Shown here: in pieces, positions 1-64,000 of the stretch | Numbering within the stretch: the first letter of the stretch is position 1 | Layout of the letters: every line of letters starts with the position of its first letter | Assembly: GCA_041737745.1 (NCBI GenBank) | Contig: JBGSRC010000007.1 | Location: forward strand, 92,678 to 156,677 | Direction: 5' to 3' | Length of the DNA: 64,000 bases | From: Candidatus Caenarcanales bacterium | GTDB taxonomy: Bacteria; Cyanobacteriota; Vampirovibrionia; Caenarcaniphilales; Caenarcanaceae | Program-made: the position numbers and the translations under genes | The notes under the pieces: generated by a model | Database searches by the model: none | Told to the model about the DNA's origin: nothing | The model's input: only the letters and a program-made list of their open reading frames with translations

Positions 1-1
1 G

Positions 2-1228
2 ATGACTTTGGCGCATAACATCGAAACCAGCCGTAGGCTACCAAAACTCAGAGTGCAGCCGAGAGGCGAAGAATTCTTGATCAAGGCCGGTAAGCGAACG
101 ATCATTGTGCTCAAAGAGTCTGATCTGACTGGTCTAGTGGGAGAAGAGGAGTCAGTTGCTTTTTTCAAGCGTCGTCTTGAACGGGCTTTTTCGCAGATCT
201 TGGCCGAAGCCGATCAAAAATTCCCACTCAGCGCTTACTGGCAGATAGGCTTGCTGTTTGCTGGCTTCTTGCTCGCTTCTTTTCTTTTTCTTTGGTTCTT
301 GAAATTGTCTTTTCCCTCCCAAAACGCGCTTTTGGTCTTAGCTTTGCTTTGGGCTTATTTCCTGAATTATTTGTTCGGTCTCTTTCCGCACACCAGAAGC
401 TTTCAACAGCCTCTATCTGGCTATTTTCTGAACCCACTCTTCAATCTCGCAGTGGCTCTGCTTGCCTTCTTTCTGACGAAAAGACTCTCAGTCATCGTCA
501 CTGAATGGTGGTTTCGACGTCATCTCACACTAGACTGGTCCCCAAACAATAGAAGGCACAATGCTCGCTTTACGATCAAGAAGGTCTTTGACTGGACGGG
601 CAACTGGTTGGCTGGTTTTGTGGCTTTGTTGGTATGTTTAGCTGCTTTCGGGCTCGATTTTCATACCATTGCGGCCAGTGCTGGGGTGATCGGACTAGGC
701 TTTGGTTTTATCGGTCAGGATTTCATCAAGGGCTTTTTGTCGGCACTATCGGTGATCTTTGAGGACAAATTCAGCGTTGGTGATGTAGTTCGTCTTGGTG
801 GACATCAGGGTCAGGTAGAAGACTTCAACTTACAATACACCAAGCTCCGAAACATGGAAGGAGCCCTAATCACTGTCCCGAACAAAGATATCAGTGCTGT
901 GGAAAATCTCACTTCCTGCTTTGCGCAGGTTGATCTGATGATCACGGTAGCTCAAGACAGTGATTTGGGGCTGGCTCTGGCTCTACTCGACGAAGAGAGT
1001 GAAGCGCTCGCGCAGGCTATGCCCGAACAACTGCTCGGAAAGCCAGATTTACTAGGCGTCGATCAGGTTGGTGATTTGGGGATCACGCTCAGGCTGACCC
1101 TGAAGACTATACCGATGCAACAATGGTCAGTTAGAAGAAAGCTGCTGCTACGAGTCTTAGAGCGCTTTGCCAAAGAGGGAATTCGTTTGCCTAGTTTGGA
1201 CATCGGTCATAAGAAACCTCCAAGCTAG
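2..1228 (+). CDS. MscS-family small-conductance mechanosensitive channel (start at window edge; may be 5'-partial)
   Basis: Multiple N-terminal TM helices followed by the conserved MscS beta domain (GFIGQDFIKGFLSALSVIFEDKFSVGDVV...GQVEDFNLQYTKLRNMEGALITVPN). Confidence 0.6.
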   Translation: MTLAHNIETSRRLPKLRVQPRGEEFLIKAGKRTIIVLKESDLTGLVGEEESVAFFKRRLERAFSQILAEADQKFPLSAYWQIGLLFAGFLLASFLFLWFLKLSFPSQNALLVLALLWAYFLNYLFGLFPHTRSFQQPLSGYFLNPLFNLAVALLAFFLTKRLSVIVTEWWFRRHLTLDWSPNNRRHNARFTIKKVFDWTGNWLAGFVALLVCLAAFGLDFHTIAASAGVIGLGFGFIGQDFIKGFLSALSVIFEDKFSVGDVVRLGGHQGQVEDFNLQYTKLRNMEGALITVPNKDISAVENLTSCFAQVDLMITVAQDSDLGLALALLDEESEALAQAMPEQLLGKPDLLGVDQVGDLGITLRLTLKTIPMQQWSVRRKLLLRVLERFAKEGIRLPSLDIGHKKPPS

Positions 1229-2192
1229 CGCAGAGTAAACGATAGGCATTGGTAGCGGCTCCGATCAGCAAGTTGTCGGCGACGATCCAGAGCTCAAAGC
1301 TATTTTCTTTACTTAGGTCTTTGCGCAGGCGACCGACATGGACAAGATCCGAACCAGCCACGTCTAGAGGCATTGGGTACTCTGGATCTTGCCAGAGCTT
1401 GAGATGGCTGGAAGCTTGCAGGCAGTCACGGATTTGGCTCAGACTTGCTGGCCCTTTAAGTTCTATGTTTACTGCTTCGGAGTGGCCGACAAAGACCGGA
1501 ACACGCACTGCTGTGCAGGAGATCGCTAGGTCAGGTCTGTGGAGGATTTTGCGGCTTTCGAGCATCACTTTTTGTTCTTCTTTGGTGTAGCCGTCTTCTA
1601 AAAACTTGCTGATTTGGGGGATCACATTGAAGGCGAAGCTTTGGCGATGGTTTGGCTGGCCCTGAAGTGTTTTGGTGCTTTGTTCGCTCAGTTCGTCCAT
1701 GGCTGCTTTGCCTGCGCCGCTCACTGACTGGTAGGTATTCACTATGGCTCTTTTGATCCCAAAGGCTTTTTCGATTGGTTGGAGCGCTAGGACAAGTTGA
1801 GAGGTGGAACAATTGGGGCTTGCAACTATGCCTTTATGGCTTTTGATGTCTTCGTCATTGACACCGGACATCACGAGGGGGACTGTTTCGTCCATTCTGT
1901 AGTGGCTATCTGTATCTATCACTAGGTTGACGCCTTCTTTGAGCGCTTTCGGGATAAAGATTTCGCTCACTGAGCCATTGGCGCAAGAGACTATCAGGTC
2001 TAGCCCAACAAAGCTCGCTGTGGCTGTGTCTTCTACTGTTATTTCTGCATTGCGAAAGGTTGTTTTTTTGCCGGCAGAGCGTTCTGTACCAAAGAGACGA
2101 AGGGAGTTCAGTTTGAGGTTTGAACTTTGTATTATTTCTATTAGTTTTTGGCCTACTATGCCGGTGGCGCCGAAGATACCTAGATTTATCAT
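1191..2192 (-). CDS. asd: aspartate-semialdehyde dehydrogenase
   Basis: N-terminal GxxGxxG Rossmann motif (IFGATGIVGQ); catalytic Cys in SPNCSTSQLVLAL; C-terminal dimerisation region typical of Asd. Confidence 0.9.
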   Translation of the reverse strand: MINLGIFGATGIVGQKLIEIIQSSNLKLNSLRLFGTERSAGKKTTFRNAEITVEDTATASFVGLDLIVSCANGSVSEIFIPKALKEGVNLVIDTDSHYRMDETVPLVMSGVNDEDIKSHKGIVASPNCSTSQLVLALQPIEKAFGIKRAIVNTYQSVSGAGKAAMDELSEQSTKTLQGQPNHRQSFAFNVIPQISKFLEDGYTKEEQKVMLESRKILHRPDLAISCTAVRVPVFVGHSEAVNIELKGPASLSQIRDCLQASSHLKLWQDPEYPMPLDVAGSDLVHVGRLRKDLSKENSFELWIVADNLLIGAATNAYRLLCASLEVSYDRCPN

Positions 2193-2324
2193 TGTTTTTT
2201 CATTTTACTATCAATTATTTGGGGCAGTTGAGATCTTTCATTGGACTTCAAAATTCAAACTCCCGCTAGAAGATGAAAGAAAGCAGAAAGCTAAACAGCA
2301 TCACGATTTAGATTTATGAAACAG

Positions 2325-2348
2325 GGGGTTTGGGGGCGCTAGCCCCCA
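2325..2348. repeat. intergenic palindromic repeat module (GGGGGTTTGGGGGCGCTAGCCCCC)
   Basis: GC-clamped hairpin; near-identical copies at 14222, 18701, 31541, 48135, 54442 and 62236. Confidence 0.7.
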
Positions 2349-2389
2349 TGGAAAATACTTCCCCAACCGACAGTGATTTAAAACCCCAC

Positions 2390-3535
2390 TCAAAGCCTCG
2401 CCAAAAGCGCACGGGGAAACATGAACCTCAAAATAGACCGATAATCATCCTCAGCCAAACGAGATCGACTGACAAACTTCACAATGTTCCAAGTAGGAGC
2501 CTCACCAGCTAAATCCCCTACCCTACTCTCCATGGCTCCTAGCACCTGCACCCGCAAATCACCTTCAGCTGATTGGTAAGAATAAACCCGAAAACTAGCA
2601 CTGGGAAGCTGAAAAATATCTCTAGCCTCAGCAAGACTAAGCGCAACCTGCTCCCGATCCCCCACCAAAACCAACAAACCAGAAGCAGAATCGAGACTGA
2701 CACTCTCCAAGCGCCCCACTATCGACCCCCGAGCATACAAGAGATCGCTCAGCTGGTCAGGCTTAAAGATCCGCTCCCAAGACTGCCCCTGCAAACCGAC
2801 CATCTCGAAGGGCAAGGCGCTACCCTTCAAGGCCGAACGAGGAGGCGTGCAGAGAAGCTCTCCAGAAGGCAAAACCAATACCTCAGAGTCAGTATCCCCA
2901 ATCACCCTAGAGACTGGACCCTTTTCCCCTTTCCGCCCCAAATAGCCATATTGACTGGCCGAAAAATGATACTGACTGGCCGCCTCCTTGGCATTTCCCA
3001 AACAATACAAATACGAACGCACAATCACTGCCGCCGATTTGATCGCGCCTACAGTGTCCCCGTATTCGCTCATGCTGCCCACTAGTGAGTTGACTATATG
3101 CTCGGAGTCCAATTTATTGATGGCGATCACCCCCAAAACGGATCCCTCAAAGCTGATCTCACCTCTATACCAAAGCCCGTTTAGTTGTACTGAAGAGCCC
3201 AAATCTTGCCCCTGTAGCGTAAAAGGAAGAGCGAGTGAGGTGATTTTTTTCTCCTTGCCTTTGCTCAGTAGCGAGAAATCGTATTCGCCGAGCGGGTTTA
3301 AGCGCAGCTGGTATTTTGTGAGCGGCTGAAGGCTGAAGCGCTGTTCTTCGCTGACTAAAAAACCGGATAATTCAGTCCCAAACTCTAATCTGGCTGAATC
3401 GAAAGGCAAACGCACTTTCATTAGCCTTGGGCTATTTTCTGGGGCAAATTGCGCTAAATCGAGCTCGGCTAACACTGAGCGCGAGCCCAGCAGCACAAAG
3501 ACAAAGAGCAAAATCAAAAAAATCCTAGAAGCCAT
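2390..3535 (-). CDS. secreted protein, possible SpoIID/LytB-like domain
   Basis: Clear signal peptide (MASRIFLILLFVFVLLGSRSVLA); motif DTVGAIKSAAVIVRSYLY resembles the SpoIID/LytB EALKAQAVAARTYA signature; otherwise no family call. Confidence 0.35.
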   Translation of the reverse strand: MASRIFLILLFVFVLLGSRSVLAELDLAQFAPENSPRLMKVRLPFDSARLEFGTELSGFLVSEEQRFSLQPLTKYQLRLNPLGEYDFSLLSKGKEKKITSLALPFTLQGQDLGSSVQLNGLWYRGEISFEGSVLGVIAINKLDSEHIVNSLVGSMSEYGDTVGAIKSAAVIVRSYLYCLGNAKEAASQYHFSASQYGYLGRKGEKGPVSRVIGDTDSEVLVLPSGELLCTPPRSALKGSALPFEMVGLQGQSWERIFKPDQLSDLLYARGSIVGRLESVSLDSASGLLVLVGDREQVALSLAEARDIFQLPSASFRVYSYQSAEGDLRVQVLGAMESRVGDLAGEAPTWNIVKFVSRSRLAEDDYRSILRFMFPRALLARL

Positions 3536-3573
3536 CGGTTAGCATGTCCTATATTTCCATTTTCTCACAGGTT

Positions 3574-4596
3574 ATGAGCAACCCCGCCCGCATTCTGGTG
3601 ATCAGACATCGTTTTTTGGGCGATACGATCCTCTCTGTGCCATTTTTGCGCGCATTGCGCCGGCTCTATCCGGAAGCGCAGATAGCAGTCCTAGTCTCAG
3701 AGTTCAGCGGCCAGCTCCTCCAAAACAATCCCTATATTGATGAGCTGATCTGCTTCGATAATACTGACTTCCACCGTTACGAGAAAGCCAGCCAACCCAA
3801 AAACTTCTGGCAGGCCGTGCTTGACTTGCGGGCCCGTCGCTTTGACCGAGTGTATATCCTCAAACGCTCTTTTTCCAGTGCTCTGATGAGCTTCTTGGCT
3901 GGGATCCCAGAGCGGATCGGTTTTGATACTGAGGCTAGAGGTTTTTTGCTCACTGAGCGTATTAGCTTTAATTCTAAGAGACATGAAGCGCTCAATTTTT
4001 TGGCTCATTTGGAGCTTTCACCGAGCCTAGGAGAGCTTTCGGATATTGCTTTTTGGCCAACAAAAACCGAAAGCGAAAAAGCTTGCGCACAGCTAGCTAA
4101 TCTGACGGGACGAAAAATCATCCTTCACGCTCCCTCAGCTCATCCACTGAAGCTTTGGAGCGTCGAGCATTGGGCTAAACTAGCCTTGGCTCTCGGTGAG
4201 AGAGGCTTTCAGCTGATCTTTTCCGGTGCGCCTAGTGATCTGGAATATTACGCGCAGATCGAGGCTCTGATGACTCCCCAAAAGCCTGCGCTTAACCTGT
4301 GCTCTCTAGACAATACTCTCCGCGAAAATGTCGCTCTTTACGCCCAGTGCGAACTGATGATTGCGGTGGATTCTGGCCCTTTGCATCTGGCTGCTGCTAC
4401 AGGGATACCAGTCATAGCTCTCTTTGGGCCTACCGATCCGGCTCGTTGGTCTCCCTTGGCAAAAAAACAAAAAATACTGACCCTTGATTTGACTTGCCGT
4501 CCTTGCAACCTCAAGCCGACTTGCCAAAACCGGGAATGCTTGACTGAGCTTAGCCCTGAGCTGGTTTTGCAAGAAGCGCTTGGGCTGCTCGGATGA
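3574..4596 (+). CDS. glycosyltransferase family 9 (ADP-heptose:LPS heptosyltransferase)
   Basis: N-terminal RILVIRHRFLGDTILSVPFLRAL and C-terminal DSGPLHLAAATGIPVIALFGPTDP are GT9 hallmarks. The ORF track starts at 3544, but homology suggests Met at 3574. Confidence 0.75.
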   Translation: MSNPARILVIRHRFLGDTILSVPFLRALRRLYPEAQIAVLVSEFSGQLLQNNPYIDELICFDNTDFHRYEKASQPKNFWQAVLDLRARRFDRVYILKRSFSSALMSFLAGIPERIGFDTEARGFLLTERISFNSKRHEALNFLAHLELSPSLGELSDIAFWPTKTESEKACAQLANLTGRKIILHAPSAHPLKLWSVEHWAKLALALGERGFQLIFSGAPSDLEYYAQIEALMTPQKPALNLCSLDNTLRENVALYAQCELMIAVDSGPLHLAAATGIPVIALFGPTDPARWSPLAKKQKILTLDLTCRPCNLKPTCQNRECLTELSPELVLQEALGLLG

Positions 4597-5575
4597 CGGC
4601 CTCTGGCTCAAGCCAGCTTAGACAGACCGGTGTGGCACAGCTAGTACTTCTTCGCGCCCACAAGCAAGGCTGGCAGATTAGTTTTTCCATGATCCGGACA
4701 ACTCTTAAATATTCACTGGCAAAGGGCGGCAAGAGCTCGGCCGAGTCAGTAGCAGCAAAGAGGGCAACAGTAGGCGTACCGGCGGCAAGGGCTAGATGCA
4801 TTGGTCCTGAGTCCGGACAGATGAAAAGACAAGCTTCACGGATCAAAGCTAGTAGATCGCTAGCGTTATGTTTGCGTCCTTGCCAGTCTAGAAAGTTTGG
4901 ATTGTTTTCGATTAGACTTTCGGGCTTGAGCTTTTGGTCATCGGGGCCAGCGATCAAAATTATTTTCTGTTCGGGATACTGAAGGCACAAAGCAGAGATC
5001 AGCTCTAGCCAAAAAGCGGGCTGAGGGCTTTTCAAGATGTTTTTGCGAACGCTGATCGCGCTTACACCCGGATGAATGAGAATATATTTTTCCTCGGTCT
5101 TTGTTTGCAGGGCAAGCCTAAATTCTGGCCTAGTGAGACTCGCTGGCTTGACACCTAGCGGCGCAAAGAGATCTGCGAGCCATTCTCCCGCATAACGATT
5201 TTTTCTATTGAGTGGAACAGGGTCTGTTAGCAGAAAAGCCAGAGTATTCTTGAAACCAACACGGCGCTTAGCCCCACTGAACCAAAGCACTAAAGTTGCT
5301 AGAAAGCCTCCCCCAGAAGCGATACAGGTCTCATAGCCCCTGATCAGGTCTAGCAGTTGCACTAGACTTCTAGGGCCAAGTTTGCCCTTGAAATCGAATT
5401 GCTTGACCCCGAAACCGAGTGGCGTCAAGAGTTCGTCAGAGCCTATGTAAGCACGCTTCTCGACTAGAAGATCGATCTGAGCAGCAGTTTCATGTTCTCT
5501 GAGAGCCAAAAGTGCAGGCAAGAATATAATCACATCGCCCAAGCCTCCCGGATGGACGACTAGGATTCGTTTCAC
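4550..5575 (-). CDS. glycosyltransferase family 9 (second heptosyltransferase)
   Basis: MKRILVVHPGGLGDVIIFLPALLAL...DSGPMHLALAAGTPTVALF; converges on and overlaps the previous GT9 gene by 47 nt. Confidence 0.75.
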   Translation of the reverse strand: MKRILVVHPGGLGDVIIFLPALLALREHETAAQIDLLVEKRAYIGSDELLTPLGFGVKQFDFKGKLGPRSLVQLLDLIRGYETCIASGGGFLATLVLWFSGAKRRVGFKNTLAFLLTDPVPLNRKNRYAGEWLADLFAPLGVKPASLTRPEFRLALQTKTEEKYILIHPGVSAISVRKNILKSPQPAFWLELISALCLQYPEQKIILIAGPDDQKLKPESLIENNPNFLDWQGRKHNASDLLALIREACLFICPDSGPMHLALAAGTPTVALFAATDSAELLPPFASEYLRVVRIMEKLICQPCLWARRSTSCATPVCLSWLEPEAVIRAAQALLAKPAQG

Positions 5576-6693
5576 AGCTTAAAAAGATTGCGTGGATCGA
5601 TCGGAACCGGCTTGGCCTCGAAGAAACTATAGGGAGTCAAGGTCACTTGCACGCCCGCAATGGCATTGGCTGCCTCTGAGAGCACTGGTCCGAGCACTAG
5701 CCTGCCGCCGCCTCTGATCGCTGGATTTTTTAGTAAGAGCACCCTAGCGCTGATCGTTTTGTCGTTCGGCAGAAAAACGTTGGGGGCGCTGGCCGAGAAC
5801 TCAAACAAATCGTCGTCTAGAAGGCGCAGAACATAGCCAGCTGGAATGCGTTCTTCTAGTAAGACCAGCACAACACTATTGGGGTTTTGCACGCTCACCG
5901 GCACAAAGAGTTGTCTAAAATCACCCTTTGGGGGCAGCTTGAGAAAGATGGTCGCTTCTTCGATTTTGGCTAGGTCTTGGAAGTTTTCGGTGGGAGTCTG
6001 TCTACGTCTATTGCGTCTCTCGCCTTCTAGGACTGTTTTCCCGAGAGATTTGATGTAAAAGCCACCGGGCTTAGCAATCTGGCTAGCATATTTTTTTGTT
6101 TGATCGAGGCTGCTAGCATCGGTGAGACTTAGGCTAGAGAAACCTGCAGTGGAGTCGTTGAGCTTTTCGGTGAATTTGTCATAGACCAGAGGCTCGGGCC
6201 AGTTGACACTGTAGCTGGGTGTATTCTTTGCGTTTGCGCTAGGCTCAGCGGTCACGGCCTGCTGGTAGAGAGTAGAGTTTGGGTAGCTTAGGACTGTCTG
6301 CTCTTCAGGCTGGAGCGTGTTGGTTGTTGTTTTGACTTTGTCTGTGCTGCTAGCAGTTGCGTTCAGTCGAACTTTCACCTTGACGTTTAGCTCGGCTGGT
6401 AGAGGGCTGCCGTCTTTGGAGATCAAGCTTAGACCGGCTAGATTGCCGCCCTTATCTTTTTCGATTTTTGGAAGATAGTTATTGAAGAAAATATCTTCGG
6501 AACGGGCGGAATAGAGCTCTAAAGCTTGGTCAGTGACACTCAGCGGAACAAAGATGCTCTTCAGGCCAGATGGTATGTTCTGGACTTGGACGGCCATCTC
6601 TTTGGCGTCAAGCGGCCATGCCAGAGCGGGCGGCAACGAGCAGATCAAGAGTGAAGTTAAAATTAACGGTAATAGAAAAAAATTAGCTTTCAT
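5572..6693 (-). CDS. secreted hypothetical protein in LPS-core locus
   Basis: Signal peptide MKANFFLLPLILTSLLICSLPPALA; stop overlaps the start of the downstream GT9 gene (ATGA), which implies co-transcription. Confidence 0.5.
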   Translation of the reverse strand: MKANFFLLPLILTSLLICSLPPALAWPLDAKEMAVQVQNIPSGLKSIFVPLSVTDQALELYSARSEDIFFNNYLPKIEKDKGGNLAGLSLISKDGSPLPAELNVKVKVRLNATASSTDKVKTTTNTLQPEEQTVLSYPNSTLYQQAVTAEPSANAKNTPSYSVNWPEPLVYDKFTEKLNDSTAGFSSLSLTDASSLDQTKKYASQIAKPGGFYIKSLGKTVLEGERRNRRRQTPTENFQDLAKIEEATIFLKLPPKGDFRQLFVPVSVQNPNSVVLVLLEERIPAGYVLRLLDDDLFEFSASAPNVFLPNDKTISARVLLLKNPAIRGGGRLVLGPVLSEAANAIAGVQVTLTPYSFFEAKPVPIDPRNLFKL

Positions 6694-7648
6694 GCCAGCA
6701 CCTCATCCAATAGAAAATTTAGCAATAAATACGCTCAAACTTGGTACGCGCCGTTCACCTTTAGCGCTCAAGCAAGCCCAGATCGTGGCCGCTAAGCTCT
6801 CTCAAGCGCTGAAGATATCTTGTGAGATCGTCGGCTTTGAGACCAAGGGGGATTTGGTGTTAGAAAAGCCTTTGCATACTATCGGGAGCAAGGGGCTCTT
6901 TACCGCTGAGCTGGAGCAAGCGCTGCTGGCTGGAAGTATCGATCTGGCTTTGCATTGTCTGAAAGATTTGCCGACAGAGGAGAACAGAGACTTGCCCTTG
7001 ATCGCTCTTGGCTTAAGGGAGAGTGCACACGATCTATTGGTGCTGAGCGAAGGGTCTTTGCGCTCAGGTCACTTGAAGCTGGCTGATTTGCCTGCTGGTA
7101 GTCGAGTTGGGACAAGCAGCCTTCGGCGCAGCGCGCAGCTTGCTCACGCTTATCCAGCCCTGCTGGCGGTCAATATTCGGGGCAATGTCGGCACTAGACT
7201 AGCGAAGCTCCAAGATCCAGCACAGGATCTTAGCGCCTTGATTTTGGCTGAGGCTGGTCTTAGTCGTTTGGGTTTGTGTGATGGAAGTCAATGCCAGCTT
7301 GATTTGCTGGAGTTTACACCGGCACCCGGTCAAGGAGCATTGGCTTTGCAGGCAAGTGCTAGTCTGGATCCGCTTTTGGCTGCTAGGCTAGCTGCTGTCC
7401 TCGAAGAGCCGAGCGAGAAGATCTGTTTGCTAGTTGAGAGGGCTTTCTTGGCTGGTACTGGGGGCGGCTGTCAGACGCCTTTAGGGGCTCACGCTCTAGT
7501 CAGTAGCACCGATCAAATCTCGCTCCAAGTTTTTCTAGCTGGGCTCAGTGATGGTGCTGTGATCCAGAGTGAGTATGTCTTTGAGCGGGAAAATGCTCCA
7601 GATAGGGCTTATGAGTTGGGGTCAAGCCTCAGATCTCAGATCGCTTAG
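6692..7648 (+). CDS. hemC: porphobilinogen deaminase (hydroxymethylbilane synthase)
   Basis: LKLGTRRSPLALKQAQ N-terminal signature and C-terminal cofactor-binding Cys region (GGGCQTPLGAHA). Start reassigned to the ATG at 6692, because the longer ORF would overlap the upstream divergent gene. Confidence 0.85.
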   Translation: MPAPHPIENLAINTLKLGTRRSPLALKQAQIVAAKLSQALKISCEIVGFETKGDLVLEKPLHTIGSKGLFTAELEQALLAGSIDLALHCLKDLPTEENRDLPLIALGLRESAHDLLVLSEGSLRSGHLKLADLPAGSRVGTSSLRRSAQLAHAYPALLAVNIRGNVGTRLAKLQDPAQDLSALILAEAGLSRLGLCDGSQCQLDLLEFTPAPGQGALALQASASLDPLLAARLAAVLEEPSEKICLLVERAFLAGTGGGCQTPLGAHALVSSTDQISLQVFLAGLSDGAVIQSEYVFERENAPDRAYELGSSLRSQIA

Positions 7649-8572
7649 TTCGAGCAGAGCATAGATTGTATCGAGATGAGGGGTAGGCAACCCAAGCCGT
7701 CTGCTCAAGTCCGCTAAATCCCCCCAAAGGGGCTGCAACTCAAGAGCTCGCCCCGCTAAAATATCTTCCCGCGTCGAAGTGCTGATAGTCCCTAAAGCGT
7801 CAGTGAGAGCCAATTGTTCTTCGATCGCTTCTTTGGGCAAATTGATTCCAGCCATTTGCGCTAATTGCCAGACCTCTAGCATCAAAGCGCTAGTGAGGGC
7901 CAAGGCTCTGGGGCTTCTATAAATATTTCCTGTCTTGCCCCTACTGAGGGCCGTGATCGCGTTGAAGGGGATATTCCATAAGAGCTTTTCCCAGATCTTG
8001 AAGTCTAGATCGCTGACCGTTGAGGCTGGAGAGCCAGCTTTGGCCAAAAGATCGACTAAGGCTTTCGCTAGAGGCGGCTTGTCTGAAACATAAAAACTAT
8101 CTTCCCCGACGAACTCTAGCTCATGAGCGCTGAGAGCATGGACTGAGATATTCATCACTGCTCGCCAAACGCGCTCAAGCCCAAAGGCTCTTTGCAGAGG
8201 GATTTCTGGGCACAAACCGTTTTGCAGACAGACAAACTGCGTGCTCTGGGGCAGGTCTGCTTCAGCTAGATTCTTGGATACTTGGGTATTTGCGGTGGCT
8301 TTGGTGGCGATCAAGACAAGCTCTGGTGGGTTCAGTCCAGATAGCTTGTCGCTAGAATAAACATTTGGCTTGCCCTGCCAGAGTGTTTTCCTGCTTGTAT
8401 CTAGAATGCTGAGACCCAGATTGCCGAAACTTGCTGTCCGCTCAGGACGCAAGATGAAGCTCACTTCCGCTCCTGCTCGGAGTAGTTGACTGCCATAAAA
8501 CCCCCCAATAGCTCCCAGCCCGTAAACCCAAACCTTCAAATCAGCTCGCAGCCCAACGATCGCCAGCATCAC
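7622..8572 (-). CDS. 2-dehydropantoate 2-reductase family (ApbA/PanE-like) oxidoreductase
   Basis: N-terminal Rossmann fold (VWVYGLGAIGGFYGSQL) and overall ApbA/PanE layout; substrate specificity not inferable. Confidence 0.55.
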   Translation of the reverse strand: MMLAIVGLRADLKVWVYGLGAIGGFYGSQLLRAGAEVSFILRPERTASFGNLGLSILDTSRKTLWQGKPNVYSSDKLSGLNPPELVLIATKATANTQVSKNLAEADLPQSTQFVCLQNGLCPEIPLQRAFGLERVWRAVMNISVHALSAHELEFVGEDSFYVSDKPPLAKALVDLLAKAGSPASTVSDLDFKIWEKLLWNIPFNAITALSRGKTGNIYRSPRALALTSALMLEVWQLAQMAGINLPKEAIEEQLALTDALGTISTSTREDILAGRALELQPLWGDLADLSRRLGLPTPHLDTIYALLELSDLRSEA

Positions 8573-9176
8573 CGAGACCGGGCAAGATGTACTTTTTGGC
8601 GCTCAGCTCGCGGTCAAGTGCGGCTGTATAAATATCGACATCGGGATGAAGCGCACTCAAAGAGGCAACACCTTCGGGGCTAGCAATCAGGCAGACTAAG
8701 CTGATCTTGGCTGGCTTGAATTTTTTAATTTCTGTGATAGCCTCAGCGGCTGTGCCACCGGTTGCGAGCATCGGATCGAGGAGGATCACTGTCGATCCGC
8801 TCTGCACAGGCAAGTTCAAATAATAGGTCTCTGGTTTAGCCGTTAACTCGTCTCGTCTCTGGCCACTGAAACCGACAGTGCAAGAAGGGAAGAGGGTGAG
8901 CGCTGTGCTGAGCATTGCTAGGCCAGCCCGCAAAATAGGAATGAAGACAGGTTGGCTTGTCAGCCTAAGTCCCTCAGTCTCTTCCATGGGGGTTTTGAGC
9001 ACATAGCTCTCTAGCGGAAGCTTGCTAGTAGCTTCGAGGATCAAAATATTTGTGACGCTACTCAGAGCCAGCCTCAAGCTAGCTAAAGCTGTTTCTTGGT
9101 CTCTGATCTGGCCGAGATAGTGGGCGATCAGGGCATGCTCGACGACTAGAAGAGACTGACTCACACCCGCTCTCCG
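8541..9176 (-). CDS. upp: uracil phosphoribosyltransferase
   Basis: PRPP-binding motif VILLDPMLATGGTAAEA; N-terminal region aligns with Upp from VSQSLLVVEH, so the start is probably the GTG at 9176 rather than the ATG at 9263, which lies inside leuA. Confidence 0.75.
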   Translation of the reverse strand, partial: RRAGVSQSLLVVEHALIAHYLGQIRDQETALASLRLALSSVTNILILEATSKLPLESYVLKTPMEETEGLRLTSQPVFIPILRAGLAMLSTALTLFPSCTVGFSGQRRDELTAKPETYYLNLPVQSGSTVILLDPMLATGGTAAEAITEIKKFKPAKISLVCLIASPEGVASLSALHPDVDIYTAALDRELSAKKYILPGLGDAGDRWAAS

Positions 9177-10720
9177 ATCACTAGTTGGTCTTCGGTTACT
9201 TGGGTGCTGGTCGCTTGCAGTTGACAGACACGGTTGAGGGCATTGAGGTAAGCTTTGGCGCAAGCTTTCAGGATGTCAGTGTCTGTCCCATAGCCGCTGA
9301 AGACGCGGTTTTGGTATTGGACGCGGATGGTGACTTCGCCTTGGGCGTCTATGCCTTCGGTGACTGAGCGTACCGAAAACTCAATCAGTTCATTGGGGAT
9401 GCCCACTAGTTCTTTGATCGCCTGATAGACGGCGTCAACAGGACCTGTCCCGAGAGCTGATCCTCTGAGACTGCTTTTGTCTTCATGGCGAAACAGTGAC
9501 ACTGAAGCAGTTGGCAAGCCAGACCCACAGGCAATGAGCAAACTCTCTAAACTGAAAAATGTCTCTGTGACCGTTTCACGTTGTCTTTCGTCGATCAGCG
9601 AGATCAGATCGCGGTCAGCTACGTCTTTCTTCTTGTCGGCTAGGTCTTTAAAGGCTTTATAGGCTAGTTCCAGTTCGTCTTCGGTGAGGGCATAGCCCAG
9701 CTCGGCTAGGCGGTTTTTGAGGGCATGCTTGCCGGAACGGGGACCTAGCGGTAGCTTATTGGTTTTCAGGCCGATCTCGGCTGGATCGATGATCTCGTAG
9801 GTGCTGCGATGTTTGAGGACGCCGTCTTGGTGTATGCCCGATTCGTGGGCAAAGGCGTTTGCGCCCACTATTGCTTTGTTCTTCTGAACGGCAAAACCAG
9901 TGAGGTTGCTCACTAGATGGCTGACTCTCGCTATCTGGGTACTATCGACGTCGCTTCTCAGCTTTAAGAGATCTCCTCGTTTTTTGAGGATCATCACGAT
10001 CTCTTCTAGGGCGCAGTTGCCGGCTCGCTCTCCTAGCCCGTTGATGGTGCATTCGACTTGGCGGGCTCCAGCAGAAAGGGCAGCTAGTGAGTTGGCTACA
10101 GCTAGCCCCAGATCGTTATGACAATGCACTGAGATCACAATCTGCGGATCTATCTGTGCTTTGAGAAAGACGATCAGTGAACTGAACTCATCTGGAGTGA
10201 TAAAGCCGACTGTGTCGGGAATGTTGATAGTTTTAGCGCCAGCTTGAATGGCTGTCTGCACTAGCTCTAACAGAAAGTGACGGTCTGCTCGTCCGGCATC
10301 TTCGGGGGAAAATTCGATATCTGAGACTAGACTAGCGGCGAAGCCGACCATTTTTGCGGTCTTTTCGAGGCATTGTGCTTTGGTGATTCTTAGTTTGTGC
10401 TCTAGATGAATATCAGACGAGCCGATGAAGGTATGAATGCGCGGTTTTTTTGCTTTTTGGAGGGCTTTGTAGGCCGTGTTTATATCGGCTTCGGTGGCAC
10501 GGGCTAGAGCGCAGATTGTGGTGTCTGCTATTTCGCTAGCTATTTGTTCTACGGCGGCAAAGTCACCGGGGCTGGAGTAGGGAAAGCCCGCTTCGATGAT
10601 GTCAACGTTGAGTTTAGCTAGAGCGTGAGCTATTTGTAGTTTTTCGGTACGGTTGAGGGTTGCTCCGGGAGATTGTTCTCCGTCTCTGAGTGTTGTATCG
10701 AAGATTAGGACTTTGTCCAT
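9161..10720 (-). CDS. leuA: 2-isopropylmalate synthase
   Basis: MDKVLIFDTTLRDGEQSPGATL...HCHNDLGLAVANSLAA, plus the C-terminal LeuA regulatory domain. Confidence 0.9.
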   Translation of the reverse strand: MDKVLIFDTTLRDGEQSPGATLNRTEKLQIAHALAKLNVDIIEAGFPYSSPGDFAAVEQIASEIADTTICALARATEADINTAYKALQKAKKPRIHTFIGSSDIHLEHKLRITKAQCLEKTAKMVGFAASLVSDIEFSPEDAGRADRHFLLELVQTAIQAGAKTINIPDTVGFITPDEFSSLIVFLKAQIDPQIVISVHCHNDLGLAVANSLAALSAGARQVECTINGLGERAGNCALEEIVMILKKRGDLLKLRSDVDSTQIARVSHLVSNLTGFAVQKNKAIVGANAFAHESGIHQDGVLKHRSTYEIIDPAEIGLKTNKLPLGPRSGKHALKNRLAELGYALTEDELELAYKAFKDLADKKKDVADRDLISLIDERQRETVTETFFSLESLLIACGSGLPTASVSLFRHEDKSSLRGSALGTGPVDAVYQAIKELVGIPNELIEFSVRSVTEGIDAQGEVTIRVQYQNRVFSGYGTDTDILKACAKAYLNALNRVCQLQATSTQVTEDQLVIGERV

Positions 10721-10784
10721 GCTCTATTTAGTTTGTCAGTAATTCTTCCATTCTCTCACAGAGTGCTTCCGTCACAAAAGAAGC

Positions 10785-11423
10785 TTAAGCGCAGTTGTTT
10801 TGAAGCAGCTCAGCAGTCTCTTCACCAAAAAGCTTGGCAGAGATCCCAGACCAAAGATCAGTCCCAACGATCGAGGATGAAGGCTCAAGACTATAACGTA
10901 GAGCATCACGCAAACGAACAAAAGCTAAATAATTTGCCCGATCGGCAGCAGATGAACCTAAAAGTTCATTAATGCGTTCAAGTTCTTCAAGCGGTCTTTC
11001 TTGATCGAGAAAGCTACTGAGTCCAAGTATGTACTTGCTCTTGGCGTCTAAGTCCTGAAAAGCTGGATCCAGACTGAAAAACTGGGGAGAATAGTGACTA
11101 TCGAGCTTGGCCGAAATACCAGCCCAAAGGTCTTCAGACTCTAGAGCCTCCGGCAACTGAGCGCAAAGCGGTAAAACACGGTCGAGAGGACTGACTAGAT
11201 CTAGCTTGCCTTGAAGCTCAGGCCAAAGATCGAGGGACTCCAAAGCGCTGGGCAAAGGAGCAAGAGTCTGGAGGGCTTGGTCTAGTTGCTGCTCTGAGGT
11301 GGTCAATGAGCCTTCGAGGCTGTCCCAAAGATCGTATTGGGGGCAATTGGCGAAGGCTTTTTGCAAGGCTTGATTGAGCAGGTCACCCTCTTGGTGATTG
11401 GTGGATTGTCCGTTTGAGTTCAT
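10785..11423 (-). CDS. putative cytoplasmic anti-sigma factor with four internal DLW-x-(G)ISAKL repeats
   Basis: Lies immediately downstream of the ECF sigma gene with a 4-nt start/stop overlap. The motifs DLWDSLEGSL, DLWPELQGKL, DLWAGISAKL and DLWSGISAKL resemble the RskA/ChrR-type anti-sigma N-terminal motif, here repeated four times. No TM helix. Confidence 0.4.
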   Translation of the reverse strand: MNSNGQSTNHQEGDLLNQALQKAFANCPQYDLWDSLEGSLTTSEQQLDQALQTLAPLPSALESLDLWPELQGKLDLVSPLDRVLPLCAQLPEALESEDLWAGISAKLDSHYSPQFFSLDPAFQDLDAKSKYILGLSSFLDQERPLEELERINELLGSSAADRANYLAFVRLRDALRYSLEPSSSIVGTDLWSGISAKLFGEETAELLQNNCA

Positions 11424-12070
11424 ATCGAATAGCTGGAAGTGGCTGTGGTGTAGATTTTGCTATTTGGGTTTTTGGGGGCTTTATCCACATAATTTTTGAG
11501 CATTATTTGGAGGCGGGCCCGAGCTCTTGCTATTCGAGATTTGACAGTTCCGAGCTCACAATTGAGCGTTTCGGCAATCTCTTCATAACTTAGCCCTTGT
11601 AACTCTCTTAGAACAATCACCACTCTAAATTGTTCCGGCAATTGATCCATTGCTCTACGGATAAATCCAGCTAGTTCATTGTTGAGTACCAGCTCGTCTG
11701 GACCTTGCGCTAGATCGGGGAATTCTCTGACCTGTTCTTCATCTTCATCGATGGTCTTGTCGAGCGAGACCGTTTCTAGCTTGCGGGGACGTTTACGCAG
11801 CTCATCGTAAAATAGATTGACGGTGATTTGATTCAGCCAAGCCCGAAAAGTCTTGGGATTACGCAGATTTCCGATATAACGATAAACCCGTATAAACACT
11901 TCTTGAGCCATGTCAGGGAGATTTTCCCATTCAGGGGCCAGCTGATAGAGCATGGAGATAACGATTTTTTGGTAACGACGCACAAGTGCTTCTAAGGCTT
12001 GGCGATCGCCGGTTTGGCAATGTTCTACTAATTCATAATCGGCGAGTTCTAAATATTCGGCTTTATTCAA
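11420..12070 (-). CDS. ECF-type RNA polymerase sigma-70 factor
   Basis: Region 2 (FIRVYRYIGNLRNPKTFRAWLNQITVNLFYDELRKR) and region 4 HTH (LRELQGLSYEEIAETLNCELGTVKSRIARAR). Confidence 0.85.
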   Translation of the reverse strand: MNKAEYLELADYELVEHCQTGDRQALEALVRRYQKIVISMLYQLAPEWENLPDMAQEVFIRVYRYIGNLRNPKTFRAWLNQITVNLFYDELRKRPRKLETVSLDKTIDEDEEQVREFPDLAQGPDELVLNNELAGFIRRAMDQLPEQFRVVIVLRELQGLSYEEIAETLNCELGTVKSRIARARARLQIMLKNYVDKAPKNPNSKIYTTATSSYSI

Positions 12071-13884
12071 GGTTTTAACCCGGGCAAGCGATCTTCTCTA
12101 ATATAAAATCGTAGCAGATCGCTAACATAAGCGCCTAAACCCTCTATGTCAAGACTTTGTTCGGCTATTAGTATTTTTTGTTGACAAAAAGCAAACTGCT
12201 CAGCACCTAACTTGATTGCATCTTTTGCTGTGCAAATCAAAAAATCGTTTTCTGCCGCCAAAGTTTCTAGATCTGACGGGATGTAGCGGTGGTGATCGGG
12301 GTAAGAAATGCTGCTTATTGTCTGCAACTTTGCTCGCTCCAAGGAGCTATAAAACTGTCCCGGATTTCCGAGGGCGCAAAAAGCACTGAGTTTTTTACCA
12401 TGAAGCGCTGCTGGGTTCACCCTCTCTTGGTTTGATAGCCGCTTGAACCCGTCCAGTTCAGCTTTGAGCTCGAAGACTTTCGCATTTGGGGCATACTTAG
12501 CCACCTGCTCCAGTAAAAAACGGCGCCGGATCTCACTGGCCTCTGGCCTGGTCAAAACAACGATCTGAGCGCGCGCCAAAGCCCCAAAAGACTCTCTTAG
12601 ACTACCTAAAGGTAACAGCTCTACCCCAAAACGATCGGCACAATCTAAAAGACAGATATTAATATTTCTAGCCAGCGCTAGGTGCTGAAAGCCGTCATCG
12701 AGCAGGATTAGCTTATATCTTGCACTGAGTGCAGTGGCCGCTTTCACTCTATCCGGAAAGACACAGACTGGCACTGGTGCTAGGGTTTTGGCGATCAGGG
12801 CTGGTTCGTCTCCATAAAAGAGGGCGTTTTCGGGCTTGTCTGTTTCTAGGACTTTAGGTTCTGTCAGTTTCGCTTTGCCGCCATAGCCTCGACTTAAGAT
12901 CACCAGCTCTTCCGCTTTTAGTTCATCGGCTAGCAGATATTTGGCTAAGTTCATCAATACTTCCGTCTTGCCGCTACCGCCCACGCTTAGGTTTCCGATA
13001 CAGACTACACAGGCTGGCACGCTTGTTTTTTTGGTGAAGCGTTCTTTGAGACTGACGATCAGGCCATAAATTCCCTGTATGGGTTTTAGCAGGCGTCTAA
13101 GTAGAAGAGAGCGGGGATATGATGTTTTTTCGCCTTTTGAAAGAGTCCGCAGATGAATGTACTTTTGATAAGTAGCTCTAGCAAAGCCCCAGCAGAGTTT
13201 CAGCCCGAGCCAACCATCGAGAAAGCCCAGTCTGAAAAAATAACGCAAACAAAAGTTAAATAATCCCTGCCAATAGGCCTCCAACAAATCAGCCCGTCCA
13301 GCAAGGGCAAAGCGCCCCTCGGCTACTTGCTTGGCGTATTTGTCTTGTTTGGTCTGAAAGATCTCTAAATTAGCCCACGGTTCATGTAGGATCTTCAAAT
13401 TCAGCGCTTGCTCTTCACCGTCTACTGCGATCAGCTCATGAATACCGGAACCGGTGAAGCGTCCAGAATCTCGCCTAAAGAGTCTCAGTTTGCGGTCTGG
13501 ATAGAGGCCACAACCGCGAATCGCTTTGCCTTGAAAGAGATTTAGCCGAGGGAAGCTGAAGCCTAGAGCACCCCCAAAGCGCTGTTCAAGAAAGCGTCTG
13601 TCTTGGAGAAAAACTTGGAGCTCAGCTGAGAGCCATTCGTCGGCGTCGAGAGAGAGAATCCATTCAGTTTCGCAGAGATCTAGGGCCGCTTGTTTTTGCG
13701 CTCGATAGTTATCAAAATCCCTAAAATATACTCTTGCGCCCAGAGCTTGGGCTAGCTTTACCGTTTCATCTTCGCTACCGGAATCGAGCAGCAGCATTTC
13801 GTCGCAGCAGTTTTTTAGGCTTTCTAGGCAGCGGGTGATATTCTTCTCTTCGTTTTTGGTGATGATGATGGCGGTGAGTTGCAC
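12067..13884 (-). CDS. lpxK: fusion protein: N-terminal family-2 glycosyltransferase plus C-terminal tetraacyldisaccharide 4'-kinase (LpxK)
   Basis: N-terminal AIIITKNEEKNITRCLESL...DSGSEDETV (GT2 fold); C-terminal VVCIGNLSVGGSGKTEVLMNLAKYL (LpxK P-loop). 605 aa total. Confidence 0.7.
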   Translation of the reverse strand: MQLTAIIITKNEEKNITRCLESLKNCCDEMLLLDSGSEDETVKLAQALGARVYFRDFDNYRAQKQAALDLCETEWILSLDADEWLSAELQVFLQDRRFLEQRFGGALGFSFPRLNLFQGKAIRGCGLYPDRKLRLFRRDSGRFTGSGIHELIAVDGEEQALNLKILHEPWANLEIFQTKQDKYAKQVAEGRFALAGRADLLEAYWQGLFNFCLRYFFRLGFLDGWLGLKLCWGFARATYQKYIHLRTLSKGEKTSYPRSLLLRRLLKPIQGIYGLIVSLKERFTKKTSVPACVVCIGNLSVGGSGKTEVLMNLAKYLLADELKAEELVILSRGYGGKAKLTEPKVLETDKPENALFYGDEPALIAKTLAPVPVCVFPDRVKAATALSARYKLILLDDGFQHLALARNINICLLDCADRFGVELLPLGSLRESFGALARAQIVVLTRPEASEIRRRFLLEQVAKYAPNAKVFELKAELDGFKRLSNQERVNPAALHGKKLSAFCALGNPGQFYSSLERAKLQTISSISYPDHHRYIPSDLETLAAENDFLICTAKDAIKLGAEQFAFCQQKILIAEQSLDIEGLGAYVSDLLRFYIREDRLPGLKP

Positions 13885-13960
13885 TGGTTGTTTAGAGAAG
13901 AGCCCAATAGTTTGTTTATCCTACTACTTGAAGTTGTTTGTCTTACTGGAGGTTATTTGA

Positions 13961-14280
13961 GTTAAAAGCTATGAGAGGGCTAGCGCCCCCTCAAACTCCC
14001 CCAGCTTGAGCTTTCAGCGTTTTTTCTTGAGGGGCTTTGCCTATTCAAGATTCAAGGAGGCGTTGGGGAGGGGCTCTTAGGCTCACTTTCAGTTACTTGA
14101 AATATTGACCATGAGAGGGCTTTCTTTGTCGCTAGACTCTTGCTACGCAGCCCTCAAACTCCCCCAGATTGAGCTTTCAGCGTTTTCTTGAGGGGGGCTT
14201 TGCCTGTTCAAGATTGAAGGGGGTTTGGGGGCGAAGCCCCCCATTATTAACTCAACTCAAACAACCTCCAGTGAGCAATC
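13961..14280. repeat. tandemly duplicated ~140-bp intergenic repeat unit (two copies) built from GAGGGC..GCCCTCAAACTCCCCC, GCTTGAGCTTTCAGCG and GGGGGTTTGGGGGCG modules
   Basis: Copy 1 at 13969-14110 and copy 2 at 14111-14275 align over most of their length. Copy 2 carries a 29-bp insertion (tttctttgtcgctagactcttgctacgca) inside the hairpin loop. Confidence 0.7.
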
Positions 14281-14288
14281 AAGCTTGC

Positions 14289-14978
14289 TCAATCTAAACT
14301 TTTGGCAAAATCACAATGACTGACCAGATAACACTCCGCACAAACGGGCTTGCGTGCCCTACAAACACTGCGTCCCAACTCGATCAAACCCAAATGCCCA
14401 TAATAAGCCAAATCCCCGCACACCAGAGGCTGCAATAATCTATGCGCCCGATCAGAAGAGATCTGAGTAGCCGGAAAGATCTGACCTAAACGTCCCATCA
14501 CCCGAAAAAGATGAGTGTCAATTGGGAAAGTATCGCGCCCCTTAGCAAACATCAACATACAAGAAGCAGACTTGATCCCAATCCCTCGGATCGACGTCAG
14601 ATAATCGAGGGCCTCTTGGTTACTTAGCTTGTCCAGAAAAGTCATCTCGATTTCTAGATCATAATCTCGATCGAGCGCTCTCAATAAATTCAAGATATAG
14701 CCAGCCTTGGTGGGGGCTAGACCACAAATTTTGATCTTATCGGTGAGCGACCTTACATCATCTTCCGCCAGCATCTCGGCGTAACCACCAGCGTAGCTAG
14801 CTTTCAGGGTCACGAAAGCACGATCAGAGAGCTCGTCAGTGGTGGACTGGTTCAAGACCAGTAACACCAAAAGATCCAGTGCTTTATGCTTAGAATTTCG
14901 CCTTTCTATTAAATCCGGATTTTTGGCGTGGACTAGTTTCAAAATCTTGGTGAGACGTCTCTTAAGGGCTGTTGACAT
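14289..14978 (-). CDS. endonuclease III-like HhH-GPD DNA glycosylase with [4Fe-4S] cluster loop
   Basis: HhH motif with catalytic Lys (IRGIGIKSASCML) and Asp (FPIDTHLFRV); C-terminal C-X6-C-X2-C-X5-C (CRARKPVCAECYLVSHC). Confidence 0.75.
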   Translation of the reverse strand: MSTALKRRLTKILKLVHAKNPDLIERRNSKHKALDLLVLLVLNQSTTDELSDRAFVTLKASYAGGYAEMLAEDDVRSLTDKIKICGLAPTKAGYILNLLRALDRDYDLEIEMTFLDKLSNQEALDYLTSIRGIGIKSASCMLMFAKGRDTFPIDTHLFRVMGRLGQIFPATQISSDRAHRLLQPLVCGDLAYYGHLGLIELGRSVCRARKPVCAECYLVSHCDFAKSLD

Positions 14979-14980
14979 AC

Positions 14981-15766
14981 CTAGGATCTGTACACTGAGA
15001 CAAACTCGAGACCGGTTTCGGCTTTCAGTTTTTGCTCCAGAGCTTGCGCTTCTTCTGGGCTGATCGTTTTGAGAATTCTGGTTTCTAGCTCTTCCGGAGG
15101 TTTCTCATTGCCGCGATTTTCCCGGGTCCAGCTTAGGGGATAGGGTCTGGTCGGTGTATTTAGCTGCACGCTGTCCGGTTTCAGTTCACGCAAAAATTCT
15201 ATAAAGCCTTCGCTTTCCTCAAGATTTGCCGGCATGAACATCATTTGCAGATCGATCTTTCCAGCATAGTTCTGACGTAGTGAGAGAATTCCAGCCTTGA
15301 TGCTTTGGATACTGACACCGGCCGCTGGTCTATTGATCAGTGCTAGCAATTTATCGGTTGGGGCATCGAGTTTGCAGATCACCCGATCGAAGCTCTGCAA
15401 GTCTGCTTGCACTGCTGGATCTTGCAGCAGGGTGGCGTTAGTGAGAGCGAGGAGGGGTTTGTTGGGGGTCAATGCTTTGATTTCTCTTGCCATCTCGCCA
15501 AGATTTAGGGCTAGAGTCGGTTCACCGTTGCCCGAGAAGGTGATCACATCGAAAGGGACTCCGGTAGCCAGCATTTCCCGGAAATCATCGAGTACTTTGC
15601 TCGTTTCGACGAAGATTTGGCGTTGGGCCGTTACTTTTTGGATGTTGCCGAGTTGGCAATAGATACAATTGAAGGAGCAAATCGAGCTCACAAAGATCGG
15701 GTCTACGCCGAGAGATTGGCCGAAGCGCCAGGATTTAACGGGACCATAGATCGTTTTTTCGCTCAC
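14981..15766 (-). CDS. radical SAM domain protein (function unknown)
   Basis: CxxxCxxC motif CSFNCIYCQLG near the N-terminus; 2 nt upstream of, and co-oriented with, the EndoIII-like gene. Confidence 0.75.
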   Translation of the reverse strand: MSEKTIYGPVKSWRFGQSLGVDPIFVSSICSFNCIYCQLGNIQKVTAQRQIFVETSKVLDDFREMLATGVPFDVITFSGNGEPTLALNLGEMAREIKALTPNKPLLALTNATLLQDPAVQADLQSFDRVICKLDAPTDKLLALINRPAAGVSIQSIKAGILSLRQNYAGKIDLQMMFMPANLEESEGFIEFLRELKPDSVQLNTPTRPYPLSWTRENRGNEKPPEELETRILKTISPEEAQALEQKLKAETGLEFVSVYRS

Positions 15767-15845
15767 TCTAATAGTTTAGATCACCTGTGAGAACTAGCTC
15801 TTACCTCATTAGCAATACTTCCCTGACCTACAGTGAGTACTAAGC

Positions 15846-16565
15846 TTATGCATACTCAAAATACTTCCGGGCATTCTCATAATGATCTCCGCCAGGGGCA
15901 AATTTGCTTAAAGCACTAGCTACCGAAGTTCCATTACTATCAGAAGAGTTGAGATTGCCGCCAGCGCTACCAGTCAAAATAGCCGCATAAATCCGATCCG
16001 CTCCATCTCCAGGCTTCACTCCGCGCTCTTTGAGAAAAGACACAACAGGGCCTTTCACTTGCTCTTCGAAAGTCATACCCGGTCTAACCCCATGAGCAGC
16101 TCTTTCCGGAATCCCAAACTGGATCAAACCGCGATAATTGCCACCGTCTCCACCCTTAATATCAGGATTGAAAGTACCAGCAGACTCAAAGGAAATGATT
16201 GCGCCTAGAACCCGAGGATCTACGCCTACACTTTGGGCGGCTTCTTCAAGTGCTTGCCGTTTCTTCGCTTTATCCGAATCATTGCCGGTAGGATTTAGGC
16301 GAGCAATCGGTCCACCAGAGCCAGAACTCGATGACCGGAAAGGAGTAGATCCACCACCACCCCAGCTAGCCGGAACGGCTCTGTAGCCATCGATGCCATT
16401 TGCCCCTATTAGTGGAACAGTATTATTGCCCCCACCCTGAGTGTCGCCAGAGTTAGCTTGGGGATTTAGTTTTATATCGATCTTGACGGCGTTGGTCTTG
16501 GAGTCTTGAAGGATATTGATTTTTAGATTTTCTAGAGCCATAGGAGTAATGCAGTAAACCCTCAA
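15846..16565 (-). CDS. glycine-rich hypothetical protein, possible lysozyme-like/transglycosylase-like C-terminal region
   Basis: Gly/Ser-rich N-terminal half; C-terminal ISFESAGTFNPDIKGGDGGNYRGLIQFG loosely resembles the ES..NP...GLMQ motif of SLT-type transglycosylases. Weak. Confidence 0.3.
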   Translation of the reverse strand: MRVYCITPMALENLKINILQDSKTNAVKIDIKLNPQANSGDTQGGGNNTVPLIGANGIDGYRAVPASWGGGGSTPFRSSSSGSGGPIARLNPTGNDSDKAKKRQALEEAAQSVGVDPRVLGAIISFESAGTFNPDIKGGDGGNYRGLIQFGIPERAAHGVRPGMTFEEQVKGPVVSFLKERGVKPGDGADRIYAAILTGSAGGNLNSSDSNGTSVASALSKFAPGGDHYENARKYFEYA

Positions 16566-16630
16566 TATTTATTCTAAAGAGCAATTATTAAGCTTCCATT
16601 CACGACCTGCTAGCTTATGATAGAACTCTT

Positions 16631-17809
16631 ATGACTAGCCCTCTCCGAGCGACCACCAAGCTTATCTTAGACAAAACTCTCGCTCTTCTCCTGCTGGCTT
16701 ATCTGCTCTCGCTCTTCCTCTCCACAACTGCTCAGGGGGTGATCTTTGTTTTGGGTTTTGGCTGCTGGCTAATCCGAGCTTTCTTTGCTGCTCCTAGAAA
16801 ATTTCTACTAGGCGATCTGGCTGTTAGTCTGCTTCTACTGGTGAGCTTGGGCTTGGCTTTCTTTCATGGTGAAAAGCAGTTGTTGATAGTTCTCAAAGAT
16901 CATCTGCGCTTATTCTTTCTCTGGTTTTGGGCTTGTGATGTCTTGCTGGCCTTGAGACCTAGCAAAAGATCTTGGGCTGCTTTGGCTGTGCTTTGTTCGG
17001 GCGCTCTGATCGGTCTTTTGGCTTTCGCCCAATCATTGGGTTTTTTGCTGGTATCGCCGCATGGCCCATCGGGTCTGCATTATCAGCCCTATAGCACTGC
17101 TGGTTTGTTGCTATTTTGTTTGTTTTTTGGTTTGCATGAGTTGGATTCTTTGCCTCAGTATGCCCTTCGGGCAAGACCTAGGAGGCTTTTGCTTTGTGGA
17201 GTCCTTGCTTTTATTTTGCTCGGGCTAGTAGCTCTGGGGCAAAGAGCGGTGCTGCTTGGGGCTTTTGGGGGAGCTAGTATTTATTTTTTGCGTAAAAGTT
17301 GGCAACAATTCATTGCTCTCTTAGTTCTTAGTGGGCTTGGGGGCTTGCTTGCTTTTCAGTTTATTTCTCGTTTTCGAGATAAGCTCTTGCGCTCTCTCAG
17401 CCTACTCAGCGACAAAGTCGGTTTTGGTTGTCGTTTTGAGCTTTGGAAGGAGAACTTTGAGGCTTTTCGCCAGCATCCTGTTCTAGGGCTTGGCCATGTG
17501 ATCGTTTACGATTGTTTTGGCGATCGGCTTGGCCACACGCACAATGTTTTTTTGCAGCAGATGGTGCTTGGGGGTTTAGTTGGTCTGTTTGCTTTTTTGC
17601 AGTTTTTGGGGCATTTTGCTTTTCACTCTTTGCGTTTTCCTAGGCGTCACTTTGCTTTGTTTTGTTGTTTGGTGGCTTTTTGTCTTGAGGGACTTTTTGA
17701 GAATTGGTGGGGTGATGGGCGGGTGAATCAGATTTTTCTTTTGCTTTGTGTGTTGATTGAGGTTTTGCGGGTGAAGGAGGAGGGCAAAGCGGCTTTGTCT
17801 AGATTTTGA
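16631..17809 (+). CDS. O-antigen ligase (Wzy_C) family membrane protein
   Basis: Polytopic membrane protein with the periplasmic-loop signature GLGHVIVYDCFGDRLGHTHNVFLQQMVLGGLVGL. Confidence 0.7.
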   Translation: MTSPLRATTKLILDKTLALLLLAYLLSLFLSTTAQGVIFVLGFGCWLIRAFFAAPRKFLLGDLAVSLLLLVSLGLAFFHGEKQLLIVLKDHLRLFFLWFWACDVLLALRPSKRSWAALAVLCSGALIGLLAFAQSLGFLLVSPHGPSGLHYQPYSTAGLLLFCLFFGLHELDSLPQYALRARPRRLLLCGVLAFILLGLVALGQRAVLLGAFGGASIYFLRKSWQQFIALLVLSGLGGLLAFQFISRFRDKLLRSLSLLSDKVGFGCRFELWKENFEAFRQHPVLGLGHVIVYDCFGDRLGHTHNVFLQQMVLGGLVGLFAFLQFLGHFAFHSLRFPRRHFALFCCLVAFCLEGLFENWWGDGRVNQIFLLLCVLIEVLRVKEEGKAALSRF

Positions 17810-17840
17810 TTTTGGCTTGTTGTGTGCTAACCTTTTAGCG

Positions 17841-18170
17841 ATGAAAATTCAGAATGCCACCCCTAATTTTTCTCAGAAAAGCCAGACTGCAGGAAAGCTT
17901 TTCGGTTCTAGTCAAAAAGGCAATACCCCTGAGAGCAGACCCTTGATTGTCCTTAACGATACAGTTATCAATTATCCGAAGGGTGTAACTATTAACGCAA
18001 ACCTCATGCGCGGTTTTAAATTTGTTGACCTGGCTGCTTTGTACGGTAAAGTCAGGCGAGAAGAAGATAATGTCGACTTATACCTAGAGATGGTTTTAAA
18101 TAATGCCAAGATTAATGGCGATAACATGAATCTAGATATCAGATTCTTCCAACTTCGTGATCTTAGCTAA
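17841..18170 (+). CDS. hypothetical protein, MKIQ-N-terminus family member (AT-rich gene)
   Basis: The ORF track starts at 17817, but Met at 17841 gives MKIQNATPNFSQKSQ, similar to the MPIQ/MPIN N-termini at 28583, 42519 and 59959. Lower GC than its neighbours. Confidence 0.4.
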   Translation: MKIQNATPNFSQKSQTAGKLFGSSQKGNTPESRPLIVLNDTVINYPKGVTINANLMRGFKFVDLAALYGKVRREEDNVDLYLEMVLNNAKINGDNMNLDIRFFQLRDLS

Positions 18171-18181
18171 TCTCCCTGAGT

Positions 18182-18625
18182 TTACTTAGTTACTTTCTTG
18201 AGAAGTTCTTCTAAGAGTTTTCTTTGTTCTTCATCGAGCTCCTTTTGATTGGTTTTTTCATTGATTTCTTGTAAGTTGTTTAGCCGATTGCATCTTTCTT
18301 GACATAATTCATTCCCCTGATAGTATTTGCCATTATTCTGGACAATTGCAGGCTTCTCAGATCGCCCTAGCCGCTTCATTCCCCAAGCTCCAGTCAAACA
18401 ACAAGCAGCCCCTAAAAACAACTGAATAGCCAAAGTCCAAAGCTCAGGTGCAACATCCCAAAGTGCCCCGAAAAGACTAGTGTCAGTCCCATCTTTTTTT
18501 AAGCTCTCCGCTATCGCAGACAAACCAGACTCAGGAACAGAAACGCTCGGGTTGGCTGCACTAGAAAAAAGAACAGGACGAAAGAAAGATTTTACAGGGT
18601 AAGAACGCAACTCCACAGAATGCAT
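18182..18625 (-). CDS. hypothetical single-pass membrane protein with C-terminal coiled-coil/charged tail
   Basis: One predicted TM segment (LWTLAIQLFLGAACCLTGAWG); no recognisable family. Confidence 0.4.
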   Translation of the reverse strand: MHSVELRSYPVKSFFRPVLFSSAANPSVSVPESGLSAIAESLKKDGTDTSLFGALWDVAPELWTLAIQLFLGAACCLTGAWGMKRLGRSEKPAIVQNNGKYYQGNELCQERCNRLNNLQEINEKTNQKELDEEQRKLLEELLKKVTK

Positions 18626-18700
18626 AAATACTCAACTCAGTGCCAGCCATCATACCCCTACGCCCTACCAAGTGTCAATATACTCATCTCGAAAGATTAA

Positions 18701-18980
18701 GGGGGTCTGGGGCTTCGTAGCGCTAGCTAAGGCGTATCGGCCTCGCGGCTCTCTATTGCTAAGCATCCCTCATAACCCCACTTAAGAAAAGGCTGAAAAA
18801 CTAGATCTCGGGGGAGTTTGAGGGGGCGAAGACCCCTCAAGGAGTTAAACTTCCCAAACCGCAAGTGAGCCTAAAAACCCCATTAAAAACGGAAAGAATC
18901 TTCGCGAAATTACAGTTTTTTGGAGTTATTCAATGTTTCCTTAGGAACAAGAGACCAGTTTATGGACTCACGCTACGCGA
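18701..18980. repeat. composite intergenic repeat region (GGGGGTCTGGGG, GGGGAGTTTGAGGGGGCGAAGACCCCTC, AACCGCAAGTGAGC and CAATGTTTCC modules)
   Basis: Modules shared with the 13961, 21898, 31541, 51327 and 57775 regions. Confidence 0.65.
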
Positions 18981-20618
18981 CTAGCCTTCGCAGGATTTAC
19001 AGCTACTGAAATCAATAGCCGCTTTCCCAGTGAGCGCCGAAGCAGTCCGGCAATAATACAAACTCTTCACTCCAAGCTCCCAAGCCTGATAATGACACTC
19101 GTTTATATAATCAAGAGGCGCATTGATCGGGAAATAAAGATTTAAACTCTGTCCCTGATCGATGAACTTCTGCCGCTGAGCGGCTTTTTGCACAACTACA
19201 AGCTGGTTGATTTCTCGAGCAGTACGGAAAACAGCTTTCTCTTCATCACTGAAGAAATCAAGATGCTGCACTGAGCCCTGATTCACCAAGATATCCTGCC
19301 AAACGTCCAGCGTGTCTTTGCCCATGTCTTGAAGCGCTTGTTTCAGGTATTTGTTCTTGTAAACAAAAGAACCCTTAGCGCTGTTCATCGTGTAAGCATT
19401 GGCCGGAATCGGCTCTATACCATTGGAGACGTGACCAGAAATCAAACTGTTAGAAACTGTAGGAGCCGTTGCAAAGAGACGATAGTTATTGAAAGCATAC
19501 TTCGTTTTGAAGATCTCACCTTGAGCGTGAATGCTCTGGAAGATCTCAGCGTTTAGGTATCTGGCCTTCATCGACTCAAACGCAATCTGATTTTTTTGGA
19601 GAAAAGAGTGATAGCCTAGCACACCTAAGCCGATCGCCTTGTATTTGCTAGCAAAGTAACGCGCTTTCTCTAGGCCCTGAACTCCCTCACACTTCTCGAT
19701 AAAGCTCTCATTTACTGAGTTCAAGAACAAAAGAGCGGTCTGCACTAGATCTGTATGTTGCCACTCGTCGTATTTGTCTAGATTCAAACTGGACAGACAA
19801 CAGACAAAGCTCATACTAGAATCTGTCGGCAACATGATCTCCGAACAGAGATTAGAAGAATAGACTTTTTCTTGGCTGCCTTTGTTCACGTTATCGCTAA
19901 AGAAAATATAAGGCTCGCCAGTCTCTAAACGCGCTTTGATCAGCTTGGTCCAAAGTTCGCTGTTGGTTTTGTTTTTTGGAATCGAGCGCATGAACTCATC
20001 ATCGATGCAAATTCCATGGTGCACGTTGGGGACACGGCGATGCTCTTCTACGGTCGGCCGACGCATATCGATGAATTCATGAGCGTCACCGTGGGTGATC
20101 GGCAAATAAGCAGCCATCGCACCCCGTCTTACGCCACCCTGAGAGATACCCAAGATCGTCGCATCGAACATCTTGAGGAAGGGGATAATCCCTTCTGTAT
20201 AGCCGTTTTGCGATATACGAGCTCCACGAGCGCGCACTTCACCCATATAAATAGCCGTGCCACCACCGGATTTGGTTTGCATCGCTATCTCTTTCAGGCT
20301 GTCCATGATGCCAGTCACGCTATCGGGGACTATTGTTCCTCCGTAGCAACTAATAGGCAAGCCCCGGTCTGTGCCTAGATTCGAGAGTACTGGCGAAGCT
20401 GGACAGAGCCAGTTTTTGTGTAGGGCCTCAGTTAGTTTTGTGCTGTAGGAAGCTAGCTCTTCAGCCGTCAGATGAGTGGCTAGGATCCGTGAAGATTCTG
20501 CCACCAAGCGATCATACATATCATAGGGCTCTTCTCCTTGCAAGAGATAGCCGCCCTTTAGTGTCTGATAGCCGTGGGGGCTAAGCCATAGTGGTTTTTT
20601 TATTGTCTGGTTTTCCAT
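18981..20618 (-). CDS. nrdA: ribonucleoside-diphosphate reductase alpha subunit (class I; short form, apparently without an N-terminal ATP cone)
   Basis: Active-site NLCSEI motif, the C-terminal redox Cys pair (SSCKSCEG) and the overall class I fold. Confidence 0.85.
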   Translation of the reverse strand: MENQTIKKPLWLSPHGYQTLKGGYLLQGEEPYDMYDRLVAESSRILATHLTAEELASYSTKLTEALHKNWLCPASPVLSNLGTDRGLPISCYGGTIVPDSVTGIMDSLKEIAMQTKSGGGTAIYMGEVRARGARISQNGYTEGIIPFLKMFDATILGISQGGVRRGAMAAYLPITHGDAHEFIDMRRPTVEEHRRVPNVHHGICIDDEFMRSIPKNKTNSELWTKLIKARLETGEPYIFFSDNVNKGSQEKVYSSNLCSEIMLPTDSSMSFVCCLSSLNLDKYDEWQHTDLVQTALLFLNSVNESFIEKCEGVQGLEKARYFASKYKAIGLGVLGYHSFLQKNQIAFESMKARYLNAEIFQSIHAQGEIFKTKYAFNNYRLFATAPTVSNSLISGHVSNGIEPIPANAYTMNSAKGSFVYKNKYLKQALQDMGKDTLDVWQDILVNQGSVQHLDFFSDEEKAVFRTAREINQLVVVQKAAQRQKFIDQGQSLNLYFPINAPLDYINECHYQAWELGVKSLYYCRTASALTGKAAIDFSSCKSCEG

Positions 20619-21586
20619 AGATCTTCCTCAGTAACTTCCCATTTTTTGTAGTCTGAAGGGCGACTGACAAAGAAATCAGTGTGCTTCAAGCCTGTAGTGA
20701 GCGAGTTGAAATCTTGCATCTCTTCAAGTTGTTTATTATCGCACTCAAACATCGGGTCATAGCCTATAACCTTTAGTTGCTCGTTAGTGCGATGTCTCAT
20801 ATAGTTCTTGAGCGCACTGGCTGTGAGATTCGGCAGATCGCCGTGAGCGAAGATCTGATCGATACAATTTTCTTCAATCTTGACCGTCAGTTCGGCCGCA
20901 AAAAGAATATCTGGTTCGATCTTGGCGCGCATGGTGGGCAGCTCATCAACCAAAATATTGAATAATTTGCAGCCAGCTTCGGAGTGTAGCTGTTCGTCAC
21001 GGATCGACCATTCGATGATTCTGTTCATGCCCTTCATCAGGCCACGGGTCCGGAAGCTATCAAGGGCGGCAAAGGAGCTGAAAAGATTGACGCCTTCGTT
21101 GAAGGCTGAAAAGATCGCGAGTGATTTTGCGATGTCTTCGGGTGTGGGATGGTCGAGGTTGACGTTCTCGGGGTCAACTAACCTATCGATCTTTTCGCTG
21201 AATTCGCTGACGTCAAGAAAGCCAGCAAACTCATGTTCGAGGTTGAGCGCTTCATTGAGCGCGGCATAGGCTCTGATATGAATGGTCTCAAAGTTACCGA
21301 AGCAAAGAGCCATATTTTGGATTTCTGGTTTTGGAAACCAGCGGGCTACTTTACTTGACCAGTATTCACCGATGTGGATCTCGGACTGGGTGAAAGTTTT
21401 CAGGATAGAGCCGATCACATAACGATCGGTTTCGCTCAGTTTAGTTTTCCAATCGTGGATGTCTGAGGCGAGGGGAATTTCGGTGTGAATCCAGAAGACT
21501 GATTGAGCCTTATCCCAATAGTCTCTAGCCCAAAGGTGTTCGCTTTGCCCCCATGTGAGGGTCTTTCGCAAGATTTCGATATTCAT
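20600..21586 (-). CDS. nrdB: ribonucleoside-diphosphate reductase beta subunit (radical Tyr retained)
   Basis: Di-iron ligand/tyrosyl motif FGNFETIHIRAY (compare E. coli FSETIHSRSY) and a second EGxxxxxxF-type helix. Overlaps the nrdA start by 19 nt, so the order is nrdB then nrdA. Confidence 0.85.
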   Translation of the reverse strand: MNIEILRKTLTWGQSEHLWARDYWDKAQSVFWIHTEIPLASDIHDWKTKLSETDRYVIGSILKTFTQSEIHIGEYWSSKVARWFPKPEIQNMALCFGNFETIHIRAYAALNEALNLEHEFAGFLDVSEFSEKIDRLVDPENVNLDHPTPEDIAKSLAIFSAFNEGVNLFSSFAALDSFRTRGLMKGMNRIIEWSIRDEQLHSEAGCKLFNILVDELPTMRAKIEPDILFAAELTVKIEENCIDQIFAHGDLPNLTASALKNYMRHRTNEQLKVIGYDPMFECDNKQLEEMQDFNSLTTGLKHTDFFVSRPSDYKKWEVTEEDLWKTRQ

Positions 21587-21897
21587 AACTAATTTTATTA
21601 TCCATAGAAAAGATCATTTTCGGATCATTCTATTTTCGGCTTGACAGAGGTCAGCTTTTGGGTTTCGGAGAGTGGGGATCTCTATTCAGGTCAGTTATTT
21701 TAGCTATGGTTTCGTGCAGTAGCTCTAGGGCTTCGTTGGCGATGATTTTTAGCTTTTCTTCTTCTTTGGTTTGGGTTGACATTTCGATTATTTCTTTTTT
21801 GTATTGAATCCAAGCCCAGATTGTTCTATTTGCCTTCGGGGATAGCCCTGTGGTGGATCTCTTTTGTGTGTTTTTCCTTTTCTTTCTTAAGAATTAA

Positions 21898-22165
21898 AGG
21901 GGAGTTTGAGGGGGCCGTAGGTCCCCTCATCATTAATATTTCAAGTAACCTCCAGTGAGCTCAAGAACTTCGGATCACTTGAGGTTAAGTAGTTTTTCCT
22001 TGAGGGCTGGCCTGCGCAGCGCTAGCTAGTCGCTGCACTCACTCTAAGCGCAAACTCTCAAGCTCTCCTCTCTAGAGCAAAGAGAAGCGAAAGAATCTTA
22101 GATGAGTCTAAGTACCAATTGGATCACAGCTCAAGCTCGGGGCTAATCGCCCACTCGCGCTACGC
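21898..22165. repeat. composite intergenic repeat region
   Basis: GGGGAGTTTGAGGGGGCCGTAGGTCCCCTC hairpin, TTCAAGTAACCTCCAGTGAGC, GAGGGCTGGCCTGCGCAGCGCTAGC..., and CCAATTGGATCACAGCTCAAGCTC modules, all shared with other loci. Confidence 0.65.
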
Positions 22166-22167
22166 GA

Positions 22168-23328
22168 TCAGCTTTGTAAATTATTCATGTCTTTGTCTCC
22201 GCGTCCCGATAAATTGATGATTATTAGGGGATCTGATCCGAGCTCACTCTCTCCCAGCTTAGATAGATAAGCGAGAGCATGAGCAGTCTCAAGAGCCGGC
22301 AAAATCCCCTCAAGCAAACAAAGCTCTCGAAGCGCCAACAGAGCCTCTTGGTCTGTGATAGCCGCGTAATGCACCCGGCCAGTATCTTTGAGATGACTGT
22401 GCTCAGGCCCAACACCGGGATAATCGAGCCCAGCCGAAATGCTATGCGCCTCAGTGATAGCCCCATGCTCGTCTTGCAGCAAATAGCTGAAAGTACCGTG
22501 CAATACTCCTGGCCTACCCATAGTGAGCGTGGCAGCATGCTTGGAGTGCAGCCCGTGACCAGCCGCCTCAAGCCCAATCAGTTTCACTGTTGAGTCATCT
22601 AAAAAAGGCGCAAAAGCGCCGATCGCGTTGGAGCCACCACCAATGCAAGCCAGCACCTGCGAAGGCAAACGCCCATAGCGCTCCAAGCACTGAGCCCGCA
22701 TTTCCCGTCCGATGATCGACTGGAACTCACGCACTATGCTTGGATAAGGATGAGGTCCACTGGCCGTCCCAATGATGTAATGCGTCGAACGCACACTAGA
22801 AACCCATTCGCGAATAGCCTCGGATGTCGCTTCTTTGAGAGTCGCTTCACCGGCTGTCACCGGCACTATCTCTGCCCCAAAGAGCCGCATCCGCTGCACA
22901 TTCGGGGCTTGTCTTTCCATGTCACGTTCGCCCATAAAAATACTGCATTCGAGCCCCAAGAGCGCGCAAGCAGCAGCCGTCGCCACGCCATGTTGACCGG
23001 CACCGGTCTCTGCTATCACTCTTTTTTTGCCGAGTTTGTGGGCAAGCAGAGCCTGTCCGAGCGAGTTATTGATCTTGTGGGCGCCAGTGTGAGCCAAATC
23101 TTCACGCTTCAGGAGCACTGGAAAACCATGTTTGGCGCTGAGCCTTTCGGCATGGAAGAGCGCAGTAGGTCTACCGACAAAGTCTCTGAGTAGTTGCGCG
23201 TAGCGCTCAGCAAAGACCCGATCGTCAGCTAGTCCCTCGAAAGCAGCCTCTAGCTCGATCAGAGCGGGCATCAGTGTCTCTGGTACGTATTGGCCACCGT
23301 AGACCCCAAATCTACTTGCTATGGCCAT
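22168..23328 (-). CDS. trpB: tryptophan synthase beta chain (no trpA or other trp genes in the window)
   Basis: PLP-lysine motif HTGAHKINN, the GGGSNAIG loop and overall TrpB1-like length. Confidence 0.9.
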
Positions 23329-23848
23329 TTAGCCCCTTCTCTTTCAAAAAACTCTCTAGATCGTTCATCGCGAGGATTATATCTCGTGCCGGTACAAAGA
23401 GAAAATCGACAGTACCGACCCCGATCACACAAGGCCAGTTTGATTTTGCCCCCGCACCCAACCAAGATAAAACTAAACGACGTTCTGGCCAAGGGTCTTT
23501 TCTCGCTTCATAGTGCAACAAGATCACTCGCCTTAGTTCACTCACTTCGAGGTCTTGTTCGAGCATTTCTTCTGCGCTCAGCTTCTCTTCTTTGATTTGT
23601 TCTTCCCACTCAGACTCAAAGAGCACGGAGTTCACTTCGCCGGGGATTTGGCTGTGGAGGCCGAAGCTACCAAAATACTCTTGCATGTTGATCGCTCCTG
23701 AGCCAGAGAGTTCGCGGCGCACTTGTTCGATCTCGCCTTGCAAGACAGTCTCGATATGCTCTAGTGCTTCGCGGGAGCTATCGGGTTTGACTGATTGTTT
23801 TGACTTGATGAAGAGTACTGGTTCGTCTAGTAGTTCTATGCGCATCAT
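23312..23848 (-). CDS. hypothetical acidic cytoplasmic protein (downstream of pstCA; not PstB or PhoU)
   Basis: 178 aa with no Walker motifs and no recognisable family; overlaps the trpB start by 17 nt. Confidence 0.45.
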
Positions 23849-23895
23849 TTTTATTTTCTGAGTTGATCAACGCTACGTGAAGCAAAGATTTAGCT

Positions 23896-24813
23896 TCAGC
23901 CTTGGCTCTTGCGCTTGCTGAAACTGAACATAGCTAAAACGTTGAGCAATAAGATAGCAAAAATCAAGACCAAAGCCGTCGCAAAAGCCCGACTTGTATC
24001 GTCATAGCTGGTGGCCTGATAATAGAGATGGACAGCGAGCGTCCTGCCAGAATCAGGTAATAGATACGGAAACTCATTGGCGAGCAAGCGGGGCTCAGTG
24101 GTGATACTACCGCCAGCAGCCAAAATAACGATCGCCGATTCGGCCACAGCGCGGGAGATAGCGAGCATCACACCAGTGAAAATACCCGGAAAAGCCGCCG
24201 GTAAAATCACCCGAAAAATAGTCTGGGTTTTATTCCCACCCAGCGCAAGGCTAGCTTCTCTATAAGTCCTAGGCACAGTCTGAATAGCCTCTTCCACTGT
24301 CCGGATAATGAAAGGCAAAATCATGATCCCAACGCTAAAAGCACCAGCCAGCAAGGAATGATTGAAATGTAAAAAGCTGACAAAAAAAGCAAGCCCAAAA
24401 AGCCCAAAAATGATCGAAGGAATACCAGCCAGACTGTCTATCGCAAAGCGAGCCATCTTGGTGAATCGAGATTTTGGGTCAAGATATTCACTCAAAGCAA
24501 CAGCCGAGAAAATACCGATCGGTGTAGCCAAAAGGACAGCGCCACCGGTCAAATAGATCGTTCCAATGATCGGATACAGGATCCCTCCCTGATCATTTCG
24601 CCCACCCTGAGGAGGATCGAGCAGATAAGAGAGGGAAACCAGCTTCCCAGAGCCCTTCAAAAAGATATAGCCGAGCGTCACACCCAAAACGATCACGACT
24701 AGGATCGCACTGGCCCAAATAAATGCCAAACCGAAAAAATCCTCACGCTTGTTCGAGCTCAAAAGCTGAGGACTGCTCATCAAATGCTTGAAGCTGCTTT
24801 TGCCTAAACTCAT
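23896..24813 (-). CDS. pstA: phosphate ABC transporter permease PstA
   Basis: Six-TM ABC permease with EAA-loop region (VPRTYREASLALGGNKTQTIFRVILP). Confidence 0.8.
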   Translation of the reverse strand: MSLGKSSFKHLMSSPQLLSSNKREDFFGLAFIWASAILVVIVLGVTLGYIFLKGSGKLVSLSYLLDPPQGGRNDQGGILYPIIGTIYLTGGAVLLATPIGIFSAVALSEYLDPKSRFTKMARFAIDSLAGIPSIIFGLFGLAFFVSFLHFNHSLLAGAFSVGIMILPFIIRTVEEAIQTVPRTYREASLALGGNKTQTIFRVILPAAFPGIFTGVMLAISRAVAESAIVILAAGGSITTEPRLLANEFPYLLPDSGRTLAVHLYYQATSYDDTSRAFATALVLIFAILLLNVLAMFSFSKRKSQG

Positions 24814-25748
24814 CAGAAATTCCCTCGTCTAGAACTAGAATCTTTCACCAGCTGATAAACGCAAAAATTGACCAGCATGATCACCAAAAACAGCACAGCC
24901 CCAGTAGCGAAGAGACTCTGCAGGTGAGGGCCCTCTTTTGCGTACTCGATATCACCGATGATATTTGTGGTCAGCGTCCGCGCTGCGCTCAAAAGCCCAA
25001 ACCAATAGTCAGGCTGAAAGTCGGGCATAGTAGGCCTGTTCCCAATCACCATCTTGACGGCCATCGCCTCGCCAAAGGCCCGACTGACACCGAGCACTAC
25101 AGCTGTGGCAAGACCGGGTTTGGCTACCGGCAAGATCACCCGCATGATCGTCTGAAAACGGCTAGCCCCCAGCGCTAAGCTCGCTTCTTTGAGATGTCTT
25201 GGTATAGCCTCGATTACACTCTGTGAGATCCCAACAATTGTTGGCAAAATCATGATGGTCAAAATGATGATCGCTCCGAGCATCGAAAAGCCAGCGCCCT
25301 TCCCTAGGCTCTGCACCCAAGGGACAATAACCGAGAGACCGATCAGACCATAGACAACAGAAGGGGTTCCGGCCAAAATCTGCACAGCCGCCTGAATCAA
25401 ATTCCGAAAAGGGCCCTTGGCTAACTCAGATGCACAAACAGCACAAGCAATACCGATCGGGGCGCTGAGCGCAATCGAACAGAGAGTAATGTAGAGCGAA
25501 CTGATGATCATCGGTAAGATCCCAAAACGCTTCAGCTCAGTGGGGCTCCAGTCTAGCCCTAGCAAAAAGTCAGCTACTGGGATTGTTGTGAAAAGCTGCA
25601 AACCGTTCCAGAATATATAGACAGTAATCAGCAATAAAAAAAGTACCGAAAGATAAAGGCAAGTGCGAAACAGACCGGAAAAGAATCTCTCTTCAATTTC
25701 GCGGGTGATTTTGTTTTTAGCTTTGAGGCTGGTAAGCTGCAAATTCAA
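24813..25748 (-). CDS. pstC: phosphate ABC transporter permease PstC
   Basis: ABC permease with EAA-loop region (IPRHLKEASLALGASRFQTIMRVILP); stop and start overlap with pstA. Confidence 0.8.
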   Translation of the reverse strand: MNLQLTSLKAKNKITREIEERFFSGLFRTCLYLSVLFLLLITVYIFWNGLQLFTTIPVADFLLGLDWSPTELKRFGILPMIISSLYITLCSIALSAPIGIACAVCASELAKGPFRNLIQAAVQILAGTPSVVYGLIGLSVIVPWVQSLGKGAGFSMLGAIIILTIMILPTIVGISQSVIEAIPRHLKEASLALGASRFQTIMRVILPVAKPGLATAVVLGVSRAFGEAMAVKMVIGNRPTMPDFQPDYWFGLLSAARTLTTNIIGDIEYAKEGPHLQSLFATGAVLFLVIMLVNFCVYQLVKDSSSRRGNF

Positions 25749-25787
25749 GGGTTTGAGAGGGCAAGCGGCAGGTCAAGACTGCTGATA

Positions 25788-25816
25788 TTTGACAGGTATA
25801 GCATAAAAGAGTTATA
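25788..25816 (+). promoter_or_regulatory. sigma-70-like promoter candidate for rpsD (TTGACA, 17-nt spacer, TTATAT)
   Basis: TTGACA at 25788-25793 and TTATAT at 25811-25816, about 36 nt upstream of the rpsD ATG, with an AAGG RBS at 25841. Confidence 0.45.
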
Positions 25817-25851
25817 TTTAGGCTCTCGTTTTAATTGTTCTAAGGTATTAA

Positions 25852-26517
25852 ATGGCACGTTACGTCTTCAAAAAGACCAAGAGAATAGTAAGGAAGTTTG
25901 GACCGGTAAACGGTCTTAATCCGCTTCGCGGCGTCCGTCTTGGCAAACCTGGCAAACCGGCCGGCAAACGCGAAGGAAAGCAATCTGAATACGGCAAAGG
26001 TCTCTTTAACAAAAACAAGCTGCGCGCTTGCTATGGCATCAATGAGACTCAGTTTAGAAATTATTTTGCGAAAGCAACTAAAGCTCCCGACACCGGTGAA
26101 GCGTTGCTTCAGCTCCTAGAGTATAGATTAGACAATTTAGTCTATAGATTAGGCTTTGCTCCTACTCTTCCTGGCGCCCGTCAGCTGGTAGTGCACGGTC
26201 ATATCGAAGTAGAGCATCATCGTTCCTTCGTTCAGTCCAATGAAGAAGGCGCTGAACAAAAAGAACGCGTCTTTGAGCGGGTCGACAGACCTTCTTATAG
26301 ACTGAAAGTCGGTCAAAGAATACGTCTCTGCAAGAAGACAGCCAAAAAACTACCTCCAATGATTGAACAGTCGATCAAATCGGTTGAAAGAGTGGACTAT
26401 GTAAACTTCGATGAAGACAAACTGGAAGGCTACCTGAATCGGGAAGCTACCGGTATAGACATCAAAGTACCAGTCGAACTAGCGAAGATTATCGAGTTCA
26501 CCTCCAAGAATTCTTAA
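25852..26517 (+). CDS. rpsD: 30S ribosomal protein S4 (atypical N-terminus, no zinc-finger cysteines)
   Basis: S4 RNA-binding domain RLDNLVYRLGFAPTLPGARQLVVHGHIEV. Confidence 0.8.
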   Translation: MARYVFKKTKRIVRKFGPVNGLNPLRGVRLGKPGKPAGKREGKQSEYGKGLFNKNKLRACYGINETQFRNYFAKATKAPDTGEALLQLLEYRLDNLVYRLGFAPTLPGARQLVVHGHIEVEHHRSFVQSNEEGAEQKERVFERVDRPSYRLKVGQRIRLCKKTAKKLPPMIEQSIKSVERVDYVNFDEDKLEGYLNREATGIDIKVPVELAKIIEFTSKNS

Positions 26518-26526
26518 GGAAATACA

Positions 26527-26664
26527 ATGAAAAGAACACTAGAAGGAACCTGTAGAAAGAGATTGCGCGTCAGCGGCTTTAGAGCTCGGATGGCTTGTCC
26601 TGGTGGTAGACGCGTGATCCGGAACAGAAGAGCTAAAGGCAGACATAGACTAGGCATTCAGTGA
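26527..26664 (+). CDS. rpmH: 50S ribosomal protein L34
   Basis: 45-aa [48 protein letters not shown]. Not in the ORF track because it is under 60 aa; found by inspection upstream of rnpA. Confidence 0.85.
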
Positions 26665-27017
26665 CCTTAGCCAAGCGGCACAAGCTTAAAGATTGGCGCT
26701 GCTTTTCCGCTTATACTCGCTCTCGCACTCTCTTCGAGAATAGCTTGATCTCTTTTCGGGTACTGAGCCTTAGGTCTTCTGGGCTTTCACTCGGCCTACC
26801 ACGGATCGCTTTCATTGCCAGTAAAAAAATCTTTAGACTAGCGCATACACGGAATAGAGCAAAGAGACTATTGGCGGAAGCGCTTCGTCCTTATCATGCC
26901 GCTTTATTGCAAAAACATGCTGGCCGCGATGCTCTTTTCATTCTCGCCAAATCCAAAGTACTAGAAGCGTCTTTTCTCAGTCTCAGAGCTGCTTTTGAGG
27001 AGCTGAGCAAGTCTTGA
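26661..27017 (+). CDS. rnpA: ribonuclease P protein component
   Basis: RNR motif region [13 protein letters not shown]; GTG start overlapping the rpmH stop (GTGA), the classic rpmH-rnpA linkage. Confidence 0.8.
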
Positions 27018-28518
27018 GCGAAATATCCGAGAAAAAGAAATGGACCTTCTTAGCGACCAGTGGCGCTATTGCCCTCAGTAAAGTTTTCGGTTTCGCCCGA
27101 GATCTATTGGTGGCTGCTTTTTATGGCACTGGTCTGGTGGCTGATAGTTTCAATTACGCTTATCTTTTCACCGGAAATCTTTTCATTCTCTTTGGGGGAC
27201 TAAATGGCCCTTTTCATTCGGCTACAGTCACAGCTTTTGGTCGGCAGTCTAAGCCGAATGTTTTGGCGATTTTGTTCTGGTCTTTTGCGCCGCTTGCCTT
27301 GCTCGCTTTTTTCGCTTGGCTTGCTTTGAGCTTTGGGTTAGCTGCTTCTTTTTCGCCTTTGCTTCTTGAAAATTTGAAATTGATGTTGCCTGTTTTGGCC
27401 TGCACTGGTCTGATGGGTGCTTTGTTTGGGGTGCTTTGTTCTCGTGGTAATCTTTGGCTTCCATCGCTCAGTCCTCTGCTGAGCAGCATTGCTACTATTT
27501 GTGTTTTGCTTTTTGGCCGGGAGCAGCTGGGTGATTTGACTTTGGCTTGGGGGATACTTTTCGGGACATTTTTGCAAGTTCTATTGCATTTGTTTTTTGC
27601 GTGGCGGGAAGATTTGAGTAGCTCTTTACCCAATAAGTTCTTTGCTTGGCTTCAGGGGAGAGAAGAGGGTGTTTTTTTTTCGCTATGCTCGGGCCCAGTT
27701 TGCTCAGCAGCACTGTTGGTAGCTTAAACGTCTATGTAGACAGTTTCTTTTGTGCTGGTTTGGTGGAGGGGAGCTGGACGTCTATCGTCCTCGCCAATCG
27801 TTTGATTCAGCTTCCTTTTGGCGTTTTGGTGGGTGGGGCTTTGGTCAGCTTTTTGCCGCAGGCTACGGCTCTCGCCTCAAAGGGAGAGTTGATCGATTTA
27901 GCGGAGCTTTACAAGCGCCAGCTTTTTTCTTTACTCAGTTTGCTTTTACCGGTTTTGGTTTTCATCTTCTTTTTCGGTGAAGATCTGGTGCGGATCGTCT
28001 TTCAGCGAGGGGCCTTTGGCCGTGACTCTTCGGCTTTAGTAAGTAGCGTTTTGCTCGGTTTGGCTGCTAGTTTGGTCACTGGTTTGCCACGTGAGCTCTA
28101 TACTCGGGTTTTTTACGCTCTTGGTGAGAGTCGCTTGCCGCTTTATTGTAGCTTGGTGGCTGTTGGGCTAAACGCTCTATTGGATTGGCTTTTGGCGCCT
28201 GTTTTGGGTGTTTTGGGCATTGCCATCAGTACCAGTCTTGTTGCTTTCGCCAATTCTTTACTTTTAGGATTTTTGCTTGGTCGCAGGCGGCTAGAGTTTG
28301 TTGGTTTAGGCTTGGGGTGGGGGGACTATTTAAGACTTTTGGGGTTTGGGCTTTGTGCTTGTTTGGGGGTGTGGCTTGGGTCTTGGATTGGTGGGGTGAT
28401 TTTTGCTGGGATTAATTTTTGGGGCATTGATTGGGTTACTTTGGGGCGTTTAGGGTTGGCTTCGTTGTTTTGTTTGGGTTTTCATCTTTTGTTTAAGCTG
28501 AACATTAAACAAACATAA
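27014..28518 (+). pseudogene. murJ: murJ (lipid II flippase, MviN family) split into two ORFs by a frameshift at a T9 homopolymer (27670-27678)
   Basis: ORF 27014-27727 matches the MurJ N-terminal half (ILGFARDLLVAAFYGTGLVADSFNYAYLFTGNLF). ORF 27646-28518, in a different frame, continues the alignment (FAMLGPSLLSSTVGSLNVYVD...). The junction lies at gttttttttt; a 1-nt indel would restore a roughly 520-aa MurJ. Confidence 0.7.
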
Positions 28519-28582
28519 AAATATTCATTTCTCAGATGCTTCTCGTCATAATAAATAACGTCAAAACGACAGTTTTATTTCA

Positions 28583-37587: not shown

Positions 37588-38961
37588 ATGAAAATAGAAC
37601 TAGAACAGCTTCCAGAATCTCGGGCAAAAATGGCCATCCAGTTTGGGACGGATCAGACCTCAAAAGCCTATAGCAATGCTCTCAAGGAAGCCTCGAAAAG
37701 CGTCCAAGTGCCTGGCTTCAGACCTGGTCAAGTACCTAAAGACATGATCGAAAAACAGGTAGGGATTGAACGCCTGCAAGCCCACGCTCTGGAGCTAGTG
37801 CTCACCGAACATCTGAACAAAATAATTGCCGAAAAAGGCTTGGATTTGATCAGCCGTCCTGAGCTCCAAGATTATCTCTTCGTCCAAGACGGCCTAAAAG
37901 TGACAGTGGCGCTTGAACTCAGGCCCTCAGTCAAGCTCGGTAACTACAAAGGCCTAGTGCTCACCATCCCCAAGCCAAAGCTTCCTGAGCTTACCAGCGA
38001 CAAATTACTGGAAAAGCTAGCCCGCGATCTCGCTCCTTGGGAAGAACAAGACGCTAGCTCTGCCGTCGCTGCTCGCGAAGACAAACTGATCTTAGATTTT
38101 AAAGGTCGCCTCAAAGCTACAAGCGAGCCTGTGCCTGACTCTTCAGCTGAAGACATGGAAGCAGTTCTGAATGAGGAGACTTTCCCGACAAATGTGATCG
38201 AGCAGATGCTCGGCAAATCCTGCAATGAAGACTTTGAGGTCAGCACCACTTTCCCCGCCGACCATAATCTCGCTGAACTAGCCGGTCAAGAGGCGATCTT
38301 TGCCGTGCACATCAAACAAATTGCCCGCAAATCTGCTTTGCCAATAGACGACGAGCTGGCCACCAAGACAGGCCGCAAAGATCTAGCAGACCTAAATCAA
38401 GCCCTAGCAGGCGAAATAACTAAAACAGTAAATGCCGTTGAAGATTTGCGTCTAAGAGCCTTTGCTCTCGATCAATTCTTGCAAGAGACCAGCATTGAGA
38501 TCCCCCTCTGGTTAAAAGAAAGAGACGCCAATCGCCTTAAAGAAATAGCCGAGCAGCAGGAGGGCGAAGAAGAGCATGTGCACGGCGAAAACTGCAATCA
38601 CGATCACGATCATGAAGATGAAAAGCCGGAAATTATTCTCACAGAAGAAGATTTGGCTCTCTCAGAGCGTCGCCTGCACCTGCAACTAGCCCTTACGGAA
38701 ATAGCCAAAGAAGAGAAGATCTCGGTGAACCAACAAGAATTGCAAGGAGCAGTGGCCGCTTACATGAGAGCTACAGAGCTGCCCAAAGAAAACGTCACGC
38801 AAGAGCTAGTGAGCTTCTTAGCTGAAGATCTCGTGCTGCGCAAAGCAATTGCGTTGCTTGGGATCGAAGCTAAGCCCACCTTCGTCGAAGAGGACGAAAC
38901 TAACCTAAAAGTACTGCAAGAAAAGATCGAGTCACTACGTCAGATTTGTCCTTATTTCTAG
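37588..38961 (+). CDS. tig: trigger factor, with an unusual His/Asp-rich insertion (HVHGENCNHDHDHEDEKPE)
   Basis: N-terminal ribosome-binding domain with GFRPGQVP motif, followed by PPIase and C-terminal arm domains. Start set at MKIELEQ (37588). Confidence 0.85.
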   Translation: MKIELEQLPESRAKMAIQFGTDQTSKAYSNALKEASKSVQVPGFRPGQVPKDMIEKQVGIERLQAHALELVLTEHLNKIIAEKGLDLISRPELQDYLFVQDGLKVTVALELRPSVKLGNYKGLVLTIPKPKLPELTSDKLLEKLARDLAPWEEQDASSAVAAREDKLILDFKGRLKATSEPVPDSSAEDMEAVLNEETFPTNVIEQMLGKSCNEDFEVSTTFPADHNLAELAGQEAIFAVHIKQIARKSALPIDDELATKTGRKDLADLNQALAGEITKTVNAVEDLRLRAFALDQFLQETSIEIPLWLKERDANRLKEIAEQQEGEEEHVHGENCNHDHDHEDEKPEIILTEEDLALSERRLHLQLALTEIAKEEKISVNQQELQGAVAAYMRATELPKENVTQELVSFLAEDLVLRKAIALLGIEAKPTFVEEDETNLKVLQEKIESLRQICPYF

Positions 38962-38979
38962 AGATTTTGGCTTGAGGTC

Positions 38980-39729
38980 ATGAGCTATCTGCAATTTCAC
39001 CTTTGTTTTATCTTTCCGGCAATTTTATTTGCTGCTCTTTGGGGTGACAAGAAGATCAAGCCGAGCGATTATTTAGTTTTAGGGATGATTGCTGTCATTG
39101 CCCTCGCCTATACTTTCATTTGGGACAAGCATCTGATCGAGAAGGGCGTTTGGACTTATCCTGTTGGCGTTGTCATTGGGGCTTTTCAGCGCATTCCCTA
39201 TGAAGAATTAGCTTTTATGTTGCTCCAGCCTTTTTTGGTGGGCTTGGCTTTCATTACGCTCAGTGATTTGCCAGAGCAACCTGATAGCACTAGGCCGATC
39301 ATTCCGGGGATCTTTGAGTGGTCTTGTTTTGGGTTTTGCTTAATGATTGCTTATGGGGGATATCAGCTGATGGGGCAGGCTTCGTATTATTATTTGGGGA
39401 TCATTTTGGCTTGGGCTGTGCCTATGGTCGGCTTGCAGCAGCTGTGGGGGGCTAGTGAGATTTTTGCTGTGCTTCGTAGATTTCCTTTGGCTTTTCTTGT
39501 GCCTACTCTTTATCTTTGTTTGGCTGATGCTTTTGCAATTTCGCAGGGGATTTGGAGCATTGCGCCTGCTTTCAGCACTGGCTTGAAGCTTGGTGTGTTG
39601 CCTGTTGAAGAGATTTTGTTTTTCACTGTGACTGATTTATTGGTTATTCAGGGTTTGATTTGTTATCGCTGCAGGAGCTTTTCCCCAAGGCTGAGCTTCG
39701 ATCCGTCTGGGGCTGTTAGCCCACAGTAG
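38980..39729 (+). CDS. lycopene cyclase domain (CrtYcd-like, two tandem half-domains) membrane protein
   Basis: Two copies of the lycopene cyclase domain signature (PYEELAFMLLQPF and LPVEEILFFTVTDLLVIQGL) in a roughly 250-aa polytopic protein. No other carotenoid genes nearby. Confidence 0.55.
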   Translation: MSYLQFHLCFIFPAILFAALWGDKKIKPSDYLVLGMIAVIALAYTFIWDKHLIEKGVWTYPVGVVIGAFQRIPYEELAFMLLQPFLVGLAFITLSDLPEQPDSTRPIIPGIFEWSCFGFCLMIAYGGYQLMGQASYYYLGIILAWAVPMVGLQQLWGASEIFAVLRRFPLAFLVPTLYLCLADAFAISQGIWSIAPAFSTGLKLGVLPVEEILFFTVTDLLVIQGLICYRCRSFSPRLSFDPSGAVSPQ

Positions 39730-39789
39730 AAAGAAAATTTCTGCACTCACTTGCTTTTATGAGCACCAAATATAATGGGGACTTCGCCT

Positions 39790-40704
39790 TCAAACCCCAT
39801 GAAAAAATCGAGCAAAGTGAAAAAATACCGGTGCAACCCAAATCAAACTATCAACTCGATCTAAAACCCCCCCATGACCGGGCAAAAGCTCTCCAAAATC
39901 TTTGATCCCCAGATCACGCTTGAATCCACTCATCACCAAATCCCCCAACTGACCTCCCAAACCAACAATCACCCCAGCCAAGGCCACCTGCCAAAAACTA
40001 AAATGGGGAAAAGCAAAAGTCCAATTGAAGAAAGCCAAAATCAAACTCGAGAGCAAGCCCAAGACTGACCCCTCAATCGTTTTATTTGGGGATATGACAC
40101 TAAAGTTTGTCCGACCACAAGTCTTGCCCCAAAGAAAGCAGAGAGCGTCATTCAGCTGCGTAAAAATGAGAACGTAAAGCAAGTACCCTAGCCCATAACT
40201 ACAATTGGCTAGATAACCTAGATGTCCCAGAAACCAGCCAAAGTAAATCACCCCCACAGACCCTAAACCAAGCTGCACCAAAGCTCCCTCGTACTGATTC
40301 TTGAAAATAGGAATGAGCGAAAGCAAAACAATGCCCCAAATCGGCAAAGCCATGAAGAGCGGATAATTATCGAAAATCGAACAAGCGGTAAAGCCGACGA
40401 TCAAAGCCCGAATCACCCATAAAGCCCACTGACCCAAAGCAGGAGTAGCCTTGTGCAGCTCTTCAATCGCAAGCAAAGAAAGCAGGCCGACAGCCAATGC
40501 CCAAGCCCAAGACCCAAGCCAAAGCGGCAGAAAGACACAAGGAATGATCCCCAACCAAGTCAAGTAAGGCTTCTTGGCTGCCTCGATCGGCTTCAACCAG
40601 ACGAGCAGACCCAGTAGGCCGTAAATCCCCAACGCAAGTCCGGTGTAGGTTAACAAGACTGGACTGGGGAAGCTGAAAGTGAAAGGTGCAGGCATGTTTA
40701 GCAA
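39790..40704 (-). CDS. cdsA: phosphatidate cytidylyltransferase (CDP-diglyceride synthase)
   Basis: Signature SGFKRDLGIKDFGELLPGHGGVLDRVDS. Confidence 0.85.
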   Translation of the reverse strand: MLNMPAPFTFSFPSPVLLTYTGLALGIYGLLGLLVWLKPIEAAKKPYLTWLGIIPCVFLPLWLGSWAWALAVGLLSLLAIEELHKATPALGQWALWVIRALIVGFTACSIFDNYPLFMALPIWGIVLLSLIPIFKNQYEGALVQLGLGSVGVIYFGWFLGHLGYLANCSYGLGYLLYVLIFTQLNDALCFLWGKTCGRTNFSVISPNKTIEGSVLGLLSSLILAFFNWTFAFPHFSFWQVALAGVIVGLGGQLGDLVMSGFKRDLGIKDFGELLPGHGGVLDRVDSLIWVAPVFFHFARFFHGV

Positions 40705-40807
40705 GAATTATTTCACAAGCAACAATCCCCAATAGCAAATATGCCGCTTGCAGCCTTCTCTCTGATAATATTTCCAAGTCATGCAGCGCTCCCCTTACGG
40801 CATCAAG

Positions 40808-41761
40808 ATGAAGAGTCTAGGATCGGCTCTTCCCACAAAAATAATCACCAACGAAGACCTTGGCCTGCTGATGGACACTAACGACGAATGGATCAAAAGT
40901 CGCACCGGCATCTCAGAGCGCCGGATCTGCACCGGTAACGAAGACGGACTAGAACTCTCAGTGATAGCCGCCAACAAAGCCCTAGGTGATACCGATCCCA
41001 ATGAACTCGATTTGATCATTGTTGCTACTTCTACCCCTGATTTTCTTTATCCGTCCATGGCCTGTCGCCTCCAAGAGAGACTAGGCGCGAAGCGCGCTTT
41101 TGGTTTCGATCTCAGTGCTGCCTGCTCAGGTTTCGTCTATGGCCTAGTAAACGCTTATCAGTTCATCAGAAGCGGCGACGTGAAGCGAGTAATTTTGGTG
41201 GGTGTTGATATTCATTCGCGTTTTATCGATTGGCAGGATAGATCGACGGCTATTCTCTTTGGTGACGGGGCGGGGGCTGTGCTTTTAGAAAGTTGCTCGT
41301 CAGAAGAAAATGAACTTTTGGCTTATAGCCTACACTCTGACGGATCTGGCGCTTGTGATCTCACTTTACCCAATGCTGGTGCCGCTTTCCCTCAGAGCCA
41401 AGCTTCTATTGAGGCTCCTAAGGTCCAAATGAATGGTCGAAAAATCTATCAGTTTGCCGTCAGCACTATTCCGCTCTCTGTCGAAGAGACAGCTCAGAAG
41501 GCTGGACTGACCAGCAAAGACGTCGATTATTTGGTCTGTCATCAGGCGAACCAGCGGATCATTGAGTCGGTGGCGGGAAAGATGGGCTTGCCTCTAGATC
41601 GGTGTCTGAGTAATCTGGCTTCTGTCGGCAACACCTCGGCGGCCAGTATTCCGCTTGTTTTAGACCAATATTTTTCGCTCATTCCGGCTGCGTCAGTTTT
41701 GGCTTTGACTGGTTTTGGGGCTGGTCTCACTTGGGGCACTGTCCTCTGGCGCAAAGCTTGA
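40808..41761 (+). CDS. fabH: 3-oxoacyl-ACP synthase III
   Basis: Active-site Cys in ACSGFVYGL, plus the His/Asn region HQANQRII...GNTSAASIP. Start set at MKSLGSALP (40808). Confidence 0.9.
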   Translation: MKSLGSALPTKIITNEDLGLLMDTNDEWIKSRTGISERRICTGNEDGLELSVIAANKALGDTDPNELDLIIVATSTPDFLYPSMACRLQERLGAKRAFGFDLSAACSGFVYGLVNAYQFIRSGDVKRVILVGVDIHSRFIDWQDRSTAILFGDGAGAVLLESCSSEENELLAYSLHSDGSGACDLTLPNAGAAFPQSQASIEAPKVQMNGRKIYQFAVSTIPLSVEETAQKAGLTSKDVDYLVCHQANQRIIESVAGKMGLPLDRCLSNLASVGNTSAASIPLVLDQYFSLIPAASVLALTGFGAGLTWGTVLWRKA

Positions 41762-41888
41762 AGCTTCACCCAGCTGAAAAGTAAATTACTTTGCCCTCAA
41801 GGAATTCAACTTTCCCAACGACAAGTGAGAGGAGAGTCAAGCATTCACCACAAAATCAGGGCAAAAAGAATTTATACTGGTTTATTAG

Positions 41889-42446
41889 ATGGTAGATTTC
41901 AATAAAATAATCCCCAACTTTCCCCTCCCCCCCGAGCGACCCCAATCGCAAACTGATAAAGCTGACCAAAAAGCGAAACTGAGTGAAAAGAAAGCAAGCC
42001 CAAACTCTCAAGTAAAAGCCGGTGAAGAGCCTGAACTAGACGGCCTCGTCGATAAATTGCCCCCGGATAAAGTAATCAGTAAGCTCGGTGAGCTGCTGGA
42101 AAAATCAGTAAAAGATCCGCGCGTCGAAAAGATGCTCTTAGAGATGAAAGTCTCTCCCGATAGCCGCCAAGCCGTCGCGCTCTGCGCCTTCTCTTGCATC
42201 AAACAAATTTTAGGTAAGCGCCTCAACCTGACAAATGATGACGAGAAGTCAGTGCTAGAGAGCATCAAGCAAGAATACGAGGAGAGCGTGCAAAAACAAG
42301 GCTCGCTAGATCCCGACGAACGCAAGAAAAAGCAACGCGAGAGAAAGAAAAAAAGCAAACCTAAAGTCAATGCCCTGCTCCATATCATTGAAGAAGCTCT
42401 GCACAAGCTTGATTTGCGTCCTAGTGGTTTATCTTCAGAGGGTTAA
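41889..42446 (+). CDS. hypothetical Lys/Glu-rich protein (low-GC island)
   Basis: No family; strongly basic C-terminal tail KKKQRERKKKSKPK. Confidence 0.45.
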   Translation: MVDFNKIIPNFPLPPERPQSQTDKADQKAKLSEKKASPNSQVKAGEEPELDGLVDKLPPDKVISKLGELLEKSVKDPRVEKMLLEMKVSPDSRQAVALCAFSCIKQILGKRLNLTNDDEKSVLESIKQEYEESVQKQGSLDPDERKKKQRERKKKSKPKVNALLHIIEEALHKLDLRPSGLSSEG

Positions 42447-42518
42447 ATTTTTCTAAAGAGGGCTTGCTTTTAGAGCTTGACAGGTGGATAATTTAAACTC
42501 ACTGTTTTTCTGATCTCT

Positions 42519-42920
42519 ATGCCAATTCAGCCTACTATTCTTTCTCTCTCTAGAAATATCTTTAAATCTTCTTATCGTAGCGGTGAACTTTATGAACAGC
42601 AGAGGAAAGTAGAAGAAGCAGCATGTCTCATAAAAGGCTCCAGCGATCCTGTCTTTGCTAATGCTTTAAACGCTTTTATCTGCCGCTGGAAAGGGGTGCT
42701 TGGTAAGAAGTGTGACAAGATCACAGAAGCAAAAGCGACTGTAGCGATAATGTCTAAACTGGCCAAAGAAATATCCGGTAAGAATTTTGAAAAATTGATC
42801 AACGATCACATAGACGGTTTAGATACTGATACGCTAGCTTTCGCTGCTACTGAGAGTGGAAAGAAACAACAGTTAGTGCTCAAGGCAATAGAATTGCTCA
42901 ACCAAGCCATCAGGGGTTAA
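42519..42920 (+). CDS. small hypothetical protein, MPIQ N-terminus family (low-GC island)
   Basis: Starts MPIQPTILSLSRN; the 5' end ATGCCAATTCAG is shared with 28583 and 59959. Confidence 0.45.
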   Translation: MPIQPTILSLSRNIFKSSYRSGELYEQQRKVEEAACLIKGSSDPVFANALNAFICRWKGVLGKKCDKITEAKATVAIMSKLAKEISGKNFEKLINDHIDGLDTDTLAFAATESGKKQQLVLKAIELLNQAIRG

Positions 42921-42969
42921 GTCTTTTTAGTATTCTAATAGTCGCAAACCTGTATGGTAATATTCTTAA

Positions 42970-43512
42970 ATGTCTTACGTTTCTAACACTTATAATACTC
43001 GAGAAATAATCGGAAAAGTCACCTGTAGTCCTGAGCAACTAGGCATGCCTTGTGACTCACCAGAAGAGATCAGGCTGATAGACTCTCTTTCCCGCAAGGC
43101 AGGGCAAATGGGAAACTCCGTTTTTGGCGGAGGAATCAATGAACTGATCAATTTGGGAGTGATTAAGCGTTTTTCTTCACCCAGCGAGTGGCAAGCTTCT
43201 CAAGCAAGCTCTACGCTCAGTAATCCAGCAAAAGAAATCTACGATCACCTAAAAAGCTTTATTCTCGGCTGGCACAAAGATAACCCCAATTTCTCCCGCG
43301 AGACACCGAACAGAGTGACAGTATCCACTAAGCCCAATCCCGAAGGTCTACTGATTCTTGGCTTTGGTTTGATGGTGAGCGTGTTGATGTATCTACTCTC
43401 AAAGCTTTCGCCACCACCTCAGCCCCAAATTATTACAACCAGCTTGACTCTCACTCCCGCTGGTATCTCGTCTTTAGGGAAAGCTCCTCAGCCAGTCTAT
43501 GTGATCAAGTAA
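42970..43512 (+). CDS. hypothetical tail-anchored membrane protein (low-GC island)
   Basis: Single C-terminal TM helix (LLILGFGLMVSVLMYLLSKL) followed by a Pro/Gln-rich tail. Confidence 0.45.
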   Translation: MSYVSNTYNTREIIGKVTCSPEQLGMPCDSPEEIRLIDSLSRKAGQMGNSVFGGGINELINLGVIKRFSSPSEWQASQASSTLSNPAKEIYDHLKSFILGWHKDNPNFSRETPNRVTVSTKPNPEGLLILGFGLMVSVLMYLLSKLSPPPQPQIITTSLTLTPAGISSLGKAPQPVYVIK

Positions 43513-43530
43513 TAGAGTTATCATCTGTTC

Positions 43531-43950
43531 ATGAGACTCTTTTTCTTTTCGTTACTTATGTGCTTAGTACTCGGTTCTGATTCGCTGGAAGCGGCAAACA
43601 GCAAGAACGTCCTAGGAAGCCAACTGCAGGTCTGTGGACTAGAGCCGAAGACCGGTTTTTTCCGCAATGGTCTTTGTGAGACTGGTCCTAGTGACTCTGG
43701 TGTTCATGTTGTTTGTGCCCAGATGACCGATGAGTTCTTACGTTTTACGCTCAGCCAAGGCAATGACTTGATCAGTGCCAGAGGGTCTTCTTTTCCGGGA
43801 CTAAAAGATGGCGATAGGTGGTGTCTCTGTGCCTTGCGTTGGCGTGAGGCTGACGAGGCTGGTCTTGCACCTCCTGTGATTCTCGAGTCCACAAATCAAG
43901 CTGCTTTGAAGTACGTGGAACTAGAGAAGCTGAAAAAGAAGGCTATTTAG
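43531..43950 (+). CDS. DUF2237 family protein with N-terminal signal-peptide-like extension
   Basis: NVLGSQLQVCGLEPKTGFFRNGLCETGPSDSGVHVVCAQMTDEFL...GNDL...FPGLKDGDRWCLCALRW...APPVILESTNQAAL matches the DUF2237 consensus. It is preceded by MRLFFFSLLMCLVLGSDSLEA. Confidence 0.7.
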   Translation: MRLFFFSLLMCLVLGSDSLEAANSKNVLGSQLQVCGLEPKTGFFRNGLCETGPSDSGVHVVCAQMTDEFLRFTLSQGNDLISARGSSFPGLKDGDRWCLCALRWREADEAGLAPPVILESTNQAALKYVELEKLKKKAI

Positions 43951-44857
43951 GGGAAGAGCTAGGGCTTGCTATCGCTTTTTTCCCATCCCAGATTTCTTTA
44001 GCGTAGTCTGGAGTATCTTCACGGTAGATCACATGTTGCTTGGTTTTGCCATCTTTATCAACATAATTTGTGGCGATACGTTGAGGGTAGTGACTGGCCG
44101 GAAATTCATAGCCATAACCGGGGAACAGTTTGCCTTGATTGGCTGCAATGACTGCTTGGCTGGACTCTTGCTCTGTGATTCTTGTACCTTGACAATATAG
44201 TGATATCTGGGGCAAGAAATAAGGCTTGTCTTCTTTTGGATTCACTTTATAAAGAATGGAGCGCAGAACCTGAATCTCAAGTTTGTCGCTTTCCGGAAGA
44301 TAGTTGATCCGTTGCATCTCCACAAGATCTTGGCCTTCAACGTTGGTAAGGAGTTTTGCTTTAAGAAGATTTGGCTCTGAGTTAGTTTTGTCAAAGACTT
44401 TCCAGTCACTTAGTTTTGGGTTAAATTGTTTTGATTTAGCTTCGTTGAGATTCAAGATCTTCCAGTCAAGCAGATAATCTTTTTTACTGTATTCTTTCTT
44501 GACGCTTTCGGCAAGCATCCAAGGCTTACCTGGCTCAGACTGCTTTAGTTGGTAAAGATTGGGGAAGATGTGAAAAGTGGCTTCATCGGAAAAGCAAGTG
44601 ACAAACCATGCGCCTTTGCTTGTGCTTTGTTTTTCGTTTGTTGGGTTTAACTTGAACTGATTGCGCCATTCGGTGTGTCCGCTTAAAGAGCGCTCGCTAA
44701 GGTCTTTTTTGATGGAGGCAGGGTATTCGTAGGCTCCTACAGCCGTTTCGATCTTATTAAGTCTCTGTTTTTTTGCTTCTTCTTGTGGATTTGCGCAGGC
44801 GGTGAGGCAAGACAAACCGAGGAGAGCTAGCAGAATTTTTTTATTGCTTGATTTCAT
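43943..44857 (-). CDS. hypothetical lipoprotein
   Basis: Lipoprotein signal MKSSNKKILLALLGLSCLTAC; no family. Confidence 0.5.
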   Translation of the reverse strand: MKSSNKKILLALLGLSCLTACANPQEEAKKQRLNKIETAVGAYEYPASIKKDLSERSLSGHTEWRNQFKLNPTNEKQSTSKGAWFVTCFSDEATFHIFPNLYQLKQSEPGKPWMLAESVKKEYSKKDYLLDWKILNLNEAKSKQFNPKLSDWKVFDKTNSEPNLLKAKLLTNVEGQDLVEMQRINYLPESDKLEIQVLRSILYKVNPKEDKPYFLPQISLYCQGTRITEQESSQAVIAANQGKLFPGYGYEFPASHYPQRIATNYVDKDGKTKQHVIYREDTPDYAKEIWDGKKAIASPSSSPK

Positions 44858-44947
44858 GGCTGGTTTTTGAGGAGCTCAGAGACTTTAGTTTTCTATTTTC
44901 ATTACTCTAGCAGGGTGAGCTTTTCTTTGCTCTGCGCCAAATATTTC

Positions 44948-44985
44948 TCAAAAAGAAAGCCCTAGTACTGTTTAAAGTTAGGGCT
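44948..44985 (-). terminator. rho-independent terminator candidate downstream of the large surface-protein gene
   Basis: On the minus strand: AGCCCTA stem, 14-nt loop, TAGGGCT, then TTCTTTTT. Confidence 0.5.
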
Positions 44986-45024
44986 CACTTATTGAAAAAA
45001 TTACTTATTTAAATTAATTTTTGA

Positions 45025-47922
45025 TCACATATAGTCGGGGCCACCAGTTGGTCCCCCACCAGCATTGGGGTCAGAACCACCACCGCTACCGCCAGCATTG
45101 GGGTCAGAGCCACCACCGCTACCGCCAGCATTGGGGTCAGAACCACCACCGCCGCCACCAGCATTGGGGTCGTTACCAAGAACACTACCGTTGCCGCCAG
45201 CATTAGGGTCAGCAGCGCCAGAATAACCTGGATCATAGTAACCAGAGTAGTCTGTTTGATCATCGTCACCTTGAGGATTGGAGACTATTGCCTCAGCTGG
45301 AGCAGCCACAGGTTCCCCAGCTGGGTTTTCAATTGGCAAGGTAGTAATGAAATCCCCAATAGTTGGCAAGGGCGAACCTGGATCATTAGGACCAATTAAT
45401 TCGTAAACATCTACTGGTTGTTGAAGGATAGGATCTCCTGAAGCGACTACACCAAACTGACCTTGTCCTTCACCTGTAGCAAACTCACCAGTTTGGGTCA
45501 AATCAGAAACTGGTATGCCTGTGGCCGCAGAAACTGCTGCTAGGGTCTCATCGACAGTCTTATTCTCATCGGTGCCGAAATAGTAGACATCACCACCGGG
45601 AGTTACAACGACAGAGACATAGTCGTATTCGATAGATACAGCCGGCTCAGATGGAGGACCTGGATCGTAAATAGGTGCAGTATACACCGGAGGTATAAAG
45701 ACTTCTGCTGGAGGTGTGAAGGGTTCCTGAGGAGGGTTATTGTCTGGAGGTGGATTGTCATCCGGAGGTGGTGTCGGATTGTCCGTAGGTGGAGGTGGAG
45801 TTGGATTGTCCGTAGGAGGTGGAGTCGGATTGTCTGTCGGTGGTGGTGTCGGATTATCCGTAGGAGGTGGTGTCGGATTGTCTGTCGGTGGAGGAGTCGG
45901 ATTGTCCGTAGGTGGTGGAGTTGAGTCAGGAACACAATTTGGAATTGGGCATTTTGGATCGATCTCTCCACAGCTATTGGTTCCGGGGACAGTCCCTTGA
46001 GGACTAGTACCTTCGGGGCAACCAGGATCGGGCAAGCAAACACAGGGCGCAGGACTCACATCAGGCGGAACACATTCTTTGATCGGACAACGAGCAGGTA
46101 TGCACTTGTCGAAGCATTCACCGTCAGAAAGCGAATCTTCAGGATTGCTCTTGATGCAGGGAGGAGCAAAGAGAGCTATTTTGACTACTCTCAAGGTGCT
46201 ACCACTGGGGCAGACTGGATCAGCTGGGCACTCGCATGGAGGCTTGAAGCTAGGAAATAGTGTCGGAGGGATGCTAGGAGAAGGCAGAACTGGGTCGCAG
46301 ATCTCAGAACCGGGCTCAGTAATTCCAGCAGGATTGCTGTAAACGACTCTGCCGCTAGCATCTTTGGCAACTACAGAACTATCGACTTTGGCACAGCTTT
46401 CATCGAGGAAAATCAAACCGCTAAATTCAAAGCGACTAAAATCAGCATCGACTAAATCCGGTCTAGCTCCTATGATTCCAGAAGTGATGTCACTCTGTAT
46501 AGAGAGCTGAAGACGACGGAAGTCAGCTCTATTGAGGCAAGACAAGGCTTCAGGATCGCTCACTACCGGTGGGAAGAAGGTGAAGTCAGAATCAAGACCA
46601 CCGATTGGAAAGAACTCAAACTCTATAGATCCATCAATGTCTAAACGATAATCGCACTCTAGATTCGGAGAGCTGCTAGGACTGACACTTGGGCTAACAC
46701 TTGGTGAAGTGCTGGCACTGGGTGTTGGGCTTGGAGTTGCACTGGGTGATGGGCTTGCAGTTGGCTCACAGACGAGCTTCCGGCAATTCTTATTCGGTAA
46801 ACATTGAATGAAGCATTCATCGCTTCCTAATCCATCCTTGCAAGGATTGTAGAAGAGAGGACCTTGATCGACTACGGCCGACCCTGATGGACAGACTGGA
46901 GCCACTGGGCACTCGCAAGGAAGTGGCTTGATAGTTGGGCTGGGTGAAGGACTCGGACTTGCACTAGCGCTAGCACTCGGTGACGGACTTGGGAAGACCA
47001 AGCAGGGATTGGTGATTACTACTGGGCAGTTCAGCTCTTCAAGAGCGATCTTTTGAATATTTTCTTTAGTAAGAGGTAACTCTAAAACATCTTTGACCCA
47101 CCAAATAGCGGTGACAAGGGCAGCATCTTTATCGGTTAGACGGCCATCGCCATCCCAGTCATAACTGATCGTTTTGCGAACCACTGCTTCGGTGAAAATG
47201 CTTCTATCGATTTTCTTGCTGAAGCTTCCGTCTTCTTGTCTATAAAATTCGTCAGCTTGATTGAGCAAAAAATTGAAGTCTATTTCTCCGGCCTTGAACT
47301 CTTTGTTCCAGACAGCATAGGCAAGGGTTAGAGCAGCATCGTCATCGGTAATAGCCGGTAGCTGTTTTGGCAAATCACTGCAGGCTGTTGGCTGAATGCT
47401 GGGGGGGATAGGGGTTGAAGAGCCGCCCGTAGGTTGAACGCTTGGTAAATTTATCAAGCAGTCATTTTGGAAAGGAAGACTGAGGCCTTGTGTTGTCTTA
47501 CTGGCCAAAGTGTTGAGGAAGGCTTCTATTTCTTGCTTACTTCTTTTTCCTTGACTGAGGGCATCTACTGTGCCAGAGTCAGCCAAATTGACTTTTTGAC
47601 CAAAGCCGTTCCAGTCATAGTTGAAGATACTAATAATCTGCTCGTCAGAGCGTTGTGCTCCTCTGCATGCTGCCTGATCGTTATCATCGCTACAAAAAAA
47701 ACTCAGATCCGCTCTGATGCTTGCCAGAAGCTGTTGGTCGCTTGCGTTTGGTCTGGCTAGTATTGCAGTTGTTGCTGCTTCTAGGATTCTGACGTCTCCT
47801 GAATTGAGATCGTTTATGGCGATCGGCGGAGGCAGACAAGTTACTGTTTCGGCTATGGCGCCTAGGCCAGCTGAAAAGAGAAGACTGGTGATGATGAAGA
47901 GATGAAAAAGCAGTTTGTTCAT
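45025..47922 (-). CDS. large secreted repeat-rich surface protein: N-terminal dockerin-like Ca-binding motifs, three Cys-rich modules, Ser/Pro and Pro/Thr linkers, C-terminal Gly-rich repeats
   Basis: Signal peptide; DWDGDGRLTDKDAALVTAIW and DWNGFGQKVNLADSGTV (dockerin-like Dx(D/N)xDG); three CxC-rich modules (PCECPVAPVCPSGS...); (PTPPPTDN)x7; (SDPNAGG[SG]GGG)x4. Confidence 0.7.
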   Translation of the reverse strand: MNKLLFHLFIITSLLFSAGLGAIAETVTCLPPPIAINDLNSGDVRILEAATTAILARPNASDQQLLASIRADLSFFCSDDNDQAACRGAQRSDEQIISIFNYDWNGFGQKVNLADSGTVDALSQGKRSKQEIEAFLNTLASKTTQGLSLPFQNDCLINLPSVQPTGGSSTPIPPSIQPTACSDLPKQLPAITDDDAALTLAYAVWNKEFKAGEIDFNFLLNQADEFYRQEDGSFSKKIDRSIFTEAVVRKTISYDWDGDGRLTDKDAALVTAIWWVKDVLELPLTKENIQKIALEELNCPVVITNPCLVFPSPSPSASASASPSPSPSPTIKPLPCECPVAPVCPSGSAVVDQGPLFYNPCKDGLGSDECFIQCLPNKNCRKLVCEPTASPSPSATPSPTPSASTSPSVSPSVSPSSSPNLECDYRLDIDGSIEFEFFPIGGLDSDFTFFPPVVSDPEALSCLNRADFRRLQLSIQSDITSGIIGARPDLVDADFSRFEFSGLIFLDESCAKVDSSVVAKDASGRVVYSNPAGITEPGSEICDPVLPSPSIPPTLFPSFKPPCECPADPVCPSGSTLRVVKIALFAPPCIKSNPEDSLSDGECFDKCIPARCPIKECVPPDVSPAPCVCLPDPGCPEGTSPQGTVPGTNSCGEIDPKCPIPNCVPDSTPPPTDNPTPPPTDNPTPPPTDNPTPPPTDNPTPPPTDNPTPPPPTDNPTPPPDDNPPPDNNPPQEPFTPPAEVFIPPVYTAPIYDPGPPSEPAVSIEYDYVSVVVTPGGDVYYFGTDENKTVDETLAAVSAATGIPVSDLTQTGEFATGEGQGQFGVVASGDPILQQPVDVYELIGPNDPGSPLPTIGDFITTLPIENPAGEPVAAPAEAIVSNPQGDDDQTDYSGYYDPGYSGAADPNAGGNGSVLGNDPNAGGGGGGSDPNAGGSGGGSDPNAGGSGGGSDPNAGGGPTGGPDYM
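45050..45181. repeat. 33-bp in-frame tandem repeat (about four copies) encoding DPNAGGSGGGS
   Basis: agcattggggtcaga(a/g)ccaccaccgctaccgcc reiterated. Confidence 0.75.
45730..45925. repeat. 24-bp in-frame tandem repeat (about seven copies, plus degenerate 15-bp copies) encoding PTPPPTDN
   Basis: ggaggtggtgtcggattgtccgta reiterated with minor variants. Confidence 0.8.
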
Positions 47923-48134
47923 GTTTTAAGAGCTACTCACTACTTTTCATATTCACTGTTTTGCTTTATCTAAACATTATTTGTTTTGGGGGATAGTCCT
48001 GATTGGCTGTTTTTTGCTGGGGTAAGCGCTTATTTCTTCAGATTTTGCGCTTTGTTTCTTTAGGGATATCTTGGTTTGAACTCCAAGAGGCGCTGAATAG
48101 CGCTTAAATCTTTCTATGTGACTCAGGGGTTTAT

Positions 48135-48160
48135 TGGGGGCGCAAGCCCAAAACCACCAA
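48135..48160. repeat. intergenic repeat module variant (GGGGTTTATTGGGGGCGCAAGCCC)
   Basis: Variant of the GGGGGTTTGGGGGCG..GCCCCC module; an adjacent GGCGCTGAATAGCGCT hairpin lies at 48090-48110. Confidence 0.5.
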
Positions 48161-48206
48161 TAATCACCAATAATCTAAAATAGAAGCAATAGAGTAAATC
48201 TAAAAT

Positions 48207-49073
48207 ATGCCAACTTTCGTACTGCCCTTCGAGAAAATGCAAGGCCTAGGAAATGACTTTGTGCTTCTACACCACAAACACCTTCCACCCAAAATCGCCC
48301 TAAAAGATTTAGCCAAAAAACTCTGCAACCGGCACTTTGGGATAGGAGCCGACGGTCTGATCATAGTAAAACCCCCTGAAGAAATAGGCGATTTTGCTTG
48401 GATTTATCTGAACGCCGATGGAAGCGAAGGGGAAATGTGCGGAAACGGTATGCGCTGCTTTGCTCGTTATGTCTATGATCGGGGCCTGACTAAATCCACT
48501 GGTTTCAGCGTTGAGACTTTGGCTGGCCTGATCGAACCTGAGATCCTTGAAGACGGACTAGTACGCGTCGATATGGGTGCTCCGATCTTTGAAGCAAGCT
48601 TGATTCCGGTGCTGAGCGAGCAGGGCGAAATCCTGAACGAGGAAGTCTTAGTGCTCGATCGAACTTTTCACTACTCAGCCGCCAGTATGGGCAATCCACA
48701 TGCCGTGATTTTTCTGAGCGAACAAGAAAATCTGAGCGATTTCCCCCTTGAACAATACGGGAGCGCTTTCCAAGCAGACCCGCGTTTCCCAGCTGGCGCC
48801 AATATCGGCTTTGCTAAACTGTCGGATAAGAAAAATAACTTTGAGTTGCGCGTCTGGGAAAGAGGTTGCGGGGCAACGCTCGCTTGCGGTACCGGCGCCT
48901 GCGCGGCTGTTGTCGTCGCTATTCGCCTCGGTCTGTGTTCCCGTGCTAGTGAATGCATAGTCCAGCTACCGGGTGGAAAGCTCAGTGTAGTTTGGCCGGA
49001 AACAGGCAATGTGCTGATGACTGGTCCCGCCCAATCTGTTTTTCTCGGTCAAATGGAACTGGAACTAGCTTGA
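48207..49073 (+). CDS. dapF: diaminopimelate epimerase
   Basis: KMQGLGNDFVLL and the two catalytic Cys regions (GNGMRCFARY and GTGACAAVV). Confidence 0.9.
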   Translation: MPTFVLPFEKMQGLGNDFVLLHHKHLPPKIALKDLAKKLCNRHFGIGADGLIIVKPPEEIGDFAWIYLNADGSEGEMCGNGMRCFARYVYDRGLTKSTGFSVETLAGLIEPEILEDGLVRVDMGAPIFEASLIPVLSEQGEILNEEVLVLDRTFHYSAASMGNPHAVIFLSEQENLSDFPLEQYGSAFQADPRFPAGANIGFAKLSDKKNNFELRVWERGCGATLACGTGACAAVVVAIRLGLCSRASECIVQLPGGKLSVVWPETGNVLMTGPAQSVFLGQMELELA

Positions 49074-49783
49074 GCCCACTTGACGAAGTCAGTGCCAGAA
49101 GACTAAATCAAAGTAAAAAGCGCAAACGAAGATTGGTGCTCGGTCTTTTGCTTGCTTTGGTTTTCAACGGATCTCTTCTCTATTTGTTTTTTAGTCGCTC
49201 CAGCCCAATCCCCAATCTTGAAGAGCTAGGTCTAAAGTCTGACACGCTGATCCCCGAAGGGCCCCTCTGGCTTCTCGAGTTCGATCGGTTGCGCTTAAAA
49301 AGAGAAATATTGGCCACTAATCCCCTCGTCACTGACCTAGAGCTGAAAGCCGTCTTGTTTCCCGGTGAGCCGCGTCTGCAAGTCAGCTACCAAAAAGATA
49401 AAGCCCTTGCTCGCTTCAGCAATGGCTGGATCTTGACCGGTAAGGGAAAAATCCTCAAAGACAAAAATCATCAATTTTTGCCGGAAGCCAGTATTCAATG
49501 CTCAAAAACCGAATGCCAAGATTGGCAAGATAGAGGCAAAGAATTGTTGGAGCTAGTGAGCGTGGCCAATGCTAGCTCACCGGAAAAGCTGATCGCAGTG
49601 CATTTAGTAGAGGGCACAGTCTTTCTAGAATTTGAGACATTTCGGGTTTCACTGGGTTTTTACGACAAAAATGGCCCCAAACGCCTGAAAAATCTAGCCA
49701 AGCTCAAGGACCGTCTAGACTGGAACAAAATCACTGAAATCGAGCTCTATAGTGGATCTAAAGGCAGAATAGTGGCGCAATGA
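49070..49783 (+). CDS. FtsQ-type (POTRA domain) cell-division protein candidate
   Basis: Short basic cytoplasmic N-terminus, one TM (LVLGLLLALVFNGSLLYLFF), then a POTRA-like region. The likely start is a TTG overlapping the dapF stop (TTGA); the ORF-track ATG at 48953 would overlap dapF by 120 nt. Confidence 0.4.
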   Translation: MSPLDEVSARRLNQSKKRKRRLVLGLLLALVFNGSLLYLFFSRSSPIPNLEELGLKSDTLIPEGPLWLLEFDRLRLKREILATNPLVTDLELKAVLFPGEPRLQVSYQKDKALARFSNGWILTGKGKILKDKNHQFLPEASIQCSKTECQDWQDRGKELLELVSVANASSPEKLIAVHLVEGTVFLEFETFRVSLGFYDKNGPKRLKNLAKLKDRLDWNKITEIELYSGSKGRIVAQ

Positions 49784-50709
49784 ATACTGCAAACAAAAAA
49801 TCTCCCCTCGTCTTCGCGATCATCGCTTTAGCCTCACTGAGCTTTGGCACTCTTTCAGTCAGCGCTGAGCCGACTAAAGCCGAAAGCAAAGCCGTTCAAA
49901 CCGGTATCTCCAAAGAAGCCTTTGAGCTGCACAAGCAAGCCTTTAAGGCCGCCAATAAAGACGACTTCACGGCCGCTATCGGTTTTTTACAGCGTGCAGT
50001 CGAGCTGGAGCCAAAATTTAGCGATGCTCTCTATAATCTGGGCTCTCTTTATTTGCATCAGGCCCAGTATCAAGACGCCTACTTCTACTTTCAGCGTCTA
50101 GTGACTATCGATCACAAAGACAATCAAGCTAGACTGCAAAAGGCGATTTGTCTGATTGGTCTAAAGAATTTTCCGGAAGCTGGCCTAGAGCTCGCCAAGA
50201 TCCCCAATGAAACTGAAGATTATTTGCGGGTGAATGAAATCCTCGAATTTGCTCTCAGCAAGCAACTAGACAGACTGAAAGATAGTCCCATCCCCACTCT
50301 CTACCCTGGCAAGAGCAGCACGCTGAAAGCCTATAGACAAATAGAATCTCCGACTGGCATCACTTCTGACGGGGAGAGTATTTATATTGCTGATTTTTTT
50401 AGTAATTCGATCAGAAGAAGCGCCCCCAATGCTGCCGAAGAGAATGGGTCAGAGCTCTTTCTCGAATCCCCACTACTCTCTGGGCCATCCAGCCTAGCCT
50501 TCGATCCGGTCAGCAATGCGCTCATTGTCGCCAATTATCGTTCTGGCAGCTTGCTGTCCGTCAACCTCAATAGCAAAGAGGTGACAGTGATCGCCACTGA
50601 GCTAAAGAAACCCTATGCCATATACTTGGGAGCCCGCAACAAGCTCTATGTCAGCGAGCAAGGTAAGAGGACAGTTTCGGTGTTAGACTGGACTGGTTCA
50701 GCCAAGTAA
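49780..50709 (+). CDS. secreted TPR-repeat plus NHL-repeat protein
   Basis: Signal peptide; TPR repeats (AIGFLQRAVELEPKFSDALYNLGSLYL...); C-terminal beta-propeller-like NHL repeats (IYIADFFSNSI, LVVANYRSGSLLSV, LYVSEQGKRTVSVLD). Confidence 0.6.
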   Translation: MNTANKKSPLVFAIIALASLSFGTLSVSAEPTKAESKAVQTGISKEAFELHKQAFKAANKDDFTAAIGFLQRAVELEPKFSDALYNLGSLYLHQAQYQDAYFYFQRLVTIDHKDNQARLQKAICLIGLKNFPEAGLELAKIPNETEDYLRVNEILEFALSKQLDRLKDSPIPTLYPGKSSTLKAYRQIESPTGITSDGESIYIADFFSNSIRRSAPNAAEENGSELFLESPLLSGPSSLAFDPVSNALIVANYRSGSLLSVNLNSKEVTVIATELKKPYAIYLGARNKLYVSEQGKRTVSVLDWTGSAK

Positions 50710-50720
50710 GCGTTTTTCTC

Positions 50721-51326
50721 TTGGAATACCCTAAACTCATTCTCGATTTAGTAGATTCTTTACGCCAATTTAGCGGGGTCGGACAGAAGTCGGCCCTGCG
50801 TATGATCTTTCAGCTTCTAGGCTGGGAGCGAGAAGAGGTCTTTTTGCTAGCTGAGCTTCTAAATAGACTTCGTGAAGAGATCGGTTCTTGTCCGGTTTGT
50901 TTTAATCTGAGCGAGCAAGGAGCGCTTTGCCTGATATGCAGCAATCCTAAACGCGATAAACGGATAATCTGTGTGGTCGCCAATGCTCGTGAGCTCTTTG
51001 CGCTGGAAAGAACGAAACAATTCAAGGGCATGTACCATGTCTTACAGGGCTTGATTTCGCCGATGGACGGAGTTGGTCCAGAAAAACTAAAAATTCAAGA
51101 GCTATTGGGTCGCATCGATGAGACTACAGAAGAGTTATTGTTGGCGCTCAGCCCCTCTACTGAGGGCGAGGCTACTTGTCTTTATTTGCGCCGATTGATC
51201 ACTAATTCTGGCAAAAGCTTGCGGGTGACTAGACTTTCTTATGGCATGGCGATGGGGGGAGACATAGAGGCTACTGATGAGCTCACTTTGAGTAAGGCGC
51301 TGGAATGGAGAAGAGAACTAGCTTAG
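50721..51326 (+). CDS. recR: recombination protein RecR
   Basis: C4 zinc finger (CPVCFNLSEQGALCLIC), Toprim domain and HhH N-terminus. Confidence 0.9.
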   Translation: MEYPKLILDLVDSLRQFSGVGQKSALRMIFQLLGWEREEVFLLAELLNRLREEIGSCPVCFNLSEQGALCLICSNPKRDKRIICVVANARELFALERTKQFKGMYHVLQGLISPMDGVGPEKLKIQELLGRIDETTEELLLALSPSTEGEATCLYLRRLITNSGKSLRVTRLSYGMAMGGDIEATDELTLSKALEWRRELA

Positions 51327-51543
51327 GCCGAATTGGAACGAAACATTGCTTTGGTCTCCTCGGAGACTTTCTGTTTTTCCTTGTTATCAAGGGGGGTGAG
51401 GGGAAGCTAAAGAAAAAAGTGATTTATGTGTGATCTAAGCTCAGCTTTGCACTCAACCCCCCTCGAAGGGAAAAGAGAAAGTGAGGAAACTCAAGAGAAA
51501 CTAGGGCAATGATTCGATCCAAACGGATCAAAGCTCAGCTTTG
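51327..51543. repeat. composite intergenic repeat region between the recR and fliR stops
   Basis: GCCGAATTGGAACGAAACATTGC immediately after the recR stop; GGGGGGTGAGGGG module; CAATGATTCGATCCAAACGGATCAAAGCTCAGCTTTG immediately after the fliR stop. Confidence 0.65.
51353..51380 (+). terminator. possible rho-independent terminator after recR
   Basis: GGTCTCC-tc-GGAGAC hairpin followed by TTTCTGTTTTTCC. The stem is short and the loop minimal, so confidence is low. Confidence 0.3.
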
Positions 51544-52317
51544 TCACTTGAAGAAATAAAGCTGCCCCAGCAAAACCTGTACAATCCGCCCCTGCAAAAA
51601 AGGCAACAAAAATAACAAAATAAATATCCCAATAATCGGCTTAGCCGAACGACTCAACTCAAAAGCATTGACCTGCTGAGCCGAACGCTGCATCAGAGCT
51701 AAAACGAAATCGACAAACACCAAAATAATCAAAAAAGGCGCCGACAAAACTACCCCTAAACCTAAAATATCACCGAATAATTTGATAATTTCCGGAAAAG
51801 TGATCCCCAATGCCCCAAAATCAGTGCCGTTTAGAGGAAATGTCCCAAAGCTCTTTTTGAGACCAATCAAACAAATCTCCAAACAACCAGCCTGCAAAAA
51901 CAAAACAAGTGCATAATTCCGAAACAATAAATTCATCAGCGTAGTAGGGCCAGTGCTCGGATTGACTATAGAAGCAAAATTGATCCCAAGTTGGAAATCA
52001 AGAATCTCACCGAGTGCCTCAATCACACAAAGTCCAAGCTTAGAAAGAAAACCCAGAAACAAACCAACAGCCAAATTCAAAACCAAAGCAAAAGGATAAT
52101 TGAACCCCGGAGTATTGGGATCAAAAGGCGTAACTACTGATGAAAGCATCAGGGAGAGGCTAAAGACCATGGCAACCTTGATCAGGTTCGGCAAATTCTT
52201 CTCGCCTAAAGCCGGCGCCTCGACAATGAAGCCCAAGACACGTGCCAAAATGAGTAGAAAATTACCCAACCATAAATCAAAAATCAACCTAAAATCTGAG
52301 GCGGAGAATAGCTCCAT
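51544..52317 (-). CDS. fliR: FliR/SctT-family type III (flagellar or injectisome) export apparatus membrane protein, solitary
   Basis: Aligns along its whole length with FliR, e.g. GEILDFQLGINFASIVNP (compare E. coli GEIIGLQMGLSFATFVDP). No fliP/fliQ/flhB neighbours. Confidence 0.7.
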   Translation of the reverse strand: MELFSASDFRLIFDLWLGNFLLILARVLGFIVEAPALGEKNLPNLIKVAMVFSLSLMLSSVVTPFDPNTPGFNYPFALVLNLAVGLFLGFLSKLGLCVIEALGEILDFQLGINFASIVNPSTGPTTLMNLLFRNYALVLFLQAGCLEICLIGLKKSFGTFPLNGTDFGALGITFPEIIKLFGDILGLGVVLSAPFLIILVFVDFVLALMQRSAQQVNAFELSRSAKPIIGIFILLFLLPFLQGRIVQVLLGQLYFFK

Positions 52318-54406
52318 GATTAAAAATTATATCGATCCAAACAGCGTTTTCCCCTTTCCTCTCGACGATTTCCAAAAGCAAGCGATCGAAAAGCTGATAG
52401 TCGGCGAAAGCGTTTTGGTCTGCGCCCCCACTGGTAGCGGCAAGACGGTGATAGCCGAATATGCAATCCATAGCGCCCTCGCCAACAACAAACTAGTCAC
52501 CTACACCACCCCGCTCAAAGCACTCAGTAACCAGAAATATTTCGATCTCTGTAGACTCTTTGGCTCAGAAAACGTCGGTCTGATCACCGGTGACCAGCAA
52601 ATCAACCGAACAGCGCCAGTCTTAGTCCTGACTACCGAGATCTTTAGAAACATTCTCTATAAGCCTGAGCAAGAAAAAGAAATGCTGCGCGATATGCAGT
52701 TTGTGGTGCTAGACGAGTGTCACTACATGAAAGACAAAGAGCGTGGCACCGTCTGGGAGGAGATTTTGATCAATGCTCCACCAAACATTCAGTTGGTAGC
52801 TCTCTCGGCCACTGTCGGCAATCCTAAGCGTATTGTCAGTTGGATGAATGAAGTGCATGGCAAAACTGCTTTGATTTTAAGTGATTTTCGGCCTGTGCCT
52901 TTGCGCTTTTTCTTCTTTGGGGCTGGAGGGTTGAAGCCGCTCCTCACACCACAAGGCAAAGCTAATCCGAGTCTGATTCCGCATAGCAATAAGCTCAAAC
53001 GTAGCAACCGTGATTTTCCGCATGGCACAGAAGTAATAGCCGCTCTCGCTAAGCGCGAAATGCTCCCCTGTATTTATTTTTTGTTTAGCCGCAAGGGCTG
53101 TGACGCTGCTCTCGATTTTCTGGCCTCTTCTTCGCTGCAACTGCTCAGTCCAGATGAACAGCGCCAGTTGAACCTCGAGCTAGACGAACTAGTAGAAGAA
53201 CATCCTTGGCTCAAAGATCATAAGCACCTCAGAGCCCTCCGCAAGGGGATGGCCGCTCATCATGCCGGTATGCTTCCGCTCTTGAAAAGCATTGTCGAGG
53301 TTTTCTTCCAACGAAATATGCTCAAAGTGGTCTTTGCCACTGAGACACTGGCTGCTGGGATCAATATGCCCGCTCGCACAGTCGTGCTTTCCCAGATCTC
53401 TAAGCGCAGTACTTACGGTCACCGGACGCTTACGGCCTCAGAGTTTATGCAGATGTGTGGGCGGGCTGGACGAAGGGGAATGGACGAGGTCGGCTACGCC
53501 GTAACGCTCGAGACTCCTTACGAAGGAGTCCTAGAAGTCAGTACGCTGGCTCTTTCGCCTCCAGAAGATTTGATCAGTTCATTTAGTCCATCCTATGAGA
53601 TGGTGTTGAACCTAGCGGCTCGGCATGACTGGAAGACTTGCAAGAGCACTGTGCAGCGTAGCTTTGCCCGTTTTGATTTGCAAGGACAAATTAAAAGTCT
53701 GCAAAACGATCTGATTCAAATCGGTGAATCAAAGAAGAAAGAAGCTTCGGCCGAGAAGCGCAAGGCGAAAAAAGCGAGCAAAATCTCCAAAGATCTGGCT
53801 CGACTAGAAGAAGTGCCTTGGCGTGACTTTGAACTTGCCGGTCATCTGCTCCAAGATCTTGATTATTTGGATGATGATCATAAGCCCACCAAGAAAGGCC
53901 TAGCGGCGGCTGACTTACGCACTGACAATATACTGCTCACCTCTGAGGTGCTTTTTTCCGGTTGTCTAAACGATCTGACTGTTCCTGAGCTAGCGGGCAT
54001 GGCCTGTGCTCTGGTCAACATAGAGCTACGAGGCGATCAGTGGCGGCGTACTGAGCAGTTTGTGCTCGGTGAAGATTTGCTTTCTGAGGCTGTAGCGGAA
54101 GTCTATAGCCAAATCAGGGAGCTTTCGGCGGCGCAGGTGGATCTGGAGATCAACTGTCCTTTACCTTTCAATCCCAACTCAATCAATCTTGGGATTACTT
54201 GGTCATTGGCTGAGACTTGGGAGGATTTCAAGCTTAGTTTTGAGCAGGAGGATGGTGATCTAGTGCGTGTTTTAAAGCAGGCAGGAGATTTACTGAGACA
54301 ATTTGAGGAATTTCCGGCTAGTTCTAGCCAGTTTAGGCGTAATGCCGGTAATGCTAGAGCTCTAATGCTTAGGCCACCGGTGAAAGACGAGCTCCAGCAA
54401 AGCTGA
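52316..54406 (+). CDS. Ski2-like superfamily 2 DEAD/DEAH-box helicase
   Basis: Q-motif/motif I FPLDDFQKQAIEKL...CAPTGSGKT, motif II VLDECHYM, motif VI QMCGRAGRRG. Start set at MIKNYI (52316), because the upstream ORF-track extension overlaps fliR. Confidence 0.7.
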   Translation: MIKNYIDPNSVFPFPLDDFQKQAIEKLIVGESVLVCAPTGSGKTVIAEYAIHSALANNKLVTYTTPLKALSNQKYFDLCRLFGSENVGLITGDQQINRTAPVLVLTTEIFRNILYKPEQEKEMLRDMQFVVLDECHYMKDKERGTVWEEILINAPPNIQLVALSATVGNPKRIVSWMNEVHGKTALILSDFRPVPLRFFFFGAGGLKPLLTPQGKANPSLIPHSNKLKRSNRDFPHGTEVIAALAKREMLPCIYFLFSRKGCDAALDFLASSSLQLLSPDEQRQLNLELDELVEEHPWLKDHKHLRALRKGMAAHHAGMLPLLKSIVEVFFQRNMLKVVFATETLAAGINMPARTVVLSQISKRSTYGHRTLTASEFMQMCGRAGRRGMDEVGYAVTLETPYEGVLEVSTLALSPPEDLISSFSPSYEMVLNLAARHDWKTCKSTVQRSFARFDLQGQIKSLQNDLIQIGESKKKEASAEKRKAKKASKISKDLARLEEVPWRDFELAGHLLQDLDYLDDDHKPTKKGLAAADLRTDNILLTSEVLFSGCLNDLTVPELAGMACALVNIELRGDQWRRTEQFVLGEDLLSEAVAEVYSQIRELSAAQVDLEINCPLPFNPNSINLGITWSLAETWEDFKLSFEQEDGDLVRVLKQAGDLLRQFEEFPASSSQFRRNAGNARALMLRPPVKDELQQS

Positions 54407-54441
54407 CAAAGCTCAGATTTACCCTCAGGCTTCAAAAAACA

Positions 54442-54470
54442 GGGGTTTGGGGGAGAAGTCCCCATTAAAC
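54442..54470. repeat. intergenic repeat module (GGGGTTTGGGGGAGAAGTCCCC) plus adjacent CGTTGGATGG..CCTTCCAACG hairpin
   Basis: The same family as 2325; the flanking inverted repeat CGTTGGA...TCCAACG spans 54469-54500. Confidence 0.55.
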
Positions 54471-54541
54471 GTTGGATGGTCGAGGCTACCCTTCCAACGT
54501 TAAATGGTAGGTGATTAGACCTCTTTTAGATCGATTTATTA

Positions 54542-55018
54542 TTATTTGCATACGAAAAGCAAAAGTCCTGGATGATCACTTGGACGCTCGCCAAGAGGCC
54601 AGTGAAAGCGGCGATCCACCGCGTTGATTGCAACATCATTAATACTAGCTTCGCGACGCGACATAAAGCCGTTAGTGGAAAATTCCCACTGTTCATTACC
54701 ATATGACCGCCACCACTGACCAGTATCATCATGCCACTCATATTGAAATCGCACCGCAATATGATTCTCATGGAAGGCCCATAGTTCTTTAATAAGTCGA
54801 TAATCCGACTCTTCCTGCCATTTCTGAGTAAGAAATCCGATTATCGCTTCACGCCCTTGTAGGAACTCACTACGATTGCGCCATTGACTGTCAGGCGTGT
54901 AGGCAAGTGCGACACGCGAGGGATCGCGGTTGTTCCAGGCGTTCTCCGCTAGGCGGACTTTCTGCCTAGCAGTTTCAAGCGTAAACGGTGGAAGCGGGGA
55001 CCGAGCATTCTCAGACAT
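54542..55018 (-). CDS. DUF1348 (NTF2-like fold) family protein
   Basis: [23 protein letters not shown]...[16 protein letters not shown]...[10 protein letters not shown]...[10 protein letters not shown] matches the conserved DUF1348 block order. Confidence 0.7.
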
Positions 55019-55122
55019 GTGATTTCGTCCTTTCTACGGATGCAGTGCGGGGTTTTCGTCTTTTCCATTAAACAAAATCTTTGGTTCCCATAACCACATA
55101 CGATCAGCCTCAGCTTTACTTG

Positions 55123-55644
55123 TTACCAATAGCCACGAACAGGCTTATTCATCTCAACCTGAGCCGGAGCAGCCATCATCATCGGTGCATTGCCCTGAGC
55201 CGGAATGGTGTTGTTGATCACAGTAACAGGTGCAGGCATCACCAAAAGATAAATAGGCTGTACAGGAGCTGGAGCAAGAGGGGCCTCAGCAAAGACTCGC
55301 TCAGCTGGAGCCCACTGAGGACAAGCACCCTGCATAACGCATGGATCATATACTGGTGCTTGAGCACAGCAATTAGAAGCTAAAGGATTGTAACGGTTTC
55401 CCTGAGCAACATAGCCAGTATTAGCGAAATTTCCGGCACAGGGAGAAGCCAAACCGCCGTCGCATTTCGGGGTGCGATCGAAGAAGAAGCCAAGCTTTAA
55501 CCCTATTTCTTTGTTGTCCATACAGCCGGTGAAAACATGATCTTTGTAAAGACCACCTTTTAGACCAAAACCGCCAGCCTGCGCGGCCGAAGAACCGATT
55601 AGCGCTATAGCGCAAAAAGCAAAACTAATTTTTTGAAGCATCAT
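55123..55644 (-). CDS. secreted cysteine-rich hypothetical protein
   Basis: Signal peptide MMLQKISFAFCAIALIGSSAAQA; eight Cys in the mature region; Ala/Pro/Met-rich C-terminus. Confidence 0.5.
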   Translation of the reverse strand: MMLQKISFAFCAIALIGSSAAQAGGFGLKGGLYKDHVFTGCMDNKEIGLKLGFFFDRTPKCDGGLASPCAGNFANTGYVAQGNRYNPLASNCCAQAPVYDPCVMQGACPQWAPAERVFAEAPLAPAPVQPIYLLVMPAPVTVINNTIPAQGNAPMMMAAPAQVEMNKPVRGYW

Positions 55645-55739
55645 CTACTTGTTATCCTCTCTGATATCTTGTTTCTAAATCTAGCTTTCCCGAGTACAGT
55701 CACTTTTACTTCGGGTAATCCAGCTTTACTCCATGGATT

Positions 55740-56687
55740 CTAGCAGGAAAGCTTCTCTTCTACCGCTATACGTTCTTCCATCTTGTCAAAAATAGCGTTG
55801 ACTTCAGCAAAAGTGCTGGCCCCATTCAGAGCCTCACGCAATACTTTTGCCCCCGCAAAACCACTAAAATAACGCGGAAAATGCCTCCGCATCGGCGGTA
55901 TCGCTTTATCACCCTCTTCTTCGCAAGCCAAACGCAAATGCTCCCGAGCAACAGAAATTCTCTCCCAAGAACTGGGAAGAGCTTCTGGAGACAGTCCCAG
56001 TAAAGCCAAAACAGCCTGCCGCAAAATCCATGGATTGCCGATAGCGGCCCTTGCGATCGCCACTCCCTCACAGCCGGTGACTTCAAGCGCTTGCAGGGCA
56101 TCTTCAGCTTGATTTATGTCGCCGTTTGCATAGACGGGCATCTCGAGACCAGCTCTGATCTCACGGATCGCCAACCAATCCGCTTGCCCCGAATAGAGCT
56201 GAGCGCGAGTGCGTCCATGGACGGTGATCGAGCTGAGGCCCATTTCCTGAAAACGCTTGGCTAAATCGAGCGCATTGCAACTATCTGCGGCCCAGCCTAA
56301 ACGCATCTTCACGCTGACAGGGATTTTCACCGCCGCCAATACTTCTTGCACTATGCTCATCGCCAGTTCTGGTTCTTTGAGTAGGGCGGCGCCATCTTTA
56401 CTTTTCACAATTTTGGGTACGGGGCAACCCATGTTTATATCGATGCTAGCTGCTCCTGCTCTTTCTGCTTCGATCGCTGCCCGCGCCAAATAAGCCGGTT
56501 CATGCCCAAAGAGCTGAATCACCACTGAACCTACTTCTTCCGAATGCAATCTCATTCTTCTAGCTTGGCCTTGCTCGATCAATCCACGTCCAGAGATCAT
56601 CTCTGTAGATAGCTTTACTTCTGGCGCTAGATCTCCCAGTACATAGCGCACCAAACGCCGGAACGGTAGGTCAGTGACCCCAGCCAT
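55740..56687 (-). CDS. dusB: tRNA-dihydrouridine synthase (DusB-like), apparently lacking about 12-15 N-terminal residues
   Basis: MAGVTDLPFRRL...IDINMGCPVPKIVKSKDGAALL. There is an in-frame stop 19 codons upstream and no alternative start, so the protein begins inside the conserved PMAGVTD motif. Confidence 0.8.
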   Translation of the reverse strand: MAGVTDLPFRRLVRYVLGDLAPEVKLSTEMISGRGLIEQGQARRMRLHSEEVGSVVIQLFGHEPAYLARAAIEAERAGAASIDINMGCPVPKIVKSKDGAALLKEPELAMSIVQEVLAAVKIPVSVKMRLGWAADSCNALDLAKRFQEMGLSSITVHGRTRAQLYSGQADWLAIREIRAGLEMPVYANGDINQAEDALQALEVTGCEGVAIARAAIGNPWILRQAVLALLGLSPEALPSSWERISVAREHLRLACEEEGDKAIPPMRRHFPRYFSGFAGAKVLREALNGASTFAEVNAIFDKMEERIAVEEKLSC

Positions 56688-56799
56688 GGGTGGGAGATAG
56701 ACTTTGGGTAGAGTTTTTGTTTGGTTTTTCAGTGGTTTTCCCTATAGTGCGATTAGTCTATGCTCTTTGCGCCCAATATTAATATCAAGAGATAAATTT

Positions 56800-57735
56800 A
56801 TGTTTGGCGCTTTTCTAGACTCCATAAATAGTACAGTATCGCTCACCGAGGCTCTAGAGCAAAGCCAAGACGTGCTTTCCAACGCCTACACGCCCGGTTA
56901 CCAACAATCAAGACCGAAACTAGCTTTCTCGGACTTTGGGGTTTTGCTGGGAGAGCCGGAGAAAGTGGATTCCGGCAATTCGCTAATTTTTTATCGTGGG
57001 GAAAAAGTGACTAAGCTGGCTATCGATAGAGACTTTCCCCAAGTTCATTTTCTAGTGCGCAATGGCAAGTCCGAATATCTGACACGTCTGGGTGATTTCA
57101 CTTATACTCGTCGTCAGCGATCGAGTGAGACCTACATTGGGCAGCCCTTAGAGGAGAGGACTTATCTCAGTACCAGAGAGGGGTTTCCGGTTTTAGGCTA
57201 TCCGGTCGGGCGCGGTCCATACAAACAAGAGAAGCGCTACAAAGATCCACTGAGTACTAGTGATCCGGTTATTTTGGGCGAATCTCCGATTCAAAATCCC
57301 GCTAAAGATATAGGCAAAAACGAACCGCTTCAGCTGGGGCCACTAGTGCCAATTGATCTTACCCGTGGCGCCAATGGTCTCTATCTCGATCGTTACGAGA
57401 AGCTGGAGACTAACAAAGAAGGAATAATTATGGGTCTCCGGAAGGGCCTGTGGGTTCCTCTCTATCAAGTAGCTATGGTCTCTGTCCCCAATCCGGCTGG
57501 TTTAGCTCGGGTAGACAATACTGCTTATAGGTTGGAAAACGAGAATAGTGGACTCCGTCAGGCTGCGCCGAACAATGTCAGGGTTCGCGCTGAGAATCTT
57601 GAGAAGAGCAATATCAATGTCAAGCTTGCTTCGTTTGATTATAAGAAGCTGAGGACAAATCTTTCTTTGGCGTTTAATTTGCAGAAGTCCAATGCGCAGT
57701 TAATGCAGCAGTTCTCGCAGCTCTTACAGGGCTAA
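56800..57735 (+). CDS. flagellar basal-body rod/hook family protein (FlgF/FlgG-like), solitary
   Basis: N-terminal rod motif SNAYTPGYQQSRP (compare ANNLANVNTPGFK) and C-terminal ENLEKSNINV...LMQQFSQLL (compare FlgG GALEMSNVNV). Start set at MFGAFLDS (56800). Confidence 0.55.
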   Translation: MFGAFLDSINSTVSLTEALEQSQDVLSNAYTPGYQQSRPKLAFSDFGVLLGEPEKVDSGNSLIFYRGEKVTKLAIDRDFPQVHFLVRNGKSEYLTRLGDFTYTRRQRSSETYIGQPLEERTYLSTREGFPVLGYPVGRGPYKQEKRYKDPLSTSDPVILGESPIQNPAKDIGKNEPLQLGPLVPIDLTRGANGLYLDRYEKLETNKEGIIMGLRKGLWVPLYQVAMVSVPNPAGLARVDNTAYRLENENSGLRQAAPNNVRVRAENLEKSNINVKLASFDYKKLRTNLSLAFNLQKSNAQLMQQFSQLLQG

Positions 57736-57774
57736 CAAGAACCCAAAGTGAGTAAGAGAGTTTTGTTTTCACTG

Positions 57775-57898
57775 TAGGTTAGGAAAGTTTATTTCCTTGA
57801 GGGCTGGCGCCCTCAAACTCCCCCAAGCTCAGCTTGAGGAAAAGTGAAAGACATTCCAAGAATCAAATCAATGCCATGCACCCAGTTGGGTAAAGCTC
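57775..57898. repeat. composite intergenic repeat region (GAGGGCTGGCGCCCTCAAACTCCCCC hairpin, AAGCTCAGCTTGAGG, CACCCAGTTGGGTAAAGCTCC)
   Basis: Modules shared with 13969, 31690 and 63150. Confidence 0.6.
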
Positions 57899-58627
57899 CT
57901 AAAAGACATCTCTAAGCTCAGTCTCTTCGATAGAACAAAAAATCAAAGCTAAATACGGATCAAAATGCGAAGCAGCACACTTCTCAATCTCCAAAATAGC
58001 CTCACGGTGAGTCCGCTGATAAGGTGGATAAGGCCGAAAATTAGTCATAGCATCATAAGCATCAGCCAAACAAATCACCCGACCAGTAACAGGAATATCT
58101 AAACCCTTCAAACCATTAGGGTAGCCCCTACCATCCCAGCGCTCATGATGAAAACGAACTGGATCGACATAAGCCTGTAACTCAGGATAGTCAGCTAACA
58201 AATCCACCCCGAATTCTACATGCTTTTTCATAAGATCAAACTCTTCTGTGGTGAGCTTGCCCGGCTTGTCAAGGATCTGTGCAGGAATTAAAATTTTTCC
58301 GACATCGTGAATCCAGCCCCCATACAGGCACTCAAGCCGTTCAGAAAAACTTAAGCCAGCAGTCTTAGCTATCAAAGCGCCAATCCGACCAACCCGCCCG
58401 AGATGCAAACCCATCGGGAAACTATGCTCGCCAGTCCTAGAGATCAAAGCATGAATGCGGTCAAGACAATGCGAAGCTCTCTTCTGGAGAGCAGGCTGAG
58501 CGGCAAAGCCTGCCCAGATTTCAGCTAGAAAATGCTGACTGGCCGGATGCGCTAAAAGTGGCGGTATAGCTTCTCTCGAAGAACCATTAAGCAAACTCTG
58601 AGTATTGGTGGAGGAGTTTTCAGACAC
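57899..58627 (-). CDS. HD-GYP domain protein (putative c-di-GMP phosphodiesterase), stand-alone
   Basis: HD metal-binding motif (IHDVGKILIP) and GYP motif (HHERWDGRGYPNGL); no receiver domain. Confidence 0.75.
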   Translation of the reverse strand: MSENSSTNTQSLLNGSSREAIPPLLAHPASQHFLAEIWAGFAAQPALQKRASHCLDRIHALISRTGEHSFPMGLHLGRVGRIGALIAKTAGLSFSERLECLYGGWIHDVGKILIPAQILDKPGKLTTEEFDLMKKHVEFGVDLLADYPELQAYVDPVRFHHERWDGRGYPNGLKGLDIPVTGRVICLADAYDAMTNFRPYPPYQRTHREAILEIEKCAASHFDPYLALIFCSIEETELRDVF

Positions 58628-58683
58628 AGTAATAAATCAACTTTTATGTACTCGTATTCAATTCCCCAAAAACAGGGAAGCTA

Positions 58684-59841
58684 CTAAGGCATGACCCCAG
58701 TTTCAATCCAAGCACCACCAATGATCCCCGAATAGTCTAAATCGTAAAGCACAACGGCCTGTCCAGGGGAAAGGCTCATCTGAGGCTCAGCGAAGTGCAC
58801 TAAGAAAGATTTGCCTTCGCCTATCACTCTCACCGTAGCCAGCGCTGGGGGGGAATTGTAGCGGTATTTGACTTGAGCCTGAAATTCCTCAGCCACCACT
58901 TGTTGCTGCCAAACTGCTCCGCTCGCTTTTAGTCCCGGTGCCAGTAGCTCAGATTTGCCACCGACATAGACGATGTTTTTGATCGGATCGAGTTCGACAA
59001 CATAAAGAGGCTCTTCAGAGGAAAGGCCTATACCCTTTCTTTGACCGACTGTAAAAAAATGTGTTCCCGTATGCTCGCCCAGCAGAGCCCCACCGCTCTT
59101 TGCCCTGATCTCGCCGGTCTTCTCGCCGAGCTTCTCGCGCAGATAAGTGCTGGTTTTATTGGGGACAAAACAGATATCTTGGCTTTCTTCCTTGTCCCAG
59201 ACCGCCAAACCAAAAGCTTGTGCTAGCTCGCGGATTTCTGTTTTAGTGAAATTCGCCAGCGGAAAGACAGTGTGGGCAAGCTGTTTTTGGTTGAGACCCC
59301 AAAGCATATAAGACTGATCTTTGCTTTCGTCGCTAGGGCGAGCAACATGAAGCTTATCGTTGGGAGAGGAGTTCAGGCGAGCATAGTGCCCACTGGCCAG
59401 ATGACTACAACCCAAAGTCTCAATGTAGCTGAGCAAAGATCCCCATTTGATCTCAGTGTTGCAGGGCATGCAGGGGACAGGAGTCAGACCACGACTATAA
59501 GAAGAGACAAAAGGCTCAATGATCTTGCGAGCAAAGAGCTCCCGCAAATCGAGCGATTGGTGTTCAATGCCGAGGCTTTCAGCCGAATAGGCTGAGTCGA
59601 GCATGCCACCATCACAGCATTTCCCCGATCCCTCCATCAGCCAAGCTGTCACTCCAAGCGTTTCGTAGCCGAGGGCTTTGATCAGGGCAGCCGCCACACT
59701 GCTATCGACGCCACCGCTCATCGCCACGGCTATCCGAGAGCCTTGTTTGGGCAATAGATTGTTTTCGGCAACTTTGCTCAGGGCTTTTTGAATGACTGGC
59801 GAGTTGATAGTTTTGGGTTGCGAAGTTTCTGTGCTTTTCAT
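58684..59841 (-). CDS. mnmA: tRNA-specific 2-thiouridylase MnmA
   Basis: PP-loop SGGVDSSVAA and the catalytic Cys regions. Confidence 0.9.
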   Translation of the reverse strand: MKSTETSQPKTINSPVIQKALSKVAENNLLPKQGSRIAVAMSGGVDSSVAAALIKALGYETLGVTAWLMEGSGKCCDGGMLDSAYSAESLGIEHQSLDLRELFARKIIEPFVSSYSRGLTPVPCMPCNTEIKWGSLLSYIETLGCSHLASGHYARLNSSPNDKLHVARPSDESKDQSYMLWGLNQKQLAHTVFPLANFTKTEIRELAQAFGLAVWDKEESQDICFVPNKTSTYLREKLGEKTGEIRAKSGGALLGEHTGTHFFTVGQRKGIGLSSEEPLYVVELDPIKNIVYVGGKSELLAPGLKASGAVWQQQVVAEEFQAQVKYRYNSPPALATVRVIGEGKSFLVHFAEPQMSLSPGQAVVLYDLDYSGIIGGAWIETGVMP

Positions 59842-59958
59842 GAAAAATAATGCTTTATATATACAATCATAGCTTAGAGAAAATACGGGTTTTAGGCTAC
59901 ATTAGAGGCGGCCTCCATGTTACTTTTCTTTTGTTGAAGTTTTCTCGACAGTAAAAAA

Positions 59959-61419
59959 GTGCCAATTCAAGAAATCTCTCCTGCAAGCACTAAGAGCCAG
60001 TTTCTGGGTCCTTACCAAAGGATCCAAATTTGCTCGGATATCCAAGACACTGCACCACCGGTCAGCATAGCTTTTCGGAATCATTATCGTGGTGAGCTGA
60101 GTGGGCTAGTAGACATTGCTTTAGAGAAAAATAGTACTTTGCCGGAATTGTATGAACTTGTCTCTGAGTTCAAAGGGACTATTTTGCGAGCGCGAGACGG
60201 AGGGCATTTTCATCATGCAGTGCTGTTGGCTAAAGAGCTCAGTAAGGCCTTCAAGGAGATTTCAGAGCGCTGTGAGAAGCCAGACTTTCAAATATCTTTT
60301 AGCAAGCTGGCCAAAGATTGTACAAACATGCTCGGGGCTATCTACTTTCCTCCTCTCTATCATCAGTTGACCAAGACTTTAGATCACTTAGGCCTTGATG
60401 GAAAAGAAGTGAGCTCCAAGACTATCTCTTCAGTTTTCACGCCGATCATCAAATCGTTCGGATTAGATCGAGTGCCAGTTGCTTCCCGCCAGACTTTGGC
60501 TCAATTGTTGGCAGAAAAGATAGATCTGAGTGTCGAAGGAAACGAAAATTCTTTTTTTGCTTTGCTCAGAACGCATGAAAGTCTGATCAAAAAAGCCGAT
60601 CAGGAAACTCAAAATTATCTTGACTCGGCCGGTGCTGATTTAAAGGTTCCTTCTTCAGAGGTAAGCCAAACCATCACTCCTCTTTTAAAGAGAAGGGCAG
60701 GCTCGTCTTTTCCTAAACTAGATATATTCAATCTTTATGTTGAAGAAAATCTAGCTGTAACCTCCTTCAATCTAGCAATGGGTTTAGAAGAAACGAGACT
60801 TAGGGATAAAAAAGGTCCCAACTTCCAAAAAAATCTTCTAGAAGTTCAGAGGCTAGCGAAACAAGGACAAACTCATGCCCTAAACGTTCTGGAGATCCTG
60901 AATCGATTGGAAAATGAAGAGCAGGCGACTTTAGAGTTAAAGTCTCTAGAAAAGCAAGTTGGAAAAATGTACTTCGCTTATCAGTTTTTAGCCGAATTTA
61001 CTCTTGATCCAGAAACAAGAAGAGAGACGAGAAGGGAGTTTAGTCGAATCAGAAAGGCTCTTTCTGGGGATTTGTTGAAAATACTAGAAAATCCAACTTT
61101 ATATGAACGGACAGTGCACATCTTTGCAAAAAACCCTTTTCATTTAGAAGCTAATTTTGTTTTACTTTTTGGAGATTGTTTGACTTGTATCTCAGACATA
61201 AGGGAATTGAAGTTGACCTTATCGAACTCTGAAAAAGCAAATGCCCTAATGTACGTCTATAAACTTTTGAGTGAGATAGACTCTTTGATAACGGCTTTGA
61301 ATAATGAGCAGCTCGTTACTTTTGAAATCAAAAAAGCAAAGGAACCGCAAAAAATAATTGAAGCTCTCGAGGAGCTAAAACAGGTTCTCGTTCAAGATGC
61401 CAAAGTTTTAAAAGCTTGA
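59959..61419 (+). CDS. large hypothetical alpha-helical protein, MPIQ N-terminus family (low-GC)
   Basis: GTG start giving MPIQEISPASTKSQ; no TM segment and no recognisable domains; 486 aa. Confidence 0.5.
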   Translation: MPIQEISPASTKSQFLGPYQRIQICSDIQDTAPPVSIAFRNHYRGELSGLVDIALEKNSTLPELYELVSEFKGTILRARDGGHFHHAVLLAKELSKAFKEISERCEKPDFQISFSKLAKDCTNMLGAIYFPPLYHQLTKTLDHLGLDGKEVSSKTISSVFTPIIKSFGLDRVPVASRQTLAQLLAEKIDLSVEGNENSFFALLRTHESLIKKADQETQNYLDSAGADLKVPSSEVSQTITPLLKRRAGSSFPKLDIFNLYVEENLAVTSFNLAMGLEETRLRDKKGPNFQKNLLEVQRLAKQGQTHALNVLEILNRLENEEQATLELKSLEKQVGKMYFAYQFLAEFTLDPETRRETRREFSRIRKALSGDLLKILENPTLYERTVHIFAKNPFHLEANFVLLFGDCLTCISDIRELKLTLSNSEKANALMYVYKLLSEIDSLITALNNEQLVTFEIKKAKEPQKIIEALEELKQVLVQDAKVLKA

Positions 61420-61439
61420 TTTTTGCGAAAATACATTCA

Positions 61440-61859
61440 TCAGGCATTCACGATCACGTAAAGCCTAGGTCTTTCTTTGATTTTCACTGTTACGCGCAGT
61501 GATTCGCGTTCTCGGCGTTGCAGCTCTGGTGGTCTCTCTTGGGCTGTGATTTCCCAAGGATTATGGAGGCTATTTTCGGGGTTATAGCGGATCAGATCTT
61601 CTAGTCTTTGGCGATTTAGTTGGCTTTCTTCGGCGGTGATTGTTTCTGGATTTTCTTTTGTTTTATTTGTTTGTTCGTCGTTTTGGTCTTGGCTATGATA
61701 GTGATTGCCGTTGTTGCCTTGGCCCATTTGGCCGAGCTTGATTGCTGCGCTGCGGGGGCGTTGGAAGTTTTGGCTGAGCATTTCTTGGCTGAGCTGGGGG
61801 TTTTGGTTACTGAAGGCTGGGTTGAAGTATTCCATATTATTTTTTTCTCTCCATTTCAA
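61440..61859 (-). CDS. hypothetical Gln/Asn/Glu-rich disordered protein
   Basis: Its start overlaps the stop of the upstream small ORF (ATGA). Confidence 0.35.
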   Translation of the reverse strand: MKWREKNNMEYFNPAFSNQNPQLSQEMLSQNFQRPRSAAIKLGQMGQGNNGNHYHSQDQNDEQTNKTKENPETITAEESQLNRQRLEDLIRYNPENSLHNPWEITAQERPPELQRRERESLRVTVKIKERPRLYVIVNA

Positions 61860-62125
61860 CCGAGGTTGTCGACTATAGTCCCGAGTGGATCTTTTAATGC
61901 GCCTACTCCTACAGAGACAATGCCTCCTGCTCTTTCAAGCGTTTTATTTTCAGTTACTTTCCCAAAGGACTTGGCGGCTCTGGAGGCATGCATTCCTCCT
62001 TTTAGAATGTTTCCGGTCATCACTGCTCCGGCTGCGCGGGCAGAATGATAGGCTGTTTTAGCGCATTGCAGGGGTTTATTGACTGTGGGAGGCTGCTCCA
62101 CCGCATACATTTTTGTGGCTGTCAT
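61856..62125 (-). CDS. small hypothetical protein (89 aa)
   Basis: Ala/Gly-rich; co-operonic with 61440..61859. Confidence 0.35.
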   Translation of the reverse strand: MTATKMYAVEQPPTVNKPLQCAKTAYHSARAAGAVMTGNILKGGMHASRAAKSFGKVTENKTLERAGGIVSVGVGALKDPLGTIVDNLG

Positions 62126-62235
62126 AATTATAAATTAAAAAAATAAGATATTAAAGATTACAGCTCTAGAAGTGAGAATACTTTCGCTTTTGAACTGACT
62201 ATGAGTTTTTTTTAAGATCACTGTAGGATAAAGGT

Positions 62236-62270
62236 TTTTTCAATGGGGGCGCTAGCCCAACCCCCTCTCC
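62236..62270. repeat. intergenic repeat module (GGGGGCGCTAGCCCAACCCCC)
   Basis: Same family as 2325; lies within the spurious N-terminal extension of the pirin ORF. Confidence 0.55.
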
Positions 62271-62338
62271 CTGACCAAAAGGCAGCCTCGAGCCCCACTC
62301 TTGCTAAAATCGAAAAAGTTCTTAAAAACAAAACCAAA

Positions 62339-63046
62339 ATGCTGAAATTAAGAAAATCAGAAGAACGTGGTCTGGCAAAAATCAGTTGGTTAAATTCCCA
62401 ACACACTTTTTCCTTCGGTCATTATCACGATCCGGAACATGTCGGTTTTCGCAGTCTAAAAGTGATCAATGAAGATAAAGTGACTCCCGGTGCCGGTTTT
62501 GGCCAACATGGTCACGAAAATATGGAGATCATCTCCTATGTTCTGGATGGAGTACTCGCTCATCAGGATTCCACCGGAACCAAAGGTATTATCAAGCCCG
62601 GTGAAATTCAACGGATGAGCGCTGGGGCAGGCATAGAGCACAGCGAAATGAATGCCAGTGAAATTGAGCCCGTTCATTTTTTGCAAATCTGGATTACTCC
62701 CGATCAGATGGGGATAAAACCTAGCTATGAGCAGGTTTCCATGCCATCTATAGTTTCGCCAGCTCAAATTGACTTGATCGCAGGGCCTAATGTTCAAGAA
62801 GGTGCGGTAAAGCTTCATGCCGATGTCAGTCTCTATAGAGTGATGCTGCAGCCAGGGGCGACCATCGATTTAGCTCTCAATTCTGACCGTCGTCATGCTT
62901 GGGTGCAGGTGGCGCGCGGCAGTGCTTTTGTCCAGAACCAAATAAAGGTTGGCGCAGGCGATGGATTGGCTATTAGTGGTGAAAATCTCTTATCTTTCCT
63001 GGGAGCTGATGAGCCTGCTGAGTTGTTGATTTTCGATTTATATTAA
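62339..63046 (+). CDS. pirin-family cupin protein
   Basis: HTFSFGHYHDPEHVGFRSL...GFGQHGHENMEIISYVLDG. Start set at MLKLRK (62339). Confidence 0.8.
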   Translation: MLKLRKSEERGLAKISWLNSQHTFSFGHYHDPEHVGFRSLKVINEDKVTPGAGFGQHGHENMEIISYVLDGVLAHQDSTGTKGIIKPGEIQRMSAGAGIEHSEMNASEIEPVHFLQIWITPDQMGIKPSYEQVSMPSIVSPAQIDLIAGPNVQEGAVKLHADVSLYRVMLQPGATIDLALNSDRRHAWVQVARGSAFVQNQIKVGAGDGLAISGENLLSFLGADEPAELLIFDLY

Positions 63047-63140
63047 ATATTTCACCTAGTCCCTCCTACTGAGAAGAAGAGAGACCCCAGCTACCCTGAA
63101 GAAGCCAAGCAAGCAAATAAAACTAGAAGTGAATCCAGAG

Positions 63141-63180
63141 CAATGTGCCGCTCCAAATTGGATGAAGCTCAGGCTTGAAG
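63141..63180. repeat. intergenic element CAATGTGCCGCTCCAAATTGGATGAAGCTCAGGCTTGAAG (same architecture as 31748-31784)
   Basis: Shares CAATGT..C..CCAA(A)TTGGAT.AAGCTCAG(C)TT with the aroQ-downstream and fliR-downstream elements. Confidence 0.6.
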
Positions 63181-63194
63181 CTAAAATAAATAAA

Positions 63195-64000
63195 ATGCAA
63201 GCCATAGAACCCTTTTTTCTCACCACCCCTCTCTACTACGTCAATGCCCAACCCCACCTAGGTAGCGCCTACACCACAATAGCCGCTGACGCAATAGCCC
63301 GCTTTCATAGACTATTGGGCGACAAGGTGATCTTGCTCACCGGTGTAGACGAACATGGCGGCAAGATCGAAGCCACAGCCAAAACCAGAGAACTAAACCC
63401 CCAAGAGCACTGTGACGAAATCACCCAGAGCTTTCTCACCCTCTGGCAAGATCTAAAGATCTCCTACAATTTTTTTAGTCGCACCACCAACCCTAAACAC
63501 AAACAAAAAGTCCAAGCCTTCTTCCAAAAAGTCCAAGCCAAAGGCGATATCTATGAAGCCGACTACAAAGGACTCTATTGTCTCGCTTGCGAAGATTTCA
63601 AGAGCGAAAGAGAACTGCTAGAGGGCAAACTCTGCTCCACGCACCTCACCCCAGTCCAAGAATATGCCGAGACAAATCTTTTCTTTGCCCTTAGCAAATA
63701 CACTGAACCGTTAAAAACTTTCTTTAGGGAAAACCCCGACTTCGTCAAGCCCGCTTTTAGGAAACACGAAATAGAAGCGTTGCTGGCCGAAGGCCTCCGT
63801 GACTTCCCCATCAGCCGACGTGGTGTCAAGTGGGGCATAGAAGTCCCAGATAAGCCAGAACAGACTATTTATGTGTGGTTTGACGCGTTGTTGGGCTATT
63901 TGTCGCCGTTTTCTGATGAAGACAATCCAAGAGCTTCATTGCACCTGATCGGCAAAGACATCTTGCGTTTTCATGCGCTCTATTGGCCGGCTATGCTGAT
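63195..64000 (+). CDS. metG: methionyl-tRNA synthetase (3'-truncated by the window end)
   Basis: Class I HIGH motif region (PLYYVNAQPHLGSAYTT) and zinc knuckle CxxC...C (CLACEDFKSE...C). Confidence 0.9.
   Translation, partial: MQAIEPFFLTTPLYYVNAQPHLGSAYTTIAADAIARFHRLLGDKVILLTGVDEHGGKIEATAKTRELNPQEHCDEITQSFLTLWQDLKISYNFFSRTTNPKHKQKVQAFFQKVQAKGDIYEADYKGLYCLACEDFKSERELLEGKLCSTHLTPVQEYAETNLFFALSKYTEPLKTFFRENPDFVKPAFRKHEIEALLAEGLRDFPISRRGVKWGIEVPDKPEQTIYVWFDALLGYLSPFSDEDNPRASLHLIGKDILRFHALYWPAML

What the first reader, a model, noticed from the sequence alone, without database searches (positions are those of the whole stretch)
6691..6694. Divergent gene pairs with overlapping or abutting start codons (shared CATG), leaving no intergenic promoter space
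At 6691-6694 the tetranucleotide CATG supplies both the minus-strand ATG of the secreted-protein gene and the plus-strand ATG of hemC. Exactly the same arrangement occurs at 52315-52318 for fliR (minus) and the Ski2-like helicase (plus). A third head-to-head pair (2390-3535, minus; GT9, plus) has starts only 8-38 nt apart. In all three, the promoter and any 5' UTR must lie inside the neighbour's coding sequence, or the mRNAs are leaderless. Two identical CATG overlaps in 64 kb is unlikely to be an annotation accident, since both start assignments are supported by homology or signal-peptide position.
Basis: seen in the sequence. Interest (0 to 1): 0.55.

Follow-up and report, generated by a model that had tools for sequence, protein, structure and literature searches.

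The report
Head-to-head genes sharing CATG start
Two pairs of back-to-back genes in this compact, poorly studied bacterial genome really do begin on the same four bases (CATG), a rare but already documented arrangement that automatic annotation has mis-called by cutting one gene of each pair short.

Summary
CATG at 6691-6694 and at 52315-52318 supplies the ATG of a minus-strand gene and of a plus-strand gene, a 2-nt 5'-5' overlap. All four starts are supported independently:
- hemC has no other canonical start before its essential GTRxSxLA motif.
- The neighbouring secreted protein needs ATG 6693 to keep the signal peptide that 9 of 10 remote homologues carry.
- FliR matches homologues and solved FliR structures in N-terminal length.
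- The helicase has no later start before its Q motif.

Public gene calls truncate one partner of each pair, because Prodigal forbids 5'-5' overlaps. The third pair is probably 38 nt apart, possibly 8.

The organism is a deep relative of Vampirovibrionia (Melainabacteria). Its genome is tightly packed and makes little use of Shine-Dalgarno (SD) sequences.

Promoters must therefore lie in the partner's first codons. Those stretches are A+T-rich, and each carries a -10-like hexamer 8-28 nt before the relevant ATG. Two genes have an SD-like motif and so probably have a leader. fliR may be nearly leaderless. I found no window-wide leaderless signature.

Short divergent overlaps are known but rare in bacteria. 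This is a real, ordinary-to-modestly-interesting example, useful mainly as an annotation warning. No new mechanism is shown.

The parts
6691..6694 (.). Shared CATG: ATG of the secreted-protein gene (minus, 6693-6691) and ATG of hemC (plus, 6692-6694); 2-nt overlap
5572..6693 (-). Gene for a 373-aa secreted protein of unknown function with signal peptide MKANFFLLPLILTSLLICSLPPALA; no Pfam family; remote homologues in Caenarcaniphilales-type MAGs
   Evidence: The database version P0006 starts at M33 (6597) and lacks the signal peptide
6692..7648 (+). hemC (porphobilinogen deaminase / hydroxymethylbilane synthase), 318 aa; lone plus-strand gene between minus-strand genes; its 3' end overlaps the next minus-strand gene (7622-8572) by 27 nt
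   Evidence: The NCBI version P0007 starts at GTG 6785 and loses the GTRxSxLA motif
6699..6704 (-). SD-like GAGGTG, 5 nt upstream of the minus-strand ATG, inside hemC codons 3-5
   Evidence: motif present; its use is inferred
6716..6721 (-). -10-like TAAATT, 22 nt upstream of the secreted-protein ATG, inside hemC codons 9-10 (predicted promoter element)
   Evidence: consensus match only
6658..6663 (+). -10-like TAAAAT, 28 nt upstream of the hemC ATG, inside the signal-peptide codons of the partner (predicted promoter element). The partner's first 40 nt are 22.5% G+C, the lowest of 61 genes
   Evidence: consensus match only
52315..52318 (.). Shared CATG: ATG of fliR (minus, 52317-52315) and ATG of the Ski2-like helicase (plus, 52316-52318)
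51544..52317 (-). fliR (Bac_export_1), 257 aa; lone minus-strand gene between plus-strand genes (recR upstream, helicase divergent)
   Evidence: The database version P0001 starts at TTG 52287
52316..54406 (+). Ski2-like DEAD/DSHCT helicase, 696 aa
52326..52331 (-). Perfect TATAAT, 8 nt upstream of the fliR ATG, inside helicase codons 4-6 (predicted -10; would give a 0-2 nt leader). L001 has TATCAT at the same 8-nt spacing
52298..52306 (+). SD-like GAGGCGGAG (GGAG 9 nt upstream of the helicase ATG), inside fliR codons 4-7
52290..52295 (+). -10-like TAAAAT, 20 nt upstream of the helicase ATG, inside fliR codons
2390..3535 (-). Signal-peptide protein with a weak SpoIID match; head-to-head partner of GT9
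3574..4596 (+). GT9 heptosyltransferase. Start at 3574 is favoured (38-nt gap), 3544 is possible (8-nt gap). Its 3' end overlaps the second GT9 gene (4550-5575, minus) by 47 nt

Best explanation
These are genuine 2-nt head-to-head overlaps of start codons. They occur in a tightly packed, SD-poor genome of a deep Vampirovibrionia-like bacterium. hemC and fliR (and also GT9) are single genes lying on the opposite strand between co-directional neighbours, and the spacer at their 5' ends has shrunk to nothing. CATG is the tightest packing in which neither protein constrains the other beyond the initiator Met.

Each gene is transcribed from its own promoter, and the two promoters face each other. 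Each lies in the A+T-rich first 10-60 bp of the partner's coding sequence, so the two mRNAs are complementary over their first roughly 15-40 nt.

Predicted layout from consensus matches only:
- The secreted-protein and helicase mRNAs have leaders of about 13-15 nt carrying an SD-like motif.
- hemC has a leader of about 20 nt that is A-rich and lacks an SD.
- fliR has a 0-2 nt leader and is nearly leaderless.

Shown here: the overlaps, the four start sites, the composition and the motifs. Inferred: promoter positions, leader lengths, and any mutual interference between the two polymerases.
For: Starts:
- hemC.
- Secreted protein.
- FliR.
- Helicase.

Predicted mRNA structure around the four CATG starts is weak, -3.6 to -7.5 kcal/mol. 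That matches true starts in this window (mean -7.6) and not internal sites (mean -12.5). The rival database starts are strongly structured: M33 -21.3 and hemC V32 -20.6.

The database truncations are explained by Prodigal's rule that 5' ends may not overlap. Two pipelines truncated different partners of the hemC pair.

Compact genome:
- About 90% coding.
- Many 4-nt co-directional overlaps.
- Divergent gaps with a median near 70 nt.

Low SD use: 12 of 61 genes carry an SD core, against 5.8 expected.

The first 40 nt of the partner CDSs have upstream-like composition. The secreted-protein gene is 22.5% G+C there, the lowest of 61 genes, and the helicase is 32.5%.

Each of the four genes has a TANNNT hexamer 8-28 nt upstream, inside the partner's CDS. 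The background is 0.011 per position, so about 0.33 per 36-nt window, and about 0.012 for all four.

The divergent fliR-helicase arrangement is conserved in L001 and L002, with spacers of 8-65 and about 136 nt. The window therefore represents spacer loss.

The literature reports that divergent overlaps exist but are rare, and that they arise by 5' elongation onto a new start.
Against: - There are no transcript or protein data, so promoter and leader assignments rest on weak consensus matches.
- The full -35/-10 scan found nothing at any of the three sites.
- There is no positional enrichment of -10-like hexamers over 41 first-in-unit genes.
- fliR has an in-frame TTG at codon 11 with only moderately worse context (-10.3 kcal/mol), so that overlap is less certain than the hemC one.
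- The structure scores for the two partners of a pair are not independent, since they come from the same DNA.
- The secreted-protein gene and the helicase could instead be read through from same-strand genes further upstream (the gene at 7622-8572 and its upstream neighbours; recR), across the antisense of hemC or fliR.
Confidence: 0.7

Rival explanations
1. Start-site artefact. In each pair one partner really starts downstream, as the public annotations have it (fliR at TTG 52287; secreted protein at ATG 6597 or hemC at GTG 6785). A normal 28-95 nt intergenic region would then exist.
For: Public calls P0001 (247 aa), P0006 (341 aa) and P0007 (287 aa) use those starts. C precedes the start codon in 22 of 61 genes here, so an ATG on the opposite strand next to a true start is common. 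For fliR, the TTG start leaves a viable-looking protein, and its context is only moderately structured.
Against: Prodigal cannot output 5'-5' overlaps, so those calls are not independent evidence. Two pipelines disagree on which hemC-pair partner to cut. hemC from GTG 6785 lacks the GTRxSxLA motif, which all 118 motif-bearing homologues retain. The secreted protein from M33 lacks the signal peptide present in 9 of 10 homologues, and M33 aligns to an internal I/V. Both alternative starts sit in strongly structured RNA, at the 3rd-5th percentile of internal sites. FliR from TTG would be 5-9 residues shorter at the N-terminus than solved FliRs and than its closest homologues.
Confidence: 0.12
2. 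Leaderless organism. Leaderless or near-leaderless mRNAs are the norm in this lineage, and all four genes start transcription at or within 2 nt of their ATG. The transcripts would then overlap by only about 2-6 nt, and CATG would be a preferred junction, analogous to ATGA for co-directional genes.
For: SD use is low. All four genes use ATG. fliR has TATAAT 8 nt upstream, and L001 has TATCAT at the same spacing. Divergent overlaps are enriched in leaderless-rich taxa: archaea, M. tuberculosis and Caulobacter. Two junctions lie at exactly -2.
Against: There is no positional peak of -10-like hexamers 5-9 nt upstream across 41 first-in-unit genes. Only 13 of 61 genes have TANNNT at 5-9 nt. The secreted-protein gene and the helicase have SD-like motifs at proper spacing and no -10-like hexamer at 5-9 nt. 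No literature links leaderless mRNAs with Melainabacteria.
Confidence: 0.13
3. Read-through expression. The SD-bearing partners have no promoter of their own. The secreted-protein gene would be transcribed from the minus-strand genes upstream of hemC (7622-10720), and the helicase from the plus-strand genes ending with recR, through the antisense of hemC or fliR. Only hemC and fliR would need embedded promoters.
For: hemC and fliR are each lone genes inverted between co-directional neighbours. No terminator-like sites lie in 6400-7000 or 52000-52650.
Against: It requires 0.8-1.0 kb antisense transcripts across essential genes. The recR neighbour is not conserved next to fliR in L002. -10-like hexamers are present 20-22 nt upstream of both genes.
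Confidence: 0.05

Closest known systems
Short divergent (head-to-head, 5'-5') gene overlaps in prokaryotes (Fukuda 2003; Johnson & Chisholm 2004; Lillo & Krakauer 2007, PMC2174442; PairWise Neighbours database, PMC2716372)
   Same: Two protein-coding genes lie on opposite strands with their 5' ends overlapping by a few nucleotides. This class is described as strongly under-represented in bacteria because initiation signals must be encoded inside the partner, and as arising by 5' elongation onto a new start codon.
   Different: Nothing essential differs. This is an instance in an unstudied lineage, with both starts checked by homology rather than taken from annotation. Two of about 12 divergent junctions is a higher local frequency than the literature average.
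Closely juxtaposed divergent promoters and leaderless mRNAs in Mycobacterium tuberculosis and Deinococcus (PMC3898074, PMC4007540)
   Same: Divergent genes with very short or no spacing; TSS at or next to the start codon; promoter elements inside the neighbouring gene.
   Different: No TSS data exist here. Only fliR shows a -10 at leaderless spacing, and two of the four genes carry SD-like motifs. The window shows no genome-style leaderless signature.
Symmetrical bidirectional promoters (Warman et al., bioRxiv 10.1101/2020.01.31.928960)
   Same: One short A+T-rich stretch serves transcription in both directions, using -10 elements on opposite strands.
   Different: In that class the two TSSs lie 7-25 bp apart, back-to-back, with the -10 elements between them. 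At a CATG overlap each TSS must lie at or beyond the partner's start codon. The transcripts therefore cross, and the promoters face each other. The back-to-back geometry is excluded by the sequence itself for the two CATG pairs. It could apply to the 38-76 nt spacers elsewhere in the window.
ATGA / TGATG overlaps of co-directional genes (translational coupling; PMC10666635)
   Same: A discrete, minimal overlap state that recurs when a genome is tightly packed. Several 4-nt overlaps occur in this window.
   Different: Co-directional overlaps couple translation on one mRNA. Head-to-head overlaps involve two different mRNAs and cannot couple translation.
Excludons / overlapping divergent 5' UTRs (Listeria; from my own knowledge, not checked here)
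   Same: Divergent transcription units whose 5' regions are complementary, with the potential for mutual antisense or polymerase interference.
   Different: Excludons involve long (hundreds of nt) antisense overlaps with demonstrated reciprocal regulation. Here the predicted overlap is roughly 15-40 nt, and no regulation is shown.

Membership tests
Divergent (5'-5') overlapping gene pair | Two real protein-coding genes on opposite strands | tested here: met
   Pfam matches for hemC, fliR and the helicase. The secreted protein has 14 homologues by full HMMER search.
Divergent (5'-5') overlapping gene pair | The start codons themselves overlap, with both starts supported independently of the gene caller | tested here: met
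   hemC pair: (strong). fliR pair: (good; fliR TTG codon 11 is not fully excluded).
Divergent (5'-5') overlapping gene pair | Both proteins are actually made from those starts | not testable with these tools
   Needs N-terminal proteomics or ribosome profiling.
Leaderless mRNA | Transcription start at the A of the start codon (or within 0-5 nt) | not testable with these tools
   No transcriptome data are available for this organism.
Leaderless mRNA | A -10 element about 6-9 nt upstream of the start codon, and no SD | tested here: inconclusive
   fliR: TATAAT 8 nt upstream and no SD (met). hemC: no SD, and only AAAAAT at 8 nt, with a better TAAAAT at 28 nt. Secreted protein and helicase: SD-like motif present, with a -10-like hexamer at 20-22 nt (not met).
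Leaderless mRNA | Genome-wide positional peak of -10 signal just upstream of start codons (the signature of leaderless-rich genomes) | tested here: not met
   No peak over 41 first-in-unit genes in the window. The sample is small.
Symmetrical bidirectional promoter (Warman type) | [quoted passage not shown] | tested here: not met
   With overlapping start codons each TSS must lie at or past the partner's ATG, so the transcripts cross. The -10-like hexamers are 36-58 bp apart and face each other.

The most novel reading that the evidence does not exclude
This deep Vampirovibrionia-like lineage may routinely place face-to-face promoters inside coding sequence and use very short or absent leaders. 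CATG would then be a selected, recurrent zero-spacer junction for divergent genes, the head-to-head counterpart of ATGA. Polymerase or antisense interference would couple the partners' expression, for example the conserved fliR-helicase pair. Because Prodigal-type callers forbid such overlaps, the class would be systematically invisible in MAG annotations.
Probability: 0.15. Interest if true: 0.5.

Novelty: new member of a known kind. Interest (0 to 1): 0.27.

Why it matters
1. Annotation. The public gene models for this organism are wrong at both sites. hemC is truncated past an essential motif, the secreted protein has lost its signal peptide, and fliR is shortened. The cause is that the standard gene caller forbids 5'-5' overlaps. 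In compact, SD-poor MAGs this may be a systematic error that removes signal peptides and N-terminal motifs.

2. Biology. The pairs are clean natural cases in which promoter, leader and the first codons of a neighbour are encoded in the same 40-60 bp. If TSS data become available for Vampirovibrionia, they would show how SD-independent initiation and embedded promoters coexist with coding constraints.

3. Limits. Nothing here points to a new molecular mechanism.

Tried and rejected
- Looking for the source genome and close relatives. The genome-contig scan with hemC gave only a distant Anaerolinea locus. The metagenome scan with the fliR alignment gave only FliRs of 34% identity or less, none with the helicase adjacent. 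Exact look-ups of the full-length window proteins failed because the databases hold truncated versions.
- Conservation of hemC / secreted-protein adjacency. It is not conserved in L084 or L085, so no comparative test of that overlap was possible.
- Full sigma-70 promoter and terminator scans at the three sites found no promoter, and only one terminator-like site (3422-3434, at the third pair), which is no more than the shuffles give.
- Rfam and tRNA scans of the window found nothing, so no RNA element explains the sites.
- Positional -10 and SD profiles over all genes showed no leaderless peak and only weak SD enrichment.
- I considered that CATG might be avoided genome-wide, for instance through a restriction system. 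The single-base expectation suggested so (143 observed against 249 expected), but the Markov expectation does not (ratio 1.11). I rejected the idea.
- The background rate of -2 junctions under naive ORF calling in 354 kb of other loci was 0 of 33. The sample is too small and the calls too crude to weigh much.
- I considered a shared longer motif around the two CATGs (TAGCT 3-4 nt upstream in both). It lies in different reading frames, and I judged it to be chance.
Full report
**Observation**

The window reads ...gctttCATGccagc... at 6691-6694 and ...agctcCATGattaa... at 52315-52318.
- ORF listing and Pfam put a 373-aa protein with no family on the minus strand, ending (that is, starting) at 6693. 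hemC (Porphobil_deam plus its C-terminal domain) is on the plus strand from 6692.
- fliR (Bac_export_1) is on the minus strand, starting at 52317. A Ski2-like DEAD/DSHCT helicase is on the plus strand from 52316.
- In both cases the two ATGs share their A and T.
- The third pair has a signal-peptide protein with a weak SpoIID match at 2390-3535 (minus) and a GT9 heptosyltransferase on the plus strand. The minus ATG is at 3535 and the plus ATGs are at 3544 and 3574.

The closest database entries are 100% identical but shorter:
- fliR is held as 247 aa, starting at TTG codon 11 (P0001).
- The secreted protein is held as 341 aa, starting at Met33 (P0006).
- hemC is held as 287 aa, starting at GTG Val32 (P0007).

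In the Logan assembly of the same organism (L086, identical to window 1-16597), hemC is called full length and the secreted protein is cut. In the NCBI set hemC is cut. [quoted passage not shown] These calls are therefore forced by the algorithm and are not evidence.

Independent evidence favours the CATG starts:
1. *hemC.* There is no ATG, GTG or TTG between 6692 and the conserved GTRxSxLA motif. Of 120 homologues scanned, 118 show that motif within the first 120 residues, 3-44 residues after their own start. The window has 17 residues before it. The GTG start would delete the motif.
2. *Secreted protein.* A full HMMER search found 14 remote homologues. In the alignment, 9 of 10 have an N-terminal hydrophobic signal peptide followed by PKEIxxTVxNVP, which matches window AKEMAVQVQNIP. 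Met33 therefore aligns with an internal I/V.
3. *FliR.* The closest homologues (45% and 38% identity) begin MD/ME and are 3 residues shorter than the ATG form. Window residue 15 aligns with Salmonella FliR residue 11. The TTG form would be 5-9 residues short. This is the least certain of the four starts.
4. *Helicase.* The next in-frame start lies beyond the Q motif. The homologues in L001 and L002 begin within a few residues of the same IDP/LDP...F motif, and their frames are closed just upstream.
5. *Predicted RNA structure over -30..+33.* In this window it is weak at gene starts (mean -7.6 kcal/mol) and stronger at internal sites (mean -12.5). The four CATG starts score -3.6 to -7.5. The database alternatives score -21.3 (Met33), -20.6 (Val32) and -10.3 (fliR TTG).

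For GT9, residue 16 aligns with residue 2 of solved heptosyltransferases. The 3574 start, giving a 38-nt gap, is therefore more likely.

**Context**
- The best hemC hits are only 44-47% identical and include Vampirovibrionales and Caenarcaniphilales MAGs.
- A homologue of the secreted protein sits on a 1,152,868-bp contig, the same length as the longest contig listed for the hemC that NCBI names Caenarcaniphilales. I take these to be the same contig.
- The organism is therefore a deep Vampirovibrionia (Melainabacteria)-like bacterium with few sequenced relatives.
- The window is about 90% coding, with many 4-nt co-directional overlaps.
- Its roughly 12 divergent junctions have gaps of -2, -2, 8/38, 16/112, 50, 65, 72, 76, 83, 103, 117 and 284 nt.
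- SD use is low: 12 of 61 genes have a GGAG/GAGG/AGGA core at -20..-4, against 5.8 expected.
- hemC, fliR and GT9 are each lone genes on the opposite strand between co-directional neighbours. hemC and GT9 also overlap their 3' neighbours, by 27 and 47 nt.
- The divergent fliR-helicase arrangement is conserved in two relatives (helicase about 52% identical). Their spacers are 8-65 nt (L001) and about 136 nt (L002). The window therefore shows the endpoint of spacer loss.

**Mechanism**

If both starts of a pair are real, each gene's promoter must lie in the partner's coding sequence. The only alternative is read-through from far upstream across the antisense of the partner.

The first 40 nt of the partner genes have the composition of upstream regions (upstream mean 39% G+C):
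- Secreted-protein gene: 22.5%, the lowest of 61 genes.
- Helicase: 32.5%.

Each of the four genes has a TANNNT hexamer inside the partner's coding sequence:
- hemC: TAAAAT at 6658-6663, 28 nt upstream.
- Secreted protein: TAAATT at 6716-6721 (minus), 22 nt upstream.
- fliR: TATAAT at 52326-52331 (minus), 8 nt upstream.
- Helicase: TAAAAT at 52290-52295, 20 nt upstream.

The background rate is 0.011 per position, so all four having one within 5-40 nt has a probability of about 0.01 (my estimate).

The secreted-protein gene and the helicase also have SD-like motifs, GAGGTG 5 nt upstream and GGAG 9 nt upstream, embedded in hemC codons 3-5 and fliR codons 4-7. hemC and fliR have none.

The most economical model is two promoters facing each other, with transcripts that cross by roughly 15-40 nt. 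Predicted leaders are:
- About 13-15 nt for the two SD-bearing genes.
- About 20 nt, A-rich, for hemC.
- 0-2 nt for fliR. L001 has TATCAT at the same 8-nt spacing.

These are consensus-level predictions. The stricter -35/-10 scan found nothing. There is no window-wide positional -10 peak of the kind expected in leaderless-rich genomes.

The symmetrical back-to-back bidirectional promoter, with TSSs 7-25 bp apart, is geometrically excluded for the CATG pairs.

**Comparison with what is known**

Divergent overlaps are a documented class.
- They are strongly under-represented in bacteria, which is attributed to the need to encode initiation signals in the partner.
- They are more frequent in archaea, M. 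tuberculosis and Caulobacter.
- They are thought to arise by 5' elongation onto a new start codon.
- Closely juxtaposed divergent promoters are common in M. tuberculosis.

The present case meets the defining features of that class. It does not demonstrably belong to the leaderless class. No paper in the library links leaderless mRNAs with Melainabacteria.

**Verdict**

Its suggested leaderless reading is at best true for fliR. Two exact -2 junctions among about 12 is more than a smooth gap distribution predicts (roughly p of 0.02 or less, my estimate), which hints that CATG is a discrete 'closest packing' state. With n = 2 this is only a lead.

The practical finding is that standard gene callers cannot represent such pairs. 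Here they produced a hemC without its essential N-terminal motif, a secreted protein without its signal peptide, and a shortened FliR.

I score novelty as a new member of a known kind, and interest as low to moderate.

Noticed in passing
window 51544-54406; L001 1830-4765; L002 1789-4765: An orphan fliR, not in a fliPQR-flhB operon, lies head-to-head with a Ski2-like DSHCT helicase. The arrangement is conserved in two distant relatives (FliR 38-45% and helicase about 52% identical). In both relatives a protein containing a FliQ domain (Bac_export_3) lies about 3 kb away. The reason for the conserved synteny is unknown.
   Followed up: partly
window 6785 (hemC GTG), 6597 (secreted-protein Met33), 52287 (fliR TTG): The public protein entries for this organism (P0007, P0006, P0001) are N-terminally truncated at these codons. 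Two pipelines truncated different partners of the hemC pair. The cause is the Prodigal rule against 5'-5' overlaps.
   Followed up: yes
window 6692-7648 with 7622-8572; 3574-4596 with 4550-5575: There are convergent 3'-3' overlaps of 27 nt (hemC with an ApbA/ketopantoate-reductase-like gene) and 47 nt (two GT9 heptosyltransferase genes). hemC is therefore overlapped at both ends.
   Followed up: no
window 12067-13884 (minus): A 605-aa protein combines a Glycos_transf_2 domain with LpxK (tetraacyldisaccharide 4'-kinase), according to the Pfam hits listed for locus L086. This is an unusual fusion for a lipid A pathway enzyme.
   Followed up: no
window 45025-47922 (minus): A 965-aa protein with an N-terminal signal-peptide-like sequence (MNKLLFHLFIITSLLFSAGLGAIA) has no Pfam match. 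It is followed by the longest divergent spacer in the window (284 nt).
   Followed up: no
window 5572-6693 and homologues P0127-P0139; L085 667-4101: The secreted protein belongs to a small, uncharacterised family (14 hits among 1.84 billion representatives) that appears restricted to Vampirovibrionia-type MAGs. In L085 its homologue lies head-to-head with flhA (FHIPEP), 219 nt apart. That is a second association of this region's genes with flagellar export components.
   Followed up: partly
L002 3925-4000: In the 136-nt fliR-helicase spacer of L002, an AAGGAG is followed 7 nt later by an ATG that opens a short ORF (MNFISCRSIVSRPMRSGITYG...). The ORF runs into the fliR start in another frame. 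It could be an upstream ORF or a sequencing frameshift.
   Followed up: no
window 36797-37537 (pdxJ, minus) and 37588-38961 (tig, plus); 55740-56687 (dus, minus) and 56704/56800-57735 (plus): These are further very tight head-to-head pairs. pdxJ and trigger factor are about 50 nt apart once tig is started at its homology-supported ATG; the longest ORF would give a 7-nt overlap. dus and an unknown gene are 16-112 nt apart. Short divergent spacers are general in this genome.
   Followed up: partly
window 48953-49783 (plus) versus 48207-49073 (dapF): The longest ORF of the gene after dapF overlaps dapF by 121 nt and has no Pfam match. Its true start is probably further downstream.
   Followed up: no

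Follow-up and report, generated by a model that had tools for sequence, protein, structure and literature searches.

What kind of protein a member of the Melainabacteria, the uncultured cyanobacterial relatives whose cell surface and ecology are little known, assembles from cysteine-rich modules and two in-frame tandem repeats, and whether these repeats change in length, are the questions raised by one long gene on the minus strand of the window (the whole 64-kb stretch of DNA analysed). The original prediction, made from the letters of the DNA, was of a surface protein with dockerin-like calcium loops, three cysteine-knot-like modules and two tracts of size-variable repeats.

Gene, export signal and architecture

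The open reading frame is a real gene on the chromosome of a Caenarcaniphilales-type melainabacterium; the host was placed by its LeuA, which shares 73% identity with a Caenarcaniphilales MAG. The frame is complete, as originally described: the ORF list gives 965 codons, without interruption, followed by a stop codon at 45025-45027. Acidic residues far outnumber basic ones in the encoded protein (125 Asp+Glu, 48 Lys+Arg), which contains 33 Cys; low-complexity segments make up 28% of its residues, and the predicted linkers rich in Pro, Ser, Ala and Thr are evident in the sequence and in the low-complexity analysis. Its parts (Table 1) follow a beads-on-a-string order comprising the helical modules A1 and A2, three small CxCP Cys modules, a 125-aa four-Cys M domain and an unconserved C-terminal region, with Pro/Ser/Thr-rich segments between them. 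The full-length AF2 model, based on an alignment of only three sequences, has a mean pLDDT of 33, with most of the protein below 50, and is too poor to be relied on.

Table 1. Positions, within the window, of the gene, the parts of its product and the downstream hairpin
Feature	Residues (aa)	Positions	Strand	Description
Coding sequence	1-965	45025..47922	(-)	965 aa + stop codon
Signal peptide	1-24	47851..47922	(-)	MNK, hydrophobic core, A-I-A before E; predicted signal peptidase I site
Module A1	29-156	47455..47838	(-)	all-helical; 4 conserved Cys (29, 77, 86, 155)
Degenerate loop within A1	103-115	47578-47616	(-)	D103-W-N-G-F-G, to D115
Module A2	181-308	46999..47382	(-)	helical, 3 Cys
Putative Ca2+-binding loop, DxDxDG-type, in A2	255-266	47125..47160	(-)	D255-W-D-G-D-G-R-L-T-D-K-D266 (motif scan)
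Cys module C1	336-385	46765..46920	(-)	long form, 8 Cys: CxCx5Cx16Cx8Cx3Cx5Cx4C
M domain	421-545	46288..46662	(-)	4 invariant Cys
Cys module C2	563-617	46066..46239	(-)	long form, 8 Cys
Cys module C3	627-663	45928..46047	(-)	short form, 6 Cys: CxCx5Cx15Cx6Cx4C
Pro-rich tandem tract	668-724	45751..45921	(-)	TPPPTDNP x5 exact, TPPPPTDNP, TPPPDDNP; period 24 bp
C-terminal region	725-904	45211..45750	(-)	acidic; rich in Pro, Gly, Val; low model confidence
Gly-rich tandem tract	905-961	45040..45210	(-)	DPNAGG(N/G/S)... units, period 33 bp
Putative intrinsic terminator		44950..44985	(-)	stem AGCCCUA...UAGGGCU, then UUCUUUUU

The signal peptide that had been proposed corresponds to an N-terminal hydrophobic segment, the only one of the whole protein with a 19-residue Kyte-Doolittle mean above 1.6, with an AIA/E site after residue 24. 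The protein would be exported by the Sec route, with probable cleavage after Ala24, and is probably disulfide-bonded. There is no lipobox, because the first Cys is residue 29; sequence and hydropathy revealed neither a second hydrophobic segment nor a C-terminal sorting motif, and the anchor, autotransporter and sorting-domain families of Pfam and NCBIfam gave no match. The host is diderm, as indicated by LpxK and by earlier work (PMC4040986), and therefore the signal peptide alone delivers the protein only as far as the periplasm. The sequence thus points to export but does not extend to surface exposure, and the designation as a surface protein, given a Sec-type signal peptide without any anchor or sorting signal, is unsupported.

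Modules of a three-protein orphan family

All modules of the protein are part of an orphan family with three members. A word-indexed search of 5.8 billion clusters, in which aa 664-965 were covered as part of the whole protein, found three proteins in total, query included, and the total was the same when a profile built from aa 25-663 was run exhaustively with hmmsearch (HMMER) against 1.84 billion representatives. Of the two relatives, P0002 aligns with 41% of the query at 52% identity and P0003 with 62% at 34%, and the 90% clusters of the three proteins have one member each. No relative was found when family patterns were compared with the genome contigs of species representatives, a set outside which the three family genomes lie, or when metagenome contigs were scanned with A-module patterns and with a degenerate probe for GGLDSDFTFFPP. 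Searches of Pfam, NCBIfam and PDB sequences with the 965-aa protein returned no match, nor did PADLOC and PHROGs scans; weak PDB matches (SERCA, E = 0.3; ribokinase, E = 0.026; Art v 1, E = 1.7) were set aside as chance. The query is a lineage-restricted secreted modular protein.

Module A1 is modelled by AF2 as a helical bundle with a pLDDT of 80-90, and an alignment of four A1-type modules has 35 invariant columns; a Foldseek comparison of the A1 fold with the PDB gave no match (best E = 0.75, TM <= 0.2). The AF2 model of A2 has a pLDDT of 57-79 in parts, and the C-terminal halves of the two modules are homologous (hhalign of A1-type against A2-type, probability 88%, E = 3e-6, 60 columns). 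Two Dx(D/N)xDG loops had been claimed. The loop in A2 stands, and it follows the 12-residue EF-hand/DxDxDG ligand pattern, for which the chance expectation calculated from the composition of the protein is ~0.004; the loop in A1 is degenerate, with Phe in place of the third acidic ligand (position 5) and a non-acidic position 12. The D255-D266 loop is conserved in all three family proteins, as DWDGDSRLTDKD in P0002 and DYTGDGRVDTRD in P0003.

Calcium loops of the DxDxDG type are a generic motif with many structural contexts, and EF-hands are usually paired. In common with them, the A2 loop offers oxygen ligands at positions 1, 3 and 5 (Asp), 9 (Thr) and 12 (Asp), with Gly260 at position 6 and Leu262 at the hydrophobic position 8, and it is flanked in the model by helices (aa 245-252 and 264-279) in a helix-loop-helix arrangement. 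It differs from them in being the single, unpaired loop of its module, in having Trp at position 2 and in matching no Pfam EF-hand profile at E <= 10. The loop may bind calcium, as suggested by one 12-residue motif that lies below every Pfam threshold, whereas the membership in the dockerin or EF-hand family that had been read from the same motif resemblance is supported by no profile or fold search.

The three related Cys modules of the original prediction, with six to eight Cys each, are indeed homologous and have 8, 8 and 6 Cys, of which six are invariant across nine Cys modules of the family; C2 is 43% identical to the Cys module of P0002 (BLAST). The description as cysteine-knot-like goes back to motif resemblance and finds no support in Pfam, NCBIfam, the PDB sequence search or Foldseek. 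Neither Pfam nor NCBIfam matched the Cys modules, a profile of the nine modules had 0 matches at E <= 10 among all PDB sequences, and the predicted structures of C1-C3 have a pLDDT (25-43, AF2) too low for reading disulfide connectivity. The modules resemble EGF-like domains and knottins in their size (~38-58 residues), in their 6 or 8 conserved Cys and in being repeated within one secreted protein, but their spacing, CxCx5Cx15-19(Cx8-13Cx3)Cx4-6Cx4C, has no counterpart in Pfam, in NCBIfam or among PDB sequences. The M domain is 60% identical to that of P0003 and missing from P0002, with no significant match in the PDB or Pfam; aa 725-904 are not common to P0002 or P0003. The family thereby supplies three domain types undescribed so far, and modules that have no relatives among ~15 billion predicted proteins make the query a candidate lineage-specific interaction protein, although this is of modest practical weight, as metagenome-assembled genomes commonly encode secreted repeat proteins that are orphans.

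Two tandem tracts with different divergence

A near-perfect 24-bp repeat in seven copies had been proposed for the Pro-rich tract. At the peptide level the repeat is real, with five exact and two variant units, whereas the DNA is far from near-perfect: in pairwise comparison the units are on average 85% identical (range 75-92%), and no exact repeat is longer than 20 nt. TRF delimits an array at 45745-45921 with a period of 24 and 7.2 copies, matching at 77% at period 24 and at 81-86% at period 48, a higher-order period of 48 bp being superimposed on that of 24 bp. Among the five exact, consecutive TPPPTDNP units, 36 of 36 pairwise differences fall at third codon positions and all are synonymous; seven of the eight third positions are variable, as against none of the 16 first and second positions. 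Since the peptide is kept and the DNA has diverged, the tract looks old and under purifying selection and not in slippage turnover, which weakens the proposal of such turnover for these units. A tandem repeat that combines a perfect peptide with synonymous DNA divergence need not be hypervariable, and codon-level divergence between units offers a quick test of hypervariability for tandem repeats.

The TPPPTDNP tract would act as an extended spacer whose peptide is held by purifying selection. In P0003 a different Pro-rich repeat, (PYYPTPE)x5, occupies the same architectural position after the last Cys module, and what is conserved is therefore the presence of a spacer and not its sequence. Secreted modular bacterial proteins have interdomain linkers rich in Pro/Thr or Pro/Ser, such as the PT linkers of cellulases, and these too place extended Pro-rich segments between small globular modules of an exported protein. 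What sets the present protein apart is that one linker is a strict 8-residue TPPPTDNP repeat, with Asp and Asn, and is conserved as peptide, which suggests a sequence-specific role beyond spacing, for example in modification or binding.

The Gly-rich tract is of another kind. Its DPNAGG-type 11-aa units, which start at aa 905, 918, 929, 940 and 951, confirm the 33-bp C-terminal repeat that had been reported; TRF finds an array at 45059-45171 (period 33, 3.4 copies, 93% matches), and the adjacent units 3 and 4 are identical at 32/33 positions; an exact repeat of 32 nt occurs at 45077/45110. Near-identical units as slippage substrates, claimed for both tracts, thus hold for the 33-bp tract but not for the 24-bp tract with its 85% identity. 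Unit gain or loss in the 33-bp tract is plausible from its sequence, and this tract would be a younger, flexible tail and the sole part of the protein with real potential for such change. RTX repeats have a 9-residue unit and a GGxGxD + hydrophobic pattern; RTX-type calcium repeats were rejected for the tail, with its 11-residue unit that is devoid of that pattern and the N-terminal signal peptide of the protein. The alpha C and Rib proteins of group B Streptococcus have many copies of long units that are near-identical in DNA, a cell-wall anchor and documented length polymorphism. The present protein shares with them in-frame tandem repeats in an exported protein, two adjacent 33-bp units being almost identical, and differs in its short and few units, in the DNA divergence of the larger array and in having no anchor that could be found.

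An independent assembly of the locus is available in the Logan contigs of SRR28170465, produced by Minia3 with k = 31 (PMC12424806). Two contigs are 100% identical to the window, matching the first 712 and the last 21 codons of the gene, and they end at 45787, in the Pro-rich tract, and at 45088, in the Gly-rich tract. That both ends lie inside tracts would have a chance probability of ~1.5e-4. Graph branches predicted from the window sequence alone occur only at 45077-45141, so that both terminal 30-mers must occur in another context as well, and we take this as a hint of a second sequence context in the SRR28170465 reads, although the breaks demonstrate no change in copy number. One added 33-bp unit of the U4 type reproduces the 45088 end, and one or two added Pro codons in unit 6 reproduce the 45787 end, which whole-unit 24-bp gain or loss never does. 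The breaks are reproduced equally well by single-nucleotide variants that adjoin the terminal 30-mers, or by conversion of U3 to U4, and they would also be compatible with a collapsed assembly copy or with a tract of similar sequence at another site in the metagenome. Since this assembly is broken in both tracts, their stability, or the accuracy of their assembly, may be lower than the term conserved spacer implies. No length or strain variants were seen among protein clusters, HMMER representatives and metagenome contigs, and guessed truncated products of the Logan contigs had no match in the protein collection. The sequence at the 45787 contig end is CCACCTCCACCT.

Interpretation and genomic setting

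With moderate confidence, we consider that the locus as a whole is best explained by a Sec-exported, acidic, modular orphan protein with an old Pro-rich spacer and a younger Gly-rich tail. Its most likely role would be binding or scaffolding, possibly calcium-dependent, in the periplasm or after further secretion. The main competitor is a surface adhesin or antigen in which slipped-strand mispairing or recombination alters the copy number of both tracts and so generates size variants. Such change would keep the reading frame, as the 24-bp and 33-bp tracts are both in frame; the near-identity of 33-bp units 3 and 4 offers a substrate, the contig ends fall in both tracts where the window sequence does not predict them and can be reproduced by an added 33-bp unit or Pro codons, and the different repeat at the same position in the family indicates that the tracts turn over on evolutionary time scales. 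Against it are the synonymous divergence of the 24-bp units and the failure of whole-unit change at 45787, the equally good accounts of the breaks by nucleotide variants, U3-to-U4 conversion, a collapsed copy or a tract elsewhere, the few copies (3-5) of the 33-bp tract, the missing length variants in the databases searched, and a diderm host combined with a protein that has no anchor or sorting signal; we regard this reading as rather unlikely. A broader version, in which the family represents extracellular building blocks that are new and restricted to non-photosynthetic cyanobacteria of the Caenarcaniphilales type, and both tracts vary in length among the cells of one population in a variable attachment protein, seems to us distinctly unlikely. 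Were it true, the building blocks would be a helical module of ~130 aa that bears one calcium loop, a CxCP module with 6 or 8 Cys and the four-Cys M domain, and the product would be a variable secreted or surface attachment protein for contact with particles, hosts or prey.

A dockerin-bearing subunit that plugs into the scaffold cohesin of a cellulosome-like complex is highly improbable. Type I dockerins (PF00404, with non-cellulosomal dockerin-like modules reported across bacteria and archaea) do share with the query an acidic D-x-D-x-D-G-x-L-T-x-x-D loop that leads into a helix, and they too occur in secreted modular proteins whose linkers are rich in Pro, Thr and Ser; in the A2 loop, positions 1, 3, 5 and 12 are Asp, position 6 is Gly and position 8 is Leu. 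A sub-threshold Dockerin_1 hit also comes from the corresponding loop in P0003 (E = 2; 9.1 bits, the cut-off being 22.9). A dockerin, however, is a duplicated 22-residue segment within ~70 aa, whereas here there is one loop per ~130-aa helical module, and the A1 loop without its third acidic ligand lies ~150 residues away in a separate module. Dockerin_1 matches neither the whole query nor aa 25-310 at E <= 10, no dockerin is found among the Foldseek or PDB profile matches, the protein has no catalytic domain, and no cohesin is encoded among the scanned neighbours in the window. Scarcely credible, finally, is a frame that is not functional, whether a chance ORF, a pseudogene or a low-complexity assembly artefact. 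The orphan status without annotated domains, the share of low-complexity residues and an atypical GC3 would fit it; the unbroken frame, the two relatives that keep the Cys positions with 52-60% identity over globular modules, the purely synonymous differences between repeat units, the confidently folded A1 and the identity of the independent assembly over both ends of the gene speak against it.

The gene lies among housekeeping neighbours (dapF, recR, fliR, dus, mnmA and a helicase), none of which points to a process for the 965-aa protein, and an Rfam scan of the whole window and a tRNA scan were empty. GC3 is 0.39 in the gene against 0.47-0.53 in the housekeeping neighbours, which could reflect low expression or foreign origin. 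The hairpin that had been placed downstream of the gene is confirmed as a putative terminator: at 44985-44958 the RNA folds with -22.2 kcal/mol (z = -4.2) and is followed by a U-run, while a simple terminator scanner that allows only loops of 3-8 nt missed it.

Architecture and probable location of the protein

The ORF list of the window includes a 965-codon reading frame on the minus strand (45025..47922), and this frame, its two in-frame tandem arrays and a downstream hairpin, all described in the original prediction, were found in the sequence; that description was largely right. The gene is genuine and lineage-restricted, and its product is an acidic, probably exported and disulfide-bonded, beads-on-a-string protein of undescribed modules (33 Cys; 14.6% Pro; 125 Asp+Glu versus 48 Lys+Arg). 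The layout in the table rests on an alignment with P0002 and P0003, the relatives described below, together with self-comparisons, motif scans and module alignments.

Segments of the 965-aa protein
Segment	Residues	Remarks
Signal peptide	1-24	A-I-A|E cleavage motif
Helical module A1	29-156	4 conserved Cys
Short linker	157-180	
Helical module A2	181-308	3 Cys; canonical loop within
First Pro/Ser linker	309-334	
Cys module C1	335-386	8 Cys
Second Pro/Ser linker	387-420	
M domain	421-545	4 Cys; 60% identity to P0003; missing from P0002
Cys module C2	562-619	8 Cys
Cys module C3	626-665	6 Cys
TPPPTDNP tract	668-724	24-bp repeat
C-terminal region	725-904	unconserved in P0002 and P0003
Gly-rich (DPNAGG) tract	905-961	33-bp repeat

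The signal peptide claimed earlier is present: the translation opens with MNK and a hydrophobic core, and no other segment of the protein is hydrophobic; the A-I-A|E motif ends the signal, with the predicted cut after residue 24. This predicted signal supports Sec export, and the 33 Cys, which lie in conserved patterns, fit an oxidising compartment. The LeuA encoded in the window is 73% identical to that of a Caenarcaniphilales MAG, the next best matches being other Melainabacteria, a group described as diderm and LPS-bearing (PMC4040986); LpxK is also encoded in the window. Scans of the protein revealed neither a lipobox nor a C-terminal hydrophobic segment, and no anchor or sorting family matched; in a diderm host this points to the periplasm, unless another system exports the protein further, and the earlier designation as a surface protein is possible but unsupported.

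Across the nine Cys modules aligned from the three proteins, six Cys are invariant, and the long form carries an insertion with two extra Cys. Because the predicted structure of these modules has a pLDDT of 25-43, the term "cystine knot" is not assessable. The C-terminal halves of the A1-type and A2-type modules are homologous, loop included (hhalign probability 88%, E = 3e-6). Only one of the calcium loops proposed originally fits the ligand pattern, D255-W-D-G-D-G-R-L-T-D-K-D266 in A2; in the other, D103-W-N-G-F-G-Q-K-V-N-L-A-D115, positions 5 and 12 are occupied by Phe and Ala. A2 thus holds a DxDxDG-type loop in a helix-loop-helix setting, and this putative site plausibly binds calcium in the fashion of a dockerin or EF-hand loop. 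A2 has a single loop per 130 residues and neither a profile match nor a fold match, so that its identification as a dockerin was rejected. "DxDxDG-type loop" and "CxCP Cys module" should replace the dockerin and cystine-knot labels, respectively.

Relatives

A whole-protein search of 5.8 billion clusters returned only the protein itself (P0001) and its relatives P0002 and P0003. Because low-complexity words could crowd such a search, an exhaustive hmmsearch of 1.84 billion representatives was run with a profile of residues 25-663, and it recovered the same three proteins and no others. Among 90% clusters each stands in a single-member cluster, none of the three encoding genomes was found in the species-representative genome collection, and the metagenome contigs searched contained nothing related. 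The protein has no match in Pfam, NCBIfam, PADLOC or PHROGs, even at E <= 10, and PDB sequence and profile searches (whole protein; A1, A2, Cys-module and M-domain profiles) gave chance-level matches only. This near-absolute orphan status is notable, yet secreted repeat proteins without known relatives are frequent finds in uncultured lineages. The GC3 of the gene is 0.39, versus 0.47-0.53 in nine housekeeping genes of the window, with a normal overall GC of 0.496.

P0003 has a C-terminal region that is lacking in the protein studied here and contains two further EF-hand-like loops, YDFNGNGIIDDGTE and DKNLDGKITGAE. The stretches of P0003 concerned are residues ~1150-1215 and 97-108, the Pfam EF-hand matches are sub-threshold only, and a precomputed database match to PF26745 was not reproduced in our Pfam scans.

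Age and length of the repeat tracts

Tandem Repeats Finder reports 7.2 copies for the 24-bp array (45745-45921), with 77% matches, rising to 81-86% at period 48; this better fit suggests that the array once expanded via duplication of a two-unit block. The encoded tract consists of five consecutive identical TPPPTDNP units, followed by a unit with one more Pro and then by a degenerate unit. Far from the "near-perfect 24-bp DNA repeat" first described, the DNA units have a mean identity of just 85% (range 75-92%), and exact repeats reach 20 nt at most. Among the five exact units, all 36 of the 36 pairwise differences fall at third codon positions, with 7 of the 8 third positions variable and 0 of the 16 first and second positions. 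The tract is an old array, the peptide of which has been kept by purifying selection. The 33-bp array (45059-45171) has 3.4 copies with 93% matches; its units 3 and 4 (U3, U4) share 32 of 33 positions, and a 32-nt exact repeat occurs at 45077/45110. In P0003, (PYYPTPE)x5 occupies the same architectural position as the TPPPTDNP tract, right after the last Cys module. The tracts clearly undergo turnover on evolutionary time scales. A further 24-bp x 2 direct repeat (46715-46763, 92% matches) falls in the second Pro/Ser linker, where SPSVSPSVSPS is encoded.

No strain variants of the gene were present in the collections searched. Exact look-ups of two flanking genes led to an independent Logan assembly of run SRR28170465, two contigs of which correspond to window positions 45787-57775 and 33943-45088; the assembly matches the window at 100% identity across 23.8 kb. 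The contig ends at 45787 and 45088 fall one per tract, with breaks nowhere else than in the two tracts of the gene; the tracts make up 290 bp of the 23.8 kb spanned, and the chance of both ends lying in them is ~1.5e-4. Logan contigs derive from a k = 31 de Bruijn graph with singleton k-mers dropped and Minia3 simplification (PMC12424806). When the graph is constructed solely from the window sequence, 30-mers branch at 45077-45141 only, and therefore the 30-mers 45059-45088 and 45787-45816 must occur in a second context in the reads.

In simulations, the 45088 end was reproduced by one added U4-type 33-bp unit, and also by a C-to-T change at 45109, turning U3 into U4, or by an SNV at 45058 or 45089. 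For the 45787 end, one or two added Pro codons in the irregular unit 6 sufficed, as did an SNV at 45786 or 45817; gains or losses of whole 24-bp units did not reproduce it. Also compatible are the collapse of a copy in the source assembly and the presence of a similar tract elsewhere in the metagenome. The breaks are a real hint of heterogeneity or imperfect assembly in the tracts; copy-number variation is not what they demonstrate, and the proposal of a size-variable antigen is weakened for the larger, TPPPTDNP tract and possible for the smaller, Gly-rich one. The most likely role of the protein is predicted to be calcium-assisted binding or scaffolding beyond the cytoplasm; in this reading the TPPPTDNP tract would be a conserved extended spacer, and the Gly-rich tract a flexible tail of younger age.

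Neighbourhood and other features of the window

The hairpin lies 3' of the stop codon (44985-44958; fold -22.2 kcal/mol, z = -4.2) and is followed by UUCUUUUU. Neighbouring genes are of the housekeeping type, with a divergent dapF upstream and a DUF2237 gene, fabH, recR, fliR, dus, mnmA and a helicase gene close by, and those examined offer no pointer to any pathway. Directly downstream, beyond this terminator hairpin, a minus-strand gene (43943-44857; overall GC low, 0.427; GC3 0.44) encodes a 304-aa protein that has the N-terminus of a lipoprotein type (LLGLSCLTAC) and matches nothing in Pfam or PADLOC. With the gene studied here it could make up a small patch of genes that are lineage-specific, weakly expressed or acquired.

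A mechanical ORF at 48953-49783 (+), without a Pfam match, overlaps dapF (48207-49073, +) by 121 nt; in the Logan gene call its start is at 49070, for a product of 237 aa. The whole window (1-64000) contains no tRNA genes and no Rfam families at the gathering threshold. Several more ORFs lack family matches, among them 59959-61419 (486 aa) in Pfam and NCBIfam, 16631-17809 (392 aa) in NCBIfam and 56704-57735 (343 aa) in Pfam. A FliR-type export gene (51544-52317, minus strand; Pfam Bac_export_1) stands alone, flanked by recR and a DEAD/Hel308-like helicase gene, and the surrounding genes include no further flagellar gene; flagellar genes have been reported in Caenarcaniphilales (PMC4040986). 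On the minus strand at 12067-13884, a 605-aa protein apparently fuses a glycosyltransferase-like segment (aa 3-95) to LpxK (tetraacyldisaccharide 4'-kinase; aa 265-561).
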